Virus record (IMG/VR): IMGVR_UViG_3300022602_000024
Span: 290,430-354,429 of that record
Length of the DNA stretch: 64,000 bases
Reading direction: 5' to 3' (one strand)
Shown here: positions 1 through 64,000 of the stretch, piece after piece
Numbering within the stretch: position 1 is the first letter of the stretch
Layout: every line of letters begins with the position of its first letter
Made by a program: the position numbers and the translations under genes
Notes under the pieces: model-generated
Seen by the model: the letters and a program-made list of their open reading frames with translations, nothing else
Told to the model about the DNA's origin: nothing
Databases searched by the model: none

Positions 1-85
1 TTGCGATGCCCAAACTCACTGCTTGTGGGCAACGTCGGGCCATTTGATCAAGGTTGGTATTCATACCATATGCAAAATATTTCAT
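1..85 (-). CDS. gamma-glutamylcyclotransferase (GGCT/AIG2-like) family protein, N-terminal part (runs off window)
   Basis: Manual translation gives MKYFAYGMNTNLDQMARRCP, matching the YFAYGSN motif of GGCT-like proteins. Confidence 0.7.
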   Translation of the reverse strand, partial: MKYFAYGMNTNLDQMARRCPQAVSLGIA

Positions 86-91
86 AAGTGT

Positions 92-120
92 ATTATAACA
101 CCTTATGAATTATGTGTCAA
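92..120 (-). promoter_or_regulatory. sigma70-type promoter, probably leaderless transcript
   Basis: TTGACA-17nt-TATAAT (with TG extension), 6 nt before the ATG at 85. Confidence 0.8.
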
Positions 121-1247
121 ATCCAAGTGGGATTGAACATTTGCTGGAAACTTATACCTCTAATTTTGTCTGTTATTTCAACAAATTTTCGAAATTTGGC
201 AAGTTGCCTGGAATCAAACTCGTAACTGTTGATCCATGATTCCAAAGTTGGATTTGGGTTTTCTTTAAGGTACGATTTAAACTTTTCTACATCCTCGGGT
301 GCTGCAGAGTTTACAGTTAAGTAACCTCCTGACCCATATCCTGATTTTGTATATACTTCGTTAAAATGTATTTTGATATTGTTGTCTTTTGCGTACTTGA
401 TCAAATCAGGCAATGTATAGATACTGCTGTGTTGCAAAACGGTTTCGATAGTTAGTTGTATATTTGGATATTTTTTAATTGTGTCAACTGCCTGCACAAT
501 CGTTTCCCATTTACTGCCATAACGAATATAATCATTATGCTTTCCAACGCCTTCTAGGCTAGCAGATATTCCCACTGTTTTAAATCTTGATAATGCAACA
601 AATACTTTTTCAGTAAAACGAGTCATGTTGGTATTGAATGTTACTTTTACATTGGTATCTTCAATGCTGTTTAGAACATCAACTACCTCAGGAATCATCA
701 TTGGTTCTCCGCCAGTCATATGAATGCTTTTTACACGTTGAACCATACTATACAGTTTATCAAGTGCACCGGGTTCTTCCCACCAACGTATTGTTTTTAC
801 ATTGTGCACTTTAAAATCGTTACTAGAAAATAGTTCGATGTTTCTTACATATTCCTCGCTTAAACTACTGCTAGCATAAGGACCACACATCAAGCATTTT
901 AAATTACAATAATTTCCAAACCGAATTTCGATTTGCTGAATTTCAGGAGTATAATTATCTTGCTTAATCGGATAACACTTATTATGATGCAATCTCAAAT
1001 GAAACTGTCCAGGAATAGATTCTTTATTTTTACAATACGTACACCCATCGTCGTGTTGATTGTTTAACATTTTTTGCCGCAGCAGTTCATTCTCAACTGT
1101 CCACCATGTATCAAAATTTGAGAAATTATTTTCGCTTTTGTAAGTGGGAGCAGGATACTTGTATTCACAACAAGGCAACATCGATCCGTCTGTATCGATT
1201 ACCATGGCCCTAAAAGGAGCAGAACAAAAAGAGTTTGAATTGGGCAT
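117..1247 (-). CDS. radical SAM protein with N-terminal SPASM/twitch-like Cys cluster
   Basis: CNLKCLMC motif, TGGEP, N-terminal C..P....PCC...CxxC. Confidence 0.85.
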   Translation of the reverse strand: MPNSNSFCSAPFRAMVIDTDGSMLPCCEYKYPAPTYKSENNFSNFDTWWTVENELLRQKMLNNQHDDGCTYCKNKESIPGQFHLRLHHNKCYPIKQDNYTPEIQQIEIRFGNYCNLKCLMCGPYASSSLSEEYVRNIELFSSNDFKVHNVKTIRWWEEPGALDKLYSMVQRVKSIHMTGGEPMMIPEVVDVLNSIEDTNVKVTFNTNMTRFTEKVFVALSRFKTVGISASLEGVGKHNDYIRYGSKWETIVQAVDTIKKYPNIQLTIETVLQHSSIYTLPDLIKYAKDNNIKIHFNEVYTKSGYGSGGYLTVNSAAPEDVEKFKSYLKENPNPTLESWINSYEFDSRQLAKFRKFVEITDKIRGISFQQMFNPTWI

Positions 1248-1254
1248 AATAGAA

Positions 1255-1273
1255 ACCCGCCACTAGGGCGGGT
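1255..1273 (-). terminator. probable intrinsic terminator after groEL
   Basis: ACCCGCC-CTAGT-GGCGGGT hairpin with a short U tract. Confidence 0.5.
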
Positions 1274-1296
1274 CGGTTAGTGTAATATTATTTATA

Positions 1297-3214
<1,918 letters not shown>

Positions 3215-3240
3215 AATAATCTCCTTTTATGATTTAATGT

Positions 3241-3270
3241 ATTATATAATAGAAAATGCCAGCATGTCAA
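3241..3270 (-). promoter_or_regulatory. sigma70-type promoter for groES-groEL
   Basis: TTGACA-18nt-TATAAT upstream of an AAGGAG RBS. Confidence 0.65.
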
Positions 3271-3296
3271 CATCACTGGCAAAAATTATTTATCTT

Positions 3297-4070
3297 TTAG
3301 AAATAGGTACAATTTTTCCTGGGAAAGAAACATTCGTTGTTCTGCAATGGTTTGATTTTCATTGTTTCTAACATGCTTTCTTTGCCCAAGCCCATAGCTA
3401 AACTATAAACAAAGTTTTGATTGGCCATAACCATATCTGCTCCTGCAACTATGTTGGCCAGTTCCAAAAAGTCTTGAACTGGATGGTATGGGATTGGAAC
3501 TCCAGTTACTTTGACAAAATCCCTATGTTCTTCTTTGGTACCCAGAAAAACTCCGTTAACATCCAGCATACCCTGGTCGGCCATGTACTCCCAGTATGTA
3601 TCAGATTCGGGATCTCTATAGCGGAAAGTACGGCTAACCACAATAGGTTTGATCCTAACAGGATCTGCTTCCAACCAAGGTGTATCATAATCCTGCATTA
3701 GGAATGGCAAGCCAAATGTTCTGTGGTATGCTTCCACATAGTTGCCTTCAAAGCCACGGAACAGTACCCCACGGAAACGATCCAGGTCTACATCAGGTTC
3801 GGGCGTGCCTTGTGTCCATGTGCCAGCATCGGCAATGTAACTTTGGCGGTTGAGTAAGGGCCGTAGCCATTCATAATCTTGGTAAGTAAATCTTCCCCGG
3901 TGTGCAGGATCAACTTCTTCGGGTCTGTATCCATATTGTGCAACACAATGTTCGATATTGTTTAGGGCCACAAGGAACATGGCATTGTTCTCTACTGCCA
4001 TTTTCTTTACCGCACTTAGGCTATAAATCAAATCGCCTAGTGTTCCTGAATGTCTATATGTCGTCATCAA
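3297..4070 (-). CDS. putative GT9-like (GT-B) glycosyltransferase
   Basis: N-terminal GTLGDLIYSL and C-terminal 'LELANIVAGAD..ANQ' resemble the GT9 pattern; glycan-locus context. Confidence 0.55.
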   Translation of the reverse strand: MMTTYRHSGTLGDLIYSLSAVKKMAVENNAMFLVALNNIEHCVAQYGYRPEEVDPAHRGRFTYQDYEWLRPLLNRQSYIADAGTWTQGTPEPDVDLDRFRGVLFRGFEGNYVEAYHRTFGLPFLMQDYDTPWLEADPVRIKPIVVSRTFRYRDPESDTYWEYMADQGMLDVNGVFLGTKEEHRDFVKVTGVPIPYHPVQDFLELANIVAGADMVMANQNFVYSLAMGLGKESMLETMKIKPLQNNECFFPRKNCTYF

Positions 4071-4252
4071 TATCTACTGCCTTCTTGTCCTGGTTCATTG
4101 CTGTGTGAGCACTCTAATTCGTGATTGGTTGCTCGGGGGCAACGTTTATTGCCGCAATCCGGGCATACTATAAACGTGTAACTGGTTACTGGAATTCCGT
4201 TTTCGTCCTCAATTTGACTCAAGCACCGATAACACCAACACTTGTATTTCAT
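4067..4252 (-). CDS. small Cys-rich (Zn-finger-like) phage protein
   Basis: CWCYRC and CPDCGNKRCP motifs; ATGA-coupled to both neighbours. Confidence 0.65.
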   Translation of the reverse strand: MKYKCWCYRCLSQIEDENGIPVTSYTFIVCPDCGNKRCPRATNHELECSHSNEPGQEGSRY

Positions 4253-5139
4253 AGCGTCTCCAGTATTGCACCAGCAATGGCAGCAGTATCAAAATTGTTG
4301 TTGCAAGGAGTGTTTCCTTTTTTGCAAATCAATCTACTAACTGGACGTTGCTGAATGTCATTACATCCTGCACAATCTTCTAAAGTCTGTATAGCCACTG
4401 CGTTTTTACCATCTTCCCAATTTCGGATTGGCACAATGACTTCAGGACGTAGATGTGTTAGTAATGCAATGATATGTGTATCACTTGCAGCCGCACACCA
4501 ATAAGGACCCGAATCAACCCCAGCAAATGCTCGTGCACCATCACACAGCACTTTTATCTGTTGGTTATTAAACCGGGCTCTTGCGTCAACAAACAAAGGA
4601 TGATCAACAAAATGATCAGTCGAGCCACCAACACATACAACCTTAAAGTCGGCTTTTTGTTTAAATACTTGAGCATATACATCTAACCACACATCCATAG
4701 TAATATTCTTAGCAGTCCAATGCCAATTACGCATATGAACCACAATGTATTGATCTAACTCATTTTGTCGTTGAAACTCAGCAACTGCAGCTTGATCTTC
4801 ATTAGATGGGAATAATTCTACTCCGTGATTTAGCGAATTAACACCAAACGCACGATACATATAATTCTTTTGATAATGTTGCGTAGGATTAAGTTCGTAT
4901 GCATTATCCAAGTTGATGTATATGTCCCAACCTGCTACATTGGGAATTTGATCCACTGGGAAAATGTTTCTAATATGCGGGTTGTTGCGATATACTTCAG
5001 CAAAGTCTGTAGCCACGTCAATATTTGCGTTGGATCCATATTTTAGTTTTAATTCTCTTACTACTGCGGTGCTCATGATAACATCGCCAATGGCCGCACG
5101 ACGTTGCACTAATATGTTAATTGGTTGTTCTAATTTCAT
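4249..5139 (-). CDS. glycosyltransferase family 9 (heptosyltransferase-like)
   Basis: RRAAIGDVIM and GVDSGP motifs; C-terminal Cys cluster. Confidence 0.85.
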   Translation of the reverse strand: MKLEQPINILVQRRAAIGDVIMSTAVVRELKLKYGSNANIDVATDFAEVYRNNPHIRNIFPVDQIPNVAGWDIYINLDNAYELNPTQHYQKNYMYRAFGVNSLNHGVELFPSNEDQAAVAEFQRQNELDQYIVVHMRNWHWTAKNITMDVWLDVYAQVFKQKADFKVVCVGGSTDHFVDHPLFVDARARFNNQQIKVLCDGARAFAGVDSGPYWCAAASDTHIIALLTHLRPEVIVPIRNWEDGKNAVAIQTLEDCAGCNDIQQRPVSRLICKKGNTPCNNNFDTAAIAGAILETL

Positions 5140-6347
5140 TCTGCTTGTAATTTTGGAAAATAGCGTAAAAATCGATCGTTGGCGTTATCTCTACGGGCTT
5201 TGATCTTGGATCTAATTTCTTTGTAGAAGTTCCATGCCAGGGGAATGAACAACACCGACTCATCTGTGCCAATGCTGTCTAAATAGTCAATGCCTACTAC
5301 AGGAATATCAGTGCCAGGACAATATAATCCTTGCTTTAAAGGATTATCATCAACAACACAATCCATTTCAATTTTGGCGGCATTGATCAATGTCATTCCT
5401 TTGGCGGCTGCTCCATATCCAACAACACGATATCCTTGCGCTCTACTACTGTCAATACTGTTTTTCAAGTCTGACAATAGTGCAGTAACTCCAGTGGCCC
5501 AATCCGTATATGTACTGGGTTGATGTAGTTTGGCTTCCATTGCTAGTATGTTTTGCATATGGAAACGATTCTCTGGTTTCTTAGCCAACACAAAGATATA
5601 ACTTGTGCCATGTATAGGAGTCTTGACCACATCAACCAAGTACAGGCCAGCACGTTCAGCCAATCTACGCATCGATTCTGCATTGTAAAAACTGATGTGC
5701 TCGTGATAGATGGTGTCAAACTCACCATTAACAACCATGTCTGCTTGGCTTGTGCTGATAAAGATCTTGCCATCATGTCGCAATACACCGGCAGCAATTT
5801 GCAAGTATGTTAAAGGATCGGGAATGTGTGCAAAGGCATTTTGACTTGTTATAATATCAAATTCACGTCCCAGTTGGTCAGCACAGGCTTGATTCCAGAA
5901 TCCTTGTACCACTTGATGTCTTTTGGCACTACTAACAGGATACAAGTTCTCTGCAGGATCTACTCCGTATGTATCCATACTCAACCGTCGAAATGCATCA
6001 AGTTGACTGCCGTCATTGCACCCAATATCTAACACTGACATAGGACTATGATAAAAATGTTCACGTACAAACCTAGCATACCAATCCATATACTCAGTAT
6101 AGGTCCGACTTGTTCCGCTAACATACAGATAATGTGTATAGATTAATTCAGGATCAACTGCATGTGTAAGTTGTAAGTGATCGCAATCTTCACATCGGTT
6201 AACTGCTAATGGATAACGATCTTCGTGTTCTTGACTGGCAGCGTTGCGAAAATTATTGGCCAGGGGCTGATCATTGAGATCTAAGGTCGGCACCAGATCA
6301 TTGCCACCACAGGCAATGCATTTAAGAATAGATGTACAATGTTCCAT
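5136..6347 (-). CDS. NDP-hexose C-methyltransferase
   Basis: N-terminal Zn site (CIACG...CEDC), DIGCNDG, IYHEH, HG.S, GYGAAAKG. Confidence 0.9.
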   Translation of the reverse strand: MEHCTSILKCIACGGNDLVPTLDLNDQPLANNFRNAASQEHEDRYPLAVNRCEDCDHLQLTHAVDPELIYTHYLYVSGTSRTYTEYMDWYARFVREHFYHSPMSVLDIGCNDGSQLDAFRRLSMDTYGVDPAENLYPVSSAKRHQVVQGFWNQACADQLGREFDIITSQNAFAHIPDPLTYLQIAAGVLRHDGKIFISTSQADMVVNGEFDTIYHEHISFYNAESMRRLAERAGLYLVDVVKTPIHGTSYIFVLAKKPENRFHMQNILAMEAKLHQPSTYTDWATGVTALLSDLKNSIDSSRAQGYRVVGYGAAAKGMTLINAAKIEMDCVVDDNPLKQGLYCPGTDIPVVGIDYLDSIGTDESVLFIPLAWNFYKEIRSKIKARRDNANDRFLRYFPKLQAE

Positions 6348-7072
6348 TAGTTTTTGATAGGTGATCCGTTGGGTGCAATTTGACCTTCTACGCCAAGATT
6401 GGCAATTTCTTGCACATGTTCTGCGGGCAGGAACTTGGCCAACACGTGTTCAATATCAATGTATCCGCCGGCATTGACACGTTCAGCAAAGAACATGAAA
6501 CTGTCGCGATACACTTGAATAACTTCGTCAGTCATTGAGTTAGGCCAAGACCATAGTCTAGCCATGTACTGCCAAGGTTGTGTGGTTACTTCCACTGGGA
6601 ATTGGCTTTTGAACTTGGGACCAATGATGATCTTGTCTGTGTTGGCAGAGTCTTCGTACATTGCTGGATCAAACATGTCATTGAGCACATAGCGCCCTGA
6701 CATCTTATGCACACGATCAATGCCCTCAAACTTGCCAGAATTATTCAATGCTTCTAGTGCATTACCAAAGCACATGATCTCTGTGCCGTTTTTGACTACA
6801 TCCCAGTTGTCTGAGTCATACATGGCCTGCACGTTGGGATCTTTACTGTAGTCAATGAATCCATTGCTGGCTGCAATCAAATGATTGGCCTGTTGATCTG
6901 TAATGGGTGTTCCGCAACATTCCATAACAAAGATTTTAGCAGTGGGTATCCGGCTACGAATACTGGTAATAGTATCTAGTGTTTGGTTAAGCCGTTGTGC
7001 GGCACTAAAAACACCAAACTTGCTGTTGATTGCACTTGTGACAACAAATGCGTGATTTACTTGGTTAGCCAA
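6347..7072 (-). CDS. hypothetical protein, possibly glycosyltransferase-like
   Basis: FVVTSAI...KMSGRY pattern; coupled within the glycan operon. Confidence 0.55.
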   Translation of the reverse strand: MANQVNHAFVVTSAINSKFGVFSAAQRLNQTLDTITSIRSRIPTAKIFVMECCGTPITDQQANHLIAASNGFIDYSKDPNVQAMYDSDNWDVVKNGTEIMCFGNALEALNNSGKFEGIDRVHKMSGRYVLNDMFDPAMYEDSANTDKIIIGPKFKSQFPVEVTTQPWQYMARLWSWPNSMTDEVIQVYRDSFMFFAERVNAGGYIDIEHVLAKFLPAEHVQEIANLGVEGQIAPNGSPIKN

Positions 7073-8097
7073 CGTTTATTCTCCAATGTCCATTGTACCA
7101 TTCCGGCAATACGCTCACTCAATTTGATCTTAGGTTCCCATCCCAACTGCTTTAGCAAGCCACCATCTAAGGCATAACGCAAGTCATGTCCGGGACGGCT
7201 ACCATGGAAGTCCACCATTTCATAAACAAGTTCTTTACCTACACCAGCAGCAATCATTTGTGCCAAGGTCAAGTTATCAATTTCTTCTGTACCCACTAAG
7301 TTAAACTTGGGGCAATGTGCCCATCCGTAATCACCTGTGTGTTTGTAGTTTTGTGGCAATGTTTGTAATATAAACATCAGTCCTTCTGCTACATCTCGAG
7401 CATGAATATACATACGTGTGCCAGCTGCAGTCTTGGTAGGATCAGCGTGGATGAAAATCTTTTCTCCGTCACGTACACGTTGGATACACATGGGAATAAA
7501 CTTCTCTGGATGCTGACGCTCCCCAAATACGTTCATGGTATGTGTTACAACAATGGGCATCTTGTAAGTGTTTTCGTAAGCAACGCAGAATTCTTCTGCG
7601 GCTGCTTTACTTGCACTGTAGGGATTGGTACTGTTATAACGATCATACTCTTTATAACTTACTCCCGGAGGTGCAACACCAAAGATCTCGTCTGTGCTAA
7701 AGTACACAAAACGCTCTAGGTCGGGCAAGTTTTTACGTGCATAGTCCAACATATTGACTGTGCCCACTGTGTTGTCTAACACAAACTCCATGGGGTATGT
7801 AATACTACGATCCACGTGGCTACTGGCAGCCAAGTGCAACACAATATCAATCGGACCAATGTCGGCTACAATTTGACTGTTTAGTTCTGCTTTGATATCG
7901 TGAAAGATAATGCGTAAACGTTCACTGACCAATTTGGGATCGTGATCTTTCAACATGTCGTGCAGTCTGTTTAGATTACCGCTGATGTCCAAACGGTCTA
8001 GTGTGACCACATTCCAATCAGTATCTCGTAAAATTTTATCTATAACGTGGTGGGCAATGAATCCCGCACCACCGGTGATTAATACGTTCTTTGACAT
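7057..8097 (-). CDS. rmlB: dTDP-glucose 4,6-dehydratase (RmlB-like); start revised to MSKNV
   Basis: TGGAGFIA, HLAASSHVDRS, STDE, YSASK, RPGHDLRY. Confidence 0.9.
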   Translation of the reverse strand: MSKNVLITGGAGFIAHHVIDKILRDTDWNVVTLDRLDISGNLNRLHDMLKDHDPKLVSERLRIIFHDIKAELNSQIVADIGPIDIVLHLAASSHVDRSITYPMEFVLDNTVGTVNMLDYARKNLPDLERFVYFSTDEIFGVAPPGVSYKEYDRYNSTNPYSASKAAAEEFCVAYENTYKMPIVVTHTMNVFGERQHPEKFIPMCIQRVRDGEKIFIHADPTKTAAGTRMYIHARDVAEGLMFILQTLPQNYKHTGDYGWAHCPKFNLVGTEEIDNLTLAQMIAAGVGKELVYEMVDFHGSRPGHDLRYALDGGLLKQLGWEPKIKLSERIAGMVQWTLENKRWLTK

Positions 8098-8113
8098 AGT
8101 GTTCCTGTTTGAA

Positions 8114-8989
8114 TTAGCTAGTATACGGATATTTTGGCAACAAGTCAACGGCTTTGGCTTCCGGATTGCTCAAAATAAATTCGGCATACTTTTCTTGATT
8201 GTCTACAATGGTTTTAGGGAAGTACGAGTCCAATTCCACAATGCTATAACGATCGTTGGGATTGCCACGATTCCATTCTTTGCGTTCGGCAATCGACTTT
8301 TCTACATCAATCTGCTCAATAAACTCGGGACGATTAACTTCAGCATGTGCAAAGTTCTTGGCCTTGTTACGCAACCATTCGTTGTTGCCCATATAACCAA
8401 AGTGCCAACCACCATGCTCAATCACTTCACATCCATCGTTCTTGAACTGATAAGGCGCTGACATGAATTGGAAACGTATGCGTCTGAATTCTGTAGGGGT
8501 AATGTCTTTCAATAACGCCCGACGCCCGGCCATGGCCCAAATGTCATATTCGCCTGGAGTGGCTCTCATGTAATTGAACTTGAAGTTGTGCAGGCTCATA
8601 CGTAGTGCAAATAGGCTTTGATCGCTAGCAACCATGTACTGTAGTGCAGCCGGACGAATGATTTCATCCAAGTCACTGATCAAGATCAAATCATCTAGGG
8701 CAGCATCAGCAATGCCTTGGCGAATTTGATCTCTGTGGTGTGCTTCGTTAACCCAGGAATCTGGATCATTGGGCATGTCATCAACTTGGATATGGATAAT
8801 CTTATCTGCCCACTGTGCGTAGCGGGCCTTATTATCTTCGTAGTAGTAAGGCTTTGGATTACCTTGATGTGTCATATTGGCTTCAACCAAAACAAAGTGG
8901 TCGACAAAATCATATAATTCTGTTAATCTTAGTTCAAGTAGATCCAACTCATTGTAGAAGGGGAAACAATCGTAGATTTTTATTTTCAT
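8114..8989 (-). CDS. glycosyltransferase family 17
   Basis: YDCFPFYNELDLLELR, SDLDEI, GWHF motifs. Confidence 0.9.
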   Translation of the reverse strand: MKIKIYDCFPFYNELDLLELRLTELYDFVDHFVLVEANMTHQGNPKPYYYEDNKARYAQWADKIIHIQVDDMPNDPDSWVNEAHHRDQIRQGIADAALDDLILISDLDEIIRPAALQYMVASDQSLFALRMSLHNFKFNYMRATPGEYDIWAMAGRRALLKDITPTEFRRIRFQFMSAPYQFKNDGCEVIEHGGWHFGYMGNNEWLRNKAKNFAHAEVNRPEFIEQIDVEKSIAERKEWNRGNPNDRYSIVELDSYFPKTIVDNQEKYAEFILSNPEAKAVDLLPKYPYTS

Positions 8990-9044
8990 AGTGATATTTA
9001 TTTGCTAATAAATACTGTACATTAATTTTCAAAGGCGGTCAACC

Positions 9045-9728
9045 ATGTATGCTGTTGTAAGCATGTGCACTTCAAACCTAGATGACCTGGGTAACTTAAC
9101 AAACAAATACAAACTCGAATACTGTGAACGCCATGGTTATGAGTTCTTCAATATCGGCGACGAAGAAATTGGCCCAGTAGACGGCCCATGGAGTTTTTCA
9201 ATGGACTGGCATAAACCACGTTATGTCAGCAACCTATTTGCTCAACGCCCAGATATTGAATGGGCACTAGTAACCGAAGCCGACGCCACCATTACCAACT
9301 TGACCATTCCCATGAGTGATCGGGTAGACAATGACTTCCATGTGGTTGTTCCAGTGGATAGACTCAACATCAATTCCGGCAACATGTTGGTACGCAATAG
9401 CCCAGAAGGTCGTGCTTACTTGCAAGCCATGTTGGCAGACGGAGACAAGTACCTTACAAATACCACCAACAATCCCATATTTGGATTGCAGTTATGGATG
9501 GTAGATACCATTGATCAACATGGTGATATCACAAAGATTGTACCACAAAAGCACATGAACAGTTACGAACTGGAAATTTACGACTATTGCGATGTCAGCA
9601 CCGACATCATGGGCAATAGCGGAGTATGGACCCGGGGCGACTGGATTGTGCACTGGCCTGGTATCAGACATGAAGTTAGACTTCAACGTGCTGCATCATT
9701 AGAAACAGAAGGAAGGATAACAAGATAA
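9045..9728 (+). CDS. glycosyltransferase family 34-like
   Basis: YCERHGY, W.K, EADA, NSG..L.RN, GDWIVHWPG. Confidence 0.8.
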   Translation: MYAVVSMCTSNLDDLGNLTNKYKLEYCERHGYEFFNIGDEEIGPVDGPWSFSMDWHKPRYVSNLFAQRPDIEWALVTEADATITNLTIPMSDRVDNDFHVVVPVDRLNINSGNMLVRNSPEGRAYLQAMLADGDKYLTNTTNNPIFGLQLWMVDTIDQHGDITKIVPQKHMNSYELEIYDYCDVSTDIMGNSGVWTRGDWIVHWPGIRHEVRLQRAASLETEGRITR

Positions 9729-10279
9729 TGGCTATACCATTTGGAGAAGATGACACAATCAAAATAGATCGGTGTCATGCTGATTTATTAAGAGGCTTGA
9801 TAGTTGCTGGAAAACCCCGGACTGTATTGGAATTGGGCATCGGCGGTGGACAAGCAACGGATGCAATGCTAGACGGATTAGCGTATAATCAACAAGCATA
9901 CGAATACACACTGGTTGATAACTGGCTAGACTTCAACAGTACAATGCCTGCCCGAGTTGGCGAGTTATACAGCAGTAGAGTCAACATTGTTACATCCGGT
10001 GAAAAAGAATTTGTGTTCAGCACCAACAAGAAGTTTGATTTGATAATGAGTGATGCAGATCACCACCATACACAAGAATGGTTTGAGTATGTATACGAGA
10101 ATCTGCTGAATGATGATGGTATACTTTGTTATCATGATGTTATGTTAACTTCACAGTTTCCAAATTTAATGGAAATATATAACAAGTGCAAAGAACTTAA
10201 CCTAAGATACAAACTGTTTGACAAAGATAGTTTATCAACCGAAATGTGCTTTCGTGGCTTTTTAGTAATTTTTAAATAA
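9728..10279 (+). CDS. class I SAM-dependent methyltransferase (Methyltransf_24-like)
   Basis: VLELGIGGG, FDLIMSDADH, GILCYHD. Confidence 0.8.
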   Translation: MAIPFGEDDTIKIDRCHADLLRGLIVAGKPRTVLELGIGGGQATDAMLDGLAYNQQAYEYTLVDNWLDFNSTMPARVGELYSSRVNIVTSGEKEFVFSTNKKFDLIMSDADHHHTQEWFEYVYENLLNDDGILCYHDVMLTSQFPNLMEIYNKCKELNLRYKLFDKDSLSTEMCFRGFLVIFK

Positions 10280-10286
10280 GGCAGCA

Positions 10287-10937
10287 ATGACAAGTATTCA
10301 AGAAACATTTACTGACATATATGTTAATCGACGTTGGGATGAGCCCAACAAACCCAACGAATCGGCCAGTGGCAACGGATCAACACTGGACTTCACTAGA
10401 AATTTACGTAAAGAACTGCCAAAGTTGTTTGACATGTTTGCTATACAATCAGTATTTGACGCACCGTGTGGTGATTTAAATTGGATGAGTCAAGTGTTAT
10501 CAGAGTGCCCAGACATTGACTATATCGGCGGAGACATTGTTGCGCCGTTGATCGATCAACTCACTGAACAGTATGCCGAATATGCCAACATGGATTTTGT
10601 TAACATCAATATTATCAATGACGAGCTACCTGCTGCAGATTTAATGATCTGCAGAGACTGTTTGTTCCATCTAAGCGAAGCAGATGTCAAAACATTCTTT
10701 AGAAACTTTGTCTCTTCCGATATTGCGGCTTTGTTAGTTACATCCGATATACTGCCAGAACCCAACAGAGACATTGAGACTGGCGACTATCGTCACCTGA
10801 ATCTATTCACTGCACCTTACAACTTTACCGCCGATTACATATACGAAATCAGCGATTGGCCTTATCCTACTCCCGCTACTAGAAAAATGTTTATGTGGAG
10901 TAGAGAACAAATTGAAGAAATAGTGAGCAAATTTTAA
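10287..10937 (+). CDS. class I SAM-dependent methyltransferase
   Basis: SGNGS, DAPCGD.NW, ADLMICRDCLFHL. Confidence 0.8.
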   Translation: MTSIQETFTDIYVNRRWDEPNKPNESASGNGSTLDFTRNLRKELPKLFDMFAIQSVFDAPCGDLNWMSQVLSECPDIDYIGGDIVAPLIDQLTEQYAEYANMDFVNINIINDELPAADLMICRDCLFHLSEADVKTFFRNFVSSDIAALLVTSDILPEPNRDIETGDYRHLNLFTAPYNFTADYIYEISDWPYPTPATRKMFMWSREQIEEIVSKF

Positions 10938-10938
10938 T

Positions 10939-11880
10939 ATGAATATTTTTATTACTGGCATGGCAGGTATGATCGGGTTTCATACTGCCAAACATTTAAC
11001 TGCATTGGGACACACAGTAACAGGCGTAGACAACTTCAATGACTATTACGAAGTCAGTTTAAAAAGAGAACGTGCACGTATCCTGCAAGACGAGCATGGA
11101 GTCGCTGTAACAGAAGCAGATATCATTACACTAGATTACGACTCTGCATTGTCAGGTGTAGATGTAATTTTACATTTATCTGCTTATGCCAACCCACGTC
11201 ACAGTTTGGAATATCCGCAACTGTACATTGACAACAACATTACTGGCACACAAAGATTGATTGAAGGTGCAGAGCGCATGGGTATACACAATGTGGTATA
11301 TGCATCTAGTAGTTGTGTGATGCATGGACAAGAATTGCCTTGGAAGGAATCCGACAATCCTGGACATCAAAACAATCCATATGGATGGACCAAACGCAGT
11401 AATGAATGTCAATTCATATACAGTAAGATCAAAAACACAATGGGTTTAAGATTCTTTACAGTATATGGACCTTATGGTCGTCCAGACATGGCCTTGTTTA
11501 ACTTTACTAAAAACATTTTAAACAATGAACCAATCGATTTGTTTAATTACGGAGATATGAAGCGAGACTTTACCTTTGTAGACGATATTGTCCAGGGTAT
11601 TACCTTGGTTATAGACAACTGTGTCAAGCAAGACCATGTGCACGAAATCTACAACATTGGTTATGGTCAACAAGTCAATTTGATGGATTTTGTTAGCGAG
11701 ATTGAACGTTGCTTGGAGCGGAAGGCAGTGACCAACTTGTTGCCCAAGCACCCAGCAGATGTACCAGCTACTTGGGCCGATACAACTAAGATTCAGGGTT
11801 TGGGTTATCGGGCAACTACCAGTATTACTGACGGTGTTAGCAAATTCATTGACTGGTATCGCAGTTATTACCGGATTTAA
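10939..11880 (+). CDS. NAD-dependent epimerase (UDP-glucuronate 4-epimerase-like)
   Basis: TGMAGMIG, YASSS, YGWTK, RFFTVYGPYGRPDMA. Confidence 0.92.
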   Translation: MNIFITGMAGMIGFHTAKHLTALGHTVTGVDNFNDYYEVSLKRERARILQDEHGVAVTEADIITLDYDSALSGVDVILHLSAYANPRHSLEYPQLYIDNNITGTQRLIEGAERMGIHNVVYASSSCVMHGQELPWKESDNPGHQNNPYGWTKRSNECQFIYSKIKNTMGLRFFTVYGPYGRPDMALFNFTKNILNNEPIDLFNYGDMKRDFTFVDDIVQGITLVIDNCVKQDHVHEIYNIGYGQQVNLMDFVSEIERCLERKAVTNLLPKHPADVPATWADTTKIQGLGYRATTSITDGVSKFIDWYRSYYRI

Positions 11881-12554
11881 TAATTAATATAACGGCTATT
11901 ATGGTTAACGCCATATAGTCGTTCTTTAGTTGCGATATTGATAAACATAATATCAACTTGAACCAACACATGATCCCCGGTATGGATTTCTAATAAATCG
12001 CTGGGGATAAATCGTTGACTGGCCATGTATTCCAAATACTCTTGTATATTTGGTGCACCTATATTGTATTTGCCTATAGGGCATTCTAGGTAAACTAAAT
12101 CCACTGCAGGCAGTATTGTTTCTGCTCCACGTAAGATATCCAACTCAGATCCCTGTGTGTCTATCTTTATAAAGTTAGGTGCAGGCATTTCGCACTCGTT
12201 AACAATAGACTCTAGAGTTCTTGCTGGAACTGTTATTGGCGTTTTACCGTCATAGATTGGTGTATTTTCTTTGTAGTAACTGTCGCCAGTGCCGCCGTAG
12301 CCGTCAGTGGTATAATACTCAACTGAGTCTCTGCCAGGGTTACTTAATATTCCGATATAGTAAGGCAAGTTAGTTCTTTGTAGTGCAGGTTCGTGTGCAA
12401 CATTGCCCTCAAACAAGTAGAAGTAACTGTTTCTTAACACGCCTGCTTTCATTGGCACGGCCCAATTGCCTTGATTGGCTCCTATGTCAAATACTGTTTC
12501 TATGCGTAACCCGTCTTGCTGAATTTGTTTGAGATAATTTTCTAATGTGTTCAC
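11877..12554 (-). CDS. FkbM family methyltransferase
   Basis: FDIGANQG, IKIDTQGSELDILRG. Confidence 0.9.
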   Translation of the reverse strand: MNTLENYLKQIQQDGLRIETVFDIGANQGNWAVPMKAGVLRNSYFYLFEGNVAHEPALQRTNLPYYIGILSNPGRDSVEYYTTDGYGGTGDSYYKENTPIYDGKTPITVPARTLESIVNECEMPAPNFIKIDTQGSELDILRGAETILPAVDLVYLECPIGKYNIGAPNIQEYLEYMASQRFIPSDLLEIHTGDHVLVQVDIMFINIATKERLYGVNHNSRYINY

Positions 12555-13507
12555 AAAAATACCGTTTTGAATTTATTCATAACTTGATCTGGGGCAAACT
12601 GTTCAACCCGCTTGCGCCAATCTTCTGTTGTTGCAAGATCACGTATATGTAATAATTTATCTCGAATTGTTTCCTGAGTATAAATTAGTCCCGAGTCTTT
12701 TAACATCAGTGCATGATTTTGATCGTTGCCACCAGCCCATGACAATACTGGTTTATTCATGTATAAGGATTCAGCAACTGCCAGTCCAAAACTTTCACCA
12801 TTGCTACGTGCGTGCAAGGTAGCATCACAGGTGTTAAAGAAGTTGGCTTTGCGTTGAGTATCATGAAACTCGGGAATGTATCGAATGTTGGCATGTTCGC
12901 CCCAAGGTTGTGTTCCAGCAAATACAAACACAAAATCGTCACGTTGAGTAACGATATCTGCAATGGCCTGTTTAACAAACATCAAGTCAAAGGTCAAAAA
13001 GCCACCTATGCGTCCTATTACTGTTTGACCGGGACGGATGTTGAGTTCTTCACGTAGATCACCTGTTGGCTCAGGCAGTGTAACAATGTGTGGCACATAA
13101 GGGCGGTTATCATTATACTGAGCGTTCATTGCCGACGCTAACCACTCACTGATATAAGCATATTCACGATACTCGGGCTTTACCTCATGACGTTGCCACA
13201 CTTCGTGCATAACCACCGGGCAATTGTCAGGAATGAATCTATTGCCGTTGTACAAGAGATCTACATGTTCTCTGTCGATGATGTCTTGAAGTTCTTGGAT
13301 ATCATCATAAGCAATAACTGTAAACTCCTCTTGTAAGTTAGCAAGAACTTCAGGTTCTGTACCTACATCAAGAGTCCAAGGCCTAGCACCATCATAACAA
13401 ATTATGCTTTCATTGCCCAGTATCGTTTGATTGTATCGTGCATAGTCCGTGATGGCAACTGTGCTACCACGATAGTTCAATATATCAGTTTGGAATAAGA
13501 TTTTCAT
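12551..13507 (-). CDS. GT-B (GT4-like) glycosyltransferase
   Basis: GESFGLAVAE nucleotide-sugar binding motif. Confidence 0.8.
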   Translation of the reverse strand: MKILFQTDILNYRGSTVAITDYARYNQTILGNESIICYDGARPWTLDVGTEPEVLANLQEEFTVIAYDDIQELQDIIDREHVDLLYNGNRFIPDNCPVVMHEVWQRHEVKPEYREYAYISEWLASAMNAQYNDNRPYVPHIVTLPEPTGDLREELNIRPGQTVIGRIGGFLTFDLMFVKQAIADIVTQRDDFVFVFAGTQPWGEHANIRYIPEFHDTQRKANFFNTCDATLHARSNGESFGLAVAESLYMNKPVLSWAGGNDQNHALMLKDSGLIYTQETIRDKLLHIRDLATTEDWRKRVEQFAPDQVMNKFKTVFL

Positions 13508-13665
13508 TCGACATCGTCAGCAGTGATCTTTTGCCCAAGGTATTGTTTAACTACACGAATCAATTTGCGTTCTGTGTCATAAACAAACTCTTTGGTGTCG
13601 TCTTCGGTATTGATAACCAAAATAAAACCATTTGCGGCACGACGAATTTCTAAAGTTTCAAACAT
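13504..13665 (-). CDS. small hypothetical protein (53 aa, MFETLEIRRAANGFILV...), not in ORF track
   Basis: Manual translation; AGGA RBS, upstream TTGACA/TATAAT-like promoter, ATGA overlap with the next gene. Confidence 0.7.
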   Translation of the reverse strand: MFETLEIRRAANGFILVINTEDDTKEFVYDTERKLIRVVKQYLGQKITADDVE

Positions 13666-13719
13666 AATTGTTCCTAAAAAGAGTTGATAGCATTATAATA
13701 GCATATATTGATTTGTGTG

Positions 13720-14466
13720 TCAAACGTTTGTGATACCAAAACGCCCATAATCAAAAGGCACAATTTGGTTTTCGTACTGATTGTAGTTTAACATAAGGTC
13801 TTTGGCAATATCTTTGAACATGGTGTGATACTCATCACTCATATGGCCAACACGATCCATTTGATATGGCGTTACACCAATCAAATCACCTTCGTGTGCG
13901 CTAATAGTTTCAAATGCAAAGTCTAACAATACACCTCTAGCGAAATGTCTCTTGGCCATTTCTCGTGATAGCTCTGTATTAGGTAAAAATATAAATCGAG
14001 TTTGGGGAAATTGGGCAGGCAAATCTAAACACCATTTGACCATTTGTTCGTAGTTGAACTGGGCCTGTGCTTGATTGTGCAGGACTTCGTAGTAAAGTCC
14101 CAGTGCTTGTATGCACTTTTCTGCTTCGCCGGGCTGAAATAAATGCCGGTCTTCTTCGTAGATAGCTCTGTTTTCGGCGTGTGCTGATAAGATCTTTTGC
14201 CATTTGGGATCATCTATGTACAAACGATTGTCCCAGGTAAAAGTAAAGAAAGCATAATCAAACTCCACGCCGCGAGCCTGTGCTTCTTTCCATTGTGTGA
14301 TAGCGTAGTATTGATTGCTACCACCCAACCCTGATGTGATTACAGGAGCATCGAGTTCTTCTAATAGGCGTTGTGCCCAGATTTTCTTTTCTGGGGGCAC
14401 TCGATACGTTGGCCAACGATGCCAAACTATGTCAATATAACTGTCACCAAATAGTCCAATTTTCAT
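13720..14466 (-). CDS. hypothetical protein, SGNH-hydrolase-like
   Basis: N-terminal FGDSY, GLGGSN and a late GH motif. Confidence 0.5.
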   Translation of the reverse strand: MKIGLFGDSYIDIVWHRWPTYRVPPEKKIWAQRLLEELDAPVITSGLGGSNQYYAITQWKEAQARGVEFDYAFFTFTWDNRLYIDDPKWQKILSAHAENRAIYEEDRHLFQPGEAEKCIQALGLYYEVLHNQAQAQFNYEQMVKWCLDLPAQFPQTRFIFLPNTELSREMAKRHFARGVLLDFAFETISAHEGDLIGVTPYQMDRVGHMSDEYHTMFKDIAKDLMLNYNQYENQIVPFDYGRFGITNV

Positions 14467-14477
14467 TCTTGTCCTTG

Positions 14478-14750
14478 TGTACTAATAAGTTTGAGCACAA
14501 TACATCTGCTTTTCGACTGTGGACCACAATGTGTGTTGGAGCGACCAACAACCACTAACTGAGCAAGCTCAGTATTGTTCATGGAATCTTAAACGTTTTC
14601 GCAGTTTTAAAATCTAATATACCCTCGGGAGTACCCGAATCCGCCTATCCAGCGCACGAGGTATGGGTTGTGAATTGCTTCACTACTGCTACTAAGCCTA
14701 CCACACGTATCAGATAGTCGCCACACTTTGTGCTCAAACTTATTAATACA
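14478..14750 (-). ncRNA. unassigned ~270-nt structured ncRNA
   Basis: 23-bp closing stem (14478-14500/14728-14750), internal hairpins, own sigma70 promoter just upstream. Confidence 0.7.
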
Positions 14751-14755
14751 AGCTG

Positions 14756-14784
14756 ATTATAAGTTATTTACACACAAAAGTCAA
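14756..14784 (-). promoter_or_regulatory. sigma70-type promoter for the ncRNA
   Basis: TTGACT-17nt-TATAAT, with a TAAATA in the spacer. Confidence 0.75.
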
Positions 14785-14801
14785 GGATTTTTTAAAATAA
14801 T

Positions 14802-14889
14802 TGGCGGAAACGGTGAGATTTGAACTCACGGAACTTTTCAAGTCGCTGGTTTTCAAAACCAGAGCCATAGACCACTCGACTACGTTTCC
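14802..14889 (-). tRNA. tRNA-Ser(UGA)
   Basis: Cloverleaf, long variable arm, TGA anticodon, encoded CCA. Confidence 0.95.
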
Positions 14890-14901
14890 AATAAATACTG
14901 C

Positions 14902-15138
14902 ATGATATCCGAAGATTTAGAGTTTGCTTATAGACTTTTGTACACACAGTTGGCCAACAAACCGTATGCGCCTGCGGCATATCATACTAATTCCAGGGAT
15001 TTTGTGCCGGACCCTATACTAACGGATCCAAAGTTCATGCTAGATGAAGATTTGGTGCAACCTCCAGGAATCGAACCTGGTTCAACGGCTCTTCAGACCG
15101 CCGCTATGACCACATCAGCTAAAGTTGCAGATAAATAA
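14902..15138 (+). CDS. possible small late gene overlapping tRNA-Phe on the antisense strand
   Basis: Preceded by TAAATA-4nt-ATG like other late genes; no recognisable homology. Confidence 0.3.
   Translation: MISEDLEFAYRLLYTQLANKPYAPAAYHTNSRDFVPDPILTDPKFMLDEDLVQPPGIEPGSTALQTAAMTTSAKVADK
15053..15128 (-). tRNA. tRNA-Phe(GAA)
   Basis: Cloverleaf, GAA anticodon, CCA. Confidence 0.95.
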
Positions 15139-15159
15139 GTTTAACTTCAAAGGATTAAT

Positions 15160-15906
15160 ATGTCTTCACCAGGAATTACAATCGGACCAGGTATTACAAT
15201 CGGCGGCGGAATAGACATCGGCGGCGGATATAACTCTTACAGCAGTGGCAACGGCAGTTTGCAGTTTTCGAATACCGGAGATGTAAAAATTACCGACAGT
15301 AATAGATTGAGTTTAAGCACAGGAAACAACTGGACCATTGAAGGTTGGTTTTATTTTAATTCTTATTCGAATCAAGACCGCTATTTTGACAAATATAACA
15401 ACAGCAACAACGAATACATATTCTGGGCCGAAACTGCTGGAACACGTTCGTTTGTTACTTATTCAGCGGGTGGCGGAACTCAAAACATGGACTGTGCATT
15501 TAACAATCCTCCACTGAACACTTGGGTTCATTTGGCCTTTGTAAGATCTGGCAGCACATTCAATGTTTATCAAAACGGCACAGTGGTTGGAACTTCTACT
15601 GGAATAGTTGGTTCTGTTAATGTCAATTCTGGATCCGCATTTGAACTGGGATATAGCGGAAGCTATAATGTCAGCAACTTTAGGATAGTGCCCGGGGTCG
15701 CAGTATATACTGGTGCATTTACGCCACCTGCTGCACCTTTAGGTGTCACTCAATCTAGTGGTACTAATATCAGTGCAATCACTTCAGGTCAAACTGCACT
15801 ATTATTGAATACTTATACTGCAACGCCTTTGTTGGATGCATCAGGTTATTATGGTAATGTACCAGTTAATGGCACAATTACCTACTCATCTGCAGCTCCA
15901 TTCTAA
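15160..15906 (+). CDS. LamG/concanavalin A-like domain protein (likely virion-associated)
   Basis: WTIEGWFY, WVHLAFVR, VYQNG, SNFRI. Confidence 0.8.
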   Translation: MSSPGITIGPGITIGGGIDIGGGYNSYSSGNGSLQFSNTGDVKITDSNRLSLSTGNNWTIEGWFYFNSYSNQDRYFDKYNNSNNEYIFWAETAGTRSFVTYSAGGGTQNMDCAFNNPPLNTWVHLAFVRSGSTFNVYQNGTVVGTSTGIVGSVNVNSGSAFELGYSGSYNVSNFRIVPGVAVYTGAFTPPAAPLGVTQSSGTNISAITSGQTALLLNTYTATPLLDASGYYGNVPVNGTITYSSAAPF

Positions 15907-15910
15907 TATT

Positions 15911-15985
15911 TGGTCTGGCCTGCAGGAATCGAACCTACATTCGTAAGGTAGAAGCCTACTGTACTATCCATTGTACTAAAGACAG
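15911..15985 (-). tRNA. tRNA-Arg(UCU)
   Basis: Cloverleaf, TCT anticodon, CCA. Confidence 0.9.
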
Positions 15986-15991
15986 AATGCG

Positions 15992-16078
15992 TGGTGCGGG
16001 ATACCAGATTTGAACTGGTACGCTTTATTAAGCGGCGGGTTTTAAGCCCGCTGGGTCTGCCGATTCCCCCAATCCCGC
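15992..16078 (-). tRNA. tRNA-Leu(UAA)
   Basis: Cloverleaf, long variable arm, TAA anticodon, CCA. Confidence 0.95.
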
Positions 16079-16098
16079 AAAAAATACTTAATTAAAAG

Positions 16099-16172
16099 TG
16101 GTGCCCCACGACAGAATCGAACTGCCATCACAGGATTACAAAACCAGTGTACTACCATTGTACTAGTAGGGC
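16099..16172 (-). tRNA. tRNA-Thr(UGU)
   Basis: Cloverleaf, TGT anticodon, two U-U pairs in the anticodon stem, CCA. Confidence 0.9.
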
Positions 16173-16173
16173 T

Positions 16174-16247
16174 TGGCAGGGGAACTAGGGATCGAACCTA
16201 GAATAGCAGAATCAAAATCTGTTGTGATACCATTTCACTATTCCCCA
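16174..16247 (-). tRNA. tRNA-Gln(UUG)
   Basis: Cloverleaf, TTG anticodon, CCA. Confidence 0.93.
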
Positions 16248-16254
16248 ACTAACC

Positions 16255-16330
16255 TGGTGGTAATAAGTAGAATCGAACTACTGACAGGCGGCGTATGAAG
16301 CCACTGCTCTACCAACTGAGTTAACGATCC
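16255..16330 (-). pseudogene. chimeric/defective tRNA with CAU anticodon
   Basis: D, anticodon and T arms pair; the acceptor stem GGATCGT/TATTACC pairs at only 2 of 7 positions. Confidence 0.75.
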
Positions 16331-16337
16331 AAATGTG

Positions 16338-16562
16338 TTAGCGAACCTTACGAATTCCTTCAAGTCCCAACTCACCATTCTGGATTTCTAGGAGTGCAGT
16401 GACTGGTGTATGAAGATGTTCAATACGATTGCTGTGTCTGTTGTTGGCACTGATCTCACGTGCTCGTGCCGCGGCAATGATAACCAAGTTAAATCGATTG
16501 CCACCTACGTTATCCACGCATCGGTTAGTGTCAATATATGTTCCACGACTGATATAACTCAT
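16338..16562 (-). CDS. rpoZ: RNA polymerase omega subunit homolog
   Basis: GNRFNLVIIAAARAREI and PVTALLEIQNG match the omega conserved regions (GNRFDLVLVAARRARQ, VIALREIEEG). Confidence 0.9.
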   Translation of the reverse strand: MSYISRGTYIDTNRCVDNVGGNRFNLVIIAAARAREISANNRHSNRIEHLHTPVTALLEIQNGELGLEGIRKVR

Positions 16563-16586
16563 AATTGCCTTTCTTTGTAAGTATGT

Positions 16587-16615
16587 ATTATAACATGTCT
16601 TTTGTTTGTTGTCAA
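16587..16615 (-). promoter_or_regulatory. consensus sigma70 promoter for rpoZ and the downstream tRNAs
   Basis: TTGACA-17nt-TATAAT with TG extension. Confidence 0.85.
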
Positions 16616-16618
16616 CTA

Positions 16619-17215
16619 TTACATTGCAGGTCCATTTCCATTTTTACGGAAATCAACTTCACCTCCTTGTGCTTTGATGAGTTTGATAGCATCCTCAAAC
16701 AAGATAGGTGCAAAGTCTGGCAACTGCTCTACACAGGCACACCAGTATCTTGGGTCAACTACCTTGGTGTTGCCCGCTTTCTTTGTCCATCCTGGCATCA
16801 TAACACGATTAGCGTGCAAGTGACCATGTATGTTGGTACCAAAGCGTCCCAATGACTCAGGGTGCAAAGGGATATGACTCAAGATCATGCCCGACATCAC
16901 ATGGTAAGCTCGCAACTCGCGAAAGTGCTCACGATAGTCTTCGTCTCGGAAAATGTCGTGATTGCCACGGATCAGGACTTTGTCTCCGTTTAAGCGATGC
17001 ATGATTTTCAATGCTCGGCGATTGATCACAACATCGCCCAAATGGTAAACTTTGTCTGTGGGCCGAACACGTTCGTTCCAAGCCCGAACCATGGCTTCGT
17101 CCATTTCTTCTGGATCCGTCCATGGGCGCAATTTTGTCACTCCGTCATCACGTGTGAATCTACATACTCCGGCATGACCGAAGTGCGTATCACTGACTAA
17201 AAATACACTAGGCAT
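16619..17215 (-). CDS. calcineurin-like metallophosphoesterase; start revised to MPSVFL
   Basis: SDTHFGH, HLGD, GNHD, SH.P, HGH.H. Confidence 0.9.
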   Translation of the reverse strand: MPSVFLVSDTHFGHAGVCRFTRDDGVTKLRPWTDPEEMDEAMVRAWNERVRPTDKVYHLGDVVINRRALKIMHRLNGDKVLIRGNHDIFRDEDYREHFRELRAYHVMSGMILSHIPLHPESLGRFGTNIHGHLHANRVMMPGWTKKAGNTKVVDPRYWCACVEQLPDFAPILFEDAIKLIKAQGGEVDFRKNGNGPAM

Positions 17216-17681
17216 ACCATATCTCCTTAAAGCCCTCTTCTTCAGTGGGCATTTCAAAACTTGCCAACATACCTTCCAATACTGCATCAGGAATTTCTTT
17301 ACCAGGTCGGCTATCTAGTCTACGTTTTAATTCAATCCTTGATGGAGTCCCAAATACCACTGCAATTGCATAGTAGTCCGGAAGCATATTGAACTTTCTT
17401 GTACGACTAGTAACTGTAGTTGATGTTTGATCCCAAATAATGTCCCGACCAGATTCACGTGCTGCAACAACTTCTTGTGCCATTAGTTCAACAGCAGTAG
17501 GCATATATTCATTGAATACTTCCGAATATGTTTTGCCTTGTGTAATAGCATAGGCCAGCACAAATTTGTCAGTGGATATATGCGTACAAGTATCTGCCCA
17601 GTCTTGGTTACTGACCCAGGTGCTTTTACCCGATCCAGGCACACCCACTAACACATAAAGTTTTGGTTGTTTTGTTTCCAT
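17208..17681 (-). CDS. P-loop kinase, polynucleotide-kinase-like (AAA_33)
   Basis: GVPGSGKST, ISTD, DQT, EEGF. Confidence 0.85.
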   Translation of the reverse strand: METKQPKLYVLVGVPGSGKSTWVSNQDWADTCTHISTDKFVLAYAITQGKTYSEVFNEYMPTAVELMAQEVVAARESGRDIIWDQTSTTVTSRTRKFNMLPDYYAIAVVFGTPSRIELKRRLDSRPGKEIPDAVLEGMLASFEMPTEEEGFKEIWYA

Positions 17682-17699
17682 ACTGTATTATACTATAAA

Positions 17700-19025
17700 T
17701 CACCGTATTTGCAAAATACGATTTTCTTTTTCCAGACAAACTGATCCTGAGTGTTGTTTTAATGCCACAATTAACGCATCACTGCGGCTTTTTAGCCACG
17801 ATAATCCATAACGTGCTATAGTGTGTTCCATGTTATAAGCATTACTGACCCACATATACACATTGCCTTGTAATGTGTTAACAAAAGTATCGACCTGTTC
17901 AGTATCATGTAGATCCAGCAGAGTATAGTCAATCGTTAACTGGCAATACTGTTGCCAAGCAGATTGAAAGTCTGCGGCAGTCATTCTAGCTGACGTTAAA
18001 AATGCTGACACTTCAGTGTCCCATGTATTCCAACTGCGCCAAGCATAAATTAAATCGGAATGTTGTTTTTGGTACTGATCAAAAACTTGCTGGTAATCAG
18101 CAAAGTTACCGTCCCAGTTAGCTACCAAATATCTTTGATAATCCAATGCAGGTTTGCTAATGTCAAATAGGCTAACTCTGGTATCAGCATCAAATCCTTG
18201 AGAATTTAATACTGCCACTGCTTTTAATCCGCCACATACACCTACATAGTGGTCAATCTTACGCGGTGTGGTTATCAGCACTGGTTCACTATTTAATACA
18301 TAAACTGTACGTAAGTCATCCGCAAACAAACCACGTATATGACCAGCATATTTTTGTAGCGGTATTACAGTGGGGTTGAATGTCCAGTCCTTAAACAACT
18401 GTTCAAGTTCCTTTTGATTGTCTGTAGGATACAAATAGACTTTTCTATTTCTAATGTTATTGTTTACATTAATTAATCGGTATCCATGTTCTAAAAATGT
18501 TCGTACTACATGGGTACCAAACTCAAATTCTCGGACTTGATATGTTTGTGTGCCCGTAGCGGGTCGAATCCAATAGGGAGTATATTCATCATGAAAGTTT
18601 TCTTTACTACGTTCTACGCAACAACTAGTAAAACGATATCCCCCAGGTACACCCGGGACTGCGCCGAACCGTGGCCGACCCACTGCTGTCCACGCCTGCA
18701 AGTTCAAACAAAAGAACTGCGGATCAATATTGTAATATCCTCTACGATCCAACAAGTGTCCCACTAATGGAGCGTTGTTATCGATGCTGTCTGAGATGAT
18801 TTCATCGTTAATACTGCCCAGGCGTAGATAGTTGCCCAATGCCGACACCACTACGAAATCTACTCCACGGTCTGCAAGCTCTATCAGTTTATCATCTAAG
18901 TGTGTGGTACTATCAAATCGCCAACCCGCTACAGGAAAGTGATAATATTGATTTAATTCTAATAAGCGTGTGTGTACCACTTCGCCAACATCAGTGTTGT
19001 CATAACACAAAAAAACTTTATTCAT
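17700..19025 (-). CDS. hypothetical protein
   Basis: 441-aa ORF coupled to the upstream gene. Confidence 0.75.
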   Translation of the reverse strand: MNKVFLCYDNTDVGEVVHTRLLELNQYYHFPVAGWRFDSTTHLDDKLIELADRGVDFVVVSALGNYLRLGSINDEIISDSIDNNAPLVGHLLDRRGYYNIDPQFFCLNLQAWTAVGRPRFGAVPGVPGGYRFTSCCVERSKENFHDEYTPYWIRPATGTQTYQVREFEFGTHVVRTFLEHGYRLINVNNNIRNRKVYLYPTDNQKELEQLFKDWTFNPTVIPLQKYAGHIRGLFADDLRTVYVLNSEPVLITTPRKIDHYVGVCGGLKAVAVLNSQGFDADTRVSLFDISKPALDYQRYLVANWDGNFADYQQVFDQYQKQHSDLIYAWRSWNTWDTEVSAFLTSARMTAADFQSAWQQYCQLTIDYTLLDLHDTEQVDTFVNTLQGNVYMWVSNAYNMEHTIARYGLSWLKSRSDALIVALKQHSGSVCLEKENRILQIR

Positions 19026-19968
19026 TGACAGTGACTCGTAGTTGATCTGCCGAAAAACTATTTCTACGATTTCGGAGCATGACCAAAAATTCTTTACCTG
19101 ATACTACTCGTCCAACAGGCATGCCGCAAATTGCCGGTGTGTATGTTACACCACCTTTGGCTAACCAATTTTGAAAATCTGTTGTTTTAACAATGTCTGA
19201 TCTTCTTAATGGCGAAATATCAATCGCTAGTTTTGCTGAGTACCCTAACATATGGGTTATGTCCCATGCTCCTGCATCATCATCTTCGTAATAAGCAATT
19301 ATATAATCTTTGCCTAGTATGCTGGTTCCTACCCATACATCATAATCGCCACTATCATCCCAATATGGATAATCTTCTTGCTCTATATTAAAAAAACATT
19401 CTTTAATAAGTCTGGTGCCATCGTTGATGTAGGTGTTGGCAATAATTTCAACTTGTTGAGCCAATTCTGAAATATTATTGGTTTTAAGATCTGTTTTAAC
19501 ATACAGTTCTGTTTTATGTACTATATCATTGATTTGATCTATCAGATACAAAAATCTATCCTGATCCGACTCCTTTAACTGAAATGTCAAAGGCACTCTA
19601 TCATTCCACACATACGGCGGACCATCATAATATGAACGATGTGCAGTAGTAAATGCTCGATGCAAGTCATTCAGATAATGCTGGGTTTCTTTGGTTCTTT
19701 TTTGCATCAGATCTACATCAACTTGATATAAAAAGTCGGTACCCATTGCATTTAATTCATTGATAGTATCAGTGAGACGTTGTATTTGCGTGTCGACAAA
19801 TCCCTGCGGAGGTGAAAGCATGATTCCGCCATAAGTCTTTGTGTAAAATATTGTCGGATAGTCCAAAAACATTTCTGTAATTTTCGAAATAAATTTGTCT
19901 GTAAAAGAATTTTTTACAACTTCGATTTGAGAAACACCCAATGGAGATTCTATTGTGATTGTTGACAT
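19018..19968 (-). CDS. hypothetical protein, paralog of the frameshifted gene at 36308-37121
   Basis: Shared motifs YLN.LH, N..VHK.E, LGK, WL...G, P.G.V. Confidence 0.75.
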   Translation of the reverse strand: MSTITIESPLGVSQIEVVKNSFTDKFISKITEMFLDYPTIFYTKTYGGIMLSPPQGFVDTQIQRLTDTINELNAMGTDFLYQVDVDLMQKRTKETQHYLNDLHRAFTTAHRSYYDGPPYVWNDRVPLTFQLKESDQDRFLYLIDQINDIVHKTELYVKTDLKTNNISELAQQVEIIANTYINDGTRLIKECFFNIEQEDYPYWDDSGDYDVWVGTSILGKDYIIAYYEDDDAGAWDITHMLGYSAKLAIDISPLRRSDIVKTTDFQNWLAKGGVTYTPAICGMPVGRVVSGKEFLVMLRNRRNSFSADQLRVTVNE

Positions 19969-19997
19969 GTTCGTATTTACTCCTATAAATACCCTAT

Positions 19998-21119
19998 ATG
20001 AACAATTATTGCCCTGACTTATTCAACACTATCTTTATACAAAAAGTCAATGAATCAGAGTCCGAGATTGGACATTGTTGTGTTAGCAAGTTGAGTGACC
20101 CAGTATCCACTATTGATTTTCAAAGTGATTTCTTAGCTACCAATCGACAACATTTTTTATCAACAGGCAATCTCCCGCCTGCTTGTGTTTACTGCACCAC
20201 TGCTGAATCCAAAGGGGAAATTTCAAGACGCACTAAACGGTCAAGACCTTATGTAGAAAACAATAACTATCCAACTGAAGTAGTGGTAGAACATTTAGAT
20301 TACAATTGCGACAATATATGTAATTTGAAATGTATAATGTGTAGCGGATACTACAGCAGTGCCTGGAGAGAAGATGAAGTAGCACTAGGTTTCAGAATAG
20401 ATTATCGTACTAAACCTACCAAACACAACACAATGATATACGATGCTGATGTGAGTAAACTCAAAAGCATTTATTTCAACGGAGGCGAACCCTTAATGAC
20501 TCGGGATCATATAAATGTGCTGAATCATGCGTTGTCTAATAGTCAAGAACCACAACATATTCGGATTAGCTATAGCAGCAACGGCACCTTTCCGATGACT
20601 GACGAGATGGCAGATTTGTGGAAACAGTTCGAAGCAGTTTACATCAACTTCAGCATTGACGCCACAGAAAAAGAATTTGAGTACATACGGTTTCCTGCAA
20701 TATGGGCTGACGTTGAAAAAAATATTGATACTTTCCGCTTGCCAAATTTGGTAACAAAAATTACTGCTACCGTAGGAGTACACAATATATTGTACTTTGA
20801 CAAATTGTACCATTGGGCAGCTAAACGCAACATAGAAATATATGTACAAGATACCAATGGTAGATCACAACTTGCAATACAAAACTTTCCCAGGGCTGGC
20901 AAAGATCGTTTGATTGCTTATCTTAATAAATTACCAGAGTCTGGCAGTAAACAATCGTTGTTGAATCTTGCACACAACATCAATAACGACGGGCATGCAC
21001 GATGGATCGAGTATCTTAACAAACTAGACCGTATGCGAGGCAACAACTGGAGAAATAGTCTAAGTAGACTGAATGAAATCAACAGGTCATGGATGTATGG
21101 AGTAAGGGGTGAGATTTGA
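19998..21119 (+). CDS. radical SAM protein with N-terminal twitch-like Cys cluster
   Basis: CNLKCIMC, NGGEP, YIRFP; paralog of 117-1247. Confidence 0.85.
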   Translation: MNNYCPDLFNTIFIQKVNESESEIGHCCVSKLSDPVSTIDFQSDFLATNRQHFLSTGNLPPACVYCTTAESKGEISRRTKRSRPYVENNNYPTEVVVEHLDYNCDNICNLKCIMCSGYYSSAWREDEVALGFRIDYRTKPTKHNTMIYDADVSKLKSIYFNGGEPLMTRDHINVLNHALSNSQEPQHIRISYSSNGTFPMTDEMADLWKQFEAVYINFSIDATEKEFEYIRFPAIWADVEKNIDTFRLPNLVTKITATVGVHNILYFDKLYHWAAKRNIEIYVQDTNGRSQLAIQNFPRAGKDRLIAYLNKLPESGSKQSLLNLAHNINNDGHARWIEYLNKLDRMRGNNWRNSLSRLNEINRSWMYGVRGEI

Positions 21120-21175
21120 ACTCACGGTTGTACTGGTTTGCAATCAGTTGCCTTGGACCACTCGGCCACCCTTAC
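21098..21175 (-). tRNA. tRNA-Cys(GCA)
   Basis: Cloverleaf, GCA anticodon, U73, CCA. Confidence 0.93.
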
Positions 21176-21176
21176 A

Positions 21177-21869
21177 TTATTTTTTTTGCCGAACTAAACG
21201 AACAGGTCCTTGAATCATACGAGAACCTGGTTGACTAACAGGATTTACTAAAGAGATATACTTGTCGTAGTATTTTTTATCCATAGTAAGATTTAATTTG
21301 TTTAAAAAACTTAAAAAGTAATCCCAATTTCTCCAGATTTGTTCAATATCAATTTCATAATCAAACAAACCCGAATTATAATATTTTCGAATGTCATTTT
21401 CAATAATACGTTTATTTTCAGCTGGGTCTCCATTGGCGGATGGTATCAGACCTGTTTTTAATATAAGGTCTTTATTGACTCTATCAAAATCCAAACTGTA
21501 CAGATATATCTTGATTTGATTTTTTTCTACTATATTTTTGTATGAACATGTTGATATCTGTTGAAAATATACACTAGGATGACAAGGTATGACAGTATTG
21601 TGATTTTGTGCCACAATATTTAAATAAGAACTCTTGATCTCTTCAATGGGCACTATAACGTTAGGACGTCTAAACGGGTGTGCTGCTTGTTTGTTAGTTG
21701 CCCATCTTGGACTATAAAATTTAACAGTATTACCGTAATCTTTACCAGATTTAGTGTCCAATCTCCAAGTTAGCTCATTGTCAGCTAGTACCATGTTATC
21801 TGCATGTTCTAATAGATTAGCGAACCCATCACCCCCGACTCCGGGTGTATAGAATATCCAATACTGCAT
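21177..21869 (-). CDS. hypothetical protein
   Basis: AT-rich ORF with a TATAAATA promoter; N-terminal PGVGGDG loop. Confidence 0.7.
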   Translation of the reverse strand: MQYWIFYTPGVGGDGFANLLEHADNMVLADNELTWRLDTKSGKDYGNTVKFYSPRWATNKQAAHPFRRPNVIVPIEEIKSSYLNIVAQNHNTVIPCHPSVYFQQISTCSYKNIVEKNQIKIYLYSLDFDRVNKDLILKTGLIPSANGDPAENKRIIENDIRKYYNSGLFDYEIDIEQIWRNWDYFLSFLNKLNLTMDKKYYDKYISLVNPVSQPGSRMIQGPVRLVRQKK

Positions 21870-21883
21870 AAAGATTATTTATA

Positions 21884-21971
21884 TGGCGGAGCATGTAGGA
21901 ATCGAACCTACTCACCCATTGCTGAATGACAGATTAGCAATCTGTTGCCTTAACCGGTCGGCCAATGCTCC
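21884..21971 (-). tRNA. tRNA-Ser(GCU)
   Basis: Cloverleaf, long variable arm, GCT anticodon, CCA. Confidence 0.95.
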
Positions 21972-21974
21972 AAT

Positions 21975-22553
21975 TTAGATCAGATTTAACTCTGTTAATT
22001 CTTTGCGTTTCCATACAAGTAATGGTTCAGTGAACTGCTCCCATTTACATCTATCTAACGCGGTTTCGTATCCTTTAATCTCTAAATATGATTCAAGTTC
22101 TTCTACCCAGAAATCCGGAACGTAAAAACTTATCTTACCGTCAAGATTAAGATACTGAAATCTTTTTGTATTTCTTTTCCATTCATAATGATTAGCATCT
22201 AACCACTTGGCCACAACAAGTTCCCATGTGCCATCTAAAAACACTTCGCCAGCAGTGGGTGAAATATATTTAAACTTCTTACATCTACCTGCCTTTGGCA
22301 TCCAACCCGATTCGTATCTTGCGATAATTCGTTTTCTCTGCGTTTCTTTAAACTCGTCAGAATGTTTTACGGGCGCTTTAGTTAAATTATGCAGATTTCC
22401 TGCATTACTTCTATTTCTTGATTTAAAGACCCCTCGTTTAATAGCCATTCGTATAGCCCCGGGAGATACTCCGTAAGTGGCATATAGCTGACTATGAGAC
22501 ATGCCTTTGTCATACTCTGACTGAATAAATTCCCAATTGTATTTTGCTTTCAT
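21975..22553 (-). CDS. free-standing PD-(D/E)XK endonuclease with an N-terminal HTH-like region (putative homing endonuclease); start revised to MKAKY
   Basis: GTWE, YVPDF, YLEIKG motifs; KHSDEFKE NUMOD-like segment; flanked by a 9-bp direct repeat. Confidence 0.75.
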   Translation of the reverse strand: MKAKYNWEFIQSEYDKGMSHSQLYATYGVSPGAIRMAIKRGVFKSRNRSNAGNLHNLTKAPVKHSDEFKETQRKRIIARYESGWMPKAGRCKKFKYISPTAGEVFLDGTWELVVAKWLDANHYEWKRNTKRFQYLNLDGKISFYVPDFWVEELESYLEIKGYETALDRCKWEQFTEPLLVWKRKELTELNLI

Positions 22554-22615
22554 ACAATTATTTAGCATTTTTGCGTTAATCTGCTCCAATACCATTATGG
22601 GACCATTCCTAATTG

Positions 22616-22689
22616 TGGAGCGGGATAGCGGAATCGAACCGCTGACTTGAACTTGGAAGGATCTCGTTTTACCATTAAACTAATCCCGC
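22616..22689 (-). tRNA. tRNA-Gly(UCC)
   Basis: Cloverleaf, TCC anticodon, CCA. Confidence 0.92.
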
Positions 22690-22695
22690 ATTTCC

Positions 22696-22769
22696 TGGCG
22701 TCCCCCTAGAGACTCGAACTCCAACGAACGGTTTTGGAGACCGCTATGCAGCCATTACATCAGGGAGAC
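22696..22769 (-). tRNA. tRNA-Trp(CCA)
   Basis: Cloverleaf, CCA anticodon, CCA end. Confidence 0.93.
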
Positions 22770-22776
22770 AATAACT

Positions 22777-22850
22777 TGGAGCGGGTAGAGAGAATCGAAC
22801 TCTCACACAATCCTTGGCAAGGACCGAGGCTACCTTTACATCATACCCGC
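22777..22850 (-). tRNA. tRNA-Gly(GCC)
   Basis: Cloverleaf, GCC anticodon, CCA. Confidence 0.92.
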
Positions 22851-22861
22851 AACTAAAAACA

Positions 22862-22936
22862 TGGCTCCCCAGGGTGGGTTCGAACCACCGACCAACGGAT
22901 TAACAGTCCGCTACTCTACCGCTGAGCTACTAGGGA
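22862..22936 (-). tRNA. tRNA-Asn(GUU)
   Basis: Cloverleaf, GTT anticodon, CCA. Confidence 0.96.
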
Positions 22937-22975
22937 ATACGTCTATTATACTATCTTTTTTATTCTGCGTCAAGT

Positions 22976-24523
22976 TCAACGCTTTATATTAAATAAAGGA
23001 CCAAACCAGGCCGCATCTAAGATTTTTTTGTTTACCCCTTTACCGATTAACCAATTATAATAGGTATTAATAAGATCCACCGCATCAGATTTTAATAAAC
23101 TACGATGAATTCCGAATACTAATATATCCGTGTCGCCATAATCTAATGTTTCAGGACTAAAAAAATAATGATATAACTTGGCATCAAAATGCCTCCCATG
23201 TAAAGTGTGCCATACTGTTGTAGGGACTTCTGGTATAATATCTTCATTTTCAGTCAGGGCATATATGCTGTATATCATAAATTCGCTAGGGGTATGCCTG
23301 TCATTTTCATCAGTAGGTTTATTCCAATCAATCAATTGAGTTATGTCGTTTTCTCTTAGTATACGACGAGCCAATGATGTTTTTATAACAAAAGGAGTCA
23401 TTGGAATAGGCAATTTGTCTGGTATTGTTAACCCAAGATCGTTGCATTTTTCCTGTAGCCATCTTAATGCCCAAAAGTTTGTTGTTACTTCTACGTTAGT
23501 GCTGTTTCCGTGACCCACTGGCCAGCTAGATAACTTTGTTGGCTTAAAAAATAAATTTTTACTATCTAATAGAAGATATTTGCTATTAGGTATTTGATCT
23601 GCTATTTGCAGTTTGATTTGTTGGTGCCTTATATAGCCATATTCATCTGGAGTTGACTGATTATAATCATGTATTAATTTTAATTGATGTCTAGAATGGT
23701 GCGGTAACAATAAGGTAAGCCACTCAGCATATGATGTATCATTGTCTTCAATCACAACATAATGCACACAAGTATCTACTACAAATAAATCAATTGTGTG
23801 TGCCAATAGTTGCATGGCAAATTTATCTCTAGTACAGGTAACAGTTACGATGACTAGGTCGTGCGTTTCAGTTTCTGATGCAACTCCCAAACTGATGCCC
23901 GAATGTACTGGTATTACTTTATCTCTGAAATAATGTATTAATATCGGAATCGAGTCGGTATCAGATGTAATACCAAACTGGTCGTTCTGATTGGTTTTAA
24001 CTATTTCAGAAAGTATTCTTACTCCAGATTTCTTAGATCGTTCAACTATTGCAACAAGATTTTTGCATAATACATGGTAGTCGCCTTCAAGTACATCATT
24101 GTCAATGTTGTAAACATCAGTTAATGCAGCTTTGATAATCTCGTGCCCAGGTACAGACCCTATAAATCCCTGAAACATAAGAAATGTATCTTCAGATTTT
24201 ACTGTAAAAAAATCATATTTTTCTACCAAGTAGTTTATATCTTTTACTAATACTGCATCAGCATCAATATAAACTCCCCCGCGGACATATAAAAAATAGT
24301 ATCGAAAAAGATCGGCCTTGTGTGGGCCTGACTGTATACTGAGAAATTTTTCTTCTATTAACGGAAAATCGTCTGCAGGATATTCTTTAAAAAAATCCAA
24401 TATATCATCATCTGTAAAAAATTGGTATTGCCAATCGTCACCAGTGAAATATTTGAGTTTGTCTATTACATATTGCGGAGGTTTTTTATTTTTAGTTGTT
24501 TGTACAAGTATTTTTGGAATCAT
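22976..24523 (-). CDS. two-domain glycosyltransferase: GT32/OCH1-like DXD domain plus a second GT-A-like domain
   Basis: MIPKIL.QT, KADLFRY..LY..GGVYIDAD; second half has QQIKL and LLLDSK. Confidence 0.8.
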   Translation of the reverse strand: MIPKILVQTTKNKKPPQYVIDKLKYFTGDDWQYQFFTDDDILDFFKEYPADDFPLIEEKFLSIQSGPHKADLFRYYFLYVRGGVYIDADAVLVKDINYLVEKYDFFTVKSEDTFLMFQGFIGSVPGHEIIKAALTDVYNIDNDVLEGDYHVLCKNLVAIVERSKKSGVRILSEIVKTNQNDQFGITSDTDSIPILIHYFRDKVIPVHSGISLGVASETETHDLVIVTVTCTRDKFAMQLLAHTIDLFVVDTCVHYVVIEDNDTSYAEWLTLLLPHHSRHQLKLIHDYNQSTPDEYGYIRHQQIKLQIADQIPNSKYLLLDSKNLFFKPTKLSSWPVGHGNSTNVEVTTNFWALRWLQEKCNDLGLTIPDKLPIPMTPFVIKTSLARRILRENDITQLIDWNKPTDENDRHTPSEFMIYSIYALTENEDIIPEVPTTVWHTLHGRHFDAKLYHYFFSPETLDYGDTDILVFGIHRSLLKSDAVDLINTYYNWLIGKGVNKKILDAAWFGPLFNIKR

Positions 24524-24553
24524 ATCATATTATGAGTTACTGTACATTATTTA

Positions 24554-24628
24554 TGGTGGAGGATAGCGGGTTCGAACCGCTGACTCAAGCGTGCAAGGCT
24601 AGTGTTTTCCCAATTAGACTAATCCCCC
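24554..24628 (-). tRNA. tRNA-Ala(UGC)
   Basis: Cloverleaf, TGC anticodon, G3-U70, CCA. Confidence 0.94.
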
Positions 24629-24641
24629 CATTTTGGGTTAT

Positions 24642-25583
24642 TCAAAGTTCTGCTACAAGATTTTGAATAATTTTTTTGCAAGGAAGAACTTCGGTTACTT
24701 TATCAATGGAATGCCCGGCATATATATGTCCTTGATCCGTATCTTCTTTCCAAAGTCCGTACTTTAAACTTTCAGTATGATTTACATTATCAGTGCCTTG
24801 AAACTCTTTGAACTTCAAAGCAGTTTGTTTCCTTACTACTTCTGTGTCTCCGTTACGGCGAAACGTGTGGTTAAACTCAGAAAGGTCTTCCTTCTTGGCA
24901 TTTATTACTGCCAACTTGGTTGCTTGCTTGATTGGGCTTTCTGCAGACAATGCCAGAAGAGTGCCAACTGCAACTATTTCTGCTCCAAGATCAATATATT
25001 CTTTAACTTGTTCCGGCGTCCCAACACCGCCATATGGTACTAAATATGCATCCGGGGTTAATTCTTTTTGTGCAAGGAATAACTCTTTAACTGGTGTATA
25101 TCCAGAAAATCCAGCCGATTCAAGGCCTTTGATGCAAAATCCATCAATGAAATGTTTATCAGCAGTTGCTTTGTCCATTGGCTCGTAGATTCTTCTAAAT
25201 ATCTTTACCCCTGCTTCGTGTATTGGTTGCAACCATTCAATGACTGTAGCATCAGGTATATCGTCTTTTGCTGGGGCACTATTAGAGTTACCATAGACAA
25301 TTTCCATGGTAGGAAATGCATTTTTAATAACTATGTCCCGGCAGGCTTTGGCACTGTAGATAGAACGTATTTCAAAGTTACAATGTAATCTATTAGATTT
25401 AGTAAACTTCATGAACATGTCAATGTCTTTTTGCAGTTGGTCGAAGTTGGTGCCGTACGCCCATGAACTTAGACTAGCGTAGCCGCCGGCTCGGTGAACT
25501 GCTATAGCCAGCTGTAGACTGGAACCTTGGTTCATACATGCTTCAAGGATAGGATGTTGAGATTTGAATATTTGTTGTGCCAT
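24642..25583 (-). CDS. nitronate monooxygenase/FabK-like FMN TIM-barrel protein; start revised to MAQQIF
   Basis: HPILEACM, LAIAVHRAGG, GLESAG, YGGVG, GA..VAVGT..SAES; the longer ORF-track start runs through tRNA-fMet. Confidence 0.8.
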   Translation of the reverse strand: MAQQIFKSQHPILEACMNQGSSLQLAIAVHRAGGYASLSSWAYGTNFDQLQKDIDMFMKFTKSNRLHCNFEIRSIYSAKACRDIVIKNAFPTMEIVYGNSNSAPAKDDIPDATVIEWLQPIHEAGVKIFRRIYEPMDKATADKHFIDGFCIKGLESAGFSGYTPVKELFLAQKELTPDAYLVPYGGVGTPEQVKEYIDLGAEIVAVGTLLALSAESPIKQATKLAVINAKKEDLSEFNHTFRRNGDTEVVRKQTALKFKEFQGTDNVNHTESLKYGLWKEDTDQGHIYAGHSIDKVTEVLPCKKIIQNLVAEL

Positions 25584-25630
25584 ACTGATATTTATTTGAA
25601 TAGATCCATGGCAAAAATTACCTATCGGGT

Positions 25631-25705
25631 TGGTTGCAGAGGACGGAATCGCACCGCCGATCTTCAGGTTATGAGCCTGACGAGATACTACTTCTCCACT
25701 CTGCG
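25631..25705 (-). tRNA. initiator tRNA-fMet(CAU)
   Basis: C1-A72 mismatch, CAT anticodon, CCA. Confidence 0.9.
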
Positions 25706-25709
25706 ATAA

Positions 25710-25786
25710 TGGTCCGTGTGACACGATTTGAACATGCGACCACCTGGTCCCAAACCAGGAGCTCTACCAGGCTGAGCTACACACGG
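25710..25786 (-). tRNA. tRNA-Pro(UGG)
   Basis: Cloverleaf, TGG anticodon, CCA. Confidence 0.95.
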
Positions 25787-25793
25787 AAAAAAC

Positions 25794-25878
25794 TGGTGCC
25801 CTAGGTCGGACTCGAACCGACACGCCTTTCGGCAACGGCTTCTAAAACCGTCAAGTCTACCAATTTCATCACCAGGGC
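25794..25878 (-). tRNA. tRNA-Leu(UAG)
   Basis: Cloverleaf, long variable arm, TAG anticodon, CCA. Confidence 0.95.
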
Positions 25879-25900
25879 AATACTTTACTTATACTTTGCG

Positions 25901-25975
25901 TGGGGTGTCGTACGAGAATCGAACTCGTGATAGCGGAATCACAACCCGCGGTTTTGCCACTAAACTAACGTCACC
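25901..25975 (-). tRNA. tRNA-His(GUG)
   Basis: G-1:C73, GTG anticodon, CCA. Confidence 0.94.
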
Positions 25976-25991
25976 ATTTAATTATTAATAG

Positions 25992-26621
25992 TTATTTGAC
26001 TATTACAAATGTTGTAAAACACCAATTGGCATTGGCGATGTATACTTCTGAAAATCCAATGCTTTGGAATTTTTTAGTATACCAATCTACAGATTCTGGA
26101 AACATGACTCCTACCAAGGAATCTGCTTTTTCTTTGATTTCTTTTCTGCTGACACCATGTTTGAATTTGTATTCATGATACTGCTCTAGTGCCAAACCTG
26201 AATTTTCTGTCTTTTCTGACAATATCAAAAAAGCACCAGGCAACATTGCATTATATACACTTGTCAAATAAGATTCTTTATCTTGTATAAAATGCAAAGT
26301 CCAATTACACAATACTGCTGAAAATTTTACCGCAGTGTCAGGAAACTCACTAGTGCAATAATATGTGGCATAGTTGGGCGGGCATTTTGCCAGCATGTCT
26401 TGACTATTATCCACTGCATGTATATTAGCGAAACCAGCAGAGTGTAATCTGTTAACAGTCTCACCAATGGCACACCCAATTTCCAATATGGGATCAGAGT
26501 GTTGTAACTTTTGTTTACAAAAATCAACTGACAACTCTAACACACGATCGTAATCGGGTATATGTTGCCTTGCATGTTGATTAAACAACTCTGCTATGGT
26601 GTTGTTGAATTTCCATTCCAT
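25992..26621 (-). CDS. CmoA-like SAM-dependent enzyme
   Basis: W.F...A..F...IPDY, EIGCAIG, VDNS..M, NWTLHF, LILSEK, K...G.S..EI..K collinear with CmoA. Confidence 0.85.
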   Translation of the reverse strand: MEWKFNNTIAELFNQHARQHIPDYDRVLELSVDFCKQKLQHSDPILEIGCAIGETVNRLHSAGFANIHAVDNSQDMLAKCPPNYATYYCTSEFPDTAVKFSAVLCNWTLHFIQDKESYLTSVYNAMLPGAFLILSEKTENSGLALEQYHEYKFKHGVSRKEIKEKADSLVGVMFPESVDWYTKKFQSIGFSEVYIANANWCFTTFVIVK

Positions 26622-27436
26622 ATGATTACATTTTCTTGAGTTAAATCCTGGCTGATCGGTTGAGGAAAGAATTTTGCCATATATCTATTATGATTTTTAA
26701 TATCATAGTAATACGGTAATTCTGTTTCTGCTTGACTGTATAAACTATCATCATATCCAAAATTATTTTGTTTCATCAACAAGATCAATGCAGATAAACT
26801 TACAATACTTGCAGTAATACGTATGCTGCCTTTTTCAGACACACCTTGCATACGAATACGTTCGCTAGGTTGTATAATACTTAAAGTTTTGCTCACTGCC
26901 GATCTTTGTTCATCTGTGGCATTGGGAAATAATCTCCGATACCCATTGAATGGATGTACTGTGTCAATGATAATTGTTTCTTTGGCTAATCCAGCTATTT
27001 TGCGTACAAAATCAAAACTATCAAATACTGCATACAGCATGCCACTGGCAATTACAATGTCAAAATGTTGATCGCTTGTGTAATCAGCAAAACTTGATTG
27101 GACAATATTGTATTGCCCAGGATCATAATACTTTTTGAATAGTTGTTCGCTGGGCAATGAATAACGTTCTAGTTGTTCTATCCCAGTGTAATGGCGAGCA
27201 CCATTTGCCAAACACCATGCACCGGTTGCTCCCATACAGCTACCTATATCCAGTACTGTTTTATCTTTAATCAAATCTGGCGGCAACATAACACGATGCC
27301 TATTGAACATAAATTCTGGATTTATGTTGTAACTAAGACTTGGCCCAGATTTGCCTGGACTAGGTACTATTACTTTCCTACCTATTCTATCATCAGTTAA
27401 AACCCAATCTGGTTGTGTTTCAAAAATGTTTATCAT
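26594..27436 (-). CDS. class I methyltransferase, CmoB-like motifs
   Basis: KTVLDIGS..G, GA...TGIE, FDIVIASGMLY. Confidence 0.65.
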   Translation of the reverse strand: MINIFETQPDWVLTDDRIGRKVIVPSPGKSGPSLSYNINPEFMFNRHRVMLPPDLIKDKTVLDIGSCMGATGAWCLANGARHYTGIEQLERYSLPSEQLFKKYYDPGQYNIVQSSFADYTSDQHFDIVIASGMLYAVFDSFDFVRKIAGLAKETIIIDTVHPFNGYRRLFPNATDEQRSAVSKTLSIIQPSERIRMQGVSEKGSIRITASIVSLSALILLMKQNNFGYDDSLYSQAETELPYYYDIKNHNRYMAKFFPQPISQDLTQENVIIWNGNSTTP

Positions 27437-27477
27437 AATCTATTTATAGAACAATTTTATTAGAAATTATTTAATAT

Positions 27478-27608
27478 ACCATATAGAAACACACTCGGCC
27501 ACGCTCTGAACCTGGACTCTTAGTAATGTGTTTTTATGTGGTGGACGCCTAGATACTATCAACGCCCTGGGATTGTTAGCTACCACAGGACCGAGCCTGA
27601 ACAATCTC
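27478..27608 (-). ncRNA. structured intergenic RNA(s), including an Ala-type microhelix ending in ACCA
   Basis: GATTGTT/AACAATC stem, GGGCGTT..GGCGTCC-ACCA, then an 18-nt imperfect inverted repeat. Confidence 0.45.
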
Positions 27609-27619
27609 TTTACTAAACT

Positions 27620-27706
27620 TGGTGGATGAGGTTGGACTTGAACCAACAATGCCATTACGACGGAAGATTTACAGTCTCCTGGGGTTACCAATTTTCCTAC
27701 ACATCC
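27620..27706 (-). tRNA. tRNA-Tyr(GUA)
   Basis: Cloverleaf, long variable arm, GTA anticodon, CCA. Confidence 0.94.
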
Positions 27707-27716
27707 ATAACTAACT

Positions 27717-27792
27717 TGGTACATCGTACGAGATTCGAACTCGTGTACCCGCCGTGAAAGGGCGGTGTCCTAGGCCTCTAGACGAACGATGC
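27717..27792 (-). tRNA. tRNA-Glu(UUC)
   Basis: Cloverleaf, TTC anticodon, CCA. Confidence 0.96.
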
Positions 27793-27797
27793 ATATT

Positions 27798-27925
27798 TGG
27801 CGCTCTACAGGATTCTCACCTGCTCACTGAAGACCCCTATAGCGGGGTTTTTATCTCTCTACTGCCATGAGTTGCGAACTCACCGTAGAACCCGAGTTGC
27901 GAACTCGGCGTGGAAATATCAGAGC
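27798..27925 (-). ncRNA. tRNA-like ncRNA (128 nt) with a T-arm and GCCA end but a non-tRNA interior
   Basis: GCTCT/AGAGC acceptor-like stem, GCAGG-TGAGAAT-CCTGT arm, two GAGTTCGCAACTC hairpins. Confidence 0.7.
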
Positions 27926-27932
27926 ATAAACT

Positions 27933-28007
27933 TGGCGGTCCCAAGGAGAATCGAACTCCTATCAACGGCGTGACAAGCCGCTATACTAACCATTATACTA
28001 TGAGACC
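27933..28007 (-). tRNA. tRNA-Asp(GUC)
   Basis: Cloverleaf, GTC anticodon, CCA. Confidence 0.95.
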
Positions 28008-28010
28008 AAA

Positions 28011-28268
28011 ACTATATTAAAATATACTACAGGAATACATGTATTGTATTTAAAGACATCTCTTCTCTTACGCAACACACACATTACAGTCAGAATAGTC
28101 CACCTCGCCGCGATCTTTTTCGCGTTTCCCTTTGCTTGTTACGGCCTAGGTATACGTGCATTGTAACTGTACAACCCTGTGATGTCTCACATATTATGGA
28201 CGAAACCGGACGTCGATAGCTGTACAGTACCTAGTGGTCTGATAACCTGCAGTACATTTTAATATAGT
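28011..28268 (-). ncRNA. unassigned ~258-nt structured ncRNA
   Basis: 23-bp closing stem with 2 G-U pairs on the minus strand; nested helices and a potential pseudoknot. Confidence 0.7.
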
Positions 28269-28343
28269 ATGTGGGCATCGAGTGCTTTTGTTTAATAGTA
28301 AGGGCATCTCCCTTACTACCCACAATACTATATTAAATTTAAC

Positions 28344-28374
28344 TTTTTAAAGAACAAGTGTTAATTTCTTAACA
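28344..28374 (-). promoter_or_regulatory. boxB-like hairpin plus boxA (Nus antitermination site)
   Basis: TGTTAA-GAAA-TTAACA hairpin, then TGTTCTTTAAAAA, just after a promoter. Confidence 0.65.
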
Positions 28375-28381
28375 TGTATGT

Positions 28382-28410
28382 ATTGTAGCACTAGTTGAAT
28401 TAAGTGCCAA
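28382..28410 (-). promoter_or_regulatory. sigma70-type promoter for the ncRNA/tRNA array
   Basis: TTGGCA-17nt-TACAAT with TG extension. Confidence 0.65.
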
Positions 28411-28432
28411 ATACGGTGTTGTTTTTATGCAA

Positions 28433-28541
28433 CTGTATCTTAAAGCATATTGGTGTCATACACATATTCAATATGTGTATTGCCCCGTCAAGGTTTATCA
28501 ATCCTCCGGCTTTGTTTCGTCCAATATGCTTTAAGATACAG
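28433..28541 (-). ncRNA. unassigned structured RNA with a perfect 21-bp closing stem
   Basis: CTGTATCTTAAAGCATATTGG inverted repeat enclosing two hairpins. Confidence 0.55.
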
Positions 28542-28678
28542 AGTGTTGCCACTCTGCAGATAGGATCGTGTCCTACCCAGGAGTCTTAGTAACTGGTTAC
28601 CGCCCAGCTTTCATGTATCCTGTCCGCCCGTTCGTGCTTTTTTAAGTGAGCACAGGACCTCGTTCCCTGTAACACTTT
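28539..28678 (-). ncRNA. unassigned multi-hairpin GC-rich RNA
   Basis: CCTGT/ACAGG, CTGG/CCAG, GTAGGA/TCCTAT and CAGAGTG-GCAA-CACTCTG stems. Confidence 0.5.
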
Positions 28679-28682
28679 AGTA

Positions 28683-28844
28683 TTAACGTTTGTGCGTATC
28701 TAACTTTCTAGCCATTTCAGCCAAGGCTCGTAGATGAGCTTCTGCACGTTGTACCTTATCTTCCATCAACTTCATTCTCTGCTCTGGTGTTAAAATCAAA
28801 CCAGGAACAAATTGTTGATGAGTTTGCTTTTGTTCTAACATCAT
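28683..28844 (-). CDS. small helical protein (53 aa, MMLEQKQTHQQFVPG...), first gene after the attenuator; not in ORF track
   Basis: Manual translation; AAGGA RBS. Confidence 0.65.
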   Translation of the reverse strand: MMLEQKQTHQQFVPGLILTPEQRMKLMEDKVQRAEAHLRALAEMARKLDTHKR

Positions 28845-28856
28845 TGCTTCCTTAAA

Positions 28857-28890
28857 GTAAAAAGCCCCGGAGTTTTTAGTTCCAGGGCCT
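28857..28890 (-). terminator. attenuator terminator
   Basis: AGGCCCTGGA-9nt-TCCGGGGCTT followed by a U tract. Confidence 0.75.
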
Positions 28891-28916
28891 TAGTTAATAT
28901 ACTTGTGTGAAATATG

Positions 28917-29039
28917 TTAACTGAGACCCCCAACTGGTTCACGGTCACTATTAATCTGTGCATCAAACATAGACCAATAGGCTGACCCGCCTAAGGCTAG
29001 CGTTTGGGGTTTGCATGAATGATTAATAGTGTGCGTCAT
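28917..29039 (-). CDS. putative attenuation leader peptide (40 aa, all 20 amino acids): MTHTINHSCKPQTLALGGSAYWSMFDAQINSDREPVGGLS
   Basis: Manual translation; starts 9 nt after a sigma70 -10 box; its 3' end overlaps the antiterminator arm. Confidence 0.75.
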   Translation of the reverse strand: MTHTINHSCKPQTLALGGSAYWSMFDAQINSDREPVGGLS

Positions 29040-29048
29040 AATAAATCT

Positions 29049-29077
29049 ATTGTAGTTTATTTATCATTGAGTGTCAA
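29049..29077 (-). promoter_or_regulatory. sigma70-type promoter of the leader
   Basis: TTGACA-17nt-TACAAT, with a TAAATA in the spacer. Confidence 0.8.
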
Positions 29078-29087
29078 TAGTGTTTGG

Positions 29088-29216
29088 TTAAATGACTTCG
29101 TATTCGTCTTTACCGCAACCACATTCGGGACACAAAAAGTCCTCGGCTAGATCTTCCCATTTGCCTTCTAAGATTTCATCGTGGACATGTCCACAAACTA
29201 CGCATACGTGATCCAT
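29088..29216 (-). CDS. rubredoxin (42 aa); not in ORF track
   Basis: MDHVCVVCGHV...WEDLAEDFLCPECGCGK; TAATG coupling to rubrerythrin. Confidence 0.92.
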   Translation of the reverse strand: MDHVCVVCGHVHDEILEGKWEDLAEDFLCPECGCGKDEYEVI

Positions 29217-29665
29217 TATAGTGCCTCCAATTTTGCTTGATATGCTTCAGCATGACGCTTTTCAATTTTGGCCAATGCTGCAAAACGCTTTTCTGCTTTG
29301 GCTAGAATAGCCGCAAATTGTTCTGCGTGCTCTTTGCTTTCGGCGATTTGCTCGGCGGCTTCGTAAGCCGCTGCAGTATTGCCTTCATCTTCAGCTTGTG
29401 CTTTGAATTCAGGATACATTGTAGTGAATTCATAAACTTCGCCTTCAATGGCTTTTTGCAAACATTCAGCAGTACTGGGCTTGCCAATCAGCAATTCTAA
29501 ATGCCCCCAAGCGTGTAACAACTCTTGATTAGCAGTATGCTCAAAATGTTGTGCAATATCTTCGTGACCCTCTTCTCGGGCAATTTTTGCAAAATAACGG
29601 TATTTTGTGTGAGCCTGTGACTCGCCAGCAAATGCCGCTTCTAAGTTTTTAATAGTAATGCTCAT
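29216..29665 (-). CDS. rubrerythrin
   Basis: NLEAAFAGESQA, E..H, EGE.YE...MYP.F, E..H di-iron motifs. Confidence 0.95.
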   Translation of the reverse strand: MSITIKNLEAAFAGESQAHTKYRYFAKIAREEGHEDIAQHFEHTANQELLHAWGHLELLIGKPSTAECLQKAIEGEVYEFTTMYPEFKAQAEDEGNTAAAYEAAEQIAESKEHAEQFAAILAKAEKRFAALAKIEKRHAEAYQAKLEAL

Positions 29666-29716
29666 TGTTTTTCCTTTATTTGATTAAGTATCTCAGTGTT
29701 TCTACTGATATATTTA

Positions 29717-29938
29717 TTATTTTAACGCAGGATCCACGGTTTTGTCAATGGTTTTCAACTCTTCTTCCGTGGCAAATCTACCAGGGGTAGTTGAATGCCA
29801 ACTGCTAAACCATCCCAATGGTTTCCAAAAACGATGTAGAATATTATTGATTAACACAATAAGAACCACTGATACAAGAATTGCTAACCCAGTCAAAATA
29901 CTTCCAGCTAAAATGTTTGCGGCATTATCGATATCCAT
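29717..29938 (-). CDS. small membrane protein; start revised to MDIDN
   Basis: One hydrophobic segment; AAGGA RBS; the longer start overlaps a tRNA. Confidence 0.7.
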   Translation of the reverse strand: MDIDNAANILAGSILTGLAILVSVVLIVLINNILHRFWKPLGWFSSWHSTTPGRFATEEELKTIDKTVDPALK

Positions 29939-29961
29939 TTTGATTCCTTGAAAAAGTTGTT

Positions 29962-30038
<77 letters not shown>

Positions 30039-30047
30039 AAGTTTTAT

Positions 30048-30076
30048 ATTATACTAGAAGTTGAATACTTTGTCAA
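30048..30076 (-). promoter_or_regulatory. consensus sigma70 promoter
   Basis: TTGACA-17nt-TATAAT just upstream of the tRNA. Confidence 0.8.
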
Positions 30077-31548
30077 CGACGTTGACGCGGTGTGTCCGCT
30101 ACGCCACGCTTTTCTCGGGCTTTTTCTGCGGCTTTTGGACGAAGTCCACTGGTTGATTTACCACTGGCTATATCTGCTATCTTTTGATCAGTTTTCTTGT
30201 CTAACTCTTTCCAATCTGCACGTTCGACCTGTGTCAGTTCGGTAAGCAGATCGCCTTTTTCGATATAGTTTCTAACATACTTGCCATCCTTCTTGTTCTC
30301 AAACTTGGATCGAATGGTAATCAATATTCGCTTGCTATTATGCACATCATGAATAATCACTTCGGGACGTGCTTTAGATTCTACATAAGTGGCAGTGATA
30401 TCAATGTTGCGTAGTTTTTCCGCTAACTTGTTAAAACGTAGGATTTTAAATCCGCCTTTGTCAAACTGTACCAATTCTACATTGTCATCGCCCAAGGTAG
30501 CAAAGTATGTGACTGCATGAGCAATTTTATCAACAAATTCAGCTTCATCGTCGGGGCTGGCACGTTTAAGTTGTGCAGCCAATTTATCAGCAACAGATCT
30601 ATACATGTACTCGATTGCGTGCTCTTGCCCTTCACCATGTGCTTGCTCAAACTTTTGAGCAAATGGCTTTACATCAATGCCAAAATGTTCCCATAGGGCA
30701 ATCATGGATTCGATGTCACTACCGCCAACTTGACCAAACTGTTTAACTGGCCCTGCTTTTAAACTGGCATTCAATCGTAACTTACGCATGTTGCCTTGTG
30801 CATCACGTACTGCTACCCAAACATCAACCTTGCTGGTTTTTTCGTTTAAGGAGCCGTCGGCAATAACAGCAATGTGATCTTGTTTGCCATTTAGGTAAAA
30901 ATACTTACTGTAACGTTCAGCCATTGAACTGTTGACATAGGCCACTGCACTATTGAATTCATTCTTTAGTGCTTCACGTTTGTCAGGATCCATTAGGTCT
31001 TTATAAGGTCCTGTTTTGAGCGACAGTTTGAATGTCACTAAATCAGCGTGTCGGTTATCTGAATCTTTTACTTCAACTTGATATAGGTCTTCGCCAACAT
31101 TTTTTAATTTTGATAGCACAGAGGAAACGTCTGCAGGGGTGATCATTCCGATGTCTTCGTTACCTTCACGCTTGGTAAATTTAGCAAACATAGCTGCACC
31201 CAGAATACCTTCAGCAATTTCTCCGCGATTAGCCAATTTGTCTGCATGAATAAATGAACTGTTTAGTCCTGAGGCACCACCGTGATAAGTCCAAATCTGC
31301 CCATCTTCATCGTGAAAAGCCCAGTGATGAGCTCCTGCCGTGGGATTGCCAATGGATGCGGCCCATCGAGTAGGATCGTTGGCTTCTTCCCAATCCATTC
31401 TGGTCATGGGACCTTCTACATTAATACCTTGTGCAGACAATTGTGCAGCTAGTGCTTGCCCATTTTGACTACCGCTGAGTAAGAACGGTGTGCCCACTGG
31501 GTAATTGTCAACCGTTGCTTCGTTTAGGATGTTTATTAAATCACGCAT
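30073..31548 (-). CDS. hypothetical protein, possibly head-packaged with a PD-(D/E)XK-like core; start revised to MRDLINILNEA
   Basis: TAAATA-4nt-ATG; GEIAEG, KVDV..., SLK motifs. Confidence 0.65.
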   Translation of the reverse strand: MRDLINILNEATVDNYPVGTPFLLSGSQNGQALAAQLSAQGINVEGPMTRMDWEEANDPTRWAASIGNPTAGAHHWAFHDEDGQIWTYHGGASGLNSSFIHADKLANRGEIAEGILGAAMFAKFTKREGNEDIGMITPADVSSVLSKLKNVGEDLYQVEVKDSDNRHADLVTFKLSLKTGPYKDLMDPDKREALKNEFNSAVAYVNSSMAERYSKYFYLNGKQDHIAVIADGSLNEKTSKVDVWVAVRDAQGNMRKLRLNASLKAGPVKQFGQVGGSDIESMIALWEHFGIDVKPFAQKFEQAHGEGQEHAIEYMYRSVADKLAAQLKRASPDDEAEFVDKIAHAVTYFATLGDDNVELVQFDKGGFKILRFNKLAEKLRNIDITATYVESKARPEVIIHDVHNSKRILITIRSKFENKKDGKYVRNYIEKGDLLTELTQVERADWKELDKKTDQKIADIASGKSTSGLRPKAAEKAREKRGVADTPRQRR

Positions 31549-31555
31549 TTTGTAT

Positions 31556-32311
31556 TTAGTTGCTGATCTTATATAAGTTCTTATCAAACCAACATACAAC
31601 TAAATCTTCCAACCGTGCATAGCCGTATTTGTTTAGACTATCCTTTAGACTATCATTAATTAAGTTACGATCTGCTAAATCATGCCAACTTGCGTGGTTG
31701 GGCAAGGGATCGTGTTCGCTAGCATAAACGCCAGCATATAGCCAAGGGCTATTTTCTTTGCGGTAAAAGTAAGCATCTCTACAGTCAAATCCCGATATAG
31801 CCAACATATACATCAAATTCAGTATGTTATAGCTGTAGTACTGCTGACTATGATTTGTTACTACTAACCGATTATTGTACATATATGTAGTCTGCGGTAT
31901 ACTCAATATCAACATACCATTTACATTTAATGTTTGTTTCCACAGAGCTAGGCACTTAAAAGGATCACGTGCATATTGAAAAGTATCATGACTCCAAATC
32001 AAATCAACTCGACGTCCAATAGGAACTTCTTCAAAGTTAACTTTAACAGGAACAATATTGGGACTACCGGCTAAAATCTCTGGCTCAATTTGATCTACTT
32101 TTTGATCTACTGCATAAACTTTGTAGTTGTGGGGCAGTGGTGGATCATCTCTTGTATACAAGTTGGCCCACCATTCTGCATCCATACCTGCACCACAACC
32201 CATGTCAGCAATAGAACTCAAGTTGTCCAGGAAACTATCGTACCCGTACAATACATTTAAGATTTCCAAACTGTGCTGATGACTATCATATGCGTTTTTA
32301 AACAGTGCCAT
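31556..32311 (-). CDS. class I SAM-dependent methyltransferase
   Basis: ADMGCGAG, VDLIWSHD, L..NGML. Confidence 0.8.
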   Translation of the reverse strand: MALFKNAYDSHQHSLEILNVLYGYDSFLDNLSSIADMGCGAGMDAEWWANLYTRDDPPLPHNYKVYAVDQKVDQIEPEILAGSPNIVPVKVNFEEVPIGRRVDLIWSHDTFQYARDPFKCLALWKQTLNVNGMLILSIPQTTYMYNNRLVVTNHSQQYYSYNILNLMYMLAISGFDCRDAYFYRKENSPWLYAGVYASEHDPLPNHASWHDLADRNLINDSLKDSLNKYGYARLEDLVVCWFDKNLYKISN

Positions 32312-32552
32312 TGGTAAGTATTTCCATTATTAGTTTTTCTTTTAGTCGAGCCAATCTTGGTTCAAGTTGATAACAGGCTTCGGCTATTTCTAAATCTGTT
32401 CCCCAGGCACGTTGTGTAGCAAGATGACTTGCCCATTTGCCCACTGCATCTTTTTCTAGTTGAATATCAACTGCATCATGTCTAGGTTTGGCCTGACAAC
32501 ACAGATCATATTCTTTCAACAGTTCTTCTGCACGGTACTGCCAAGGTCTCAT
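32298..32552 (-). CDS. hypothetical protein
   Basis: Coupled ORF in the operon. Confidence 0.65.
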   Translation of the reverse strand: MRPWQYRAEELLKEYDLCCQAKPRHDAVDIQLEKDAVGKWASHLATQRAWGTDLEIAEACYQLEPRLARLKEKLIMEILTNGTV

Positions 32553-33001
32553 ACTACAATGTCCTCCATACCAGCAGTACGCAAACGCACCACGTGTCCC
32601 AACATATAGTTTTTACTTTCTAAGCCTTTCATTACCCCGAGCCATTTGTTGCGTAACAACGCTACTTCATTGATAATGGTTTCCATATCAATTACTTCGT
32701 CTTCGGCTTCAGCATACTTTTCAGCATCTCTACTGGTCAGAGCACGTTGGTATGCTTCGAGATATTTTTTGTAATGCCGTTGACGAATCTTACGCAACTG
32801 TATATTTAAAAATTCCAATATGGCTTCAATTTCTTGTAGTTGATTAAAACGTTGTTCAGTCACACCCGGCAGATTACTCAATGCACGTTCAACATTGCCA
32901 ACGATTTTTAATTCGGTTTTTGCAACTGTTAATTCTGCTTCATAGTAATCAATAAAACCAGGAATTTCACCTAAGTTTGAAACTACACGGTTATACCACA
33001 T
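32549..33001 (-). CDS. uvsY: UvsY-like recombination mediator
   Basis: Helical ~150-aa protein with 'YAEAEDEV' and 'KGLESKNYML' patterns; same operon as uvsX. Confidence 0.7.
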   Translation of the reverse strand: MWYNRVVSNLGEIPGFIDYYEAELTVAKTELKIVGNVERALSNLPGVTEQRFNQLQEIEAILEFLNIQLRKIRQRHYKKYLEAYQRALTSRDAEKYAEAEDEVIDMETIINEVALLRNKWLGVMKGLESKNYMLGHVVRLRTAGMEDIVV

Positions 33002-33004
33002 AAA

Positions 33005-33232
33005 TTAATCTTCGTAGTCAGTATCTTCATCATCGTCGTGGTCAACGGAGTATTCTTTAAGGGCTTTTTTCAGATTACTATCAGTGCCCCCAAAATCTTT
33101 TAAGTCGATATCGTTTAGCATATCAACTACAACACTCATGACGTTGTCAGCGGCTTCTTGCCGATCTTTTTGCGGAATATATTGTTTTAGGATAGTATAT
33201 ACTTCGCCTAATATTTCTACTTCAATACTCAT
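33005..33232 (-). CDS. small acidic hypothetical protein
   Basis: ORF in the operon. Confidence 0.65.
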   Translation of the reverse strand: MSIEVEILGEVYTILKQYIPQKDRQEAADNVMSVVVDMLNDIDLKDFGGTDSNLKKALKEYSVDHDDDEDTDYED

Positions 33233-33234
33233 TA

Positions 33235-34716
33235 TTAGCTTACCTTATTAAAATTTTTAAGTGCATTAATATGATCCGACAAACTGGATAAATCGCCCCA
33301 GGATCCAGGATATTTCAAATCTAATACTAGTTTTGATAATTCGATGTAACGTCTGAATCTTTCCTTAACAGTAAAATCTGGATTTGTTGTTACATCAAAA
33401 AAATATGTGTTATACGTTTCGTTTACAATACCTACTTCATGTTTCATTGCATCAATGGGAGTATTTTTTAACAATACAAAAGGTTGATGCAATGTTACAT
33501 TAATAACTGTTTCGTCTAATAGATACTTTTGGTATCTTTTAAACATTAACAAAGTATCTTCGTGATCTTCTAGTGTTTCAGTTGGGTATCCAGTAAACAT
33601 CAATAATGTATTTTTAATTTTATATTTAGAACACATTTCTAAATGGTAATCAAGATCTTCATTAGTAAACTTTTTACCCATATGAAATCTAACTTTGTCA
33701 CTACCGGTTTCTACTCCAACAATAATGTTATGACAACCTGATTCGTTCATTAGTTTATAAAGTTCTTCTTTGTGTTGTACTGCAGATCGTATAATAAATT
33801 GTCCAGTATATTTAATATCACGAAACATAATATTATTTTTTCTTAACTCGGCTAACTTTTTTATCAAATCTGTGAATTGTTTCAACGATCCGTTGATCAA
33901 ACTATCAGTAAACCAGAATTGTGTAATGCCCGTTTCTTCTATATGTTTGGTCAATTCCAATACTATATTATCTGCACTTCTAAATCGAAACTTCTTCCAT
34001 ATATGCCCAACATCACAGAATGTACATCTACGAACACACCCACGGCTGCCAGTTAAACTGATTGAATGTGTTAAATTTAATCCTGGATTATAGTTATCAA
34101 AATTAATATTTTTATATGTAGGTAAAACACAATCATCTAAATTATCAATTTGTAATGCCCACGATTCGTGGGGATTGCTCTTGGAATTTAGTCCGATTTC
34201 CTCATGACCTTTAAGGAATTGATCAAGAACATATTCACCTTCCCCTAGTACATAATAGTCTATTAGGTTTTTTTCAAGAAACATTTTTCCCGCGGTAATG
34301 TTTGATTCAAATTCATATGAAATACCAGGACCGCCCGCAATAACCGGAGTAGAAGATTTATATTTTAACTTTGTTAAGAAACGGCCAGTCAGCTGAATTT
34401 GCTGGTAGCTAAAAACCGTGATTGCAATTAAATCAGCTGACATAGCAAGCACTGTATCTACTGCCGAATCCAGTATCAAATCAATGTTGTCAAGCAATTC
34501 ATTATTTTCAAATTGTTCCAATGATGTAAACATTGTGTAGGCTTGATTCCACTGGTCTTCGCCTAATGCATTTCTGATATATATGTTTAAATCTAAGATT
34601 TCATGCTTTATGGAATTAGCTTCGCATATGCCCGACAAAAATGCCAATGCAGGTGGCGGCTTTTCAACCGTTAGCAGACCCGACGCCATTAGAGCAACTT
34701 TATTAAATTTTAACAT
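33235..34716 (-). CDS. radical SAM protein with a B12-binding-like N-terminal domain
   Basis: IAGGP, GEGE, SRGCVRRCTFC, GVETGS, GYPTET. Confidence 0.9.
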   Translation of the reverse strand: MLKFNKVALMASGLLTVEKPPPALAFLSGICEANSIKHEILDLNIYIRNALGEDQWNQAYTMFTSLEQFENNELLDNIDLILDSAVDTVLAMSADLIAITVFSYQQIQLTGRFLTKLKYKSSTPVIAGGPGISYEFESNITAGKMFLEKNLIDYYVLGEGEYVLDQFLKGHEEIGLNSKSNPHESWALQIDNLDDCVLPTYKNINFDNYNPGLNLTHSISLTGSRGCVRRCTFCDVGHIWKKFRFRSADNIVLELTKHIEETGITQFWFTDSLINGSLKQFTDLIKKLAELRKNNIMFRDIKYTGQFIIRSAVQHKEELYKLMNESGCHNIIVGVETGSDKVRFHMGKKFTNEDLDYHLEMCSKYKIKNTLLMFTGYPTETLEDHEDTLLMFKRYQKYLLDETVINVTLHQPFVLLKNTPIDAMKHEVGIVNETYNTYFFDVTTNPDFTVKERFRRYIELSKLVLDLKYPGSWGDLSSLSDHINALKNFNKVS

Positions 34717-35236
34717 TGGCCAATATATTTTCTAAATCCAAAAGACCTTCTTTTAACAATTGAGATTTTTTGGGATGGTATGTAGCCGTTGACCATTCGT
34801 CAACACCAGAAAATTCATAATAGTTATTAAATTTTAACTCCAATAACCAATCAACTATTGGATATACAAAGGTTAACTTCCATACTCCATTTTCGCCCCA
34901 GGTTAGTGCCCGGGGCTTTGTAGTTGGTCCTACTATGTACAATCCTTGATATTTAAAAAAGTCAGGTACAGGAACATTATCAATACAAATAGTATCTAGA
35001 GTTACTAGTTGGTCCTTGACTATATTATTATCTACTAGAATAGTATTATTATACGTTTTCCCATAAAATTCAATGTCTAATACATGTTCGCCATCAAGTA
35101 AATCCAATGGGATTTTGATTAATGCAGAATCACTGGTAAATTCATAATCTTGTATTAAATCGTCATCAACCAAAAACTTCAGACGTGGCCACCCATTGCA
35201 CTCCGTGGCAGTGAATGAGATAGCCAAATCGTTCAT
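34703..35236 (-). CDS. hypothetical protein
   Basis: Coupled to the rSAM gene. Confidence 0.7.
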   Translation of the reverse strand: MNDLAISFTATECNGWPRLKFLVDDDLIQDYEFTSDSALIKIPLDLLDGEHVLDIEFYGKTYNNTILVDNNIVKDQLVTLDTICIDNVPVPDFFKYQGLYIVGPTTKPRALTWGENGVWKLTFVYPIVDWLLELKFNNYYEFSGVDEWSTATYHPKKSQLLKEGLLDLENILANVKI

Positions 35237-36303
35237 TCGCTGATTGTTTCTTCGTCGGGTTGTGGAGCAGGATTTGCACGGTGTGGGTTTGCAGTAATAT
35301 CTGCCATTACCCGATCCAGTGACTCATTTTCATTGCGTTCCCATGCTTTGCGGAACTGCTTAATGACTGTACCATCTGCTAGTGTGTATTTAAGACTGTT
35401 GCCTTCTTTGGCCAACAAACCTTTGCCCTCAATCAAGTCAACCATACCTGAATATGGATTCATACCTGTTTCATAAGGAATCTTAACTTGTACTGATTCA
35501 AAAGGTTTAGCATAGCGTGTTTTCATAATCTTACAAGCAGCACGAATACCTTTTACTTCTGAAATCTTGTTGCCATCTTCGTCTTCTTTGAGTTTGAGTT
35601 TACGCATAGCAACTACAATACTGCTGGCATAGATAAAACCCTGTCCACCTGAAATCTTGTCATCGGGATCAAACATGTCTTGGCTTGCGTATGTGTGGTT
35701 AGTTGCTACTAGACCCAAGTTCAAGTCGCCAAACATGTTAACACAGTTACGAACCAGTGCGGTAAGTGCTTTGGGCTTACGACCCATGTCACCTTTCAAG
35801 TCTCCGGCTTCGAATTGATTTACGTCAGTTGGTGTTAGCAACATACCTAAACTGTCTAGTACAAACAATACTTTAGGACGTTGGTCTTCAGGCATTGTTT
35901 TATACTCTTTTACAAACTCGCTAATCATTTTAGCCACATCATCAATCATGGCCATGTTTAACTTGAGTAGTTTGTCTTCGCTAGTGTCAACGCCAAGAGC
36001 GTGTAGCCATGCTTCATCTAGTGCGTTTTCTGTATCAATCAAGATAGGATAGATGCCTTGCGCCTGTGCATTTTTAACTAAGTTTCCGCTACAGATAAAA
36101 CTTTTACCTGCGCCGGATTCGCCAGCAAAAACTGTGACCTTGCCCATGGGAATTCCTTTGTGGAAGTCCCCGGAGATAAGATAGTTTAGTGCATAGTTGT
36201 TGGTACTGATCCAGTCTGTAGGATCATTGAACCCCACGGAGATACCGTCGATACTTTTTGTAATTGATTTTCTAAATTTGCTTACGTCGAATGGTTTTGC
36301 CAT
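35233..36303 (-). CDS. uvsX: UvsX/RecA-like recombinase
   Basis: GESGAGKS, DTENA, DSLG, NHTY, SGGQG. Confidence 0.95.
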   Translation of the reverse strand: MAKPFDVSKFRKSITKSIDGISVGFNDPTDWISTNNYALNYLISGDFHKGIPMGKVTVFAGESGAGKSFICSGNLVKNAQAQGIYPILIDTENALDEAWLHALGVDTSEDKLLKLNMAMIDDVAKMISEFVKEYKTMPEDQRPKVLFVLDSLGMLLTPTDVNQFEAGDLKGDMGRKPKALTALVRNCVNMFGDLNLGLVATNHTYASQDMFDPDDKISGGQGFIYASSIVVAMRKLKLKEDEDGNKISEVKGIRAACKIMKTRYAKPFESVQVKIPYETGMNPYSGMVDLIEGKGLLAKEGNSLKYTLADGTVIKQFRKAWERNENESLDRVMADITANPHRANPAPQPDEETISE

Positions 36304-36307
36304 AAGT

Positions 36308-37121
36308 TTATTCCTTGATTAAAATTTTGTTTATATATCTATGTTTGTTAATACTATTCATTGCAGAATTAATATTATCTACGCTACCTAAAGGCAATTT
36401 TCTATGCCCTAATGTTTTATTATAAGGGTCTATACCATTATTTGTTAACCACATCAGATAATTATTATCAGCAAAACAATCATATTCTTTAAATGTAAGA
36501 GATGCTTCTCCACTGTAATAGTGTAAATTAGCAAATCCCGGATAGGATAAATCTAATTTGTCTTCATACAAGTCAATAAATTCTTTTCCTAATTCTGCAT
36601 AATGTAAAAATAATGTCCCCGGCGGAAATTTAAATTCAAAAAAACTGATAATCAGATTCTGATAATAAAAATCTTCTATATTTGTCTTTGTGAAAACTAA
36701 TATAAAAATCTCTACCATTTAGTTTACTGTGTTCTACCTTATGTACAAATACATTTAAATTTCGTATTGCTGATTTAAGTTCTGAATTAGCTACTTCAAA
36801 TAACCGAGTAGGCCTGCCAAACTTTCCATTTAGTTGTTCAAATTTTAAATGCAAGTAATTGAAATATTCTTGAGAATCTTCATTTGGTTTTATGTTAATA
36901 AAATTTTTCAAATACTTGTTAATTGTAATGCAAGCATCAGTTAAGATTTGTCTAGCTTCATCTGGTGTTAAAAAGCTCAAAAATGCTTCTTGTTGATTAA
37001 AATCGCAATGGTCTAGGCACCATTGTAATTCTTTTACCCATTTATGTACAAAAGGATTATCATTGAGTGTGACGTCAAATGACGCCTCACCCAAGGTGCC
37101 TAGAACAACCGATAACTTCAT
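36308..37121 (-). pseudogene. single gene split by a +1 frameshift at a T7 run (~36637-36643); paralog of 19018-19968
   Basis: ORF 36636-37121 ends TTT TTT TGA; the +1 frame continues EFKFPPG...LGK, matching the paralog C-terminus. Confidence 0.7.
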
Positions 37122-38138
37122 TTAGTTACTGGATTTACGGTTTCTAATCAATGCTAAAATGTCTTCAGCTTTTTGACTTTTTGCAGCTGGCGGTGTTACT
37201 ACCGGTGCAGAAGCTTCTGCTGGCTCGTCTGCTTCAAATGGTGCCACATCATCTTCTGCTACTGCGGCTTTTGGTACAGCTACTGCTACAGGTTTAGCAG
37301 TTACTGGTGCAGCAACTTCGTCACCAGTGGAACCCGAGCCACCGTGGAAGCCAGCTGGCTTGTAGTAGTTGGCCCAACGATCTGGATCGTATGGTTGTCC
37401 ATCTACTGACGCTTCAAACATTTCCTTGATCACTTTCAATTCAACGTCTGTGGGCTTCTTGGGCAAGAAGTCACTTAAGTTGTGCAAGCCAAACTGCTCA
37501 ATAGCTGCTTGTTCGTCACCGTTGAGTGCAGTTTCTTTGCGTGACCATTTGCTAGTACTGTAGTCAGCATAGCCACCTTTTGATGTTTTAATGATCTGGA
37601 AGTCCAGGCCACTGGTGTAATCTGTGGGCATACTTTCCATCTCAGGATCCATCAGTGCAGCTTTGATAATGTTAAAGATTTGTGGGCTAATAACAAATCT
37701 ACGAATAGGATTTGCTGGTGTCTTGTCATCGCTTAATGCATTTTCACGTACAAAGCCTTGGAACAAATAAGATTTTTTCTTCCAATATTTACGACCCATA
37801 TCTTCCAATGCTGGGTCTTTGAACCAAGGACGCACTTCTGCCAAGATTGGGCATGGTGTTCCGTCTTTGTACATTTCCACACAAGGAACTTGTACAATAA
37901 CTGGTTTTGAATCTGCTTGTCCTTTAATGCCAGCGAATGGCAAACGGATCATTTCACGATCAACCCAGAAGAAATCATTCTTTGCGTTGCCGTCTGGTAA
38001 AAATCTAATTCTGGACGTTGTTCCCTCGGGAATATTCCAATGTGGATAAATGGCGTTGTCGCCACCTTGTGATTTGCCGCCCCCGCGGTTTTCATTTGCT
38101 TGTAGTTTTGCGCGAATTTCTGCTAATGTCATTGCCAT
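37122..38138 (-). CDS. gp32-like single-stranded DNA-binding protein
   Basis: RIRFLPD, C...CPI, YW.K..Y, DF.I.K..KGGY.DY..SKW. Confidence 0.85.
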   Translation of the reverse strand: MAMTLAEIRAKLQANENRGGGKSQGGDNAIYPHWNIPEGTTSRIRFLPDGNAKNDFFWVDREMIRLPFAGIKGQADSKPVIVQVPCVEMYKDGTPCPILAEVRPWFKDPALEDMGRKYWKKKSYLFQGFVRENALSDDKTPANPIRRFVISPQIFNIIKAALMDPEMESMPTDYTSGLDFQIIKTSKGGYADYSTSKWSRKETALNGDEQAAIEQFGLHNLSDFLPKKPTDVELKVIKEMFEASVDGQPYDPDRWANYYKPAGFHGGSGSTGDEVAAPVTAKPVAVAVPKAAVAEDDVAPFEADEPAEASAPVVTPPAAKSQKAEDILALIRNRKSSN

Positions 38139-38231
38139 GATGTATTTCCTTTATAAGATGGTCTTTGTAATGTGCCTAGATATATTCTAGCACTCCGCTA
38201 GTATATAACAATAGTATTTATCAAGTCAAAG

Positions 38232-38257
38232 AAAAAGGCACAATAAATGTGCCTTTT
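38232..38257. terminator. bidirectional intrinsic terminator
   Basis: AAAAAGGCACA-ATAAA-TGTGCCTTTT. Confidence 0.75.
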
Positions 38258-38274
38258 GGTAAAGTATTTTTGGA

Positions 38275-39759
38275 TTAACGTTTGATACCAGCCAAACTAC
38301 GGATAAAGTCCAAATCATCTGCTTCACGTAGTTTAACGTTGGGATCAGTTACTGGATCATCCATACTGCTTGCACCATACTGATCATTTGGATGTGCATC
38401 TTCGGGACTAACTGGATTCACATGATTGGTGTGTGCGTCATCTACATTGCGTTGCCCGATCGTTAATTGGCTCAACACTTCTGGCTTGTGATCACGTAGC
38501 CATGTTTTAACCAATGGTCGAGCATCTTGGTCCGGACCTTGATCTTTGGCATAGTGATAAATGGCTATATTTAAATCAGTTAAGTCATCGCCGGGGAACA
38601 ATTCTTTTAAATCAGTTGTAGCATCAATACCTTGCATACCAATGGTCCAAGGTTGTGACATTTTGTCTTGTAGTGCGTCAATATCAAAATCTGCAGTGGA
38701 TTCTGATTCGTCCCATACACTTTCAGTTACACCGTCAGCCCACTCGTCTAATTCATTACCCAGTTGTGCGGCTGCTTCTGATTGATATTTCTTGTATGCT
38801 TTATAAACTGTTGGCAATGCTTCAGTAAAACGATCATCATAGACCTTTTTAACAAAACGTTCACGTAGTGCATCTACATCCACATCTTCTTCAGCAGATG
38901 ATTCAGGAACAAACTGCTCTATAAATTCTTGGTAGTGCTTTCTGTTGGCCAGATGACGTAGTGTATTTTTAAGTTGTAGGTAATGGCGTGTTGCAGCCTG
39001 AGCCATGTCAGCCGTTTCAGAGTCTTCAAATTGTCGACGTTTGGTAGCACGAACAAAATGACTCATACTGCTCATTTCGCCAACCATGTTGGTAATGCAC
39101 TCGCCAATTTCATCACGCATATCGCCACCGTGTGTGATATGATTACACATGGCACGAGCACCGTGTAGGTTCTTAAATGGCATTAGGAAACGTTCGCCAC
39201 GTGGAGTTTCCACAAATATTTCACGTATCTTACGAGCACGGTCACCACGCACTTCATCATTTACTAGTCCATCATGCTTGATCAGCAAGCGGCATTCACC
39301 AATGTCGGCATAACTGTTACGGCTTGTTCCGTATAGTCGGCTTTCAGTTACTGCTACATCATTGGCACTAGCAACATTATCAACCTTGGCCTGTTGTTTA
39401 ATATCCTGCAGTTCAAGATTGCTTTTGGTAATGTCACGAGTGTCAAAAGTCAGCAAGTTACGACGTGCAAAGTCACGCATGTTGCGCAGGAACATGTACC
39501 AATCTTTGCGTTGCTCCCGGTCCATTTCCGTGGATATGTTTTGTCCATAGTAGACTTTTAAACTGGTTTCATCAATTAAACTAATAGTAACGGTACCAAA
39601 TTGGGCACCAGTAGGATCACTGTAAGTAAAGTTAAAAAACCGTGCTTTTTCAGGATCTGTGGTGGCTTTGGCTTTTTCATCGCCGAGCGTCACATTTTCA
39701 AAGCGTGAACGGACTTTATCAAATAGGGCGGCTGCAACGGATTCAATTTCTTTGGACAT
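38275..39759 (-). CDS. hypothetical late (probably head-associated) protein
   Basis: TATAAATA promoter; C-terminal RSLAGI motif. Confidence 0.75.
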   Translation of the reverse strand: MSKEIESVAAALFDKVRSRFENVTLGDEKAKATTDPEKARFFNFTYSDPTGAQFGTVTISLIDETSLKVYYGQNISTEMDREQRKDWYMFLRNMRDFARRNLLTFDTRDITKSNLELQDIKQQAKVDNVASANDVAVTESRLYGTSRNSYADIGECRLLIKHDGLVNDEVRGDRARKIREIFVETPRGERFLMPFKNLHGARAMCNHITHGGDMRDEIGECITNMVGEMSSMSHFVRATKRRQFEDSETADMAQAATRHYLQLKNTLRHLANRKHYQEFIEQFVPESSAEEDVDVDALRERFVKKVYDDRFTEALPTVYKAYKKYQSEAAAQLGNELDEWADGVTESVWDESESTADFDIDALQDKMSQPWTIGMQGIDATTDLKELFPGDDLTDLNIAIYHYAKDQGPDQDARPLVKTWLRDHKPEVLSQLTIGQRNVDDAHTNHVNPVSPEDAHPNDQYGASSMDDPVTDPNVKLREADDLDFIRSLAGIKR

Positions 39760-39769
39760 AGTAGTGTAT

Positions 39770-41332
39770 TTATATCATTATAAAAGGAAGTGGCTCTACA
39801 AACTGATCTATACTGTCTCGCACTTCTGAATCTAATCCAGAATCAAACTGTTGTATTAGTTGTAGCATACGCAATACCAGTAGTGTAGCCATAACCAAAT
39901 CGTCGTGGTCGCCCAATTTGGCAGCATACCCAGTGCCCGATGCAACAAATGATTTTAATTCGCTAATTAACGATTTACTGGCTATATGCATACGTTTGGT
40001 TTCTATTAGGCTTTTTAGTTTGGCACAAGCAGCCAACTTGCTCTTGTTAGTAGTAGTAAATCCTTTACGATATCTAGTGCCTGTGCCACCTCGACGGGGC
40101 TCTGTTAAAAACGTTCCAGGAATGTTTTCCTCGCCCATTTGGCTAATAACCACTAAAGCGGCTTCTCCTAGGGTATTATTTTCTATGCTGTAGTATACGT
40201 TAGTGGGACCTGTAATATCGGCAAGATACTTGCAGATTTCCTGCATAATCACCACCTGTCGTTGCACAATTGTGCGATTATGACTCCATTCGGCCACCTG
40301 TTTTAGTCCCGGCATCTCAAACACTTGTATAGCTGCTGGATCGGATCCTGTGCCTAAGCTAGGATCTAATCCCACAATATAGGTATGATCACGTTGCGGT
40401 TTTTTGTACCAGCGTATTTGTCCTTGCTTTTCAACAGGATCAATGCCGGCCATTTCAACCAAGTGCAAGGGATTGATTAGGGTTTCATCAAAGATAATAA
40501 ACTCGCAGTCCATTTCGCGACGGAATCGTTCTTCTCCCAATTGTGCTCGCATTTGGTCAGCCCAAGCATCATCACGATCTGGATGCTCACGCCAAGCACT
40601 ACGAAATGCTTTGAATCCGTTTTTGCCCAGTTCTGTTTCGTTGCCGTATTCGTCAAAGCAATTGTTGGCGCCTTTCCAAATCTGTGCAAACTGATCTTCA
40701 TCTGAGTTTGGTGTACTTGTAATAATACACTTACCACCAGTTGCTAGTGTAGGAGTAATCGAAGTCCAAAACTCTGACGCAATAGTGGGACGAACGAACG
40801 CAAACTCATCACAATACAGGAGTGATATGGACATACCACGACCGGTATTTTCTGTTGTTGTCTGCGAAACTATCCTTGACCCGTTTTCAAAGTCCAACGA
40901 TCCTTTGTTGTAACTGGTAACACCAGCACGTATAAAGTCTGGGCAGTTTTCGTATGCATATCTGACACGTTGCATAATCTCTTGTGCACCCAAATACTTG
41001 TGTGCTGCCACTAGGATAGTCGAGTCCGGGACAAACATAGCATACCATAACAAGTATCCTGCGGCACTGGTTGATTTCCCCGTTTGTCTAGGCATCATAC
41101 TGATACTGTATCTATAATTATGATATGTATCTATCAGTCGTTGTTGATATTCAAACGGATGATATTGTATTGCACCCTTGGTTGGGTGCTGGATGAAAAA
41201 GTAATTGCTCATAAAATACTGTGGACCAGTTTCAGGATCGGCACACCGTGCGATTTCCAAAATTTGTTCTTCAGTATAAGACATCCGCTTGTACGGTGCC
41301 TTAATAATTGCCGTTTCTAGTTCTTTAGCCAT
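39770..41332 (-). CDS. terminase large subunit (gp17-like)
   Basis: PRQTGKST, DEFAF, TSTPN, nuclease D motifs (GLDP, HDDLVM). Confidence 0.97.
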   Translation of the reverse strand: MAKELETAIIKAPYKRMSYTEEQILEIARCADPETGPQYFMSNYFFIQHPTKGAIQYHPFEYQQRLIDTYHNYRYSISMMPRQTGKSTSAAGYLLWYAMFVPDSTILVAAHKYLGAQEIMQRVRYAYENCPDFIRAGVTSYNKGSLDFENGSRIVSQTTTENTGRGMSISLLYCDEFAFVRPTIASEFWTSITPTLATGGKCIITSTPNSDEDQFAQIWKGANNCFDEYGNETELGKNGFKAFRSAWREHPDRDDAWADQMRAQLGEERFRREMDCEFIIFDETLINPLHLVEMAGIDPVEKQGQIRWYKKPQRDHTYIVGLDPSLGTGSDPAAIQVFEMPGLKQVAEWSHNRTIVQRQVVIMQEICKYLADITGPTNVYYSIENNTLGEAALVVISQMGEENIPGTFLTEPRRGGTGTRYRKGFTTTNKSKLAACAKLKSLIETKRMHIASKSLISELKSFVASGTGYAAKLGDHDDLVMATLLVLRMLQLIQQFDSGLDSEVRDSIDQFVEPLPFIMI

Positions 41333-41359
41333 GATAAGTATATTTAACTGTTATTCAAA

Positions 41360-41902
41360 ATGAGCGATACACTTCTCTTAAACTCTGATTACTCACCTAT
41401 TTCTGTTTTACCACTCAGCGTTATTGGGTGGCAACATGCTATTAAACTGATGTACCTGGGTCGTATTCATGTACTCGAAACTTATCCTGATTGGATAATT
41501 CGCAGTGAAAAATTGGCTATAAATGTACCCAGTGTAGCAGTGACTAAAGATTACTTTCATTACAAAAAAGCAGTAAAGTTCAGCAGATACAACATGTACA
41601 TGCGTGACTTGTTTAAATGCCAATATTGCGATGATGTGTTTGATTGGGAAGAATTGACTATTGATCATGTGTTGCCTATCAGCAAGGGTGGCAAAACCAC
41701 ATGGACTAACTGTGTTACTAGTTGCAAAAGTTGCAATCATCGCAAAGGCAGTTCAACCAATATCTTTCCCAAGATTAAACCCTACAAACCTGACTACTAT
41801 AGCTTAGTTAAAAAATGGAAAGACATGCCGTTCTCTGTTAAACAGGCCAGTTGGAATCAGTATTTAGGAACTTCTAAGCCTGTTCACCGGGCAGCGGCCT
41901 AG
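41360..41902 (+). CDS. HNH endonuclease
   Basis: RD.FKCQYC, TIDHV.P.S.GG..TW.N.V..C..CN..K. Confidence 0.93.
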   Translation: MSDTLLLNSDYSPISVLPLSVIGWQHAIKLMYLGRIHVLETYPDWIIRSEKLAINVPSVAVTKDYFHYKKAVKFSRYNMYMRDLFKCQYCDDVFDWEELTIDHVLPISKGGKTTWTNCVTSCKSCNHRKGSSTNIFPKIKPYKPDYYSLVKKWKDMPFSVKQASWNQYLGTSKPVHRAAA

Positions 41903-42287
41903 GGCGATACTCAGGGTGTGCCTTTAAGTATTCTTCAATCTTGCTTTCTAAACTGCCGTTTAGATAAGGCTTGGAGAAGTTGATAATAAACCACAGGTCG
42001 GTGCCAGGGCGAGCATGATACTTTTGCATCATGTCATTGCGCTCTTTAGCAGTAGTACTGATATTGCTACCCACTGGGCTAGTAATGCCAGTCTCCGAAG
42101 CCTGTGGTGTTCTGATATCTAATCCGTTAACTGCACCCGCGCCATTGTCGCCCATACCAGATTCTGCAATGGGCATACCAGCCAGGCGTTTGAGTTCGTT
42201 TAATTCATGCGGATCAATGAAAGCGTCCGCATCACCAGTTTCGCCTTGGGGCACAAAGTTAGCACTGGTTATGCGATACTGTTTCAT
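41874..42287 (-). CDS. hypothetical protein
   Basis: Coupled ORF; ELKRLAGM motif. Confidence 0.7.
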   Translation of the reverse strand: MKQYRITSANFVPQGETGDADAFIDPHELNELKRLAGMPIAESGMGDNGAGAVNGLDIRTPQASETGITSPVGSNISTTAKERNDMMQKYHARPGTDLWFIINFSKPYLNGSLESKIEEYLKAHPEYRPRPLPGEQA

Positions 42288-44191
42288 TTGACTTTCTTAA
42301 TACTTTCGTATTCAGCAGCCAAACGTGCTTCTAATTCAACTGTGCTCTCTTTGATTGCACCAGCTCCATTTTTAATTGGCATCTTACGTGCAGGCTCAGT
42401 CATACCATTGTCGCCCATTGGATGTGGGGGATACATACGTTTCTCACCAGTATCACCTTCGCCAGGATTCATAGTGCTTTGCTTCATACTCTTGTATTCT
42501 GGCTTAGGAGCATTCACTGGCTCTTCTTTAGGCTCGTCAACTTTTACTGTTTCTTTAACAGGCAATCCAGACAGTTTCATAACTTCATCTAAATCGCTAG
42601 TGTCAGTATAGTGCTTGCCGTCTAGTTCAAACTCGCCACCTTTTTCGGTATTAGCAAGTTTACCAGTGAAAGCATTGCCTTCCATTTCTGGTTTTTCATC
42701 TAAATTGCTGTTGTCAGTATAGTGCTTGCCATCCAATTCAAATTCTCCACCTTTAGGAGTTGATTTCAATTTACCAGTGAAAGCATTACCTTCTTCAACA
42801 TCTAGTCCTGCTAGGCGTGCTAGTTCGTTTAGTTCTTCTTCAATTTCATTTGTAGGATGTGTTTTACGCTCTAGATCTTTGAGCATTTCCTCATCGCTAG
42901 GATGACCAAACTTGTCTAGTGCTTTTTGTCCCAATTGTTTAGCACGATCCAACATGCTGGGCTTGGGTGCAACAGGAGCAGTAGCAGGCGGAACAACTGT
43001 TTCCATTTCTAGTTGTTTGTGATGATTGCGTAGATCCATACAGTCACGTAGGAAGTCACTGCACTCGCCAGTCATTTTGTATTTGTTGTAATGGTCGTTG
43101 AGTGTGCTCATACACTCGTCCATGGTCATACCGTGTTCTTCAGCCATGCGTTTGAAGTTGGCTTCTAATAGGATACGGCTTTCGATTAATGTCATTGATT
43201 CAGCGATGCCACGCTTGGCTTTCTTCTCATCTGCATTAAAAGCAGCGTCGGCAGCAGTATTACGTGATGTATCATCGTTTCTTGCACCAGGAACATACTT
43301 GCCTTTGCCTTTGGGAACAGTACCGCTAGTACGTCCAAATGGATCGCTCATCTTGCTGTATTCTGCAGGCTTTTCTTGTGTGGGACGACCACGTTGTCCT
43401 GTTGCGACTTTTTTCTTTGGTGTATCAGAATTGGGATCAACTTCGTAGCCGTAGTGGCCTTTATGAACATGGCCACCTTTAACAGGAACCAATTGTCCTT
43501 CTGCCATGTCTTTTTCTTCTTTGCTACTATACTTGGCACGAATGTTTTGCATAGTTTTTTCACTCTTGTGTTCTTGTCCAGCTTTACGCAATGCTGCCAT
43601 TCCGTCTTTGCCGTACTTTTTATTGCCCAAGTAGGCTTGTAGTCCGGATTCTTCCATGTTGTGCTCAGTACATGTACCTTCTGCACACATAGCGCACTCG
43701 TCTTTTTTGTTTTTGTTGTCTAGCATACCACGCTTGTTAGCAGTTGCCCAGGCAATGTTTTCTGCTTCTTTGTCACTGTGTCCAGCTTTCTTTTCACTGG
43801 ATTTAACATGAGCAACCATACGATCAACTTTGGCACCTTCTTCGATATCTGTTTCTTCTAGTTTGCCAGCTTTGGCCATTTTTGCTTTCACTGCACCAGC
43901 AACACGCTCGCCAGCGGCTTTACTACCATATTCTTTAGCAGCTTTATCAGCAACTGCTTTAAAGCCAGTAGTCTTTCCATTGTTGTGTTTTCCCAAGTCA
44001 CGCTCAACAGCAAATTGTTCTGCTAGACGTGCTTGTACTTGGCCAACGCCATCAACGATACTGCCACGTGCTTCTACACTTTCGCGGATTGCCTGTGCTT
44101 TATCTTTGATGATTTCAGCAGGGGTCGGCTCCAAGGACTTTAATTTGCCTAGGATACTGTAAATGTTGTCGTCTGGATGATTCTTGCTCAT
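42284..44191 (-). CDS. highly charged modular protein, probable prohead core/internal head protein
   Basis: K/E-rich; many hydrophobic-x-E-(G/S/A) sites; internal repeat. Confidence 0.65.
   Translation of the reverse strand: MSKNHPDDNIYSILGKLKSLEPTPAEIIKDKAQAIRESVEARGSIVDGVGQVQARLAEQFAVERDLGKHNNGKTTGFKAVADKAAKEYGSKAAGERVAGAVKAKMAKAGKLEETDIEEGAKVDRMVAHVKSSEKKAGHSDKEAENIAWATANKRGMLDNKNKKDECAMCAEGTCTEHNMEESGLQAYLGNKKYGKDGMAALRKAGQEHKSEKTMQNIRAKYSSKEEKDMAEGQLVPVKGGHVHKGHYGYEVDPNSDTPKKKVATGQRGRPTQEKPAEYSKMSDPFGRTSGTVPKGKGKYVPGARNDDTSRNTAADAAFNADEKKAKRGIAESMTLIESRILLEANFKRMAEEHGMTMDECMSTLNDHYNKYKMTGECSDFLRDCMDLRNHHKQLEMETVVPPATAPVAPKPSMLDRAKQLGQKALDKFGHPSDEEMLKDLERKTHPTNEIEEELNELARLAGLDVEEGNAFTGKLKSTPKGGEFELDGKHYTDNSNLDEKPEMEGNAFTGKLANTEKGGEFELDGKHYTDTSDLDEVMKLSGLPVKETVKVDEPKEEPVNAPKPEYKSMKQSTMNPGEGDTGEKRMYPPHPMGDNGMTEPARKMPIKNGAGAIKESTVELEARLAAEYESIKKVK
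42584..42793 (-). repeat. 111-nt (37-aa) tandem repeat
   Basis: EGNAFTGKL..T.KGGEFELDGKHYTD.S.LDE occurs twice. Confidence 0.9.
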
Positions 44192-44820
44192 TTTGTTTTC
44201 ATTCCTTTTGTTCCGCGATATACTTTGTTCTGCGTTGTGCCCACTGGTGCTACATCACCTTGTGGAAGATCATTAGTTGTCTTACCTGTGGTAACTACTT
44301 TGTCGCCGTCGGTTAAATCATTGCCAGCAATTTCAAACTTACGTGTGTGCTTTTCTAATTCTGCGATCAAACTTGTGATGCGTCCAGGTCCTACTAGTGA
44401 TTGTGCTCCGGGAACATCTTTTAATTCTGTTTCGTCTAGTAGGGCACCAGCGTGATCTTTGCCCAAGTTTTCTGCTTCGTCAGTATAGTTGGCTTCGTTT
44501 AGATTGCGCACATTGATCCAATTTGGATTTAGTTGTGCACGCTCTTTTAGTGTCTGCATGATAACGATGTTGGTAGTTGGATATGCCAACTTAACATCAA
44601 ATTGCCAGCACTCACAGGGACCGCCCCAATTTGGAAATTCTCTGTGTTCTTGTATTGGATGACTCTTAACTGCGCTAATGCTTTCCAATTGGAAAGTATC
44701 CAATGCGGATTTGATCTTATCCATTACTTCCCCAACAGGGTTTATGCCAGCAAGTTTAATTCTAAACTCACTGGGCTTGCTTAATTCAAAGATGTAAGTC
44801 TGAAAATTTTTCAACATCAT
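44188..44820 (-). CDS. hypothetical late protein
   Basis: N-terminal LKNFQTYIFE; upstream TAAATA. Confidence 0.7.
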   Translation of the reverse strand: MMLKNFQTYIFELSKPSEFRIKLAGINPVGEVMDKIKSALDTFQLESISAVKSHPIQEHREFPNWGGPCECWQFDVKLAYPTTNIVIMQTLKERAQLNPNWINVRNLNEANYTDEAENLGKDHAGALLDETELKDVPGAQSLVGPGRITSLIAELEKHTRKFEIAGNDLTDGDKVVTTGKTTNDLPQGDVAPVGTTQNKVYRGTKGMKTK

Positions 44821-44855
44821 TATAATCCTATATTGTTATATTTAGCCAGAAAACG

Positions 44856-45344
44856 CTATTTGTCTTTCTTGGCCAGTATCGATTTTAGTAGTTCATTACG
44901 ATCTAGTATTACGCCTTGCCCTTCTATTGCTTCTTCAGCAGGGTCTTTTTTATCTTTACTAATCTGGTGATCTAATCGGGCTTTTTGTAGTTGCAAACTG
45001 ATCATGCGCAACTTTTTATCCATTTTGGCAGTTTTGGCAGTAATCGCATGCCCCAGCATTACTCCTGCAGTTTGTAGGATAACACCACTAAAACGTGGCT
45101 CTACATTCATACCCAAATCTATTAGGTCTTCGGCTTTTTGTTTGGCTAGATTTGCTAGTTCATCCAGTTCGCTATCGCCAGTGTCTAAGTCTCTGACCAA
45201 GGGTAGTGCAGCATCAATTTTGCTGATGGCACTATCTACTTCAGTGATCAAATCACGATTTTCATCAATGATAGCTGCAGTTTCTTCCGGCGTTGTGTTA
45301 GGAGCAGGGGCTAAATTTAGTAGTTCTTCTAGGCGTTTGGTCAT
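44856..45344 (-). CDS. hypothetical protein, possibly terminase small subunit
   Basis: Helical 162-aa protein with a C-terminal 'ILDRNELLKSI' pattern, near terL. Confidence 0.4.
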   Translation of the reverse strand: MTKRLEELLNLAPAPNTTPEETAAIIDENRDLITEVDSAISKIDAALPLVRDLDTGDSELDELANLAKQKAEDLIDLGMNVEPRFSGVILQTAGVMLGHAITAKTAKMDKKLRMISLQLQKARLDHQISKDKKDPAEEAIEGQGVILDRNELLKSILAKKDK

Positions 45345-45352
45345 ACCAATAT

Positions 45353-46066
45353 TTACCGCTGGGCATCTACGGCATGTTGATAACTATTGATCATTATTTG
45401 TTCAAACAGGGGGCTACGCCATTGTCCGTGCACTATCATATGAAAGCGTTGCTCGTTGCTGTTGTTCACTACACAATGCTGGTAATGGTTATTAAACAAA
45501 AACGTACTTCCGGTGTTTTTAAACGGTACTGTGCCTAGCTCTGTTGTTAGATAGCAATTGTCGGGATTGTTTAAACTGATGTTTATGGCCGCAGTCAGCA
45601 TAGGATTAGCATTGTCTGAATGTGGTTCAATGTATCCACCAGGTTCTACCAACATGAATCTCACACGTTGATATCTAATGTAAGGAAATATATTTTTGAA
45701 ATAGTTATGGGTAACAGGACATTGGTCAACAATTTCAGTCCATTGATAAATTGATTGATCTCTAGCGTCTAATCCATAGGCATTTGCAGCATCAGTCTTT
45801 TCTGCGCCGAAGCCGTGCACACACAAACTGCGCCATCCGTAACTGTCACCTTCTCGATGTGTGACAAATTGCGGCTCTAATGCCTGCGCTTCTGCCAACA
45901 TCTCAGCATAGGGAGCATCTATCAATAGTTCTAAATATGGTGATGGATTATTATTTTGTAAGAATCTAAAATTGTCAGCAGCTATTTCTGAAGGAAACGG
46001 CCGATATTGATAGGTATTATCTTTATTATCAACATGGAATTTTTGTGCTAGTGCTTGGCTGGTCAT
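45353..46066 (-). CDS. Asp/Asn beta-hydroxylase-like 2OG-Fe(II) oxygenase
   Basis: RFMLVEPGGYIEPHSD, H.V.N, R.H.IVH. Confidence 0.85.
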   Translation of the reverse strand: MTSQALAQKFHVDNKDNTYQYRPFPSEIAADNFRFLQNNNPSPYLELLIDAPYAEMLAEAQALEPQFVTHREGDSYGWRSLCVHGFGAEKTDAANAYGLDARDQSIYQWTEIVDQCPVTHNYFKNIFPYIRYQRVRFMLVEPGGYIEPHSDNANPMLTAAINISLNNPDNCYLTTELGTVPFKNTGSTFLFNNHYQHCVVNNSNEQRFHMIVHGQWRSPLFEQIMINSYQHAVDAQR

Positions 46067-46497
46067 TTTTTACCTTGTATCCAGAGATCACGTTCTGTGA
46101 TTATACGAAAACTTAAATTTTGTGCTCTACAATATGCCCTGGCTGCTTCCCATTTGGCCATATTTAATATGGCTGCAGCCTGTGCCCTTGGACTCTTTCC
46201 AGCTTCTTGTAAACTGGTTTCTTTTGTGGGTTTAATTTCCCAAACTTCTCCGTGTGTTTTACCACTGGAATCAACAAACATAACAAAGAAGTCGGGCACA
46301 TATATAGTATTTCGATTAGTAAATGGATTACGATAATTTATGTGTAGAGCTTCGCTTGCCCATTGGAGTATGCTAGGATTATTATCACACATACTCATAA
46401 CCGCAAATTCCCACGAACTTCTGTATGTGGGACTTTTGTTGCCTACGTATTTTTCAGGGTTCAATAATTGATATTTACCCTGTGCATATTTGCTCAT
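46063..46497 (-). CDS. head completion nuclease (gp4-like)
   Basis: NPEKY.G, YRSSWE, W.SE, Y.PDF, EIKP, N.AKWEAA. Confidence 0.93.
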   Translation of the reverse strand: MSKYAQGKYQLLNPEKYVGNKSPTYRSSWEFAVMSMCDNNPSILQWASEALHINYRNPFTNRNTIYVPDFFVMFVDSSGKTHGEVWEIKPTKETSLQEAGKSPRAQAAAILNMAKWEAARAYCRAQNLSFRIITERDLWIQGKK

Positions 46498-46503
46498 ATT
46501 TGA

Positions 46504-46914
46504 TTAAAGTATAATACTTCTAGTTACCAGACTATTTGTCTTTGCGCCTGTATTTACACCTAATATACTTGTTGGCACACGAGATATATTTAAGAAAGCA
46601 ATCAAATAGTTGTTTAACTGTCCTTTTGGCATAGCCCGAAATTGCGCCAATATAGTCAAAGGGTCTGTATTCTGTGCCAACGCAGTGGCCATTACTGCGC
46701 TAGCAAGATTATCTGCTGCTGCTTTAGTCGGACAGTATTCTTCAAAAAAAGCAATTAGTGCATCGTTGGTATTTGCCGAAGTTGCAAAACTAGTAGCATA
46801 CAAATTGTTATAATATTTTTGTGCGCCTTGCGCTGCCGAAGTAGCAGTTAAGTTTGGTCCGCCAAGGTTAGTAGCATTTGAAGATTGTGTTGACATAATA
46901 TTATGGTGGGCCAA
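46504..46914 (-). CDS. hypothetical virion-associated protein
   Basis: Coupled ORF in the structural operon. Confidence 0.65.
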   Translation of the reverse strand: MAHHNIMSTQSSNATNLGGPNLTATSAAQGAQKYYNNLYATSFATSANTNDALIAFFEEYCPTKAAADNLASAVMATALAQNTDPLTILAQFRAMPKGQLNNYLIAFLNISRVPTSILGVNTGAKTNSLVTRSIIL

Positions 46915-48433
46915 TTACCGCACTGGTCGTTGATGATGATCCATCGTTTTCGTAATAAACAGTAGTCAAAGGTGTATTAACTGCCAATGGTGAATAAGAA
47001 TTTTCAGCATTGTTTGTTGAGCTGGGACCAATATTAAATGCACTTTGTAATCCAGATGGCAGTTTGGCTGCAAAATAACTGTTGTTGAAGTCACCACTAG
47101 CAACTGCCTGTACCCCTTGATTGATATAACTAACTCCACTGCTGATTGCCCCAGTTATAGGATCTATCACTGTCTTATTAACATAGTCCACCCCTTGGCT
47201 AACTTGTCCAGCAATATAATTAGAAGCAGCATTTACTGCGGTACCTACTACAATATTAGTTACGCTATTTTCAATAGTTTTTAGTAACTGATTTGGATTT
47301 GTTGCTGCGGCTGCTAATAAAGTACCAGTTTGTCCAAACTTACTTGCGATAAGTGAAGCAGATTGTGCTGCACTCAACCCCACTGGTATGCCGGCAGATC
47401 TAAGAGCACCTGTTAAAGTTGCATTTTGTCCTGCAACTAAAGAACCGCCAGTGAAATTAAAATTAGCGTTTTGGGATATACTTGGAATGTTGTATCCACC
47501 GTTGTTGGGCTGAATTGCCGACATACTGTTTTGTAAATTAGCAAGAGCAATCGAAATACTAGTTGATGATCCAGTGGGGCCATTTGATCCTGTTACTGCT
47601 GATGGCGTCGGTGGTGGTACCGGGGCATTTGCAAAATCTGTAACAATACTCGATTGGAGTCCTTCAGGTATGATACCTGTACTACCCCAGGGACTAGAGT
47701 TAATTGCGTCATAAGGACCACCTTGGTCATCATAATGCAAATCAATGAATCCCCCTGCAGTATTTTGTGTAACTGAACCTGAATAATATTTTACTGTTTC
47801 AAATTGCACAGTCATTTGATGTTGTAGCAAGCTGGTGTTTTCCCCATTGGCTAGCTCGCCGTGTCTGAAACTAGTTATAACTGGATTAATCAGTTCGTAT
47901 TCGTCAAACTGTTGTTGATACAAACTGTAAATTCTAATAGCCTGTATATACTGATACGGTTGTAGTTGTAAAGAATATTGTTGTTGTATAGGATTGGGAT
48001 TACTTGGTTGTTTTGGACTATAGCCCCATCCCATTGTTGGGCGACTTTGATATTTCGAAGTTGCTCTATATGTGCTGTCTACATAGTCGCTGTCTCTGTA
48101 ATAAAAACTATAATAGTCGTACCAAAAATTCAATATGTCATCTGATTGGTCATCGTGAAAAACCATAGTAATAGGATCATACTTGATAGAATTTTGCACA
48201 TAATTTTTTCGATTGTATGCATTATGTTCTTTTACTTGTATGGTATATTTTGGTAAATCGACGCTTTTAACCAGCATGCCCATTTCTTGAGCAGTTACGT
48301 TTGTAATATTACTAATATCAGGATCAAAGTCAAATTCAACATAAAATAAGAATCCATACTTAGGACTCAGTCTGAATTGACTGTCTGTAAATATTCTTGC
48401 CGCGTGTTGATAGTCGCGTAAAACTGTGGTCAT
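46901..48433 (-). CDS. tail-tube-fold protein (baseplate/tube initiator-like) with a low-complexity C-terminus
   Basis: N-terminal VKSVDLP...YDPITMVFHDD parallels tube proteins; adjacent to the tube gene. Confidence 0.65.
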   Translation of the reverse strand: MTTVLRDYQHAARIFTDSQFRLSPKYGFLFYVEFDFDPDISNITNVTAQEMGMLVKSVDLPKYTIQVKEHNAYNRKNYVQNSIKYDPITMVFHDDQSDDILNFWYDYYSFYYRDSDYVDSTYRATSKYQSRPTMGWGYSPKQPSNPNPIQQQYSLQLQPYQYIQAIRIYSLYQQQFDEYELINPVITSFRHGELANGENTSLLQHQMTVQFETVKYYSGSVTQNTAGGFIDLHYDDQGGPYDAINSSPWGSTGIIPEGLQSSIVTDFANAPVPPPTPSAVTGSNGPTGSSTSISIALANLQNSMSAIQPNNGGYNIPSISQNANFNFTGGSLVAGQNATLTGALRSAGIPVGLSAAQSASLIASKFGQTGTLLAAAATNPNQLLKTIENSVTNIVVGTAVNAASNYIAGQVSQGVDYVNKTVIDPITGAISSGVSYINQGVQAVASGDFNNSYFAAKLPSGLQSAFNIGPSSTNNAENSYSPLAVNTPLTTVYYENDGSSSTTSAVIGPP

Positions 48434-48468
48434 ATAGTTTGGTCCCGATACTATAATATTTAGTCCAT

Positions 48469-48496
48469 AAAAAAACCCGGATTTTAAACCGGGTTT
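48469..48496 (-). terminator. intrinsic terminator after the tail tube gene
   Basis: AAACCCGG-TTTAAAAT-CCGGGTTTTTTT. Confidence 0.8.
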
Positions 48497-48517
48497 GATT
48501 TTGTTCGTTACAAACTA

Positions 48518-49132
48518 TTATGGTAAAGCAGTTACACCAGGAGTTTGTGTAACTACGGAAGTACCGATTCCGCCACCTACTGTTTGAACTGCGTTATCAA
48601 ATTTGATTGTTAATGCAATTGTTACAGGATCGTTGCTGTTGTAGTTCATATCACCGTAGTCAACTTGACTCAAGAAACATCCATCTAGTTCCCATGACTC
48701 AAGAATGTTAGGTTGAGTAGTTCCGTTGCCACCATCCAACATATCAAATGTAAGTTGGAATTTGTAGTTAACACCGGCGCTTGCACTTGCTTGTTCTAAG
48801 AAGTCAAACTGTTTCTGAACTTGTTGTCCGACTAATGTACTGACAGCACCAGTGGCATCGTCACGTAGATTAATTGTGGTTTCTTGCCACTCAGGCTTAC
48901 CTTGTAAGTAAATCTTTGAGTTATATACATCAAGAGTAATTGGATTAAAGTTAACGCTGGGACGTTTAATATCCATCACTTGCTTGGTAAGTTCTGTAGT
49001 ACCATTACTTGTTCCAAAGCTAATAAAATTAGCGCGGAATCTGTATTTTAGTTTTGGCATCAACAGGCCTTGCGGGCCCGATTGACTGCCACTTAGTGGT
49101 ACTGTGAAATTATTTAAACTTGCTACTGCCAT
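48518..49132 (-). CDS. tail tube protein (gp19-like)
   Basis: PKLKYRFR, GKPEWQ..TINLRDD, W.L.GCF; follows the sheath gene. Confidence 0.88.
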   Translation of the reverse strand: MAVASLNNFTVPLSGSQSGPQGLLMPKLKYRFRANFISFGTSNGTTELTKQVMDIKRPSVNFNPITLDVYNSKIYLQGKPEWQETTINLRDDATGAVSTLVGQQVQKQFDFLEQASASAGVNYKFQLTFDMLDGGNGTTQPNILESWELDGCFLSQVDYGDMNYNSNDPVTIALTIKFDNAVQTVGGGIGTSVVTQTPGVTALP

Positions 49133-49163
49133 ATTCTTCTCCTGTTATCCTTATTTATCTATA

Positions 49164-52100
49164 TTAGGTTGACGATTTACCTAGGCTAGCAATCGTTCCG
49201 GGATTGTAGATAGCAATAGGAATGTAAATAAACTCAACATCTTTCATTGGTTCGATTGCAACATCAACATACAGTTGGTTGTTAGCAATTCTTGATGATG
49301 TATTGTTGCTAGTGTCACAAATTACCAAGTAGTCATATAGGCCACGCAAACTCATTACGTTATTAAGCGCACTTTCAATTTGTGTAGCAATAGACTTACG
49401 TGTAATTGCATCATTGGGTTCAAACAAATATGCATTGCTCACGCTTGCAAATATTTTACGTAGATAGTTTTCTAAACGAACTACATTAACACGATTACGT
49501 GCAGTGGTATCACCGCTACGTGTTTCTTGTCCCCAAATCACTAGGCCTGTGCCAGGCAATTGTGTAATTGGGTTAATATTCAATGTGTACAATGCATCAC
49601 GTAGACCTTGGTTAATACCATTGTGGATAAATGATCCAGATGTAGCATCAACATATCCAATGTCGTTTAGATTACTTACTAGTCCACGATTAACACCAGC
49701 CGGTGCAAACCATTGATAAGCAACTTGATCATTATACAAATATGTACGCAATGCAGCATGACTTGCTGGTACTGCTACAGTATTACCTGCCAAGTCAGTT
49801 GTTAGACCAGCTGGATAGTAAACTGCCAAATATGGGCTAGCAGTACTCAATCCTTTGCCTGCCCAATCGCCTTGGTTATTGTTCCAGTTGGTCAACTCTG
49901 TTGCAGTAGGTTGCAATGTCATTGGTGTATCTCCAATGATGAAACCAGTGTCGCCACGGTTGTCGTTCAGTGTTACCATGCTTGGAATTAACTCTGGATA
50001 GTTAGGTGCAACTAGTAGATTAAAATCATAGTTGGTATCTAAAATATCTGTGTTGCTGTTTATTGCTGCTTCCATGGCAGTAACAATCAAGTTGCGTTGT
50101 GCAGCTGAACCAGCATACATGACCCCAGACTCGTTAGCACCACTTACGCTTACCCATGTAGCTGACATCGATGGCAATGTTCCTGCTGAACCTGGAATTG
50201 TACCAGGATTTGGGAAACTTGTTGCATTAAAATAGTTAGATTCAAATTTCTTAACATTATATCCACTACGACGTGTATTGAATAGCAACGCACCACGTGG
50301 GTATAAACGATAATCAGGCGCATCTTGATCAATGTAAGAACTTAACAACATTGCACTAGTAGCAGGGAATGATCCAGTTGCAGGATCAACAGTACCTGCA
50401 GTATCCCATCGTGCATCAGCAAATACAATACCGTTGTTTGAAGTATGATCAGCAGTATTGATTGCTACCCAACTTGTTCCATTATAACGTGATAAGTTTG
50501 GATAGTTAATTAAATCACCAGAATTCAACCATAAGTCGCCAGCTACTAATGAAGCGCCAGAGCTTTGGCTAGTTGGTGCAGTAGTACTTACAATAACACC
50601 ATTGGGATCTGTGCTAATTAAGTTATAACCACGTACATCGGATGTTACTGTACGATATCCTTTCCAACCAAAGTTGTTAATCATAATGTCAACATCAGCA
50701 GGATTGCTATAATACCATAGTATACCATCTGCAGGTTCTGCAGCAGGAGTGGAAGTACTGAATACTACTGTTGGAGTTGTTTGCACCCAATTGCTGATAA
50801 AATATACTCCGTTAAACAATGGACTAAATCCAGCATTAGACAATACTGTTGACGATCCACCTGATCCAGATGTTATCTGTATCTGTCCGCCTGTTGTGTG
50901 AGTAATTGTAACCGTTCCGTTACTGTTAACTTGAGCAGTAACATAAGGAATATTTGCATTTAATATGTCGCTAACAAAAGTTGTAGCAGACGAACCAGAT
51001 GTGGTTATAGAATATGCTGTAAATGATGTTAATCCAGGTGCAGTGGCATTAATAGTAAATTGCTGACCTGATGTATACGTTCCAGTGCCCGAACTTGTTC
51101 CCGACGATGTGGTTCCAACCTGCTGATATTCAAATCTGAGTTCGTTGGAATATGCAGCAGTGGTAGCAAAGTTGGCAATAACTTGTCCATGAGTAATATT
51201 TACGCCGCCGCCTGTTGGATCCAATGAATATATTGCCGCAGCATAATTAGGATAGAGTGGTACTGTTAATTTGTCCCAGGTATTTTGAGATGCATTGTAT
51301 TGTCTAAAATCGGGGTTCCATCCGCCACCAGTGGCACTTGTCTTCCACCAAATACTGCCTGTTGGACGTGGTTGATTATCAGAAAAGAACCATCCGCCAG
51401 CTGGAGCTTGTGCATAGCTGCCATAGAAGAAATAAGGACAATATGCAGTTGCGGTACCGCCTGAACTAGCAGTTACCAATCCGCATTTGTATAGAGGGCT
51501 ACTTGTTCCATCGGTAATAACTATTTTACCATCAACTGTGCTACCGTTACTGGTAGCAGCACTGGTTGCAAATAATGTCAATAGTCCACCAGTGGTAACA
51601 ATAGCAGTTACACCCGGAATACTTTGAGCATTAATATCTGCAGCCAATTGTGCTACAGTAGTTTCGCTGCCGCCCATAGTAACAGTAACTGTATTAATTG
51701 TTAATGTGCTACTAGATGTTAACACTGGATTTGCAACAGTACCTTGCAATACTGGGGTTGCATTTTGCCAAGCAGTACTACCAACTGGTACCCAATAATT
51801 AGTATTTCTGAGAGTATTACCGTTTGTTCCACCTTGTGTTGATACTGCGGTTGCTTTGTACCATAGTGAAACACCAGCTGGGCTTGAATCTGCTGAGTTA
51901 GTAAATACCAGGGCATATTGTCCTTGCTGGCCAATTGATGGTAATGGTGCTGCAGGATTGCTACCACTGACTTGCGCTTCGTTTGTAATCAACAACAAGT
52001 TAGAATCAATACTGCTAAATGAACTTGTTGCGGCATTCAGTGAGTAAATACCAAATTCTGTGCTGGCTAAATTCAGCCAGTATGTGCCATCTGCTTCTGC

Positions 52101-52478
52101 GCCTGTAGGACGAACACTTGTGCCTATTAGTTGACCAAGATCAATATCAGCACGGATAGCATAAAGTTGATTACTTAGTCCCAATGCACTATAAGCAGTC
52201 AATAATCCATATTCATTCAACTCGCTGGCATTAATCGGTGTACCGGATGCGTTGAGTTGGAATGTTGGTGTTCCTAGTGCTGTAATCAAATCACGTTGAC
52301 TAGTGAATGTCTGCAATTTGCCAGCATTGGCTTTGCTTGTGCCAGCAGCGGCAGCACCGTTATAGGTTTTATCTTGTGCTGTTGCTAAAACAACTAGTGG
52401 GATCGAGCCAGTATTGCTGTTAACATATTGACTTTGATCGTTAATGGAAATTTGAATTCCTGGAGAAACTAGTGCCAT
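49164..52478 (-). CDS. tail sheath protein (gp18-like) with a large internal insertion
   Basis: N-terminal LVSPG; C-terminal WFAPAG.NRG, INPI, WGQ.T, R.NV.RL, EFIYI. Confidence 0.95.
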   Translation of the reverse strand: MALVSPGIQISINDQSQYVNSNTGSIPLVVLATAQDKTYNGAAAAGTSKANAGKLQTFTSQRDLITALGTPTFQLNASGTPINASELNEYGLLTAYSALGLSNQLYAIRADIDLGQLIGTSVRPTGAEADGTYWLNLASTEFGIYSLNAATSSFSSIDSNLLLITNEAQVSGSNPAAPLPSIGQQGQYALVFTNSADSSPAGVSLWYKATAVSTQGGTNGNTLRNTNYWVPVGSTAWQNATPVLQGTVANPVLTSSSTLTINTVTVTMGGSETTVAQLAADINAQSIPGVTAIVTTGGLLTLFATSAATSNGSTVDGKIVITDGTSSPLYKCGLVTASSGGTATAYCPYFFYGSYAQAPAGGWFFSDNQPRPTGSIWWKTSATGGGWNPDFRQYNASQNTWDKLTVPLYPNYAAAIYSLDPTGGGVNITHGQVIANFATTAAYSNELRFEYQQVGTTSSGTSSGTGTYTSGQQFTINATAPGLTSFTAYSITTSGSSATTFVSDILNANIPYVTAQVNSNGTVTITHTTGGQIQITSGSGGSSTVLSNAGFSPLFNGVYFISNWVQTTPTVVFSTSTPAAEPADGILWYYSNPADVDIMINNFGWKGYRTVTSDVRGYNLISTDPNGVIVSTTAPTSQSSGASLVAGDLWLNSGDLINYPNLSRYNGTSWVAINTADHTSNNGIVFADARWDTAGTVDPATGSFPATSAMLLSSYIDQDAPDYRLYPRGALLFNTRRSGYNVKKFESNYFNATSFPNPGTIPGSAGTLPSMSATWVSVSGANESGVMYAGSAAQRNLIVTAMEAAINSNTDILDTNYDFNLLVAPNYPELIPSMVTLNDNRGDTGFIIGDTPMTLQPTATELTNWNNNQGDWAGKGLSTASPYLAVYYPAGLTTDLAGNTVAVPASHAALRTYLYNDQVAYQWFAPAGVNRGLVSNLNDIGYVDATSGSFIHNGINQGLRDALYTLNINPITQLPGTGLVIWGQETRSGDTTARNRVNVVRLENYLRKIFASVSNAYLFEPNDAITRKSIATQIESALNNVMSLRGLYDYLVICDTSNNTSSRIANNQLYVDVAIEPMKDVEFIYIPIAIYNPGTIASLGKSST

Positions 52479-52577
52479 GGTGTTATTCCTTTAAAATACA
52501 TGTTATAGTTATTTATAATAAAGGTATATTTTTGGGTGGTTACAGGAGCCTTTGGGAAGGTTTAACTTAAATACTGT

Positions 52578-52928
52578 ATGCTTACTAGAGAATTATGCCC
52601 GTTATGTCACACCGATCCAGTTGCTGTTAACTATGTTCGAGAGGGAACAACTCACTACCGAAATAGTTGTAGTGCTTGTATTAGAAAAGGTAGGAAACTA
52701 AAGCCTGAACCGCCAGCATGGCAACGGTTAGGTTATAAGAAAAAACCCACCTGTGAGAAATGTGGCTTTAAATTCAAGTTTATGGAACAAAGTGTAGTGT
52801 TCCATGTGGATGGTAATTTAAAAAACAACAATCACTTTAATCTCAAGACTGTGTGCTTGAACTGTCAACAAGAGATTTATAAGAGCCGCTTGCTATGGAA
52901 ACCGGCTGCGATTGTACCAGATTTTTAA
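52578..52928 (+). CDS. HNH-like Cys-rich protein
   Basis: CxxC pairs, HVDGN..NN...NLKTVCLNC. Confidence 0.75.
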   Translation: MLTRELCPLCHTDPVAVNYVREGTTHYRNSCSACIRKGRKLKPEPPAWQRLGYKKKPTCEKCGFKFKFMEQSVVFHVDGNLKNNNHFNLKTVCLNCQQEIYKSRLLWKPAAIVPDF

Positions 52929-53523
52929 CTGCGGCATACAGTTCTTCGATAGTTCCATTGTTGTCAATAACAACATCAAAACGTGTTCCGGCCCAACTTG
53001 TTTCGCTGGGGTGAATACCGTTGTCTTTTAACCATTTGGCAGCTTTGGTATCGCCTGAGTTGGCCTTGGCAGCAATATCGTACCAGTGTGGAGTAATACC
53101 ACGTTGCACCCAAACGATTCGTCCGCCTTGTGCTTTGATACTTTTAATTTCATTAGGAAAACGGCAGTCACTGATTACTATACTGTCTTGGCTATTACGC
53201 AGTTTATTTTCTAAACTAGCAATCCACATATCGTCATGGAATCCATCACGTATAACTTCAGTGCCCCAGTATTGCAGGACCCATCTTGGAGTAAGATTAG
53301 GCATATTTAAACGTTCTGCCCACCAAGGATCTACTTGCTCGCGCCATTCACGTGCTGACTTAGTACGTCCTTCTAACATGGTACGATCCCAACCAAATAC
53401 TGCAGACACCGCATCTTTAAGTGTGCTAGCAAACGATTCACGCCTAAATTCGTGGAAGTTAACCAAATAGTCTGCGGCTGTATCTTTACCGCTACCAATC
53501 AAACCGCAGATTCCTATGATCAT
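52843..53523 (-). CDS. deoxynucleoside monophosphate kinase (gp1-like)
   Basis: GLIGSGKDT, FA..LKD, PR..LQ..GTE, SDCRFPNE, H.SE. Confidence 0.93.
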   Translation of the reverse strand: MIIGICGLIGSGKDTAADYLVNFHEFRRESFASTLKDAVSAVFGWDRTMLEGRTKSAREWREQVDPWWAERLNMPNLTPRWVLQYWGTEVIRDGFHDDMWIASLENKLRNSQDSIVISDCRFPNEIKSIKAQGGRIVWVQRGITPHWYDIAAKANSGDTKAAKWLKDNGIHPSETSWAGTRFDVVIDNNGTIEELYAAVKNLVQSQPVSIASGSYKSLVDSSSTQS

Positions 53524-53577
53524 AAAAAATGCTCCTATTACAGAGCATTTTAACGGATTTGTAACACAAAGGTCAAA

Positions 53578-53988
53578 TTATTTTTTCTTCAAAACAATTG
53601 GACCGACTCGGCGTGTTGTGCTGGCTTTGTTTACAGAATCAGTTTCACTTGATCCATCTGGAGTGAGTTGTAGGTGTCCAGCTTCAGGACCAAATGCTTT
53701 TGCGGCCTGATCTAAAATACGACGTTCTCCGTCAGTGTAAGCAGTAGCAATCAATGATTGTCCGGCAGGACCTTCTTTGGCAGGTTCGTGCTCATATTCG
53801 CCGCTGGGATCTCCGGCACCTGCTAAGAACATAGCAGAAAAGCGCCAAGGAGCATAAGGACTTGAGTTGTCTAACTTGTGATGACTACGCATACCGGGTG
53901 TGGCAGTTTGATGGCTATCTGGGATGCCATCATTGTCGGCGTCGTTGTCTACTTTTTTTGCTTCTGCAATAATTTCAGTGATTTTCAT
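53578..53988 (-). CDS. hypothetical protein with a capsid-targeting-like N-terminus (MKITEIIAE)
   Basis: Resembles the T4 internal-protein CTS; TAAATA promoter. Confidence 0.7.
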   Translation of the reverse strand: MKITEIIAEAKKVDNDADNDGIPDSHQTATPGMRSHHKLDNSSPYAPWRFSAMFLAGAGDPSGEYEHEPAKEGPAGQSLIATAYTDGERRILDQAAKAFGPEAGHLQLTPDGSSETDSVNKASTTRRVGPIVLKKK

Positions 53989-53997
53989 ATAGTATAT

Positions 53998-54954
53998 TTA
54001 GCCTGTTACCCATGTCAAAGGCTGGCTGCCATCAACATAGTTCTTCAAGTCTTCCTCTAATTTTTCCATTTCGGCTTGTGCTTCTGCTTTCATAGCAGAT
54101 CCGTTAAGTGTGGTGCCACCTTGTGGTCCTGCAATACTACTAAACTTTTCGTAGGCTTGTGCTAGAATACGTTTGCAGAAACTATAAGCCCACTCTTGTA
54201 TCCAGGGAAAAGCATAAGTGTCGTTAAAGATCATTTGATCTGGTTTGACATTGTTGATCCAAAGCAATACCGATTCCATTTGATCTGCTGGCGGATTTGC
54301 ACCTTGCCAGGGAATTTTACGAACCAGTGTTAGTTTCTTAGTAACTGGATTAAATGTGTAATTAATGTAACCACCGAACATGGTCATTGCCAGTTTCTGA
54401 TAATCTACAAACAATTCATAGTTTGTTAGTCCACCAACACGTCCAGCTACCAACATGTAAGTGTTCAGGTATCCTGAACTAAATGGTTCAAATTGGCTAG
54501 CAGTTGTTCCTGTGGTTGATCCAATACCACGTCTGAAAATGGCACGCACATTGATAATTTCTTTGGGCAGTATGTACTCTTGTGTTTCAGGCAACAACTG
54601 CAAAAATGCATAACTTTCTTCTGTTGAGTTTTGTGCTTTTTGTCTGTATTTTATTAGGGCCTGATTAATGCCCATTTCGTAGTGTTCTTTTTCAAGTTCC
54701 ACATCAACTAATCCATCGCCTAGGCGCATACGAATATAGTCAATGATACTGGCTCGCATTGAGTCAGTGGTATTACCGTACTGCCAATTGGGATCAGTTA
54801 CTCCAGGAAATGTTACTGTATCGTTGCCATCGAAGGCTATGTGTGCATTGGCCTGTGTTCCAGTAGCAGGATTAAACAACGATCTCGTGGTGATATTGTT
54901 GTTGTTATCATATCCTGTATCTGCGGTAACATTACCAGTAAAAGGTGTAGCCAT
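53998..54954 (-). CDS. neck protein (gp13-like)
   Basis: IDYI..RLG...VDVEL, W...K..L...KF..I.GPQGG..LNG. Confidence 0.9.
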   Translation of the reverse strand: MATPFTGNVTADTGYDNNNNITTRSLFNPATGTQANAHIAFDGNDTVTFPGVTDPNWQYGNTTDSMRASIIDYIRMRLGDGLVDVELEKEHYEMGINQALIKYRQKAQNSTEESYAFLQLLPETQEYILPKEIINVRAIFRRGIGSTTGTTASQFEPFSSGYLNTYMLVAGRVGGLTNYELFVDYQKLAMTMFGGYINYTFNPVTKKLTLVRKIPWQGANPPADQMESVLLWINNVKPDQMIFNDTYAFPWIQEWAYSFCKRILAQAYEKFSSIAGPQGGTTLNGSAMKAEAQAEMEKLEEDLKNYVDGSQPLTWVTG

Positions 54955-54958
54955 AAAA

Positions 54959-54995
54959 ACTCCGTTATATAGTATTTATAACTACATAACGGAGT
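54959..54995 (-). promoter_or_regulatory. hairpin sequestering the gp13 RBS, with a late promoter in its loop
   Basis: ACTCCGTTATGTAGT-TATAAAT-ACTATATAACGGAGT-TTTT-ATG. Confidence 0.7.
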
Positions 54996-55002
54996 AGGGC
55001 TT

Positions 55003-56175
55003 TTACTGAACTTTGAGTAGGACCATGTCTGCGTTAATGCGCCCGTTTAGTGCAGTTTCTGTGGCTTTAATATTGCCCATAAACTTGCGCAATTCTACTT
55101 TGCTGGCTCTAGCAAACTCTTTGAGTTTTTCATCGGGTTTTCTAATAGTTTTGCAGACACTCTTAACAGTATCGTAACCGGTAATTGTAGTACCCTTAAT
55201 GCCCAGCGGACCTGTTAAACTGTCAGCAACATACTGCCCAATTTTGCGGGTCTTGGTGTTGTACACCCACAGTTCTTTTGCCCCCAATACATCAACAGGA
55301 TTGACACTGATGATTTTGAGTGTTTTATCTTCTTTGGCGTACTTGAGTTTGGCCACAACTTTTTCTTTGCTGACTGCACGTGGAGCACGCACTTTCTTTA
55401 AACTCTTTTTAACGCCTCTATACTGCTCAATATCTTCCAACAGTTTTTCAATGAATGCACTGATACGTTTGAAGTCTGCGGCCTTGTAGTGACGATATCC
55501 TTCTGCAAGTTGCTCATCTTTTTTACTACTGGCTTGTGCAAGTTCAGCTAACCTTGCAGTATACACATCCACATACTTGGTCAATTGACTTTGTGGCACA
55601 TTGTTAGCGACCAAAAAGTCATAGGCTTTAAATGATTTTGTGGCAGTCACAAAGTCATCGTAATGCCCTTCAAGTTCGCCAATGGTTTCGGCAGTTTTCT
55701 CGTTAAGGCGATCCTGGATAGTGGGCACGTATGCTTTGGGCTTTTCGCCTTCCACAGTCTCAACCACTTCTGGGTCTGCTAACTCGATAGATTTTCTAAT
55801 GGCATCTGTAATGAATTCAATGTGGCGTCCACGGAATGGCATGCCCGCACGATGCGCCATGATTAGGCTACAGGCAGTCATACTCAGAGAACGATCTGGA
55901 CTGCGAATAAACGCACTCAATTCTGACTTGGTAAATGTAGTAGGCTGTGCCTGCATCCATTCTACCACATATTTCTTGCAGTCCTTTTGACTGTAGTAAT
56001 AATTGTAGTAATAAAAACTCTTTCGCAAGAAGTGGTCAAATGTCTCATTATCAAACTTCTCAGCACGTTCAGTATCCCACACTGGCTCACTGCCAGTGTA
56101 TTTCTCATCAGCAAAGTTGCCGCCACGTGGCTTTGCTACTTTGGTTTTAATCTTGATGCCTGCTACTATTGCCAT
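55003..56175 (-). CDS. hypothetical protein
   Basis: 390-aa ORF with AGGAG RBS. Confidence 0.75.
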   Translation of the reverse strand: MAIVAGIKIKTKVAKPRGGNFADEKYTGSEPVWDTERAEKFDNETFDHFLRKSFYYYNYYYSQKDCKKYVVEWMQAQPTTFTKSELSAFIRSPDRSLSMTACSLIMAHRAGMPFRGRHIEFITDAIRKSIELADPEVVETVEGEKPKAYVPTIQDRLNEKTAETIGELEGHYDDFVTATKSFKAYDFLVANNVPQSQLTKYVDVYTARLAELAQASSKKDEQLAEGYRHYKAADFKRISAFIEKLLEDIEQYRGVKKSLKKVRAPRAVSKEKVVAKLKYAKEDKTLKIISVNPVDVLGAKELWVYNTKTRKIGQYVADSLTGPLGIKGTTITGYDTVKSVCKTIRKPDEKLKEFARASKVELRKFMGNIKATETALNGRINADMVLLKVQ

Positions 56176-56184
56176 GTGTGCTCC

Positions 56185-56628
56185 TTACGAAAGTTTTTCA
56201 AGTATAGCATAAAGTTTAACAGCCAACAACCGTTCTCTACTCCATGCCTCCAATTCCCAGGGTTGCTCATAGTAATCTTTCTTTACTTGCCGACCCATCC
56301 AAAAGTGTTTTAGCCCACGTCGGGTTTCTTCCAAACGATACTGCCCTTTAACCATTTGTTTTACATGCACCATTTCGTGTGCTAGAGTATATACCAAATC
56401 TTCAAATTTTAGTGAACTGTCCAAAAACATCATGACATACTTGGGACGAATCATGTCAGCTTTGATAATACATCCACGCATGTCATCTGTTTTGCGCAAT
56501 TTGGGACGAAACACAATTTCCAATTCCCACATACTACTGGTAATATTGAGTTCTCTTTGAAAGAACCCAGCCGCTTGCTCTACAAAAGCTCGTTTACCTC
56601 TAGCACGGCAATTTACTACTGTTTTCAT
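56185..56628 (-). CDS. HEXXH zinc metallopeptidase-like protein
   Basis: LAHEMVHVKQ, Y..QPWE.EA. Confidence 0.8.
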   Translation of the reverse strand: MKTVVNCRARGKRAFVEQAAGFFQRELNITSSMWELEIVFRPKLRKTDDMRGCIIKADMIRPKYVMMFLDSSLKFEDLVYTLAHEMVHVKQMVKGQYRLEETRRGLKHFWMGRQVKKDYYEQPWELEAWSRERLLAVKLYAILEKLS

Positions 56629-56637
56629 ACCTACCTT

Positions 56638-56889
56638 TTAGTATAACAATTTGGAAAAAATAACCCAATGCTCAAAATCCTGTATACTGTTGTTTAATTG
56701 CAACAATAAATCTGTGTACTTTGGTGTTACTTGTCGTAAACGCTTACATTCTACAGATTCTCTGCTTAAATCATCAGCAATTTTTCGACAATTTCGGTAC
56801 ATTTTAAATAGCTCGCTACGGGCTCTCATATCTGTAGTACTTTTTACTACATTAAAAAACTCTTCTAGTCGGGCTATTTGTTGGTCCAT
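56638..56889 (-). CDS. hypothetical protein, probably a leaderless early gene
   Basis: TTGACC-17nt-TATAAT 6 nt before the ATG. Confidence 0.7.
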   Translation of the reverse strand: MDQQIARLEEFFNVVKSTTDMRARSELFKMYRNCRKIADDLSRESVECKRLRQVTPKYTDLLLQLNNSIQDFEHWVIFSKLLY

Positions 56890-56954
56890 ACGTGTATTAT
56901 ACTATAAAAATCATTCTGGGTCAAATCCATAAATATTACAATATAGGAACAGTT

Positions 56955-58337
56955 ATGGCACGTTTGAGTCTTTGGAAAGACGGATTACACACTAATGATT
57001 ACAAATTTTTTGATCGACGTATCAGTGAGATGTTTACCATTGGTGGAACTGGGATATTGCTCAACAAGTATTTAGGTCCTGCTGCATCCGGAACACAACT
57101 TGCCACTAGTTCTGCACAATCCGCAGTCAGCGACCCTCTGACCTTTAGCAATACCACAGGTGTACAAGTTGGCAATTTTGTGTTTGGTTCAGGTATCCCT
57201 TCTGGAACTACAGTTGCCGCAGTTACCTCAACCACTGTTACATTGAGTGCCAATACTGCAGCCGTAGTTGGTTCTGGTGTCACCATTGGCTTTAGTTCTG
57301 ATGCTACACAACCTGCGTACACCAATACCAGTGCCTTAAACATACAAGACTTGTTGTACACAGAAAATAGAGATCGCAAGTACGATACCAATGTTTACAA
57401 AATGCGTGGCATCTATCAACGTGCCGATCAAGATTTTGACTTGAGTCAATTTGGTTTGTTCTTACAAACTGGCACCTTGTTCATGGTGTTCCACTTACGT
57501 GACATGGTTGATACCATTGGACGCAAGTTGCTGGCTGGTGATGTGCTAGAGTTCCAGCACCTGAAAGATTATGATGCGCTAAACGAAGACTTGCCAGCGG
57601 CACTAAAAAGATACTATGTGGTTGGTGATGCGTCATTTGCTGCAGAAGGATTCAGTCCCACATGGTGGCCGCACCTATGGCGTGTCAAACTTAATCCCTT
57701 AGTGGATAGCCAAGAATACAAAGACATTCTCAACAACTTGTCGGCCGGTCCCGGAACAACTACACCAGTGGGACAAGTATTGAGCACTTATCAAACATAC
57801 TTGAACATCAATGAATCAATCATTGCACAGGCTGAATTTGATGTTCCAGAGTCCGGGTACGACACCAGTGCCATGTATACTTTGCCCACAACCGAAAACG
57901 GCGCTGATCCTGTTGGCCCGCCAATCACTGCTGATACCACTGCAATTACATCTGACAACATCAATGATACTGTCAACTTGGGTATTAGCAGTCCACTAGG
58001 CAAAGTACAAGGCTACTTGACCGGCGACGGTAAAGCTCCCAACAGTCTAGTAACTGGTGCTGGTATTGGGTTTCCTGCCAATCCCTCAGTCGGCGATTAC
58101 TTCTTACGTTTAGATTACTTGCCCAACAGACTATTCAGATTTTCTGGTTCATACTGGGCTCGAGTTGAAGACGCAGTCAGAACCAATATTACCCCAGGTG
58201 CTGCAAATAACCAAACACAGAGATTTAGTTACGTCAACGACACAAATACATATATAAACAGCGAGGGGCAAACAATGAACGAACTACAACCATTGAGTCG
58301 TGCACTAACTCCTTCCGCTGACAATAATGAAAGTTAA
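56955..58337 (+). CDS. neck protein (gp14-like); start revised to MARLSLW
   Basis: LSQFGLF, G...GD..E; between gp13 and gp15-like genes; AGGA RBS. Confidence 0.7.
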   Translation: MARLSLWKDGLHTNDYKFFDRRISEMFTIGGTGILLNKYLGPAASGTQLATSSAQSAVSDPLTFSNTTGVQVGNFVFGSGIPSGTTVAAVTSTTVTLSANTAAVVGSGVTIGFSSDATQPAYTNTSALNIQDLLYTENRDRKYDTNVYKMRGIYQRADQDFDLSQFGLFLQTGTLFMVFHLRDMVDTIGRKLLAGDVLEFQHLKDYDALNEDLPAALKRYYVVGDASFAAEGFSPTWWPHLWRVKLNPLVDSQEYKDILNNLSAGPGTTTPVGQVLSTYQTYLNINESIIAQAEFDVPESGYDTSAMYTLPTTENGADPVGPPITADTTAITSDNINDTVNLGISSPLGKVQGYLTGDGKAPNSLVTGAGIGFPANPSVGDYFLRLDYLPNRLFRFSGSYWARVEDAVRTNITPGAANNQTQRFSYVNDTNTYINSEGQTMNELQPLSRALTPSADNNES

Positions 58338-58343
58338 ACAATA

Positions 58344-59714
58344 ATGGCCGGACTTGTACAATATTCTTACGATGGACAGATCCGTCGCTTCATCTTGCAA
58401 TTCATACGCATGATGAGCAACTTCCAAGTTCAATTTGGCAGTGCGGCCGCAGGTACCGCTACGCTACAAACGGTTCCTGTTTATTATGGTGATCCCAGTC
58501 GTCAAGCCTCAACTATCCTAAAACAAAACAGCGAGAACGCTCTCAATGCCGTTCCTGCTATGAGTGCTTATATGAGTGCATTAACATACGACCGTGATCG
58601 TTTGCAAAATCCCTACTACGAAGGCGTGGTTAGAATAAGAGAACAAAATCTTAATCCTGCTACGCAAACTTATACTGGCACACAGGACGGACAGTATAGT
58701 GTAAGTAGATTAATGCCAGCACCATACAAGTTGGGCATGAAGTTGGATATTTGGACTTCAAACACAGATCAAAAGCAACAACTATTGGAACAGATGTTGC
58801 CCTTGTTTAATCCTGGTTTTGAAATCCAAAGCAGTGACAATTATGTGGATTGGACCAGTTTAAGTGTTGTGTTGTTAAACAATGTGACCTTAACCAGTAG
58901 AGTTGTGCCACAAGGCGGAGACGACAGCAGCATTGATATTGCCACATTAGAGTTTGAAATACCTATATGGCTTACTCTGCCATCTAAGGTGCAAAAAGGT
59001 GGCGTTGTCCAGCAGATTATTGCTAATATCTACGATGATTCAGGCAGTTTTAATGGCGATTTGATTGACATTGCCAGTACTAGTCAAATGCGCTATACAC
59101 CATTAAATTACAGTTTAGTTTATGTAGGCAATACCTTAACACTTTATAAAACTCTAAGTGAAGATGGCACCTCAGGCACTACATATCCTTGGGCCGGCTT
59201 GGTAAACTTGTATGGTTCTCTTACCAATGGTATCAGTCAAGTTCGGTTAACTTTTGATTATCCCGATGGACCACATGAGATAGTGGGTACTGTTGCATAC
59301 AATCCCGGCAATGGTAATCAGTTGTTGTTTACACCTGATCCAATGACCTTGCCGGCTAATACATTACCAGCAGTGAATGCCATTATTGATCCATTCACTG
59401 TCACTGTAACCAGTGGATTACTGAATCCGACTACTGGAACCAGTTACTTGATATTGAATCCCATTGGCGACAACAACTCCACTTCGGCCATGGCATGGGC
59501 TGGTGCAGCAGGTACTAACTTGGTTGCGGCTGCTAACGATATTATTAAATGGAACGGCACTTATTGGACAGTGGAGTTTGATAGTGCAGCAACTGCTACT
59601 CCAGAATATGTAACTAACTTGAACACACAGGTTCAATATCGTTGGACTGGTTCTGCATGGGTAAAGAGTTATGAAGGTATTTACAGATCAGGCCAATGGA
59701 GTTTGGTACTGTAA
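58344..59714 (+). CDS. tail terminator/sheath stabiliser (gp15-like)
   Basis: Y..QIRR, VPV.YG, P.PY.L...LDIW, QLLEQ.LP.FNP. Confidence 0.85.
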   Translation: MAGLVQYSYDGQIRRFILQFIRMMSNFQVQFGSAAAGTATLQTVPVYYGDPSRQASTILKQNSENALNAVPAMSAYMSALTYDRDRLQNPYYEGVVRIREQNLNPATQTYTGTQDGQYSVSRLMPAPYKLGMKLDIWTSNTDQKQQLLEQMLPLFNPGFEIQSSDNYVDWTSLSVVLLNNVTLTSRVVPQGGDDSSIDIATLEFEIPIWLTLPSKVQKGGVVQQIIANIYDDSGSFNGDLIDIASTSQMRYTPLNYSLVYVGNTLTLYKTLSEDGTSGTTYPWAGLVNLYGSLTNGISQVRLTFDYPDGPHEIVGTVAYNPGNGNQLLFTPDPMTLPANTLPAVNAIIDPFTVTVTSGLLNPTTGTSYLILNPIGDNNSTSAMAWAGAAGTNLVAAANDIIKWNGTYWTVEFDSAATATPEYVTNLNTQVQYRWTGSAWVKSYEGIYRSGQWSLVL

Positions 59715-60142
59715 TGACCGATCACACAGAAGGAGTTGGGGCACTTGTGTACTCCAAAAGCACCAACCGATACTTGTTCTTGTTACGCAACAAAAGTCGT
59801 AGTGCTGGATCTTGGGGCATTGTTGGGGGCAAAATAGAACCTGGCGAAACTGTTATCCAAGGGCTTGTAAGAGAGATCACGGAAGAAATTGGCGCAGACT
59901 TTGCTAATAAAAAATTTATTCCTTTGGAAACATTTACTGCAGATAATCGCAAGTTTGCTTACTATACTTTTTTGGTAGATTGTGGCGAAGAGTTTGTACC
60001 TAGTTTAAACGAAGAGCATCGAGGCTATTGCTGGGTAGAGTTGGCAGATCATCCGCGACCATTGCATCCTGGCTTATGGCGCAGTTTTAACTTTGATATT
60101 GTTAAGAAGAAAATTAAGACACTAGAAAGTATATTGAATTAA
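59714..60142 (+). CDS. Nudix hydrolase
   Basis: GGKIEPGET...LVREITEEIG Nudix box. Confidence 0.92.
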   Translation: MTDHTEGVGALVYSKSTNRYLFLLRNKSRSAGSWGIVGGKIEPGETVIQGLVREITEEIGADFANKKFIPLETFTADNRKFAYYTFLVDCGEEFVPSLNEEHRGYCWVELADHPRPLHPGLWRSFNFDIVKKKIKTLESILN

Positions 60143-60540
60143 CCAAGATTCAATTGTACTTCAACTTGCCCATTGGCACTGTTGCTGACTGCACGACCAA
60201 CAACACATCCTACACTGGGACCAGAGGCAACATCAGGATTGTAATAAATCTGTCCAATACTCTGCACAAATCCACCTGATCCAGCAGTGATCAAATCACC
60301 TTGTTGAGCGGTACCCACAATACTGCACATGACACGACCTTGTGTGGCTACTGCTACTACATTAGGACCAGTGAGTGTGTTGTTCAATAACAATTGTGCA
60401 TCGGCAACCACAATGCCAGCAATGCTGGTAGTTTGCTGTGTTGCTAGTGTGACTTCATTGTTGCCACCAAATTGTACTGCGGTACCTGCACCGTAATTGG
60501 CGTCGGCTTGAAAGTTTGTTGCTATTACTGGGTGTGCCAT
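60139..60540 (-). CDS. stand-alone copy of the tail-fibre C-terminal domain
   Basis: NFQAD..Y..GT...FGG..EVT, GRV.C, GDL, G.V.G.A shared with the 63206 ORF. Confidence 0.7.
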   Translation of the reverse strand: MAHPVIATNFQADANYGAGTAVQFGGNNEVTLATQQTTSIAGIVVADAQLLLNNTLTGPNVVAVATQGRVMCSIVGTAQQGDLITAGSGGFVQSIGQIYYNPDVASGPSVGCVVGRAVSNSANGQVEVQLNLG

Positions 60541-60542
60541 GT

Positions 60543-61283
60543 TTATCCTATGTCTGCTTCTAGTACGAATGCTCTAGTGTCAATTTGACGAAAATTGGTC
60601 AATGGTTGTAGGTCTTCAGGAATCCACCAATTGGCAGTGGGCATGACTCTTACAAAATCCACTGAGGGGTATGCTTTAACTACGTTACTCAACGACATGC
60701 CCCAAAATGTTTTGTCTTGCATTTCATCTGGGGGCAAATAACCATTGGTGTCTTTGTATACATTGTTAATGGGTCCAGGAATATCGTAACTGTCATAGCC
60801 CATCAAAAATACTTTTTGATGTCCATCAAAGCAGGCCATATACGCAGCCAAGGCACCTGTGTCATAAAATAAATTTTGAGGAATCAAATAAAACTTTCCC
60901 GGATATCGCAACACCAGGTCACTATTGGCATACGCAATGTTGTTGTCACAATAGCCAGATCCAGCAATTTCTTCAGCAATTACATCACCACTTACAATCA
61001 AAAAGTCTGGGGCAAAATCTCTGTAGATGGCATTGCAACCATAACTTTGCAATCTATTGGCACCACCAAAACCTGCTTTGTGTGTGGCAATTAGACGCAG
61101 GTCAAACCCAATGCGACTTTCACCGTTGCCAATGGCAATGGCCTGCGTAGTAGTATGTGTAGTAAAAACTGCATTGGGAACCATTTCAACTGTGGGATTC
61201 CAATCTCCACCTTCGTAACGTAGTTCAGTGACCACTTGCTCACCGCTGTAATTGCTACGATATAATTGCTTTAGTTGTTGCAT
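60543..61283 (-). CDS. hypothetical protein (Rossmann-like, IGNGESR motif)
   Basis: IGNGESR, YGCNAIYRD, VFLMGYD. Confidence 0.65.
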   Translation of the reverse strand: MQQLKQLYRSNYSGEQVVTELRYEGGDWNPTVEMVPNAVFTTHTTTQAIAIGNGESRIGFDLRLIATHKAGFGGANRLQSYGCNAIYRDFAPDFLIVSGDVIAEEIAGSGYCDNNIAYANSDLVLRYPGKFYLIPQNLFYDTGALAAYMACFDGHQKVFLMGYDSYDIPGPINNVYKDTNGYLPPDEMQDKTFWGMSLSNVVKAYPSVDFVRVMPTANWWIPEDLQPLTNFRQIDTRAFVLEADIG

Positions 61284-61315
61284 TTGAGATTCCTGTTATA
61301 GTGTATTTATGTAAT

Positions 61316-63124
61316 TTACATTGGTATAGCAGTTCTAGACAATTTTACAGTATTGTTTGAACTAGTTCCAACAGCCCAAAGTGTTATTGTGCCTGTGCTT
61401 ATATTTGCAGAGAACGTCATTCTCTGGCTTGTACCTGTATAAACTATGCCGTATGTGACTACGTTAACGTTTGCTCCGTCTTGTGCTAATATTATTTCTG
61501 TTGCTTGGCTTTGTGATGAGATAATATCTTGTGTAGATACTACATATTTTGCAGTACGTATAGCGGTATTAGCAAATGCATCAATTGCAGTTGCACCTGT
61601 ACCAATGCTTGTAATTGTATTTGAAATATCACTTACTAATGTTGGGCCACGTGTAATATTACCTGCAATAGCAATGGTATTAGCATATGTGTGCTCGCCA
61701 GTTGTGGTGTTGTACATGACCACATTGCCAATATTGGTTATATCGTTACGTGTTGGTTTGACAAAAAATCCAACAACACCGTTATCATTTAATTGAGAAC
61801 CAGTGGCATTTAAAATAACACTAGATGCTGCTTGAACAACACCGGCACTATTACCAATGGCTACTGCGTTAGTTGCCTGATTTGTAGATCCAGCTCCCGG
61901 TCCAATTGCTACTGCACCAGCACCTTGATAAGATGTTCCAGCATAACTACCAACCGAAACAACATTGGCATTATTACTGTTAAAGCCAGCATTGTAACCA
62001 ATTAGTACACTTTGTGCTCCAGCGGTGTTTTGTCCTGCTTGGCCGCCAATTACAACACTATATGCACCTTGAGTATTATATCCAGCGTAGGTACCAATGC
62101 CAACGGCATAAGTACCTTGACTGATTGCACCTGCACTAGCACCCAATGTAACTGTTGTTTGTGTGGTTTTTAAACTGCTAAATGTTGCGGCACCCGGAGT
62201 TGTTCCGCCAATTGTGCCAGGGCTTGCTGGATTAAAACTACTACCTGAACTGTATGCCGCACCATTGGACCAATATACTCCACTAGCAGTAATCAGATTA
62301 CCAGCCCATAAGTTTCCGCTAATACCAGCACCACCTGCTACTACTAATGCACCTGTAGTGGTTGAACTTGACGTCGTAGTACCTGGTATGACTACATTGC
62401 CTAATTGATTTACACTTAGTACTGATTGGAGATTGTTATTGCCATTGTTACCGTCTGCTTTAATAAACCATTGGAAAGTGGCTCCGTAGTTATTATCATC
62501 AATTGCACCAAATCTTGCACCCGGTATTCCGTTACCTACACCAGTGTATGTGTAAAAATCAATAGCAGATCCAGCGCCACCGCTACCACCAGTATTAATT
62601 AAATTAAGTTGTGTTTTTAGTGTAGCTGACTGGCTATTGATTAAATTTAATGGGGCTACAGTATATAAATTATTTGGACTACTTGGAACTGTACCAAGTG
62701 TTACATTGCCTATAAACGCTCCAGCAACTTGTACATTACCACCTACATACATATTACTAGAAATACTAGCCGTGTTAGCATATAGTCCAGTGTTTGCAAT
62801 CAAATTTCCTAACTGCAAATTACCAACTACGCCCAGGATAGATCCCTGTACCATTAGCAGGTTACCAACGGTCAAATTGGCATAACTTTGAACTGTAATA
62901 TTACTGGCAGTAACTCCAGCATTGGCAGTTAGGGCAGTTACATAACTTTGAGTCGATTCACTCCAGTAAAAGGCAGCATTAGGCACTAGGCCGTTGGCAC
63001 GATTAAACACAAATCCTACGTCAACATTGGGAGTAGTTGCACCACCATGTAGAACAGTCATTGAATCTGTAAAAATTGCTACGTTAGTTAGTAACTGTCC
63101 TAAACGTGGTTGCGTTAATGCCAT
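61316..63124 (-). CDS. tail fibre/virion structural protein with YadA-head-like repeats
   Basis: G/N/T/A-rich; repeated (A/S)V(A/G)IG..AG units. Confidence 0.75.
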   Translation of the reverse strand: MALTQPRLGQLLTNVAIFTDSMTVLHGGATTPNVDVGFVFNRANGLVPNAAFYWSESTQSYVTALTANAGVTASNITVQSYANLTVGNLLMVQGSILGVVGNLQLGNLIANTGLYANTASISSNMYVGGNVQVAGAFIGNVTLGTVPSSPNNLYTVAPLNLINSQSATLKTQLNLINTGGSGGAGSAIDFYTYTGVGNGIPGARFGAIDDNNYGATFQWFIKADGNNGNNNLQSVLSVNQLGNVVIPGTTTSSSTTTGALVVAGGAGISGNLWAGNLITASGVYWSNGAAYSSGSSFNPASPGTIGGTTPGAATFSSLKTTQTTVTLGASAGAISQGTYAVGIGTYAGYNTQGAYSVVIGGQAGQNTAGAQSVLIGYNAGFNSNNANVVSVGSYAGTSYQGAGAVAIGPGAGSTNQATNAVAIGNSAGVVQAASSVILNATGSQLNDNGVVGFFVKPTRNDITNIGNVVMYNTTTGEHTYANTIAIAGNITRGPTLVSDISNTITSIGTGATAIDAFANTAIRTAKYVVSTQDIISSQSQATEIILAQDGANVNVVTYGIVYTGTSQRMTFSANISTGTITLWAVGTSSNNTVKLSRTAIPM

Positions 63125-63162
63125 TTAATTCTGTCCAAATAATAATGTATTTATTAAAAAAC

Positions 63163-63183
63163 AAAAAGGGCCGAAGCCCTTTT
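63163..63183 (-). terminator. UUCG-loop intrinsic terminator
   Basis: AAAAGGGC-TTCG-GCCCTTTTT. Confidence 0.85.
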
Positions 63184-63205
63184 AGATTCGCAGTAAATTG
63201 GTGTT

Positions 63206-64000
63206 TTAGAAACGACCAACTACAACTTCAATAACACCTTTTCCGGCGATTTGAAAGTCTTGTAGTGCTTTACCAATAACTGTGCCAACTGGGGGAGCGT
63301 TATTAACTTTGGCATAACCAAAACCAGCCGATACCATCAAGTCGCCTTTGGCTACCGGGCCAATAACTTGGCAAGGAACACGCCCTGTGAAAGCCACTGG
63401 GGTAACATTTGGTCCACTTAGGGCACCATTCATCAAGTGAGCAGGATTAGTAGAAACTACACCAGCAACACGAGTTGTATCAGCATCTGCAACCGTGACT
63501 TCCTGTGAACCACCAAACATCAATACTGTTCCAGGGTTGTAGAACCGGTCGGCTTGATAGTTCTCGGCCAAGTCAGCGTATAAGCTGTGTTGTGCTGTAC
63601 CGTAGATGTTGTTAAACCAAGCCGATGTTGAACCTATGTTAGTTGCTACGTTAGCGTTAGGTAATATTGATGCTCCACTTGATGCGCCAATATAAACAGA
63701 TGTTGCAGCACCGCCTAAGTTAATAGTAGTTGCGGTTGTATTAGCAATTGGGAACGTAGATTGGTTGGTAGTAATACCACCTGAAGCGTTAATTGCAACT
63801 GTACCCGACACTGTTAAACCTGTTAGTGTACCGACAGCAGTAATATTTGTTTGACTTGCAGTTTGTAGTGTACCTGTTAATGTTGTACTACTACTTGCAC
63901 CAATTGATGTAACACCACCTAATGTTGTAATATTTGGCTGACTTGCAGTTTGTAGTGTACCTGTTAATGTTGTACTACCACTTGCACCAATTGATGTAAC
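63206..64000 (-). CDS. tail fibre-like protein, C-terminal part (frame open to the window edge)
   Basis: No stop from 64000; YADLAENY...GVVST.PA..MN C-terminal domain. Confidence 0.8.
   Translation of the reverse strand, partial: VTSIGASGSTTLTGTLQTASQPNITTLGGVTSIGASSSTTLTGTLQTASQTNITAVGTLTGLTVSGTVAINASGGITTNQSTFPIANTTATTINLGGAATSVYIGASSGASILPNANVATNIGSTSAWFNNIYGTAQHSLYADLAENYQADRFYNPGTVLMFGGSQEVTVADADTTRVAGVVSTNPAHLMNGALSGPNVTPVAFTGRVPCQVIGPVAKGDLMVSAGFGYAKVNNAPPVGTVIGKALQDFQIAGKGVIEVVVGRF
63840..64000 (-). repeat. 87-nt (29-aa) tandem repeat within the fibre gene
   Basis: VTSIGAS.STTLTGTLQTASQ.NIT occurs twice. Confidence 0.9.

What the first reader, a model, noticed from the sequence alone, without database searches (positions are those of the whole stretch)
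25992..27436. CmoB-like/CmoA-like pair inside the tRNA array, with CmoA missing the carboxy-SAM arginine
Seen: the 209-aa ORF is collinear with CmoA but reads EIKEKA where E. coli has EISQKR. The overlapping upstream gene has CmoB-like motifs. The array encodes U34 tRNAs (Ser, Thr, Pro, Ala, Leu-UAG) of the kind that carry cmo5U. Established: R199 is needed for carboxy-SAM formation. Inference: a different chemistry, perhaps simple methylation or another wobble or small-molecule modification.
Basis: partly seen in the sequence, partly recalled or inferred. Interest (0 to 1): 0.6.

Follow-up and report, generated by a model that had tools for sequence, protein, structure and literature searches.

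The report
Phage CmoB-like/CmoA-like tRNA-array enzyme pair
A 354-kb uncultured phage carries, inside its tRNA gene array, two overlapping genes distantly related to the bacterial pair that makes the wobble-uridine modification cmo5U; they belong to a large, mostly viral and uncharacterised family in which the two are often fused and the arginine that holds the carboxy-SAM carboxylate is absent.

Summary
Window 25992-26621(-) encodes a 209-aa protein collinear with CmoA over its whole length. All SAM contacts are kept, but E. coli R199 aligns with Ala166. The 280-aa gene upstream overlaps it by 28 nt. It is a class I methyltransferase whose closest named family, weakly, is CmoB. Both lie between tRNA genes, and all tRNAs found in the genome lie in that one 15-kb array.

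New here: this is a large metagenomic family, mostly viral. In 54 of 60 related viral loci both genes are present, and in 32 they are fused into one ORF (B-like N-terminal, A-like C-terminal). The R199 position is A/E/Q/K/H/S across the viral family. It is R in the Thiotrichales and a few other bacterial members.

Bacterial contexts suggest carboxy-SAM chemistry survives without the arginine. Five genomes have canonical CmoB but only this short CmoA-like protein. One Ala member follows a chorismate mutase gene. One Tyr member precedes an asparagine-synthase-like gene.

Best reading (about 0.4): a phage-borne cmo5U-type wobble pathway acting on U34 tRNAs. A different donor, or a non-tRNA substrate, remains open. 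It is a new variant of a known kind.

The parts
26594..27436 (-). CmoB-like class I SAM-dependent transferase, 280 aa (P0121). It is the upstream gene of the pair and corresponds to the N-terminal domain of the fused relatives.
   Evidence: ORF. TIGR00452 E 2e-4. 27 of 32 family members hit CmoB models, best E 2e-8. hhalign against canonical CmoB: probability 98%, E 3e-14. AF2 pLDDT 88, class I methyltransferase fold. Family invariants: D15, R17, R20, D63, G65, G72, W74, Y83, D126, G132, Y135, R251.
25992..26621 (-). CmoA-like protein, 209 aa (P0001), lacking the R199 equivalent (Ala166). It corresponds to the C-terminal domain of the fused relatives.
   Evidence: Residue table: Y24=Y39, E47=D62, G49=G64, D71=D89, N106=N132, F111=F137, E136=E164, K152=K185, K165=K198, A166=R199. 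H16, H20 and K115 are typical of the close homologues without Arg.
26594..26621 (-). 28-nt overlap of the two genes, with the A-like ATG in the -1 frame relative to the B-like gene. In fused relatives the reading frame runs through this point.
   Evidence: Sequence read. 32 fused against 22 split loci. The conserved 'WNGNS' C-terminus of split B-like proteins is the other-frame reading of the conserved 'MEWKF' start.
25631..25974 (-). tRNA-His(GUG), tRNA-Leu(UAG), tRNA-Pro(UGG) and tRNA-Met(CAU), directly downstream on the same strand. Leu-UAG and Pro-UGG are candidate substrates.
   Evidence: ARAGORN. No terminator-like site on the minus strand between the pair and these tRNAs.
27620..28007 (-). 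tRNA-Tyr, tRNA-Glu and tRNA-Asp, directly upstream on the same strand.
   Evidence: ARAGORN.
14802..30038 (-). The whole tRNA array. It holds all 21 tRNAs that ARAGORN finds in the 354-kb genome, including the U34 four-codon-box tRNAs Ser-UGA (14802-14889), Thr-UGU (16099-16172), Ala-UGC (24554-24628), Pro-UGG and Leu-UAG.
   Evidence: The array is 4.3% of the genome.

Best explanation
The two genes are the split form of a two-domain module, usually fused and mostly phage-borne, that descends from the CmoA/CmoB logic.

Proposed mechanism:
- The CmoA-like protein binds SAM in a lidded, small-molecule active site and converts it into an S-alkyl derivative. This is most likely still carboxy-SAM, made with host prephenate. 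The carboxylate would be held by residues other than the lost arginine; candidates are the invariant K165 (=K198) and K152 (=K185), and H16/H20/K115 of the window's clade.
- The CmoB-like transferase uses that donor to alkylate 5-hydroxyuridine at wobble position 34 of tRNAs. This would give a cmo5U-type base that lets the single U34 tRNA the phage carries for each of the Ser, Thr, Ala, Pro and Leu(CUN) boxes read all four codons.
- The U34 hydroxylation and the prephenate would come from the host. The phage has no TrhO, TrhP or chorismate mutase.

Shown: the homology, the conserved cofactor pocket, the loss of the arginine, the adjacency and fusion, and the tRNA-array location.
Inferred: the donor, the substrate and the product.
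For: 1. Homology. The A-like protein is collinear with CmoA and has CmoA as best fold match. For the B-like protein, CmoB is the closest named family.

2. Functional coupling. In 60 IMG/VR loci, 54 carry both genes: 32 fused in one ORF of about 460-495 aa and 22 split, most with B-like immediately upstream. Three of the six loci showing only the A-like gene are cut by a contig end. The fused/split state changes at least four times on the tree.

3. An active enzyme, not a relic. Y39, D62, G64, D89, N132, F137, E164, K185 and K198 equivalents are conserved in 237 sequences.

4. Carboxy-SAM chemistry probably retained.
- Thiothrix litoralis, T. lacustris, a Thiothrix MAG, Albibeggiatoa and a gammaproteobacterial MAG have canonical CmoB (455-491 bits) but no canonical CmoA. 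Their only CmoA homologue is this short family, with R at the site in four and K in one.
- In a Bdellovibrionales MAG an Ala166 member starts 4 nt after a chorismate mutase gene. That genome has TrhO but no canonical CmoA or CmoB.
- In a gammaproteobacterial MAG a Tyr166 member sits between a cupin gene and an Asn-synthase-like gene 8 nt downstream.
- The B-like residues Y135 (=CmoB Y200), R251, R17 and R20 do not differ between members with and without the arginine.

5. tRNA link.
- The pair lies inside the only tRNA array of a 354-kb genome, which is 4.3% of its length.
- About 13 related loci have a tRNA within 100 nt of the pair, and arrays of 10-24 tRNAs lie within about 3.6 kb in six more.
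- All 7 viral records that are at least 90% complete and carry the pair encode tRNAs; six of them encode 9-33.
- The arrays carry almost only U34 isoacceptors for Ala, Pro, Leu(CUN), Val and Ser.

6. The published alternative for phage CmoA is absent. There is no DNA C5-methyltransferase in the genome.
Against: - No biochemical datum exists for any member of this family.
- Neither protein reaches the curated CmoA or CmoB cut-offs (82 of 193 bits; 20 of 275 bits).
- The B-like protein lacks most of the CmoB-specific N-terminal region. It has no conserved counterpart of K91, the residue that selects carboxy-SAM in CmoB.
- Fold search cannot tell it from small-molecule methyltransferases.
- Position 166 is often Glu, which would sit badly next to a carboxylate.
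- Thiothrix has both canonical CmoB and the fused protein, so there the B-like domain is either redundant or has another substrate.
- Bacterial neighbours are not tRNA-related: LptE, a glycosyltransferase, PEMT, a P-type ATPase.
- Three large viral records, 65-89% complete, carry the pair with no tRNA detected.
- tRNA regions of large phages are also hot spots for accessory genes, and related phages share gene order. Co-location is therefore suggestive, not decisive.
- The chorismate mutase and Asn-synthase contexts are single cases.
Confidence: 0.4

Rival explanations
1. Same target, different donor or chemistry. Without the arginine, the A-like enzyme no longer makes carboxy-SAM. The pair would then install something else on wobble U34. 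One option is simple methylation to mo5U, which CmoB K91A does with SAM. Another is a new S-alkyl SAM analogue made in a pocket lined by H16/H20/K115 in the window's clade, or by E16/N20/E166 in the large fused phage clade.
For: - R199 is the only cofactor contact that is lost.
- The column is never R in 120 close homologues and is often Glu.
- Among close homologues the loss goes with fixed changes on the lid helix: M31 to His and S35 to His.
- K91 of CmoB has no conserved counterpart in the B-like protein, and CmoB K91A switches to SAM-dependent mo5U formation (PMC4482062).
- Genomes whose members have a non-basic residue at 166 lack canonical CmoB (0 of 8), whereas R/K members co-occur with it.
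- CysG and BelI, methyltransferases with solved structures, are the next-best fold matches to the A-like model after CmoA.
Against: - A chorismate mutase gene lies next to an Ala166 member, and an Asn-synthase-like gene next to a Tyr166 member.
- The partner-domain residues that could bind a carboxylate are unchanged between members with and without Arg.
- Position 166 varies freely (A/E/Q/K/H/S/Y). That looks more like relaxed constraint than a newly selected catalytic residue.
- The His16/His20 pattern is confined to the window's clade and may simply mark one lineage.
- A plain methyl transfer would not need a second, lidded CmoA-type enzyme fused to the transferase.
Confidence: 0.2
2. Not a tRNA system. 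The module makes a SAM-derived donor and transfers it to a small molecule, sugar or polysaccharide, lipid or peptide. This would resemble the CmoA/CmoB homologues TglE/TglF (a peptide thiol) or MccS (microcin C). Its position in tRNA arrays would then reflect only the accessory-gene hot spot where large phages keep their tRNAs.
For: - CmoA/CmoB homologues with non-tRNA substrates are known (PMC10491745).
- The best fold matches of the B-like protein are small-molecule and natural-product methyltransferases such as NmbA, CcbJ, ToxA, RebM and CypM.
- Bacterial and MAG neighbours include a GT2/GtrA glycosyltransferase, PEMT, LptE, a cupin and an Asn synthase.
- In the window itself a DXD glycosyltransferase with DUF6492 (22976-24523) lies in the array. 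In L005 the gene directly after the fused gene looks, by eye only, like a sugar nucleotidyltransferase (not scanned).
- Thiothrix keeps canonical CmoB alongside the fused protein.
- Three large records carry the pair without tRNAs.
- 2OG-Fe(II) oxygenases sit directly upstream in at least 11 loci and could hydroxylate any substrate.
Against: - The association with tRNA genes recurs across both main viral clades, often within 9-60 nt.
- Carriers are strongly tRNA-rich.
- No precursor peptide, NRPS/PKS or polysaccharide cluster is conserved around the pair; the only neighbour families that recur are oxygenases.
- The nearest specific family for the B-like protein, by HMM and by language-model features, is CmoB/DUF1698.
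Confidence: 0.3
3. DNA hypermodification, as in the published phage CmoA-CmoX-CmoY system. There, carboxy-SAM feeds a DNA cytosine C5-carboxymethyltransferase, and the carboxyl group is then amidated.
For: Phage CmoA homologues have been shown to serve DNA modification (PMC12783734). All homologues in cultured phages found by tblastn are of that kind where I checked: PaBG and Staphylococcus phage F1 have CmoA next to a DNA cytosine methylase, and PaBG also has ParB-like and asparagine synthase genes.
Against: - No PF00145 C5-methyltransferase is found anywhere in this 98%-complete genome.
- The conserved partner is a CmoB-like class I methyltransferase, not a C5-methyltransferase.
- The window protein is less than 27% identical to the CmoX-linked phage CmoAs.
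- The B-like family has no homologue in 50,697 cultured-phage records.
Confidence: 0.04
4. A decayed, non-functional remnant of a cmoA/cmoB operon picked up from a host.
For: Scores lie far below the family cut-offs, a signature residue is lost, and the split could look like a frameshift in a fused gene.
Against: - Both ORFs are intact.
- 120 and 38 metagenomic homologues show strong purifying conservation (55% and 51% mean column identity).
- 142 clusters at 50% identity match at E<=1e-30.
- The split form with the same overlap recurs in many lineages.
- The cofactor pocket is intact, and both models fold with high confidence.
Confidence: 0.02

Closest known systems
CmoA (carboxy-S-adenosyl-L-methionine synthase; TIGR00740; PDB 4GEK, 4IWN, 1IM8)
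   Same: Collinear over the whole length. Same lidded Rossmann fold (TM 0.83-0.87). Same cofactor contacts (Y39, D62, G64, D89, N132, F137) and the conserved E164, K185 and K198. Encoded next to, or fused with, a CmoB-like transferase.
   Different: About 38 residues shorter, because insertions are missing. 26% identity, and 82 bits against a 193-bit cut-off. R199, which salt-bridges the carboxy-SAM carboxylate, is Ala here and is not conserved in the family. H16, H20 and K115 are typical of the close homologues. Gene order is transferase first, synthase second, the reverse of E. coli cmoA-cmoB.
CmoB (tRNA U34 carboxymethyltransferase; TIGR00452 / PF08003; PDB 4QNV, 7CTA)
   Same: Class I methyltransferase core plus a C-terminal beta addition, aligned by profile-profile comparison over 36-229 against 99-270 (probability 98%). 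Y200 is conserved as Y135. An invariant Arg (R251) lies near the C-terminus where CmoB has R315. A P-x-K-x-G-P motif resembles PWRKGP.
   Different: Only 20 bits against a 275-bit cut-off. Most of the roughly 100-residue CmoB-specific N-terminal region is missing. K91 has no conserved counterpart. The fold search ranks it no closer to CmoB than to many small-molecule methyltransferases.
Phage CmoA-CmoX-CmoY DNA 5-carboxymethylcytosine system (Synechococcus phage S-B43; PMC12783734)
   Same: A phage-encoded CmoA homologue coupled to a transferase. It shows that phages recruit carboxy-SAM chemistry.
   Different: The partner there is a DNA C5-cytosine methyltransferase homologue plus an amide ligase. 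Here there is no C5-methyltransferase in the genome, the partner is CmoB-like, and the setting is a tRNA array. The CmoX-linked CmoAs of PaBG and an Erwinia phage keep the arginine.
TglE/TglF (3-thiaglutamate) and MccS (microcin C) CmoA/CmoB homologues
   Same: Pairs or single enzymes of CmoA/CmoB descent that work on non-tRNA substrates. They are a precedent for the rival reading.
   Different: [quoted passage not shown] They lie in RiPP or peptide-antibiotic clusters, and no such cluster surrounds this pair.
Bacterial fused B-like::A-like proteins (Thiothrix litoralis 'class I SAM-dependent methyltransferase', P0265; Leucothrix, Thiolinea, Albibeggiatoa)
   Same: The same two-domain architecture and the same invariant residues in both domains. 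About 32% identity over the full length to a fused viral relative of the window pair.
   Different: Chromosomal rather than viral. They keep Arg at the R199 position, with I16/E20 in place of H16/H20. They co-exist with a canonical CmoB and, in four of the five Thiotrichales genomes checked, with no canonical CmoA. They are uncharacterised.

Membership tests
CmoA (TIGR00740, carboxy-SAM synthase) | Score above the curated equivalog cut-off (193.3 bits) | tested here: not met
   82.1 bits, E 4.8e-23. PRK15451: 61 bits against 285.
CmoA (TIGR00740, carboxy-SAM synthase) | Full-length collinearity and the lidded CmoA fold | tested here: met
   Residues 2-209 match 14-239/239 of the model. The family profile matches 1im8 at E 5.6e-35 over 3-209. 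Foldseek top hits are 4iwn, 1im8 and 4gek, TM 0.83-0.87.
CmoA (TIGR00740, carboxy-SAM synthase) | SAM-moiety contact residues (Y39, D62, G64, D89, N132, F137) and the conserved E164 | tested here: met
   Y24, E47, G49, D71, N106, F111 and E136. All are conserved, or D/E-conservative, in 237 family sequences. Contact list taken from PMC3663124.
CmoA (TIGR00740, carboxy-SAM synthase) | Arg199 salt bridge to the carboxylate of carboxy-SAM | tested here: not met
   Ala166. The column is A82/E28/S6/Q4 in 120 homologues. In the wider set it is A150, E35, R21, H12, S10, with the checked R members coming from Thiotrichales-type bacteria.
CmoA (TIGR00740, carboxy-SAM synthase) | Converts SAM and prephenate into carboxy-SAM | not testable with these tools
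   Indirect evidence only: a chorismate mutase gene next to an Ala166 member, and canonical CmoB without canonical CmoA in five genomes that have this family.
CmoB (TIGR00452 / PF08003) | Score above the curated cut-off (275 bits; Pfam 23.8 bits) | tested here: not met
   TIGR00452: 20.2 bits. PF08003: 14.9 bits, E 0.013. 27 of 32 relatives hit TIGR00452, best E 2e-8, all far below the cut-off.
CmoB (TIGR00452 / PF08003) | Carboxy-SAM-selecting Lys91 | tested here: inconclusive
   BLASTP aligns K91 with S30, with K29 next to it. K29 is common in split members but absent from several members, and absent at this point in the one fused relative read, L005. The global profile alignment is unreliable at the N-terminus.
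CmoB (TIGR00452 / PF08003) | Tyr200 and Arg315 contacting the carboxymethyl group | tested here: inconclusive
   Y200 aligns with Y135, in the GVLY motif, at good confidence; Y135 is 125 of 143 in the family. R251 is 141 of 143 conserved and lies where the structural alignment (model 1-259 against chain 59-323) would place R315, but no residue-level structural alignment was available.
CmoB (TIGR00452 / PF08003) | CmoB-specific N-terminal region of about 100 residues | tested here: not met
   The protein has 280 aa against 323. Confident alignment starts at CmoB residue 99 and the structural alignment at residue 59.
CmoB (TIGR00452 / PF08003) | Alkylates ho5U34 of tRNA | not testable with these tools
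   Context only: the location in tRNA arrays.
Phage CmoA-CmoX-CmoY DNA modification system | A DNA C5-cytosine methyltransferase homologue (CmoX) encoded with CmoA | tested here: not met
   No PF00145 match in the 354-kb genome, which is 98% complete. None was seen beside the pair in related loci.
Fused/split 'B-like + short CmoA-like' family (unnamed, defined here) | B-like gene immediately upstream of, or fused to, a short (about 205-215 aa) CmoA-like domain; invariants D15/R17/R20/Y135/R251 and Y24/N106-W-T/K137/K152/K165 | tested here: met

The most novel reading that the evidence does not exclude
The members without the arginine do not make carboxy-SAM. Instead they make a different SAM-derived alkyl donor in a remodelled pocket: His16/His20/Lys115 in this phage's clade, Glu/Asn/Glu in the large fused clade. 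The fused or adjacent CmoB-like domain then transfers it to a hydroxylated wobble uridine, producing a tRNA modification not yet catalogued and specific to tRNA-rich phages. In some lineages the hydroxyl would be installed by a phage 2OG-Fe(II) oxygenase encoded directly upstream, which would be a third, unrelated route to ho5U besides TrhO and TrhP.
Probability: 0.15. Interest if true: 0.85.

Novelty: new variant of a known kind. Interest (0 to 1): 0.62.

Why it matters
Phage tRNA arrays are usually discussed only as a supply of codons. A conserved, often fused, enzyme module of CmoA/CmoB descent in or beside these arrays would mean that large phages also bring the chemistry that lets one U34 tRNA read a whole four-codon box. 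That would explain why their arrays carry almost only U34 isoacceptors.

For enzymology, the family is a natural experiment on CmoA. The residue taken to define carboxy-SAM binding is dispensable or replaced in hundreds of sequences, while everything else is kept. The family either shows how the carboxylate can be handled without Arg199, perhaps because the product is handed directly to a fused transferase, or it points to a new SAM analogue.

The bacterial members also fill a gap. Several Thiotrichales have CmoB but no recognisable CmoA, and this short CmoA-like domain is the only candidate source of carboxy-SAM there.

I found no paper describing this family in the searchable library.

Tried and rejected
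- Complex prediction on the B-like and A-like proteins returned no verdict (score 0.00). It is not evidence for or against binding.
- Fold search of the B-like model, by Foldseek and VIA-align, gave hundreds of class I methyltransferases within 2 Z units. CmoB (Z 16.0) was not distinguished from NmbA, CcbJ, ToxA or RebM (Z 17-17.8).
- The profile of the B-like family against PDB sequences ranked 3cc8 and the PRMTs above CmoB, with only the methyltransferase core aligned.
- Global hhalign was unreliable at both termini, so the K91 and R315 equivalences stay open.
- The large profile search listed only family members in its top 150. It measured the size of the family (142 clusters at E<=1e-30) but not its distance to CmoB.
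- Chorismate mutase, TrhP (peptidase U32) and TrhO were not found in the phage genome. No chorismate mutase was found in 37 related viral records or, by phmmer with the one Bdellovibrionales chorismate mutase, in the other fetched viral and cellular loci.
- The neighbouring NMO/FabK-like gene recurs only in the closest relative, L004, so it is not part of the module.
- tblastn against 50,697 cultured-phage records found no homologue of the B-like protein, and found only distant (<27%) CmoX-type CmoAs for the A-like protein. megablast of the region found nothing.
- Host and taxon could not be named: a 635-aa window protein has no match in cultured phages.
- Kim et al. 2013 (Nature), the primary CmoA mechanism paper, is not held in the library, and PDB entry 8K5L has no paper there.
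- I rejected a programmed -1 frameshift in the overlap as a way to make a fused product. There is no canonical slippery heptamer, and the A-like gene has its own ATG.
- The reads tools were not used and no genetic code other than table 11 was used.
Full report
**Setting.** The window is the last 64 kb of a 354,429-bp IMG/VR virus record that CheckV rates 98% complete. It has no near relative among 50,697 cultured-phage records. ARAGORN finds 21 tRNA genes, all on the minus strand between 14802 and 30038. A scan of the whole genome shows that these are all the tRNAs the phage has (Rfam counts 22). For the Ser(UCN), Thr, Ala, Pro and Leu(CUN) boxes the phage carries only the U34 isoacceptor.

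**The observation.** Two minus-strand ORFs lie between tRNA-Tyr (27620-27706) and tRNA-His (25901-25974).
- The first is 26594-27436, 280 aa.
- The second is 25992-26621, 209 aa.
- They overlap by 28 nt, and the second starts in the -1 frame of the first.

The 209-aa protein matches the CmoA equivalog model TIGR00740 end to end at E 4.8e-23, but with 82 bits against a 193-bit cut-off. It matches PHROG 4752 'tRNA methyltransferase' at 1.7e-37. It matches the solved CmoA/YecO structures at about 3e-18. BLASTP against E. coli K-12 CmoA (locus L002) gives 26% identity at E 2e-24 and places EIKEKA opposite EISQKR, so Ala166 corresponds to Arg199. An AlphaFold model built on 49 homologues (pLDDT 94.8) has CmoA and YecO as its best structural matches, TM 0.83-0.87. 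After them come the SAM/SAH-bound methyltransferases CysG and BelI, and a 211-aa Fusobacterium protein deposited as 'cmo5U34 methyltransferase'.

The 280-aa protein is a class I methyltransferase. CmoB is its best specific hit, but weakly: TIGR00452 E 2e-4, and BLASTP to E. coli CmoB E 3e-5 with PGKSGP opposite PWRKGP. The observation as written is therefore correct.

**A family, not a one-off.** Word-based searches found 219 relatives of the CmoA-like protein and 38 of the CmoB-like protein. Nearly all come from metagenomes, and several pairs share a contig. In 120 aligned CmoA-like relatives the R199 column is Ala 82, Glu 28, Ser 6, Gln 4 and never Arg, while the preceding Lys (=K198) is invariant.

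A scan of IMG/VR returned 60 loci.
- In 54 both genes are present.
- In 32 of these they are one ORF of about 460-495 aa, with the CmoB-like domain first and the CmoA-like domain second.
- In 22 they are separate, most with the CmoB-like gene immediately upstream.
- Three of the six loci with only the CmoA-like gene are cut by a contig end.

On a tree of the CmoA-like domains the fused or split state changes at least four times. A profile search of 1.84 billion representatives found 142 clusters at E<=1e-30, a mix of standalone and fused forms. The ESM Atlas assigns the standalone cluster 95% and the fused cluster 84% to viruses. No cultured phage has the CmoB-like protein. Repeated fusion is strong evidence that the two proteins act in one pathway.

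**What is conserved and what is not.** I mapped the E. coli cofactor contacts listed by Byrne et al. (PMC3663124) onto 237 family sequences. Y39, D62 (D/E), G64, D89 (D/E), N132, F137, E164 (D/E), K185 and K198 are all retained. Only R199 is not. In the window's clade the loss goes with His at the M31 and S35 positions on the lid helix and Lys at the R143 position. Bacterial members that keep Arg have Ile, Glu and Pro there. The large fused phage clade differs again, with Glu, Asn/His and Glu/Lys. Position 199 therefore varies freely across the family. That looks like relaxed constraint at this site rather than a new fixed catalytic residue.

In the CmoB-like domain the invariants are D15, R17, R20, the motif-I D63/G65, G72, W74, Y83, D126, G132, Y135 and R251. 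They are the same whether or not the partner domain has the arginine. Y135 aligns with CmoB Y200 in a confident profile-profile alignment (probability 98%, E 3e-14, residues 36-229 against 99-270). R251 lies where R315 would fall in the structural alignment, but I could not verify this residue by residue. K91, the residue that makes CmoB prefer carboxy-SAM (PMC4482062), has no conserved counterpart.

**Evidence from cellular relatives.** The fused architecture also occurs in bacteria and in MAGs.
- It is chromosomal in Thiothrix litoralis, and is also found in T. lacustris, Leucothrix, Thiolinea and Albibeggiatoa. These keep Arg.
- It is also found in MAGs of other Gammaproteobacteria, Alphaproteobacteria, Bdellovibrionales and several candidate-phyla-radiation groups, with Y, Q, K, A, E or T at the site.

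Three observations bear on the chemistry.

1. T. litoralis, T. lacustris, a Thiothrix MAG, Albibeggiatoa and a gammaproteobacterial MAG each have a canonical CmoB (455-491 bits) and no canonical CmoA. Their only CmoA homologue is this short family, and in the last case it is a standalone protein with Lys at the site. If CmoB works there as it does in E. coli, this family supplies the carboxy-SAM.
2. In a Bdellovibrionales MAG a fused member with Ala at the site starts 4 nt after a chorismate mutase gene, that is, after the enzyme that makes prephenate. That genome has TrhO but no canonical CmoA or CmoB.
3. In another MAG a fused member with Tyr at the site lies between a cupin gene and an asparagine-synthase-like gene 8 nt downstream. 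In the published phage CmoX system, Asn-synthase-like ligases are the proposed amidating enzymes for the carboxymethyl group (PMC12783734).

Each of the last two is a single case, and the MAGs may be incomplete. Together they lean towards carboxylate chemistry surviving the loss of Arg199. A plausible rationale, which is my inference, is that Arg199 mainly holds the product; carboxy-SAM co-purifies with E. coli CmoA. Tight product binding would be unnecessary, or even unwanted, when the product passes straight to a fused transferase.

**The tRNA link.**
- In this genome the array covers 4.3% of the sequence and the pair lies inside it, on the tRNA strand. No terminator-like site separates it from the tRNAs on either side.
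- In about 13 related loci the nearest tRNA is within 100 nt. In six more, arrays of 10-24 tRNAs lie within about 3.6 kb. These loci fall in both main viral clades.
- All seven carriers that are at least 90% complete encode tRNAs, and six of them encode 9-33. By my arithmetic, the pair lies within 8 kb of the array in five of the seven.
- Three large but incomplete records show no tRNA.
- The arrays beside the module hold almost only U34 isoacceptors: Ala 10/10, Pro 10/10, Leu(CUN) 14/15, Val 8/10. This is also common in phage tRNA sets generally.

There are caveats. tRNA regions of large phages are hot spots for accessory genes, and related phages share gene order. The association is therefore suggestive rather than proof.

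**What the pair is not.** Cultured-phage CmoA homologues (PaBG, Staphylococcus phage F1) sit next to a DNA cytosine methylase, and in PaBG also next to ParB-like and asparagine synthase genes. That is the CmoA-CmoX-CmoY DNA system. The PaBG and Erwinia phage homologues keep the arginine. This genome has no C5-methyltransferase at all. The phage also lacks chorismate mutase, TrhO and TrhP, so hydroxylation of U34 and prephenate would have to come from the host.

**Possible hydroxylases.** In at least 11 related loci a 2OG-Fe(II) oxygenase (PF13759, about 230 aa) lies 0-3 nt upstream of the fused gene on the same strand. Most of these loci belong to one subclade, so this represents few independent events. 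In the window an NMO/FabK-like FMN protein lies four tRNAs downstream, but it recurs only in the closest relative. Neither can be assigned a role here.

**Verdict.** It is a widespread, mostly viral and so far uncharacterised two-domain family of CmoB/CmoA descent. My best-supported reading is a phage-borne cmo5U-type wobble-uridine pathway that still uses carboxy-SAM (confidence about 0.4). The alternatives are a different donor on the same target (0.2), a non-tRNA substrate (0.3), DNA modification (0.04) and decay (0.02). Neither protein passes the membership tests for CmoA or CmoB proper. I file the pair as a new variant of a known kind.

**Use of restricted tools.** The large profile search was used once, because family scans left the 280-aa protein open. 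The complex prediction gave no verdict and counts for nothing.

Noticed in passing
window 24642-25583 (-): An NMO/FabK-like FMN TIM-barrel protein (PF03060, E 3e-20) sits inside the tRNA array. The longest ORF (GTG at 25724) runs over tRNA-Met 25631-25705, so the real start is probably the ATG at 25583 (313 aa). It recurs only in the closest relative, L004. Its only matches among cultured-phage records are about 24%-identical stretches in unannotated records labelled Listeria phage.
   Followed up: partly
window 22976-24523 (-): A 515-aa protein in the array combines a DXD glycosyltransferase sugar-binding region (PF04488) with DUF6492. This is a possible hint at glycan or sugar chemistry in the same region.
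   Followed up: no
window 19998-21119 (+), 16619-17287 (-), 29216-29665 (-), 30073-31599 (-): Other accessory genes are scattered among the tRNAs: a radical SAM protein, a calcineurin-like phosphoesterase, a rubrerythrin, and a 508-aa protein with a weak Mut7-C RNase match.
   Followed up: no
window 26594-26621 (-): The conserved C-terminal 'WNGNS' of split B-like proteins is the other-frame reading of the conserved 'MEWKF' start of the A-like gene. One frame change at this point converts between the split and fused forms, and this has happened several times on the tree.
   Followed up: yes
L050 6496-7173; also L019, L034, L039, L045, L046, L049, L052, L054, L062 (and L056 with PF13640): A 2OG-Fe(II) oxygenase (PF13759, about 230 aa) lies 0-3 nt upstream of the fused gene on the same strand. 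Several further oxygenase paralogues lie nearby. It is a candidate hydroxylase for the module's substrate, untested.
   Followed up: partly
L063/L067/L069 (Thiothrix litoralis CP072801.1); genomes G080, G081, G083, G085: Five gammaproteobacterial genomes have a canonical CmoB but no canonical CmoA. Their only CmoA homologue is the short CmoA-like domain or protein of this family.
   Followed up: yes
L064 7701-9473 (Bdellovibrionales MAG JAFEAQ010000004.1); same arrangement in L065: A chorismate mutase gene (CM_2, 98 aa) ends 4 nt before a fused B-like::A-like gene that has Ala at the R199 position. A DAHP-synthase-family gene lies just upstream on the other strand.
   Followed up: partly
L093 5250-9064 (Gammaproteobacteria MAG DROS01000046.1): A three-gene row runs Cupin_2, then fused B-like::A-like (Tyr at the R199 position), then an asparagine-synthase-like protein 8 nt downstream. 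It resembles a hydroxylate, carboxymethylate, amidate series.
   Followed up: partly
L041, L045, L048, L049, L051, L052, L056, L058: Eight related phage tRNA arrays encode a tRNA-Thr with anticodon AGU, usually alongside Thr-UGU. An A34 tRNA-Thr is unusual in bacteria, so this would be worth a look (inosine formation?).
   Followed up: no
P0377 (567 aa), P0350/P0411/P0412 (716-769 aa): Some family members carry extra domains. P0377 has a B-like domain followed by a weak PP-loop ATPase match (PF01171, E 4e-4; the family includes tRNA-modifying enzymes). Three longer proteins have an N-terminal extension of about 230-300 aa with no Pfam match ahead of the B-like and A-like domains.
   Followed up: partly
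L166 2983-3663 (Staphylococcus phage vB-SscS-F1): This CmoA homologue has a DNA cytosine methyltransferase gene two genes downstream and reads K-Q-R at the K198-R199 position. The arginine is shifted by one residue, which suggests some tolerance at this site even in the CmoX-type system.
   Followed up: no
G086 contig 49, 5565-6197 (Patescibacteria MAG): The CmoA-like match in this candidate-phyla-radiation MAG contains one in-frame TGA. I did not examine whether this reflects an alternative code, a break or an error, and I applied no other code.
   Followed up: no

What the first reader, a model, noticed from the sequence alone, without database searches (positions are those of the whole stretch)
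27798..27925. tRNA mimic with a CCA end and duplicated T-loop-like hairpins
Seen: spaced like a tRNA gene between tRNA-Asp and tRNA-Glu. It has a 5-bp acceptor-like stem, G discriminator, CCA and a T-arm. The D and anticodon arms are replaced by two copies of GAG-TTCGCAA-CTC hairpins and a CCCC/GGGG hairpin. Established: T4 encodes CCA-ended non-tRNA stable RNAs in its tRNA cluster. Inference: processed by RNase P, and may act as a decoy for tRNases or RelA or as a Y-RNA-like adaptor.
Basis: partly seen in the sequence, partly recalled or inferred. Interest (0 to 1): 0.68.

Follow-up and report, generated by a model that had tools for sequence, protein, structure and literature searches.

The report
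Armless tRNA mimic in phage arrays
A 128-base gene sitting among a giant freshwater phage's tRNA genes encodes a conserved, tRNA-shaped RNA with no D arm that displays two copies of one invariant seven-base loop. It belongs to a family I could not find described anywhere, and it more likely imitates a tRNA than decodes codons.

Summary
On the minus strand at 27798-27925, 7 nt after tRNA-Asp and 5 nt before tRNA-Glu, lies a 128-nt element. It has a 5-bp acceptor-like stem, a G discriminator, an encoded CCA, a T-like arm, two hairpins with the loop UUCGCAA, and a CCCC/GGGG hairpin. ARAGORN and Rfam do not call it.

It is not a decayed tRNA. I found 12 distinct long forms (127-134 nt) and 9 distinct minimal forms (67-69 nt) in freshwater phage contigs, nearly all in tRNA arrays. 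Every helix covaries: 99-100% of cells are paired, 9 pairs in each set show double changes, and 0 of 500 shuffles reach that.

The minimal form has the layout of a D-armless tRNA with one UUCGCAA loop. The window's copy is that frame with the central arm expanded into a three-way junction. The loop is invariant in every hairpin of every member.

There is no homologue in GenBank phages or in 185,579 prokaryote genomes, and no Rfam family matches. T4 RNAC and RNAD are analogous in placement but unrelated in sequence.

Expression could not be tested. The function is inferred: a non-decoding tRNA mimic, matured like a tRNA, that acts through its loop.

The parts
27798..27925 (-). Whole 128-nt tRNA-like RNA gene (long form of the family)
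   Evidence: Full-length match to model R1 (169 bits). Homologues score 95-166 bits in 11 other distinct variants.
27926..27932 (-). 5' leader/spacer AGUUUAU after the CCA of tRNA-Asp
   Evidence: GUUUAU (in some loci GUUUUAU) directly precedes the element in every family locus, including those with no tRNA upstream. U is at -1 and G at +1, as for most tRNAs of the array.
27921..27925 (-). Acceptor-like stem, 5' strand (RNA positions 1-5)
   Evidence: Pairs with 27802-27806. Pairs 2 and 3 show double compensatory changes; 96% of cells are paired in the long forms and 100% in the minimal forms.
27909..27920 (-). Connector GAUAUUUCCACG that replaces the D arm (positions 6-17)
   Evidence: UCCACG is invariant in all 21 variants. 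CAC (positions 14-16) can pair with GUG (99-101), but both are invariant, so this cannot be tested.
27892..27908 (-). Hairpin H1: 5-bp stem plus loop UUCGCAA (positions 18-34)
   Evidence: The stem covaries (CCGAG/CUCGG, CCAAG/CUUGG, CAAAG/CUUUG and others) while the loop is invariant.
27858..27889 (-). Central arm: helix P (positions 37-41 with 64-68), internal loop G/GGCA, and hairpin H2 with loop UUCGCAA (positions 43-59)
   Evidence: P and H2 covary: U-A to C-G in P; G-C to A-U and G.U/A-U/G-C in H2. The G/GGCA loop and the heptaloop are invariant and are shared with the minimal forms.
27830..27857 (-). Arm D/H3: helix GAGA/UCUU (positions 69-72 with 93-96), a UAAAAA bulge, and the hairpin CCCC-GCUAUA-GGGG (positions 79-92)
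   Evidence: D is paired in 11 of 11 variants through one-sided changes. H3 shows a C-G to U-A exchange and, unlike H1 and H2, has a variable loop.
27824..27829 (-). Junction CAGUGA (positions 97-102)
   Evidence: CAGUG is invariant in all long and minimal forms; the next base is A except C in L149.
27807..27823 (-). T-like arm: 5-bp stem plus 7-nt loop UGAGAAU (positions 103-119)
   Evidence: The stem covaries (C-G, U-A, A-U; G.U, A-U, G-C). The loop varies but keeps U at positions 1 and 7 and A at position 5, the places of T54, A58 and U60.
27802..27806 (-). Acceptor-like stem, 3' strand (positions 120-124)
   Evidence: See the 5' strand entry.
27798..27801 (-). Discriminator G plus encoded CCA
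   Evidence: 20 of the 21 variants end in GCCA (16) or ACCA (4); L149 ends GCCC. All 20 tRNAs checked in the array encode CCA.
27933..28007 (-). tRNA-Asp(GUC), upstream neighbour
   Evidence: ARAGORN and Rfam, 64 bits. tRNA-Asp precedes the element, directly or after an inserted non-tRNA segment, in most family loci.
27717..27792 (-). tRNA-Glu(UUC), downstream neighbour
   Evidence: ARAGORN and Rfam. The downstream neighbour differs between phages: Glu, Cys, Lys, Leu or Phe.

Best explanation
This is a real RNA gene of a previously undescribed family of phage tRNA mimics.

The family's basic form is 67-69 nt and has these parts:
- a short (4-5 bp) acceptor stem with an R-CCA end;
- a single-stranded connector in place of the D arm;
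- a central arm ending in the invariant anticodon-type heptaloop UUCGCAA;
- a T-like arm.

The window's 128-nt copy is the same frame with the central arm enlarged into a three-way junction. That junction carries two copies of the loop plus a variable hairpin.

Shown here: the anatomy, strong purifying selection on the RNA structure, placement and spacing like a tRNA gene, and the invariance of the loop.

Inferred:
(i) It is transcribed with the tRNA array and cut out by the tRNA-processing enzymes, with RNase P cleaving at G+1 and the 3' end formed at the encoded CCA.
(ii) It does not decode. It acts as a stable tRNA look-alike whose loop (one or two copies) is the working part. The loop would occupy or titrate a factor that normally handles tRNA anticodon arms or tRNA ends. 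The candidate I favour is a host tRNA-targeting defence or toxin enzyme.

My odds for each layer: real structured RNA family 0.93; tRNA-type maturation 0.7; mimic or decoy function acting through the loop about 0.35.
For: Anatomy at the stated coordinates.

Homologues: there are 12 distinct long and 9 distinct minimal variants, drawn from at least 18 metagenome datasets. Model R1 scores them 95-169 bits and model R2 scores them 67-100 bits. R2 aligns end to end with a long form (54.8 bits), which shows that a long form is a minimal form plus two insertions.

Covariation: in the minimal forms 100% of 161 cells are paired and 9 of 18 pairs show double changes. In the long forms 99.4% of 330 cells are paired and 9 of 30 pairs show double changes. 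In both sets 0 of 500 shuffles reach these values, and slid controls give only 27-62% pairing. RNAalifold on an independent MAFFT alignment recovers the same helices. The comparative structure is paired in 100% of cells, against 92.6% for pairs found only in the RNAfold minimum-energy structure, and that alternative fails exactly where the sequences vary.

Conservation: the element is 79-91% identical between phages whose flanking tRNAs are 61-92% identical.

tRNA-like handling: it has 4-8-nt spacers to neighbouring tRNAs on the same strand, a conserved GUUUAU leader, U at -1, G at +1 and an encoded CCA, as all 20 tRNAs checked do. A 12/12 sigma-70 promoter lies upstream where the element sits outside an array.

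Loop as the working part: UUCGCAA is invariant in every hairpin of all 21 variants while the stems change. A frame-only pattern search found no member with a different loop. In the long forms the loop is duplicated.

Against decoding: ARAGORN in bacterial mode and Rfam's tRNA model reject it. The branched 128-nt form is not tRNA-shaped. There is no G3.U70 pair. GCG is the phage's rarest Ala codon, at 5.9%.

Context: phage tRNAs are now viewed as counter-measures to host tRNases (PMC10264068, PMC11555353). Synthetic mimics of the acceptor stem and tail are cut by a tRNA-tail nuclease (PMC12851939).
Against: There is no expression or end-mapping data. No RNA run holds the phage, so a discrete CCA-ended RNA is inferred and not seen.

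No partner is identified. No protein gene is consistently linked to the element, and no known anticodon nuclease is known to me to target a CGC or Ala-type loop.

The acceptor stem is short and has a 0-2-nt linker to the T-like stem in different variants. Stacking like a true acceptor/T helix, and efficient RNase P recognition, are therefore not assured.

The loop's invariance would fit base-pairing to an RNA target equally well.

The alignments used for the pair counts were fitted to the models, which favours the structure. One search is the check that does not depend on the models.
Confidence: 0.5

Rival explanations
1. RNA-pairing sponge or regulator. The U-turn-type loop (YUNR start, then CGCAA) makes a kissing contact with a complementary RNA loop. 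The most obvious partner is the anticodon loop CUACGAA of tRNA-Arg(ACG/ICG), which allows up to 6 pairs once A34 is inosine. The RNA would thereby hold or sense that RNA, and the two loops of the long form would add avidity.
For: The loop is invariant and fits a pairing-competent anticodon-like geometry. tRNA-Arg(ACG) genes in family loci have the loop CUACGAA, complementary to UUCGCA except at A34 before deamination. Stem sequence is free to vary, as expected if only the loop is read.
Against: The window's phage has no tRNA-Arg(ACG), so the target would have to be a host tRNA, and other family phages' own Arg tRNA would be caught too. No conserved complement (UUGCG/UGCGAA) is present in the co-transcribed upstream RNA regions. 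UUGCGAA is not enriched in the genome: 15 observed against about 22 expected. A seven-base loop contains many possible 'codons', so the match has little specificity.
Confidence: 0.12
2. Processing punctuation. This is a tRNA-like signal (like plant mitochondrial t-elements or MALAT1's mascRNA) whose only job is to recruit RNase P and 3' exonucleases, so that neighbouring transcripts get defined ends. One such transcript is the conserved noncoding RNA upstream.
For: In L139-L141 and L145 the minimal form directly follows a conserved noncoding region of about 230 nt, with no tRNA in between; in L139-L141 a consensus sigma-70 promoter precedes that region. The acceptor stem, T-like arm and CCA are the features such signals need.
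Against: A pure cleavage signal does not need an invariant central loop, an invariant G/GGCA internal loop or an invariant connector, and it does not need a duplicated loop. Inside arrays the flanking real tRNAs already supply such cuts.
Confidence: 0.12
3. A working but non-canonical tRNA. This would be a D-armless tRNA with anticodon CGC that is charged (by a host or phage enzyme) and then used either on the ribosome for GCG codons or as an aminoacyl donor for a non-ribosomal transferase.
For: ARAGORN in mitochondrial mode calls two minimal forms as D-armless tRNA-Ala(cgc). The loop obeys the anticodon-loop rule and differs by one base from the tRNA-Ala(UGC) loops of the related phage loci. 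The central arm (3 bp, internal loop, 5 bp) is roughly as long as a stacked D/anticodon helix. The CCA is encoded.
Against: There is no G3.U70 Ala identity pair, and pair 3-70 varies between C-G and U-A. The acceptor stem has only 4-5 bp. The T-like loop lacks the U55-C56 equivalent. The 127-134-nt forms carry two extra arms. GCG is the phage's rarest Ala codon and tRNA-Ala(UGC) is present. As far as I know, D-armless tRNAs function only with specialised mitochondrial factors.
Confidence: 0.08
4. No function: a decayed tRNA gene, a spacer with chance hairpins, or a short protein-coding frame.
For: tRNA finders reject it. A mismatched, apparently decayed tRNA-Met-like gene does exist elsewhere in the array at 16248-16323.
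Against: It is conserved in 21 variants with compensatory changes in every helix. It is as conserved as, or more conserved than, neighbouring true tRNAs. Indels of 1-6 nt between variants destroy any reading frame. There is no terminator-type U tract.
Confidence: 0.03

Closest known systems
Phage T4 RNAC (species 1, 139 nt) and RNAD (species 2, 119 nt)
   Same: They are small non-tRNA RNA genes inside a phage tRNA cluster, on the tRNA strand, and 1-6 nt from their neighbours. They are of similar size. RNAC has a T arm next to a terminal stem, and RNAD has an encoded ...CACCA end. Their biological role is unknown (PMC3014915, PMC9697503).
   Different: There is no sequence or structure similarity: model R1 scores at most 9 bits on the T4 region. 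T4 RNAC has a canonical UUCGAAU T loop. Neither T4 RNA has the UUCGCAA loop, the G/GGCA internal loop or the UCCACG connector. The T4 RNAs are experimentally detected; this one is not.
D-armless (mitochondrial-type) tRNAs
   Same: The minimal forms have the same layout: acceptor, single-stranded connector, 5-bp stem with a 7-nt Y-U-NNN-R-N loop, short variable stretch, T arm. ARAGORN -mt calls two of them.
   Different: This is a bacterial-virus context. The acceptor has 4-5 bp, not 7. The central arm is extended by a conserved internal loop. The same 'anticodon' appears in every member. Long forms have branched arms. There is no evidence of charging.
tRNA-like processing signals (plant mitochondrial t-elements; mascRNA at the MALAT1 3' end)
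   Same: They are tRNA-shaped units that are not tRNAs, are recognised by tRNA-end-processing enzymes, and can sit at the 3' end of another noncoding RNA, as in L139-L141.
   Different: Those signals are not known (from memory) to need a sequence-invariant central loop. Here the loop, the connector and the internal loop are the most conserved parts.
tmRNA tRNA-like domain and bacterial Y-RNA-like YrlA
   Same: These are tRNA mimics with an acceptor-type and a T-type arm and a reduced or absent D arm. Related phages do carry tmRNAs.
   Different: There is no G3.U70, no tag reading frame conserved across indels, and no ARAGORN tmRNA call. There is no Rfam tmRNA or YrlA match. The element is 67-134 nt, and its own two ends form the acceptor stem.
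Phage tRNAs as counter-defence, and phage RNA decoys such as pseudo-ToxI repeats
   Same: This gives the functional context for a tRNA look-alike in a phage tRNA array (PMC10264068, PMC11555353). Duplication of the active unit in the long form is reminiscent of repeat expansion in RNA decoys (that comparison is from memory).
   Different: Those tRNAs are canonical and decode. No target enzyme is known for this element.

Membership tests
Canonical bacterial/phage tRNA (Rfam RF00005) | Cloverleaf with D arm, 7-bp acceptor and T loop UUCRANY; detected by ARAGORN or the Rfam tRNA model | tested here: not met
   Not called by ARAGORN in bacterial mode. No RF00005 match even at E<=10 on the long or minimal form. 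No D arm, a 4-5-bp acceptor, and a T-like loop UGAGAAU.
Canonical bacterial/phage tRNA (Rfam RF00005) | Placed and flanked like the array's tRNA genes (same strand, few-nt spacers, encoded CCA) | tested here: met
   Spacers are 7 and 5 nt; CCA is encoded as in 20 of 20 tRNAs checked.
T4 RNAC/RNAD small stable RNAs | Non-tRNA RNA gene embedded in a phage tRNA cluster with tRNA-like ends | tested here: met
T4 RNAC/RNAD small stable RNAs | Sequence/structure homology to the T4 genes | tested here: not met
   Model R1 with filters off on the T4 tRNA region gives a best score of 9 bits, E 0.2. Rfam has no family for these RNAs.
T4 RNAC/RNAD small stable RNAs | Accumulates as a discrete stable RNA during infection | not testable with these tools
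   No RNA run holds the phage.
D-armless tRNA | Acceptor, connector, anticodon arm (5 bp + 7 nt), T arm | tested here: inconclusive
   ARAGORN -mt of 5 minimal forms tested as mtRNA-Ala(cgc) but not the window's long form. The acceptor has only 4-5 Watson-Crick pairs.
D-armless tRNA | Aminoacylated and used in decoding | not testable with these tools
   Needs biochemistry. Indirect signs are against it: no Ala identity pair, branched long forms, and GCG at 5.9% of Ala codons.
tmRNA | tRNA-like domain with G3.U70 plus a tag-encoding frame | tested here: not met
   Pair 3-70 is U-A or C-G. No frame survives the indels between variants. No ARAGORN or Rfam tmRNA call.
YrlA / bacterial Y RNA | Match to the Rfam model; terminal Ro-binding stem enclosing a tRNA-like module | tested here: not met
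   No Rfam match at E<=10. The termini form an acceptor stem with a free CCA.
RNase P substrate (tRNA-like) | Acceptor-type helix with a 3' RCCA, G+1 and U-1, stacked on a T-type arm | tested here: inconclusive
   The sequence features are present. The linker between the T-like stem and the acceptor is 0-2 nt in different variants. Cleavage itself was not tested.

The most novel reading that the evidence does not exclude
A phage-encoded, D-armless tRNA decoy. The RNA is cut out of the tRNA array by RNase P, is never charged, and neutralises a host tRNA-targeting immune effector or toxin (an anticodon-arm or CCA-tail enzyme) by offering a tRNA-like frame with the invariant UUCGCAA loop. The long form would have doubled the loop to raise potency. 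That would be a new class of RNA-based anti-defence, and it might give a first handle on why phages such as T4 keep non-tRNA RNAs in their tRNA clusters.
Probability: 0.25. Interest if true: 0.85.

Novelty: new variant of a known kind. Interest (0 to 1): 0.68.

Why it matters
Non-tRNA RNAs inside phage tRNA clusters have been known since T4's RNAC and RNAD, and they are still unexplained. This is a second, unrelated family of that kind, and it has properties that make the question testable:
- It has two size classes that share one frame.
- Every helix is supported by covariation.
- It has a single invariant loop that can be mutated, and a duplicated-loop version for dose tests.

It also bears on how phage tRNA arrays are now viewed, as counter-measures to host enzymes that cut or modify tRNAs. 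In addition, it shows that standard tRNA and Rfam scans leave conserved RNA genes unannotated in large phage genomes.

Tried and rejected
- GenBank phages: blastn (distant mode) with the element and with two minimal forms found no homologue.
- Prokaryote genomes: a frame-plus-loop pattern gave 0 matches in 185,579 genomes, so a host original that the phage copies was not found.
- Rfam: no match at the gathering threshold or at E<=10 on the window, a minimal form or the upstream regions.
- T4 homology: rejected.
- RNAfold's minimum-energy structure, which pairs H1 with H2: rejected by covariation.
- Members with another loop: a pattern that fixes only the frame found 10 loci already known to carry a family member, all with UUCGCAA, and 6 chance hits that the model rejects.
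- Loop complement in the co-transcribed upstream RNA or enriched in the genome: not found.
- A protein gene consistently linked to the element: none found. The neighbouring methyltransferase genes are not linked to tRNAs in more distant relatives.
- tRNA repair or CCA-adding genes in the phage (PolyA_pol, RNA_ligase, RtcB): none found.
- Expression: 20 DNA runs from 19 freshwater studies hold at least part of the region, 8 of them half or more of it, and no RNA run does. Read laying was therefore not used, because contigs of DNA runs cannot show RNA ends.
- Distant relatives found through the methyltransferase (288-kb and smaller records) lack the element with both models.
- No protein fold or complex job was warranted.

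Full report
**Context.** The window is the last 64 kb of a 354-kb IMG/VR phage record that CheckV estimates to be 98% complete. The record's DNA recurs in 20 freshwater or lake metagenome runs from 19 studies. All 21 tRNA genes of the genome lie in the window on the minus strand.

**Checking the observation.** Reading the minus strand gives this order: tRNA-Asp ending with CCA at 27933, the spacer AGUUUAU, a 128-nt unit at 27925-27798, the spacer AAUAU, then tRNA-Glu. The unit has:
- a 5-bp terminal stem GCUCU/AGAGC, followed by G and CCA;
- a 5-bp arm with a 7-nt loop next to the 3' strand of that stem;
- two hairpins with the loop UUCGCAA;
- a CCCC/GGGG hairpin.

So the description and the coordinates are exact. 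ARAGORN and Rfam do not call it, even at E<=10. All 20 tRNAs checked in the array encode CCA and most have U at -1, as the unit does.

**Relatives.** An exact-pattern scan of viral contigs found a copy in a 95.7-kb contig (L059), again right after tRNA-Asp. Compensatory changes were already visible by eye. I then built a covariance model from the window copy (R1) and ran further pattern scans of viral and metagenome contigs. Together these gave 12 distinct long forms of 127-134 nt, scoring 95-169 bits.

The last scan also revealed a second size class. There are nine distinct forms of 67-69 nt, which I modelled as R2. R2 aligns end to end with a long form (54.8 bits). Comparing the sequences shows that the long form is a minimal form with two insertions:
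- about 25 nt after the conserved CCACG, which adds an extra UUCGCAA hairpin;
- about 35 nt after GGCAGU, which adds the D/H3 arm.

One contig (L127) carries a minimal and a long form in tandem, 7 nt apart. L040 has a long form at the locus where L139-L141 and L145 have a minimal form. The element is single-copy in the five other records searched whole, including a complete 150-kb genome with terminal repeats.

**Structure.** In the minimal forms, 100% of 161 cells are paired and 9 of 18 pairs show changes on both sides. No shuffle out of 500 reaches this, and sliding the partners drops pairing to 31-57%. In the long forms the figures are 99.4% of 330 cells and 9 of 30 pairs, again with 0 of 500 shuffles.

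Those alignments were fitted to the models, so I also ran RNAalifold on a plain MAFFT alignment. It recovers the acceptor stem, the central hairpin and the T-like arm, with 9 compensatory pairs.

For the window copy the comparative structure is as follows (RNA positions; window coordinate = 27926 minus position):

| Helix | Positions |
|---|---|
| Acceptor | 1-5 with 120-124 |
| H1 | 18-22 with 30-34 |
| P | 37-41 with 64-68 |
| H2 | 43-47 with 55-59 |
| D | 69-72 with 93-96 |
| H3 | 79-82 with 89-92 |
| T-like | 103-107 with 115-119 |

A possible closing helix, 14-16 with 99-101, is invariant and so cannot be tested. This structure is paired in every one of 11 variants. The RNAfold minimum-energy alternative, which pairs H1 with H2, fails exactly where the sequences vary (92.6% paired).

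**What is conserved.** The stems drift. These parts do not change in any of the 21 variants:
- the heptaloop UUCGCAA, in every hairpin that carries it;
- the connector UCCACG;
- the internal loop G/GGCA;
- the junction CAGUG (followed by A in all but one variant).

The T-like loop varies (UGAGAAU, UGAAACU, UGCAAAU, UGAGACU, UUAAAUU) but keeps U at positions 1 and 7 and A at position 5. The H3 loop is free to vary.

A pattern that fixes only the frame and leaves the loop open found no member with a different loop. Between phages the element is 79-91% identical, while the flanking tRNAs Asp, Glu and Tyr are 61-92% identical. Indels of 1-6 nt between variants rule out a coding frame.

**Reading the anatomy.** The minimal form has the layout of a D-armless tRNA. 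ARAGORN in mitochondrial mode calls two of the minimal forms tRNA-Ala(cgc).

The repeated loop is not a T loop, because it has no A at the A58 position. It fits the anticodon-loop rule and differs by one base from the UUUGCAA loop of the tRNA-Ala(UGC) genes in the related phage loci.

Several things argue against decoding:
- There is no G3.U70 pair.
- The acceptor has only 4-5 pairs.
- The long form is branched.
- GCG is the rarest Ala codon of the phage, at 5.9%.

Duplication of the loop in the long form suggests that the loop itself is the working part and that more copies help.

**Placement.** The element is always on the tRNA strand and always preceded by GUUUAU. It usually comes right after tRNA-Asp, or after tRNA-Asp plus an inserted non-tRNA segment of about 113 nt. 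It is followed 4-8 nt later by a tRNA that differs between phages: Glu, Cys, Lys, Leu or Phe.

In L139-L141 and L145 it lies outside any array. In L139-L141 it sits at the end of a conserved noncoding region of about 230 nt that starts at a 12/12 sigma-70 promoter.

These facts support co-transcription with tRNAs and tRNA-type end processing. That step remains an inference, because no RNA data set holds the phage.

**Comparison with known families.** T4's RNAC and RNAD are the nearest analogues in kind. They are small RNAs in the tRNA cluster with tRNA-like ends, and their role is unknown (PMC3014915, PMC9697503). They share no similarity with this family, and Rfam has no model for them.

tmRNA, YrlA and canonical tRNA membership all fail on tested features. 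There is no homologue in GenBank phages or in 185,579 prokaryote genomes.

**Mechanism.** I commit to this reading: a stable, non-decoding tRNA mimic, matured like a tRNA, that acts through its invariant loop. It most likely occupies a factor that handles tRNA anticodon arms or tRNA ends. The context makes this plausible. Phage tRNA arrays are thought to counter host tRNases (PMC10264068, PMC11555353), and simple mimics of the acceptor stem and tail are substrates of a tRNA-tail nuclease (PMC12851939).

The rivals are loop-loop pairing with an RNA such as tRNA-Arg(ICG), pure processing punctuation, a real but odd tRNA, and no function. The last is contradicted by the covariation. The others are kept at low odds, for the reasons given in their entries.

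**Limits.** There is no expression evidence and no partner, and the host is unknown. Homologues were found by exact patterns and then confirmed with models, so more divergent members, perhaps with other loops, may exist. The phage itself encodes no CCA-adding enzyme, RNA ligase or RtcB.

Noticed in passing
window 16248-16323 (-): A tRNA-Met(CAU)-like gene lies next to tRNA-Gln. It has normal D, anticodon and T arms and ends in CCACCA, but its acceptor strands (GGAUCGU / UAUUACC) do not pair. Rfam gives only a partial hit (32.4 bits, model positions 8-63) and ARAGORN skips it. It is either a decayed tRNA or another non-canonical one.
   Followed up: partly
window ~28008-28420 (-); L141:11115-11342; L140:2933-3180 (-); L139:629-880 (-); L040:3300-3648; gaps upstream of Tyr/Asp in L059, L117, L126, L127, L142, L147: A conserved noncoding region of about 230-400 nt precedes the (Tyr-)Asp-element block in most family loci, with mosaic similarity between loci. 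In L139-L141 it runs from a perfect sigma-70 promoter to the minimal element. There is no Rfam match. It is possibly another unannotated structured RNA linked to the element.
   Followed up: partly
L132:3746-3835; L120:~90-180; L127:~915-1000; L121:~1-114; L090:10280-10391: A third conserved element of about 90 nt sits between tRNA-Asp and the tRNA mimic. It is closed by a stem that changes compensatorily (AUGUGUG/CACACAU versus UUAGUG/CACUAA). It is absent from the window.
   Followed up: partly
window 28251-28344: A long near-perfect inverted repeat of about 94 nt lies upstream of tRNA-Asp. It draws spurious microRNA-model hits on both strands and sits just downstream of a promoter-like site at 28410-28382.
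   Followed up: no
window 27520-27619 (-) and L059:6290-6388: The segment after tRNA-Tyr (containing ...GGUAGCUAACAAUCCCAGGG... and ending GGCGUCCACCA) appears to have an inverted homologue just upstream of tRNA-Tyr in L059. This was judged by eye only. Its fold is not better than shuffles.
   Followed up: no
L008:2959-3315, L009:2959-3315, L010:3538-3915, L011:3538-3915: More distant relatives, found through the methyltransferase at window 25992-26621, carry permuted (two-piece type) tmRNA genes with tags ANDSVYALAA and ANDEQFALAA. They have no tRNAs near that gene.
   Followed up: no
window 25992-26621, 26594-27436, 31556-32311 (all -); also 24642-25628, 29216-29665: Three SAM-methyltransferase-like genes are interleaved with the tRNA array; one of them matches a PHROG annotated as tRNA methyltransferase. 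Also interleaved are a nitronate-monooxygenase-like gene and a rubrerythrin-like gene.
   Followed up: partly
L127:1039-1107 and 1115-1244: A minimal and a long form of the family stand in tandem in one phage, separated by the same AGUUUAT spacer. The two size classes therefore coexist and may have distinct roles.
   Followed up: partly
minimal forms, RNA positions 7, 42 and 58: Position 58 can pair with position 42 (outer T-stem pair) or with position 7, and positions 7 and 42 change together (G...G against A...A). This leaves open an alternative 7/4 acceptor/T arrangement with a purine-purine mismatch at 6x59.
   Followed up: no

Follow-up and report, generated by a model that had tools for sequence, protein, structure and literature searches.

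A new phage RNA family linked to tRNA-Glu

In this study, we examined a stretch of minus-strand sequence from a tRNA gene cluster of a large uncultured phage. The window analysed here comprises 64,000 nucleotides, the last 64 kb of a 354,429-bp IMG/VR virus record (IMGVR_UViG_3300022602_000024, positions 290,430 to 354,429) that is estimated to be 98% complete and thus represents a jumbo phage. It carries 21 tRNA genes, all on the minus strand. The element of interest, at 28011-28268 on the minus strand (258 nt as RNA), lies in a 675-nt stretch free of conserved ORFs between a small ORF and tRNA-Asp (GUC) at 27933-28007, with tRNA-Glu (27717-27792) and tRNA-Tyr (27620-27706) following downstream. 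The 140-nt spacer between tRNA-Asp and tRNA-Glu contains two tandem copies, at 27869-27915, of a 22-nt unit with the palindrome GAGTTGCGAACTC. Directly downstream of the tRNA-Asp/Glu/Tyr group are two overlapping SAM-methyltransferase genes (25992-26621 and 26594-27436, minus strand), and homologs of the 280-aa protein carry Methyltransf_9 (PF08003), the CmoB-type tRNA U34 modification family, among other methyltransferase domains. On the other side, between tRNA-Met and the element, lie what by eye appear to be a 42-aa rubredoxin-like ORF with two CxxC motifs (29088-29216, minus strand) and a 149-aa rubrerythrin/ferritin-like ORF (29216-29665, minus strand). Further away, next to tRNA-Gln, a partial tRNA-like match at 16266-16323 on the minus strand (Rfam tRNA, 32.4 bits, model positions 8-63) was not called by ARAGORN and may be a truncated or unusual tRNA.

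The element is closed by an inverted repeat, 28011-28033 and 28246-28268, of 23 nt with 21 Watson-Crick pairs, both mismatches being G·U on the minus strand. The minus strand folds at -84.1 kcal/mol (z -5.71, 0 of 200 shuffles as good), compared with -67 kcal/mol (z -3.58) for the plus strand. Only four inverted repeats of this size exist in the whole 354-kb genome, and three of them, at 14478-14750, 28011-28268 and 28433-28541, lie in the 16-kb tRNA region, whereas the arm motif is not a genome-wide repeat, occurring three times and only within this intergenic region. The first of the three (minus strand), probably the other large RNA of the first-pass annotation, is a second stem-closed structured element of 273 nt with 23-nt arms (MFE -96.8 kcal/mol, z -5.56), situated 51 nt downstream of tRNA-Ser(UGA), and is matched neither by the family descriptor nor by the family model described below. 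Searches against Rfam 15 reported only tRNAs at gathering score and nothing credible at E up to 10 for the window or up to 1 for three relative subtypes. In line with the first-pass annotation, which had proposed a structured non-coding RNA just upstream of tRNA-Asp, the element has no known-family match, and its helices are conserved with compensatory changes in homologs. It is, however, not an orphan.

Finding relatives required several approaches. Searches of the region and of a typical member by blastn and megablast against GenBank phages (50,697 records for blastn) gave no match beyond tRNAs, and a 17-mer from the element core gave only chance hits. Synteny through flanking proteins revealed only an identical copy in another sample (loci L002/L029 of those we retrieved, numbered here with the prefix L) and a 90% relative that stops short of the element; the methyltransferase homologs are mostly not next to tRNAs, although two of these loci, L031/L032, later proved to hold a new subtype. 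Scanning viral contigs with a 22-mer of the adjacent tRNA-Asp gave 20 loci, and in several of these the sequence upstream of tRNA-Asp is a stem-closed module whose 3' arm ends exactly at tRNA-Asp +1. Three of these module types share the layout of the window element, and a metagenome scan added two more members. A covariance model of one subtype (R1) showed that the family starts at the last base of tRNA-Glu in all these relatives. In some, a second, unrelated stem-closed module lies between it and tRNA-Asp: such modules of 120-142 nt with perfect 16-18-bp closing stems are found at L007 670-789, L008 1176-1296, L009 (121 nt upstream of 6008) and L012 6905-7046, and end exactly at tRNA-Asp +1. 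RNAalifold on three near-identical sequences merely returned their minimum-energy fold.

Neither R1 nor two sequence-only nhmmer profiles detected the window copy, and we therefore tested its membership explicitly. A descriptor was written from the invariant features of eight non-window members, namely UUR directly after P1, P2 of 5-6 bp, P3 of 4 bp, UAGGU, then P3', a 4-5 nt bulge, P2', 1-4 nt and GUAAUG. It hits all eight members, hits the window element at the same offset after P1, and hits nothing else in 709 kb of genome (both strands), against 0.025 hits per simulated genome. Interestingly, when run over all loci it also identified a fourth subtype (249 nt) in L031/L032, which had been retrieved for an unrelated reason; this copy lies 6 nt upstream of tRNA-Glu, and the outer part of its P1 (CACUAUAU/AUAUAGUG) resembles that of the window element. 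The same methyltransferase gene pair is near the family element in L031/L032, and in L031 a tmRNA (4296-4643, minus strand; Rfam beta_tmRNA, 123.7 bits) lies next to this gene pair. A pattern built from family motifs then retrieved 36 viral contigs, 33 of them new, including contigs of 331-367 kb, while giving only two chance hits in 185,579 prokaryotic genomes, indicating that the family is phage-restricted. Finally, a covariance model built from 32 members with the window copy excluded (R2, 223 positions, 48 pairs) hits 28014-28265 on the minus strand at full length (model positions 1-223) with 48.4 bits and E about 1e-12. The window copy is the most diverged of 42 hits, the others scoring 92-226 bits, and as it lacks several conserved family motifs it could be decaying. 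In total, the family comprises at least 37 distinct sequences (208-258 nt) on uncultured viral and metagenome contigs, some of 330-367 kb.

In the shared architecture, a long closing helix P1 (18-24 bp, conserved in sequence as well as in pairing) closes two three-way junctions joined by P2-P3. Invariant junction nucleotides are UUR, UAGGU and GUAAUG, and ACAYGAA is present in all members but the window copy. In the window, the P1 5' arm occupies 28246-28268 (RNA positions 1-23), its outer ACUAUAU being able to pair instead with the leader, and the 3' arm occupies 28011-28033 (RNA 236-258), ending 3 nt before tRNA-Asp +1. The conserved 5' core at 28229-28245 consists of UUA (28245-28243), the P2 5' strand UCAGA (28242-28238), the P3 5' strand CCAC (28237-28234) and the invariant UAGGU (28233-28229). 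It is followed by the P5 hairpin at 28163-28230 (RNA 39-106), in which GUA-CUGUACAG is paired with UUGUACAG-U-UAC; its tip is window-specific, with two small hairpins (GACG/CGUC and UGUGA/UCACA), and lacks the UGACGG/GCCG loop of the family. The conserved 3' core at 28082-28103 contains the P3 3' strand GUGG (28103-28100), the bulge ACUAU (28099-28095), the P2 3' strand UCUGA (28094-28090), CU, and the invariant GUAAUG (28087-28082). The 3' domain at 28034-28081 is in the window one irregular G·U-rich hairpin, resembling the L011/L056 subtype (GUAAGAGAAGAGAUGU against GUAGAGAUAGAUGU), which has its own version of that domain. The window copy is a reduced, diverged version that keeps P1, UUA, P2, P3, UAGGU, the base and main stem of P5, the bulge and GUAAUGUG. 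It has ACAAUGCA, different tip hairpins and no P7 or P8, and all their pairs are flagged non-canonical in the model alignment.

Of the helices listed in the first-pass annotation, the closing stem (P1), TCAGA/TCTGA (P2), CCAC/GTGG (P3) and ACTGTACA/TGTACAGT (P5) correspond to family helices, whereas GACG/CGTC and CGCG/CGCG, although present as complementary segments, lie in variable regions. Contrary to that annotation, the helix CTAGGTA/TACCTAG is not supported, since UAGGU is an invariant motif whose GU pairs with the base of P5, and no partner is conserved in other members. The pseudoknot proposed between AGACATC and GATGTCT (RNA positions 82-88 and 209-215) is likewise not supported: the complementarity is present, but it lies in window-specific sequence and is within chance, as 63% of dinucleotide shuffles of the interior contain at least one perfect 7-nt complementary pair.

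The family structure covaries strongly. On eight sequences, 96.4% of cells are paired against 82% in shuffles, and 30 pairs change on both sides. On 39 distinct rows, 94.6% are paired against 78.6% in shuffles, 35 of 48 pairs show changes on both sides (280 such cells against 75 in shuffles), and sliding the partners gives only 30-41% paired. These alignments were fitted to the structure by the model, which favors the structure, but the margin is large, and the covariation in P2, P3 and P5b is also visible in the raw sequences. In a fixed window of the inner 18 bp of P1 across 34 members, we found 45 G·U against 6 A·C on the tRNA-sense strand. A DNA-level palindrome predicts symmetry, so the pairing is selected in RNA of the tRNA strand. 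Natural variants of this phage in three DNA runs are few, with 1 substitution in 258 nt against about 11 in the flanking 630 nt in one run (X5) and 6 in another (X14). While the former hints at purifying selection, of the 7 variants three keep pairing through wobble, two clearly break a predicted pair, one of them in P1, and the others fall in a loop or in weakly predicted pairs, such that these data are uninformative alone.

The genomic context of the family is unusually informative. Of 37 members, 20 begin at the last base of tRNA-Glu and one begins after tRNA-Gln, while 8 lie within 10 nt upstream of tRNA-Glu and 10 within 10 nt upstream of tRNA-Asp; five have Glu on one side and Asp on the other. 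In total, 34 of 37 abut tRNA-Glu or tRNA-Asp, counting L037, whose tRNA-Asp starts 11 nt downstream; two of the other three sit at contig ends, and all are within 300 nt of a tRNA. The other neighbor varies (Tyr, Lys, Cys, Ala, Gly), so the Glu/Asp link survives shuffling of the arrays. In members that follow tRNA-Glu, P1 continues 3-6 bp into the tRNA's own 3' end, where (U)ACC pairs with a GGU(A) tail that follows the element in every case, even when no tRNA-Asp follows. In first-in-array members such as the window copy, the same pairs are ACU/AGU, a compensatory change. Closure of the whole spacer by a long stem is specific to this family and is not a general property of inter-tRNA spacers. 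Nevertheless, five related viral records, one of them 91% complete, lack the family's 5' signature, so the element is dispensable and an accessory feature.

Upstream of the window element, we identified by a consensus scan a sigma-70-like promoter, TTGGCA-17-TACAAT, at 28382-28410 on the minus strand; its function is inferred. Of the 13 first-in-array members, 8 have such a promoter, matching at least 10 of 12 consensus positions, 73-116 nt upstream. A conserved leader follows (GUUCUUUAAAAAGUUAA...UAUAGU; 28339-28391 in the window), and the promoter-leader block is 94% identical in L018 and 89% in L013, where it directly precedes tRNA-Glu. Next comes a hairpin, at 28251-28344 (minus strand) in the window, in which the leader's UAAUAUAGUAU pairs with the outer part of the P1 5' arm and encloses a small hairpin, explaining the third local copy of the arm motif. 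The same layout, with a covarying inner stem and an outer stem that uses the outer 7-8 nt of the P1 5' arm, is present in all 13 first-in-array members and represents a conserved alternative to outer P1. These findings support transcription of the element as the first structured unit of a tRNA operon, although expression is unproven: no RNA run was listed for the element, and the one metatranscriptome examined, from a sample in which this phage is absent, has zero depth on it and covers only shared tRNAs and the leader block.

P1-like stems also occur nearby without the family core. At 28433-28541 (minus strand), a mini-module has a 21-bp perfect stem whose sequence resembles the family P1, with UGACGG in its interior (25.5 bits to R2, P1 only), and at 27481-27539 (minus strand), downstream of tRNA-Tyr, a second P1-like hairpin (19 bits) begins with a sequence resembling a CCACCA tRNA 3' end. 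A similar 73-nt hairpin is found right after tRNA-Gln at L015 1648-1720 and L026 5474-5546. A suspected second copy of the element at 28545-28700 has no UAGGU or GUAAUG and was rejected.

Taken together, 28011-28268 on the minus strand encodes a folded RNA whose family fold is conserved through compensatory changes, with pairing on the tRNA-sense strand and tight linkage to tRNA-Glu/Asp. Its function is unknown, and the following reading, which we consider about as likely as not, is inferred. Most likely the RNA is transcribed with the tRNAs from the sigma-70-like promoter about 115 nt upstream and cut out with the tRNA precursor, P1 bringing its two ends together so that the tRNA-processing machinery defines them. 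RNase P, cutting at tRNA-Asp +1, would leave P1 plus 3 nt, while the cut on the other side would come either from maturation of the tRNA-Glu 3' end or, in the window, from a cut at the leader hairpin, possibly by host RNase III acting on the 23-bp duplex; as the phage encodes no RNase III, that step depends on an unknown host. The conserved core would then act as a specific three-dimensional module functionally coupled to tRNA-Glu/Asp. Our best guess is that it masks or gates maturation of the neighboring tRNA ends in the precursor, and possibly persists as a stable released RNA that binds an unknown partner. A more far-reaching and unlikely, but highly interesting, possibility is that the family specifically recognizes or gates tRNA-Glu, by pairing of its ACC(A) 3' end with the GGU tail present after the element in every member that follows tRNA-Glu, the same pairing logic as the RNase P L15 loop or the T-box UGGN bulge. 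All members but the window copy also present an invariant GAA, the Glu codon, in a junction strand. It would then be the first phage-encoded RNA that senses, masks or processes one particular tRNA, possibly catalytically, and so controls the supply of phage tRNA-Glu during infection.

Other explanations appear less likely. The interior might have no function of its own, the element being only a structural spacer or processing stalk whose long duplex lets host RNase III and RNase P separate neighboring tRNAs and insulates their folding. The unrelated inserts at the same place in relatives, the P1-only hairpins and the concentration of long inverted repeats in the tRNA region are consistent with this, but the interior is conserved across four diverged subtypes, with invariant junction motifs and compensatory changes in P2, P3, P5, P5b, P7 and P8, which is more than a stalk requires. 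About equally doubtful is a self-cleaving ribozyme that processes the flanking tRNA in cis, cutting either at its own 5' boundary to release the tRNA-Glu 3' end, as proposed for HDV-like theta ribozymes of gut phages (PMC10879173), or at the tRNA 5' side. The first-pass annotation had regarded the complexity of the element as typical of ribozyme-like RNAs, and such a reading would fit the 20 of 37 members that begin within 1 nt of the tRNA-Glu 3' end, the same geometry as theta ribozymes, as well as the conserved junction nucleotides, the two conserved GACGG-type loops, and the burial of the CCA end in P1, where exonucleases alone could not reach it. However, no Rfam self-cleaving class matches even at permissive thresholds, the family is much larger than known small self-cleavers, 14 members including the window copy have no tRNA upstream, and the window copy has lost several of the conserved motifs.

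A cis-regulatory leader, riboswitch-like or tRNA-sensing, that controls expression or maturation of the phage tRNA operon by switching between the leader hairpin and the full P1 seems also unlikely. It would be consistent with the promoter-proximal position of the window copy and of 12 other members, with the covarying leader hairpin that competes with outer P1 in 13 of 13 first-in-array members, and with the conserved junction nucleotides of the three-way junctions. Nevertheless, there is no recognizable expression platform, as no terminator-like site follows P1 on the minus strand; most members (20 of 37) sit after the first tRNA, not before it, and have no leader hairpin; and no riboswitch or T-box model matches. 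Least likely is a miniature transposable element acting as DNA, with the closing stem as terminal inverted repeats and the P1-only hairpins as deletion derivatives. Although the P1 sequence itself is conserved and recurs around variable interiors, presence is patchy among related phages and the position relative to the tRNAs varies, the strand asymmetry of the P1 mismatches is not predicted by a DNA-level repeat, and the internal helices covary. Further, there is one full copy per genome without dispersed copies, no target-site duplication was seen at filled versus empty sites, and no associated transposase was seen. A Y RNA or YrlA (Ro60-bound RNAs with a long terminal stem) was likewise not supported, given the absence of an Rfam hit and of a TROVE domain in the 98%-complete genome, control genomes being positive; the phage also encodes no RtcB.

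Phage tRNA islands are known to harbor enigmatic structured RNAs. GOLLD and ROOL are orphan, highly structured, protein-free RNAs of unknown function encoded by phages and often near tRNA islands (PMC12286853), and were discovered through covariation in metagenomic sequence. Neither Rfam model matches, the present family is 208-258 nt whereas GOLLD often exceeds 800 nt (PMC12286853), its architecture is different, and its base-exact linkage to one particular tRNA (Glu) is not reported for GOLLD or ROOL. RNAC and RNAD of phage T4 (species 1 and 2 RNAs) are small stable RNAs transcribed from a phage tRNA region whose role is still unknown (PMC3014915); they have no known tRNA-Glu linkage, and the search of GenBank phages found no similarity. 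The theta ribozymes are placed within 1 nt of the 3' end of phage tRNAs and are proposed to mature that end in cis (PMC10879173), and 20 of 37 members of this family have that placement. In contrast to them, this family has no HDV-like fold, is three to four times larger and is specific to tRNA-Glu, and the window copy sits upstream of a tRNA, not downstream. A large survey of IMG/VR reported candidates of only 29-151 nt (PMC10690425), so the family as a whole is not among them, though fragments might be. What is new is a compact family of about 220 nt with exact linkage to tRNA-Glu/Asp, a closing helix that pairs with the tRNA's own CCA end, and a conserved alternative leader hairpin. It also shows that jumbo-phage tRNA arrays contain more than tRNAs, which matters for annotating these genomes. 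In this respect, the spacer between tRNA-Asp and tRNA-Lys has a conserved length in several relatives (253 nt in L007, L008, L009, L011 and L026, or 257 in L028 at 943-1199) and may hold a further conserved RNA.
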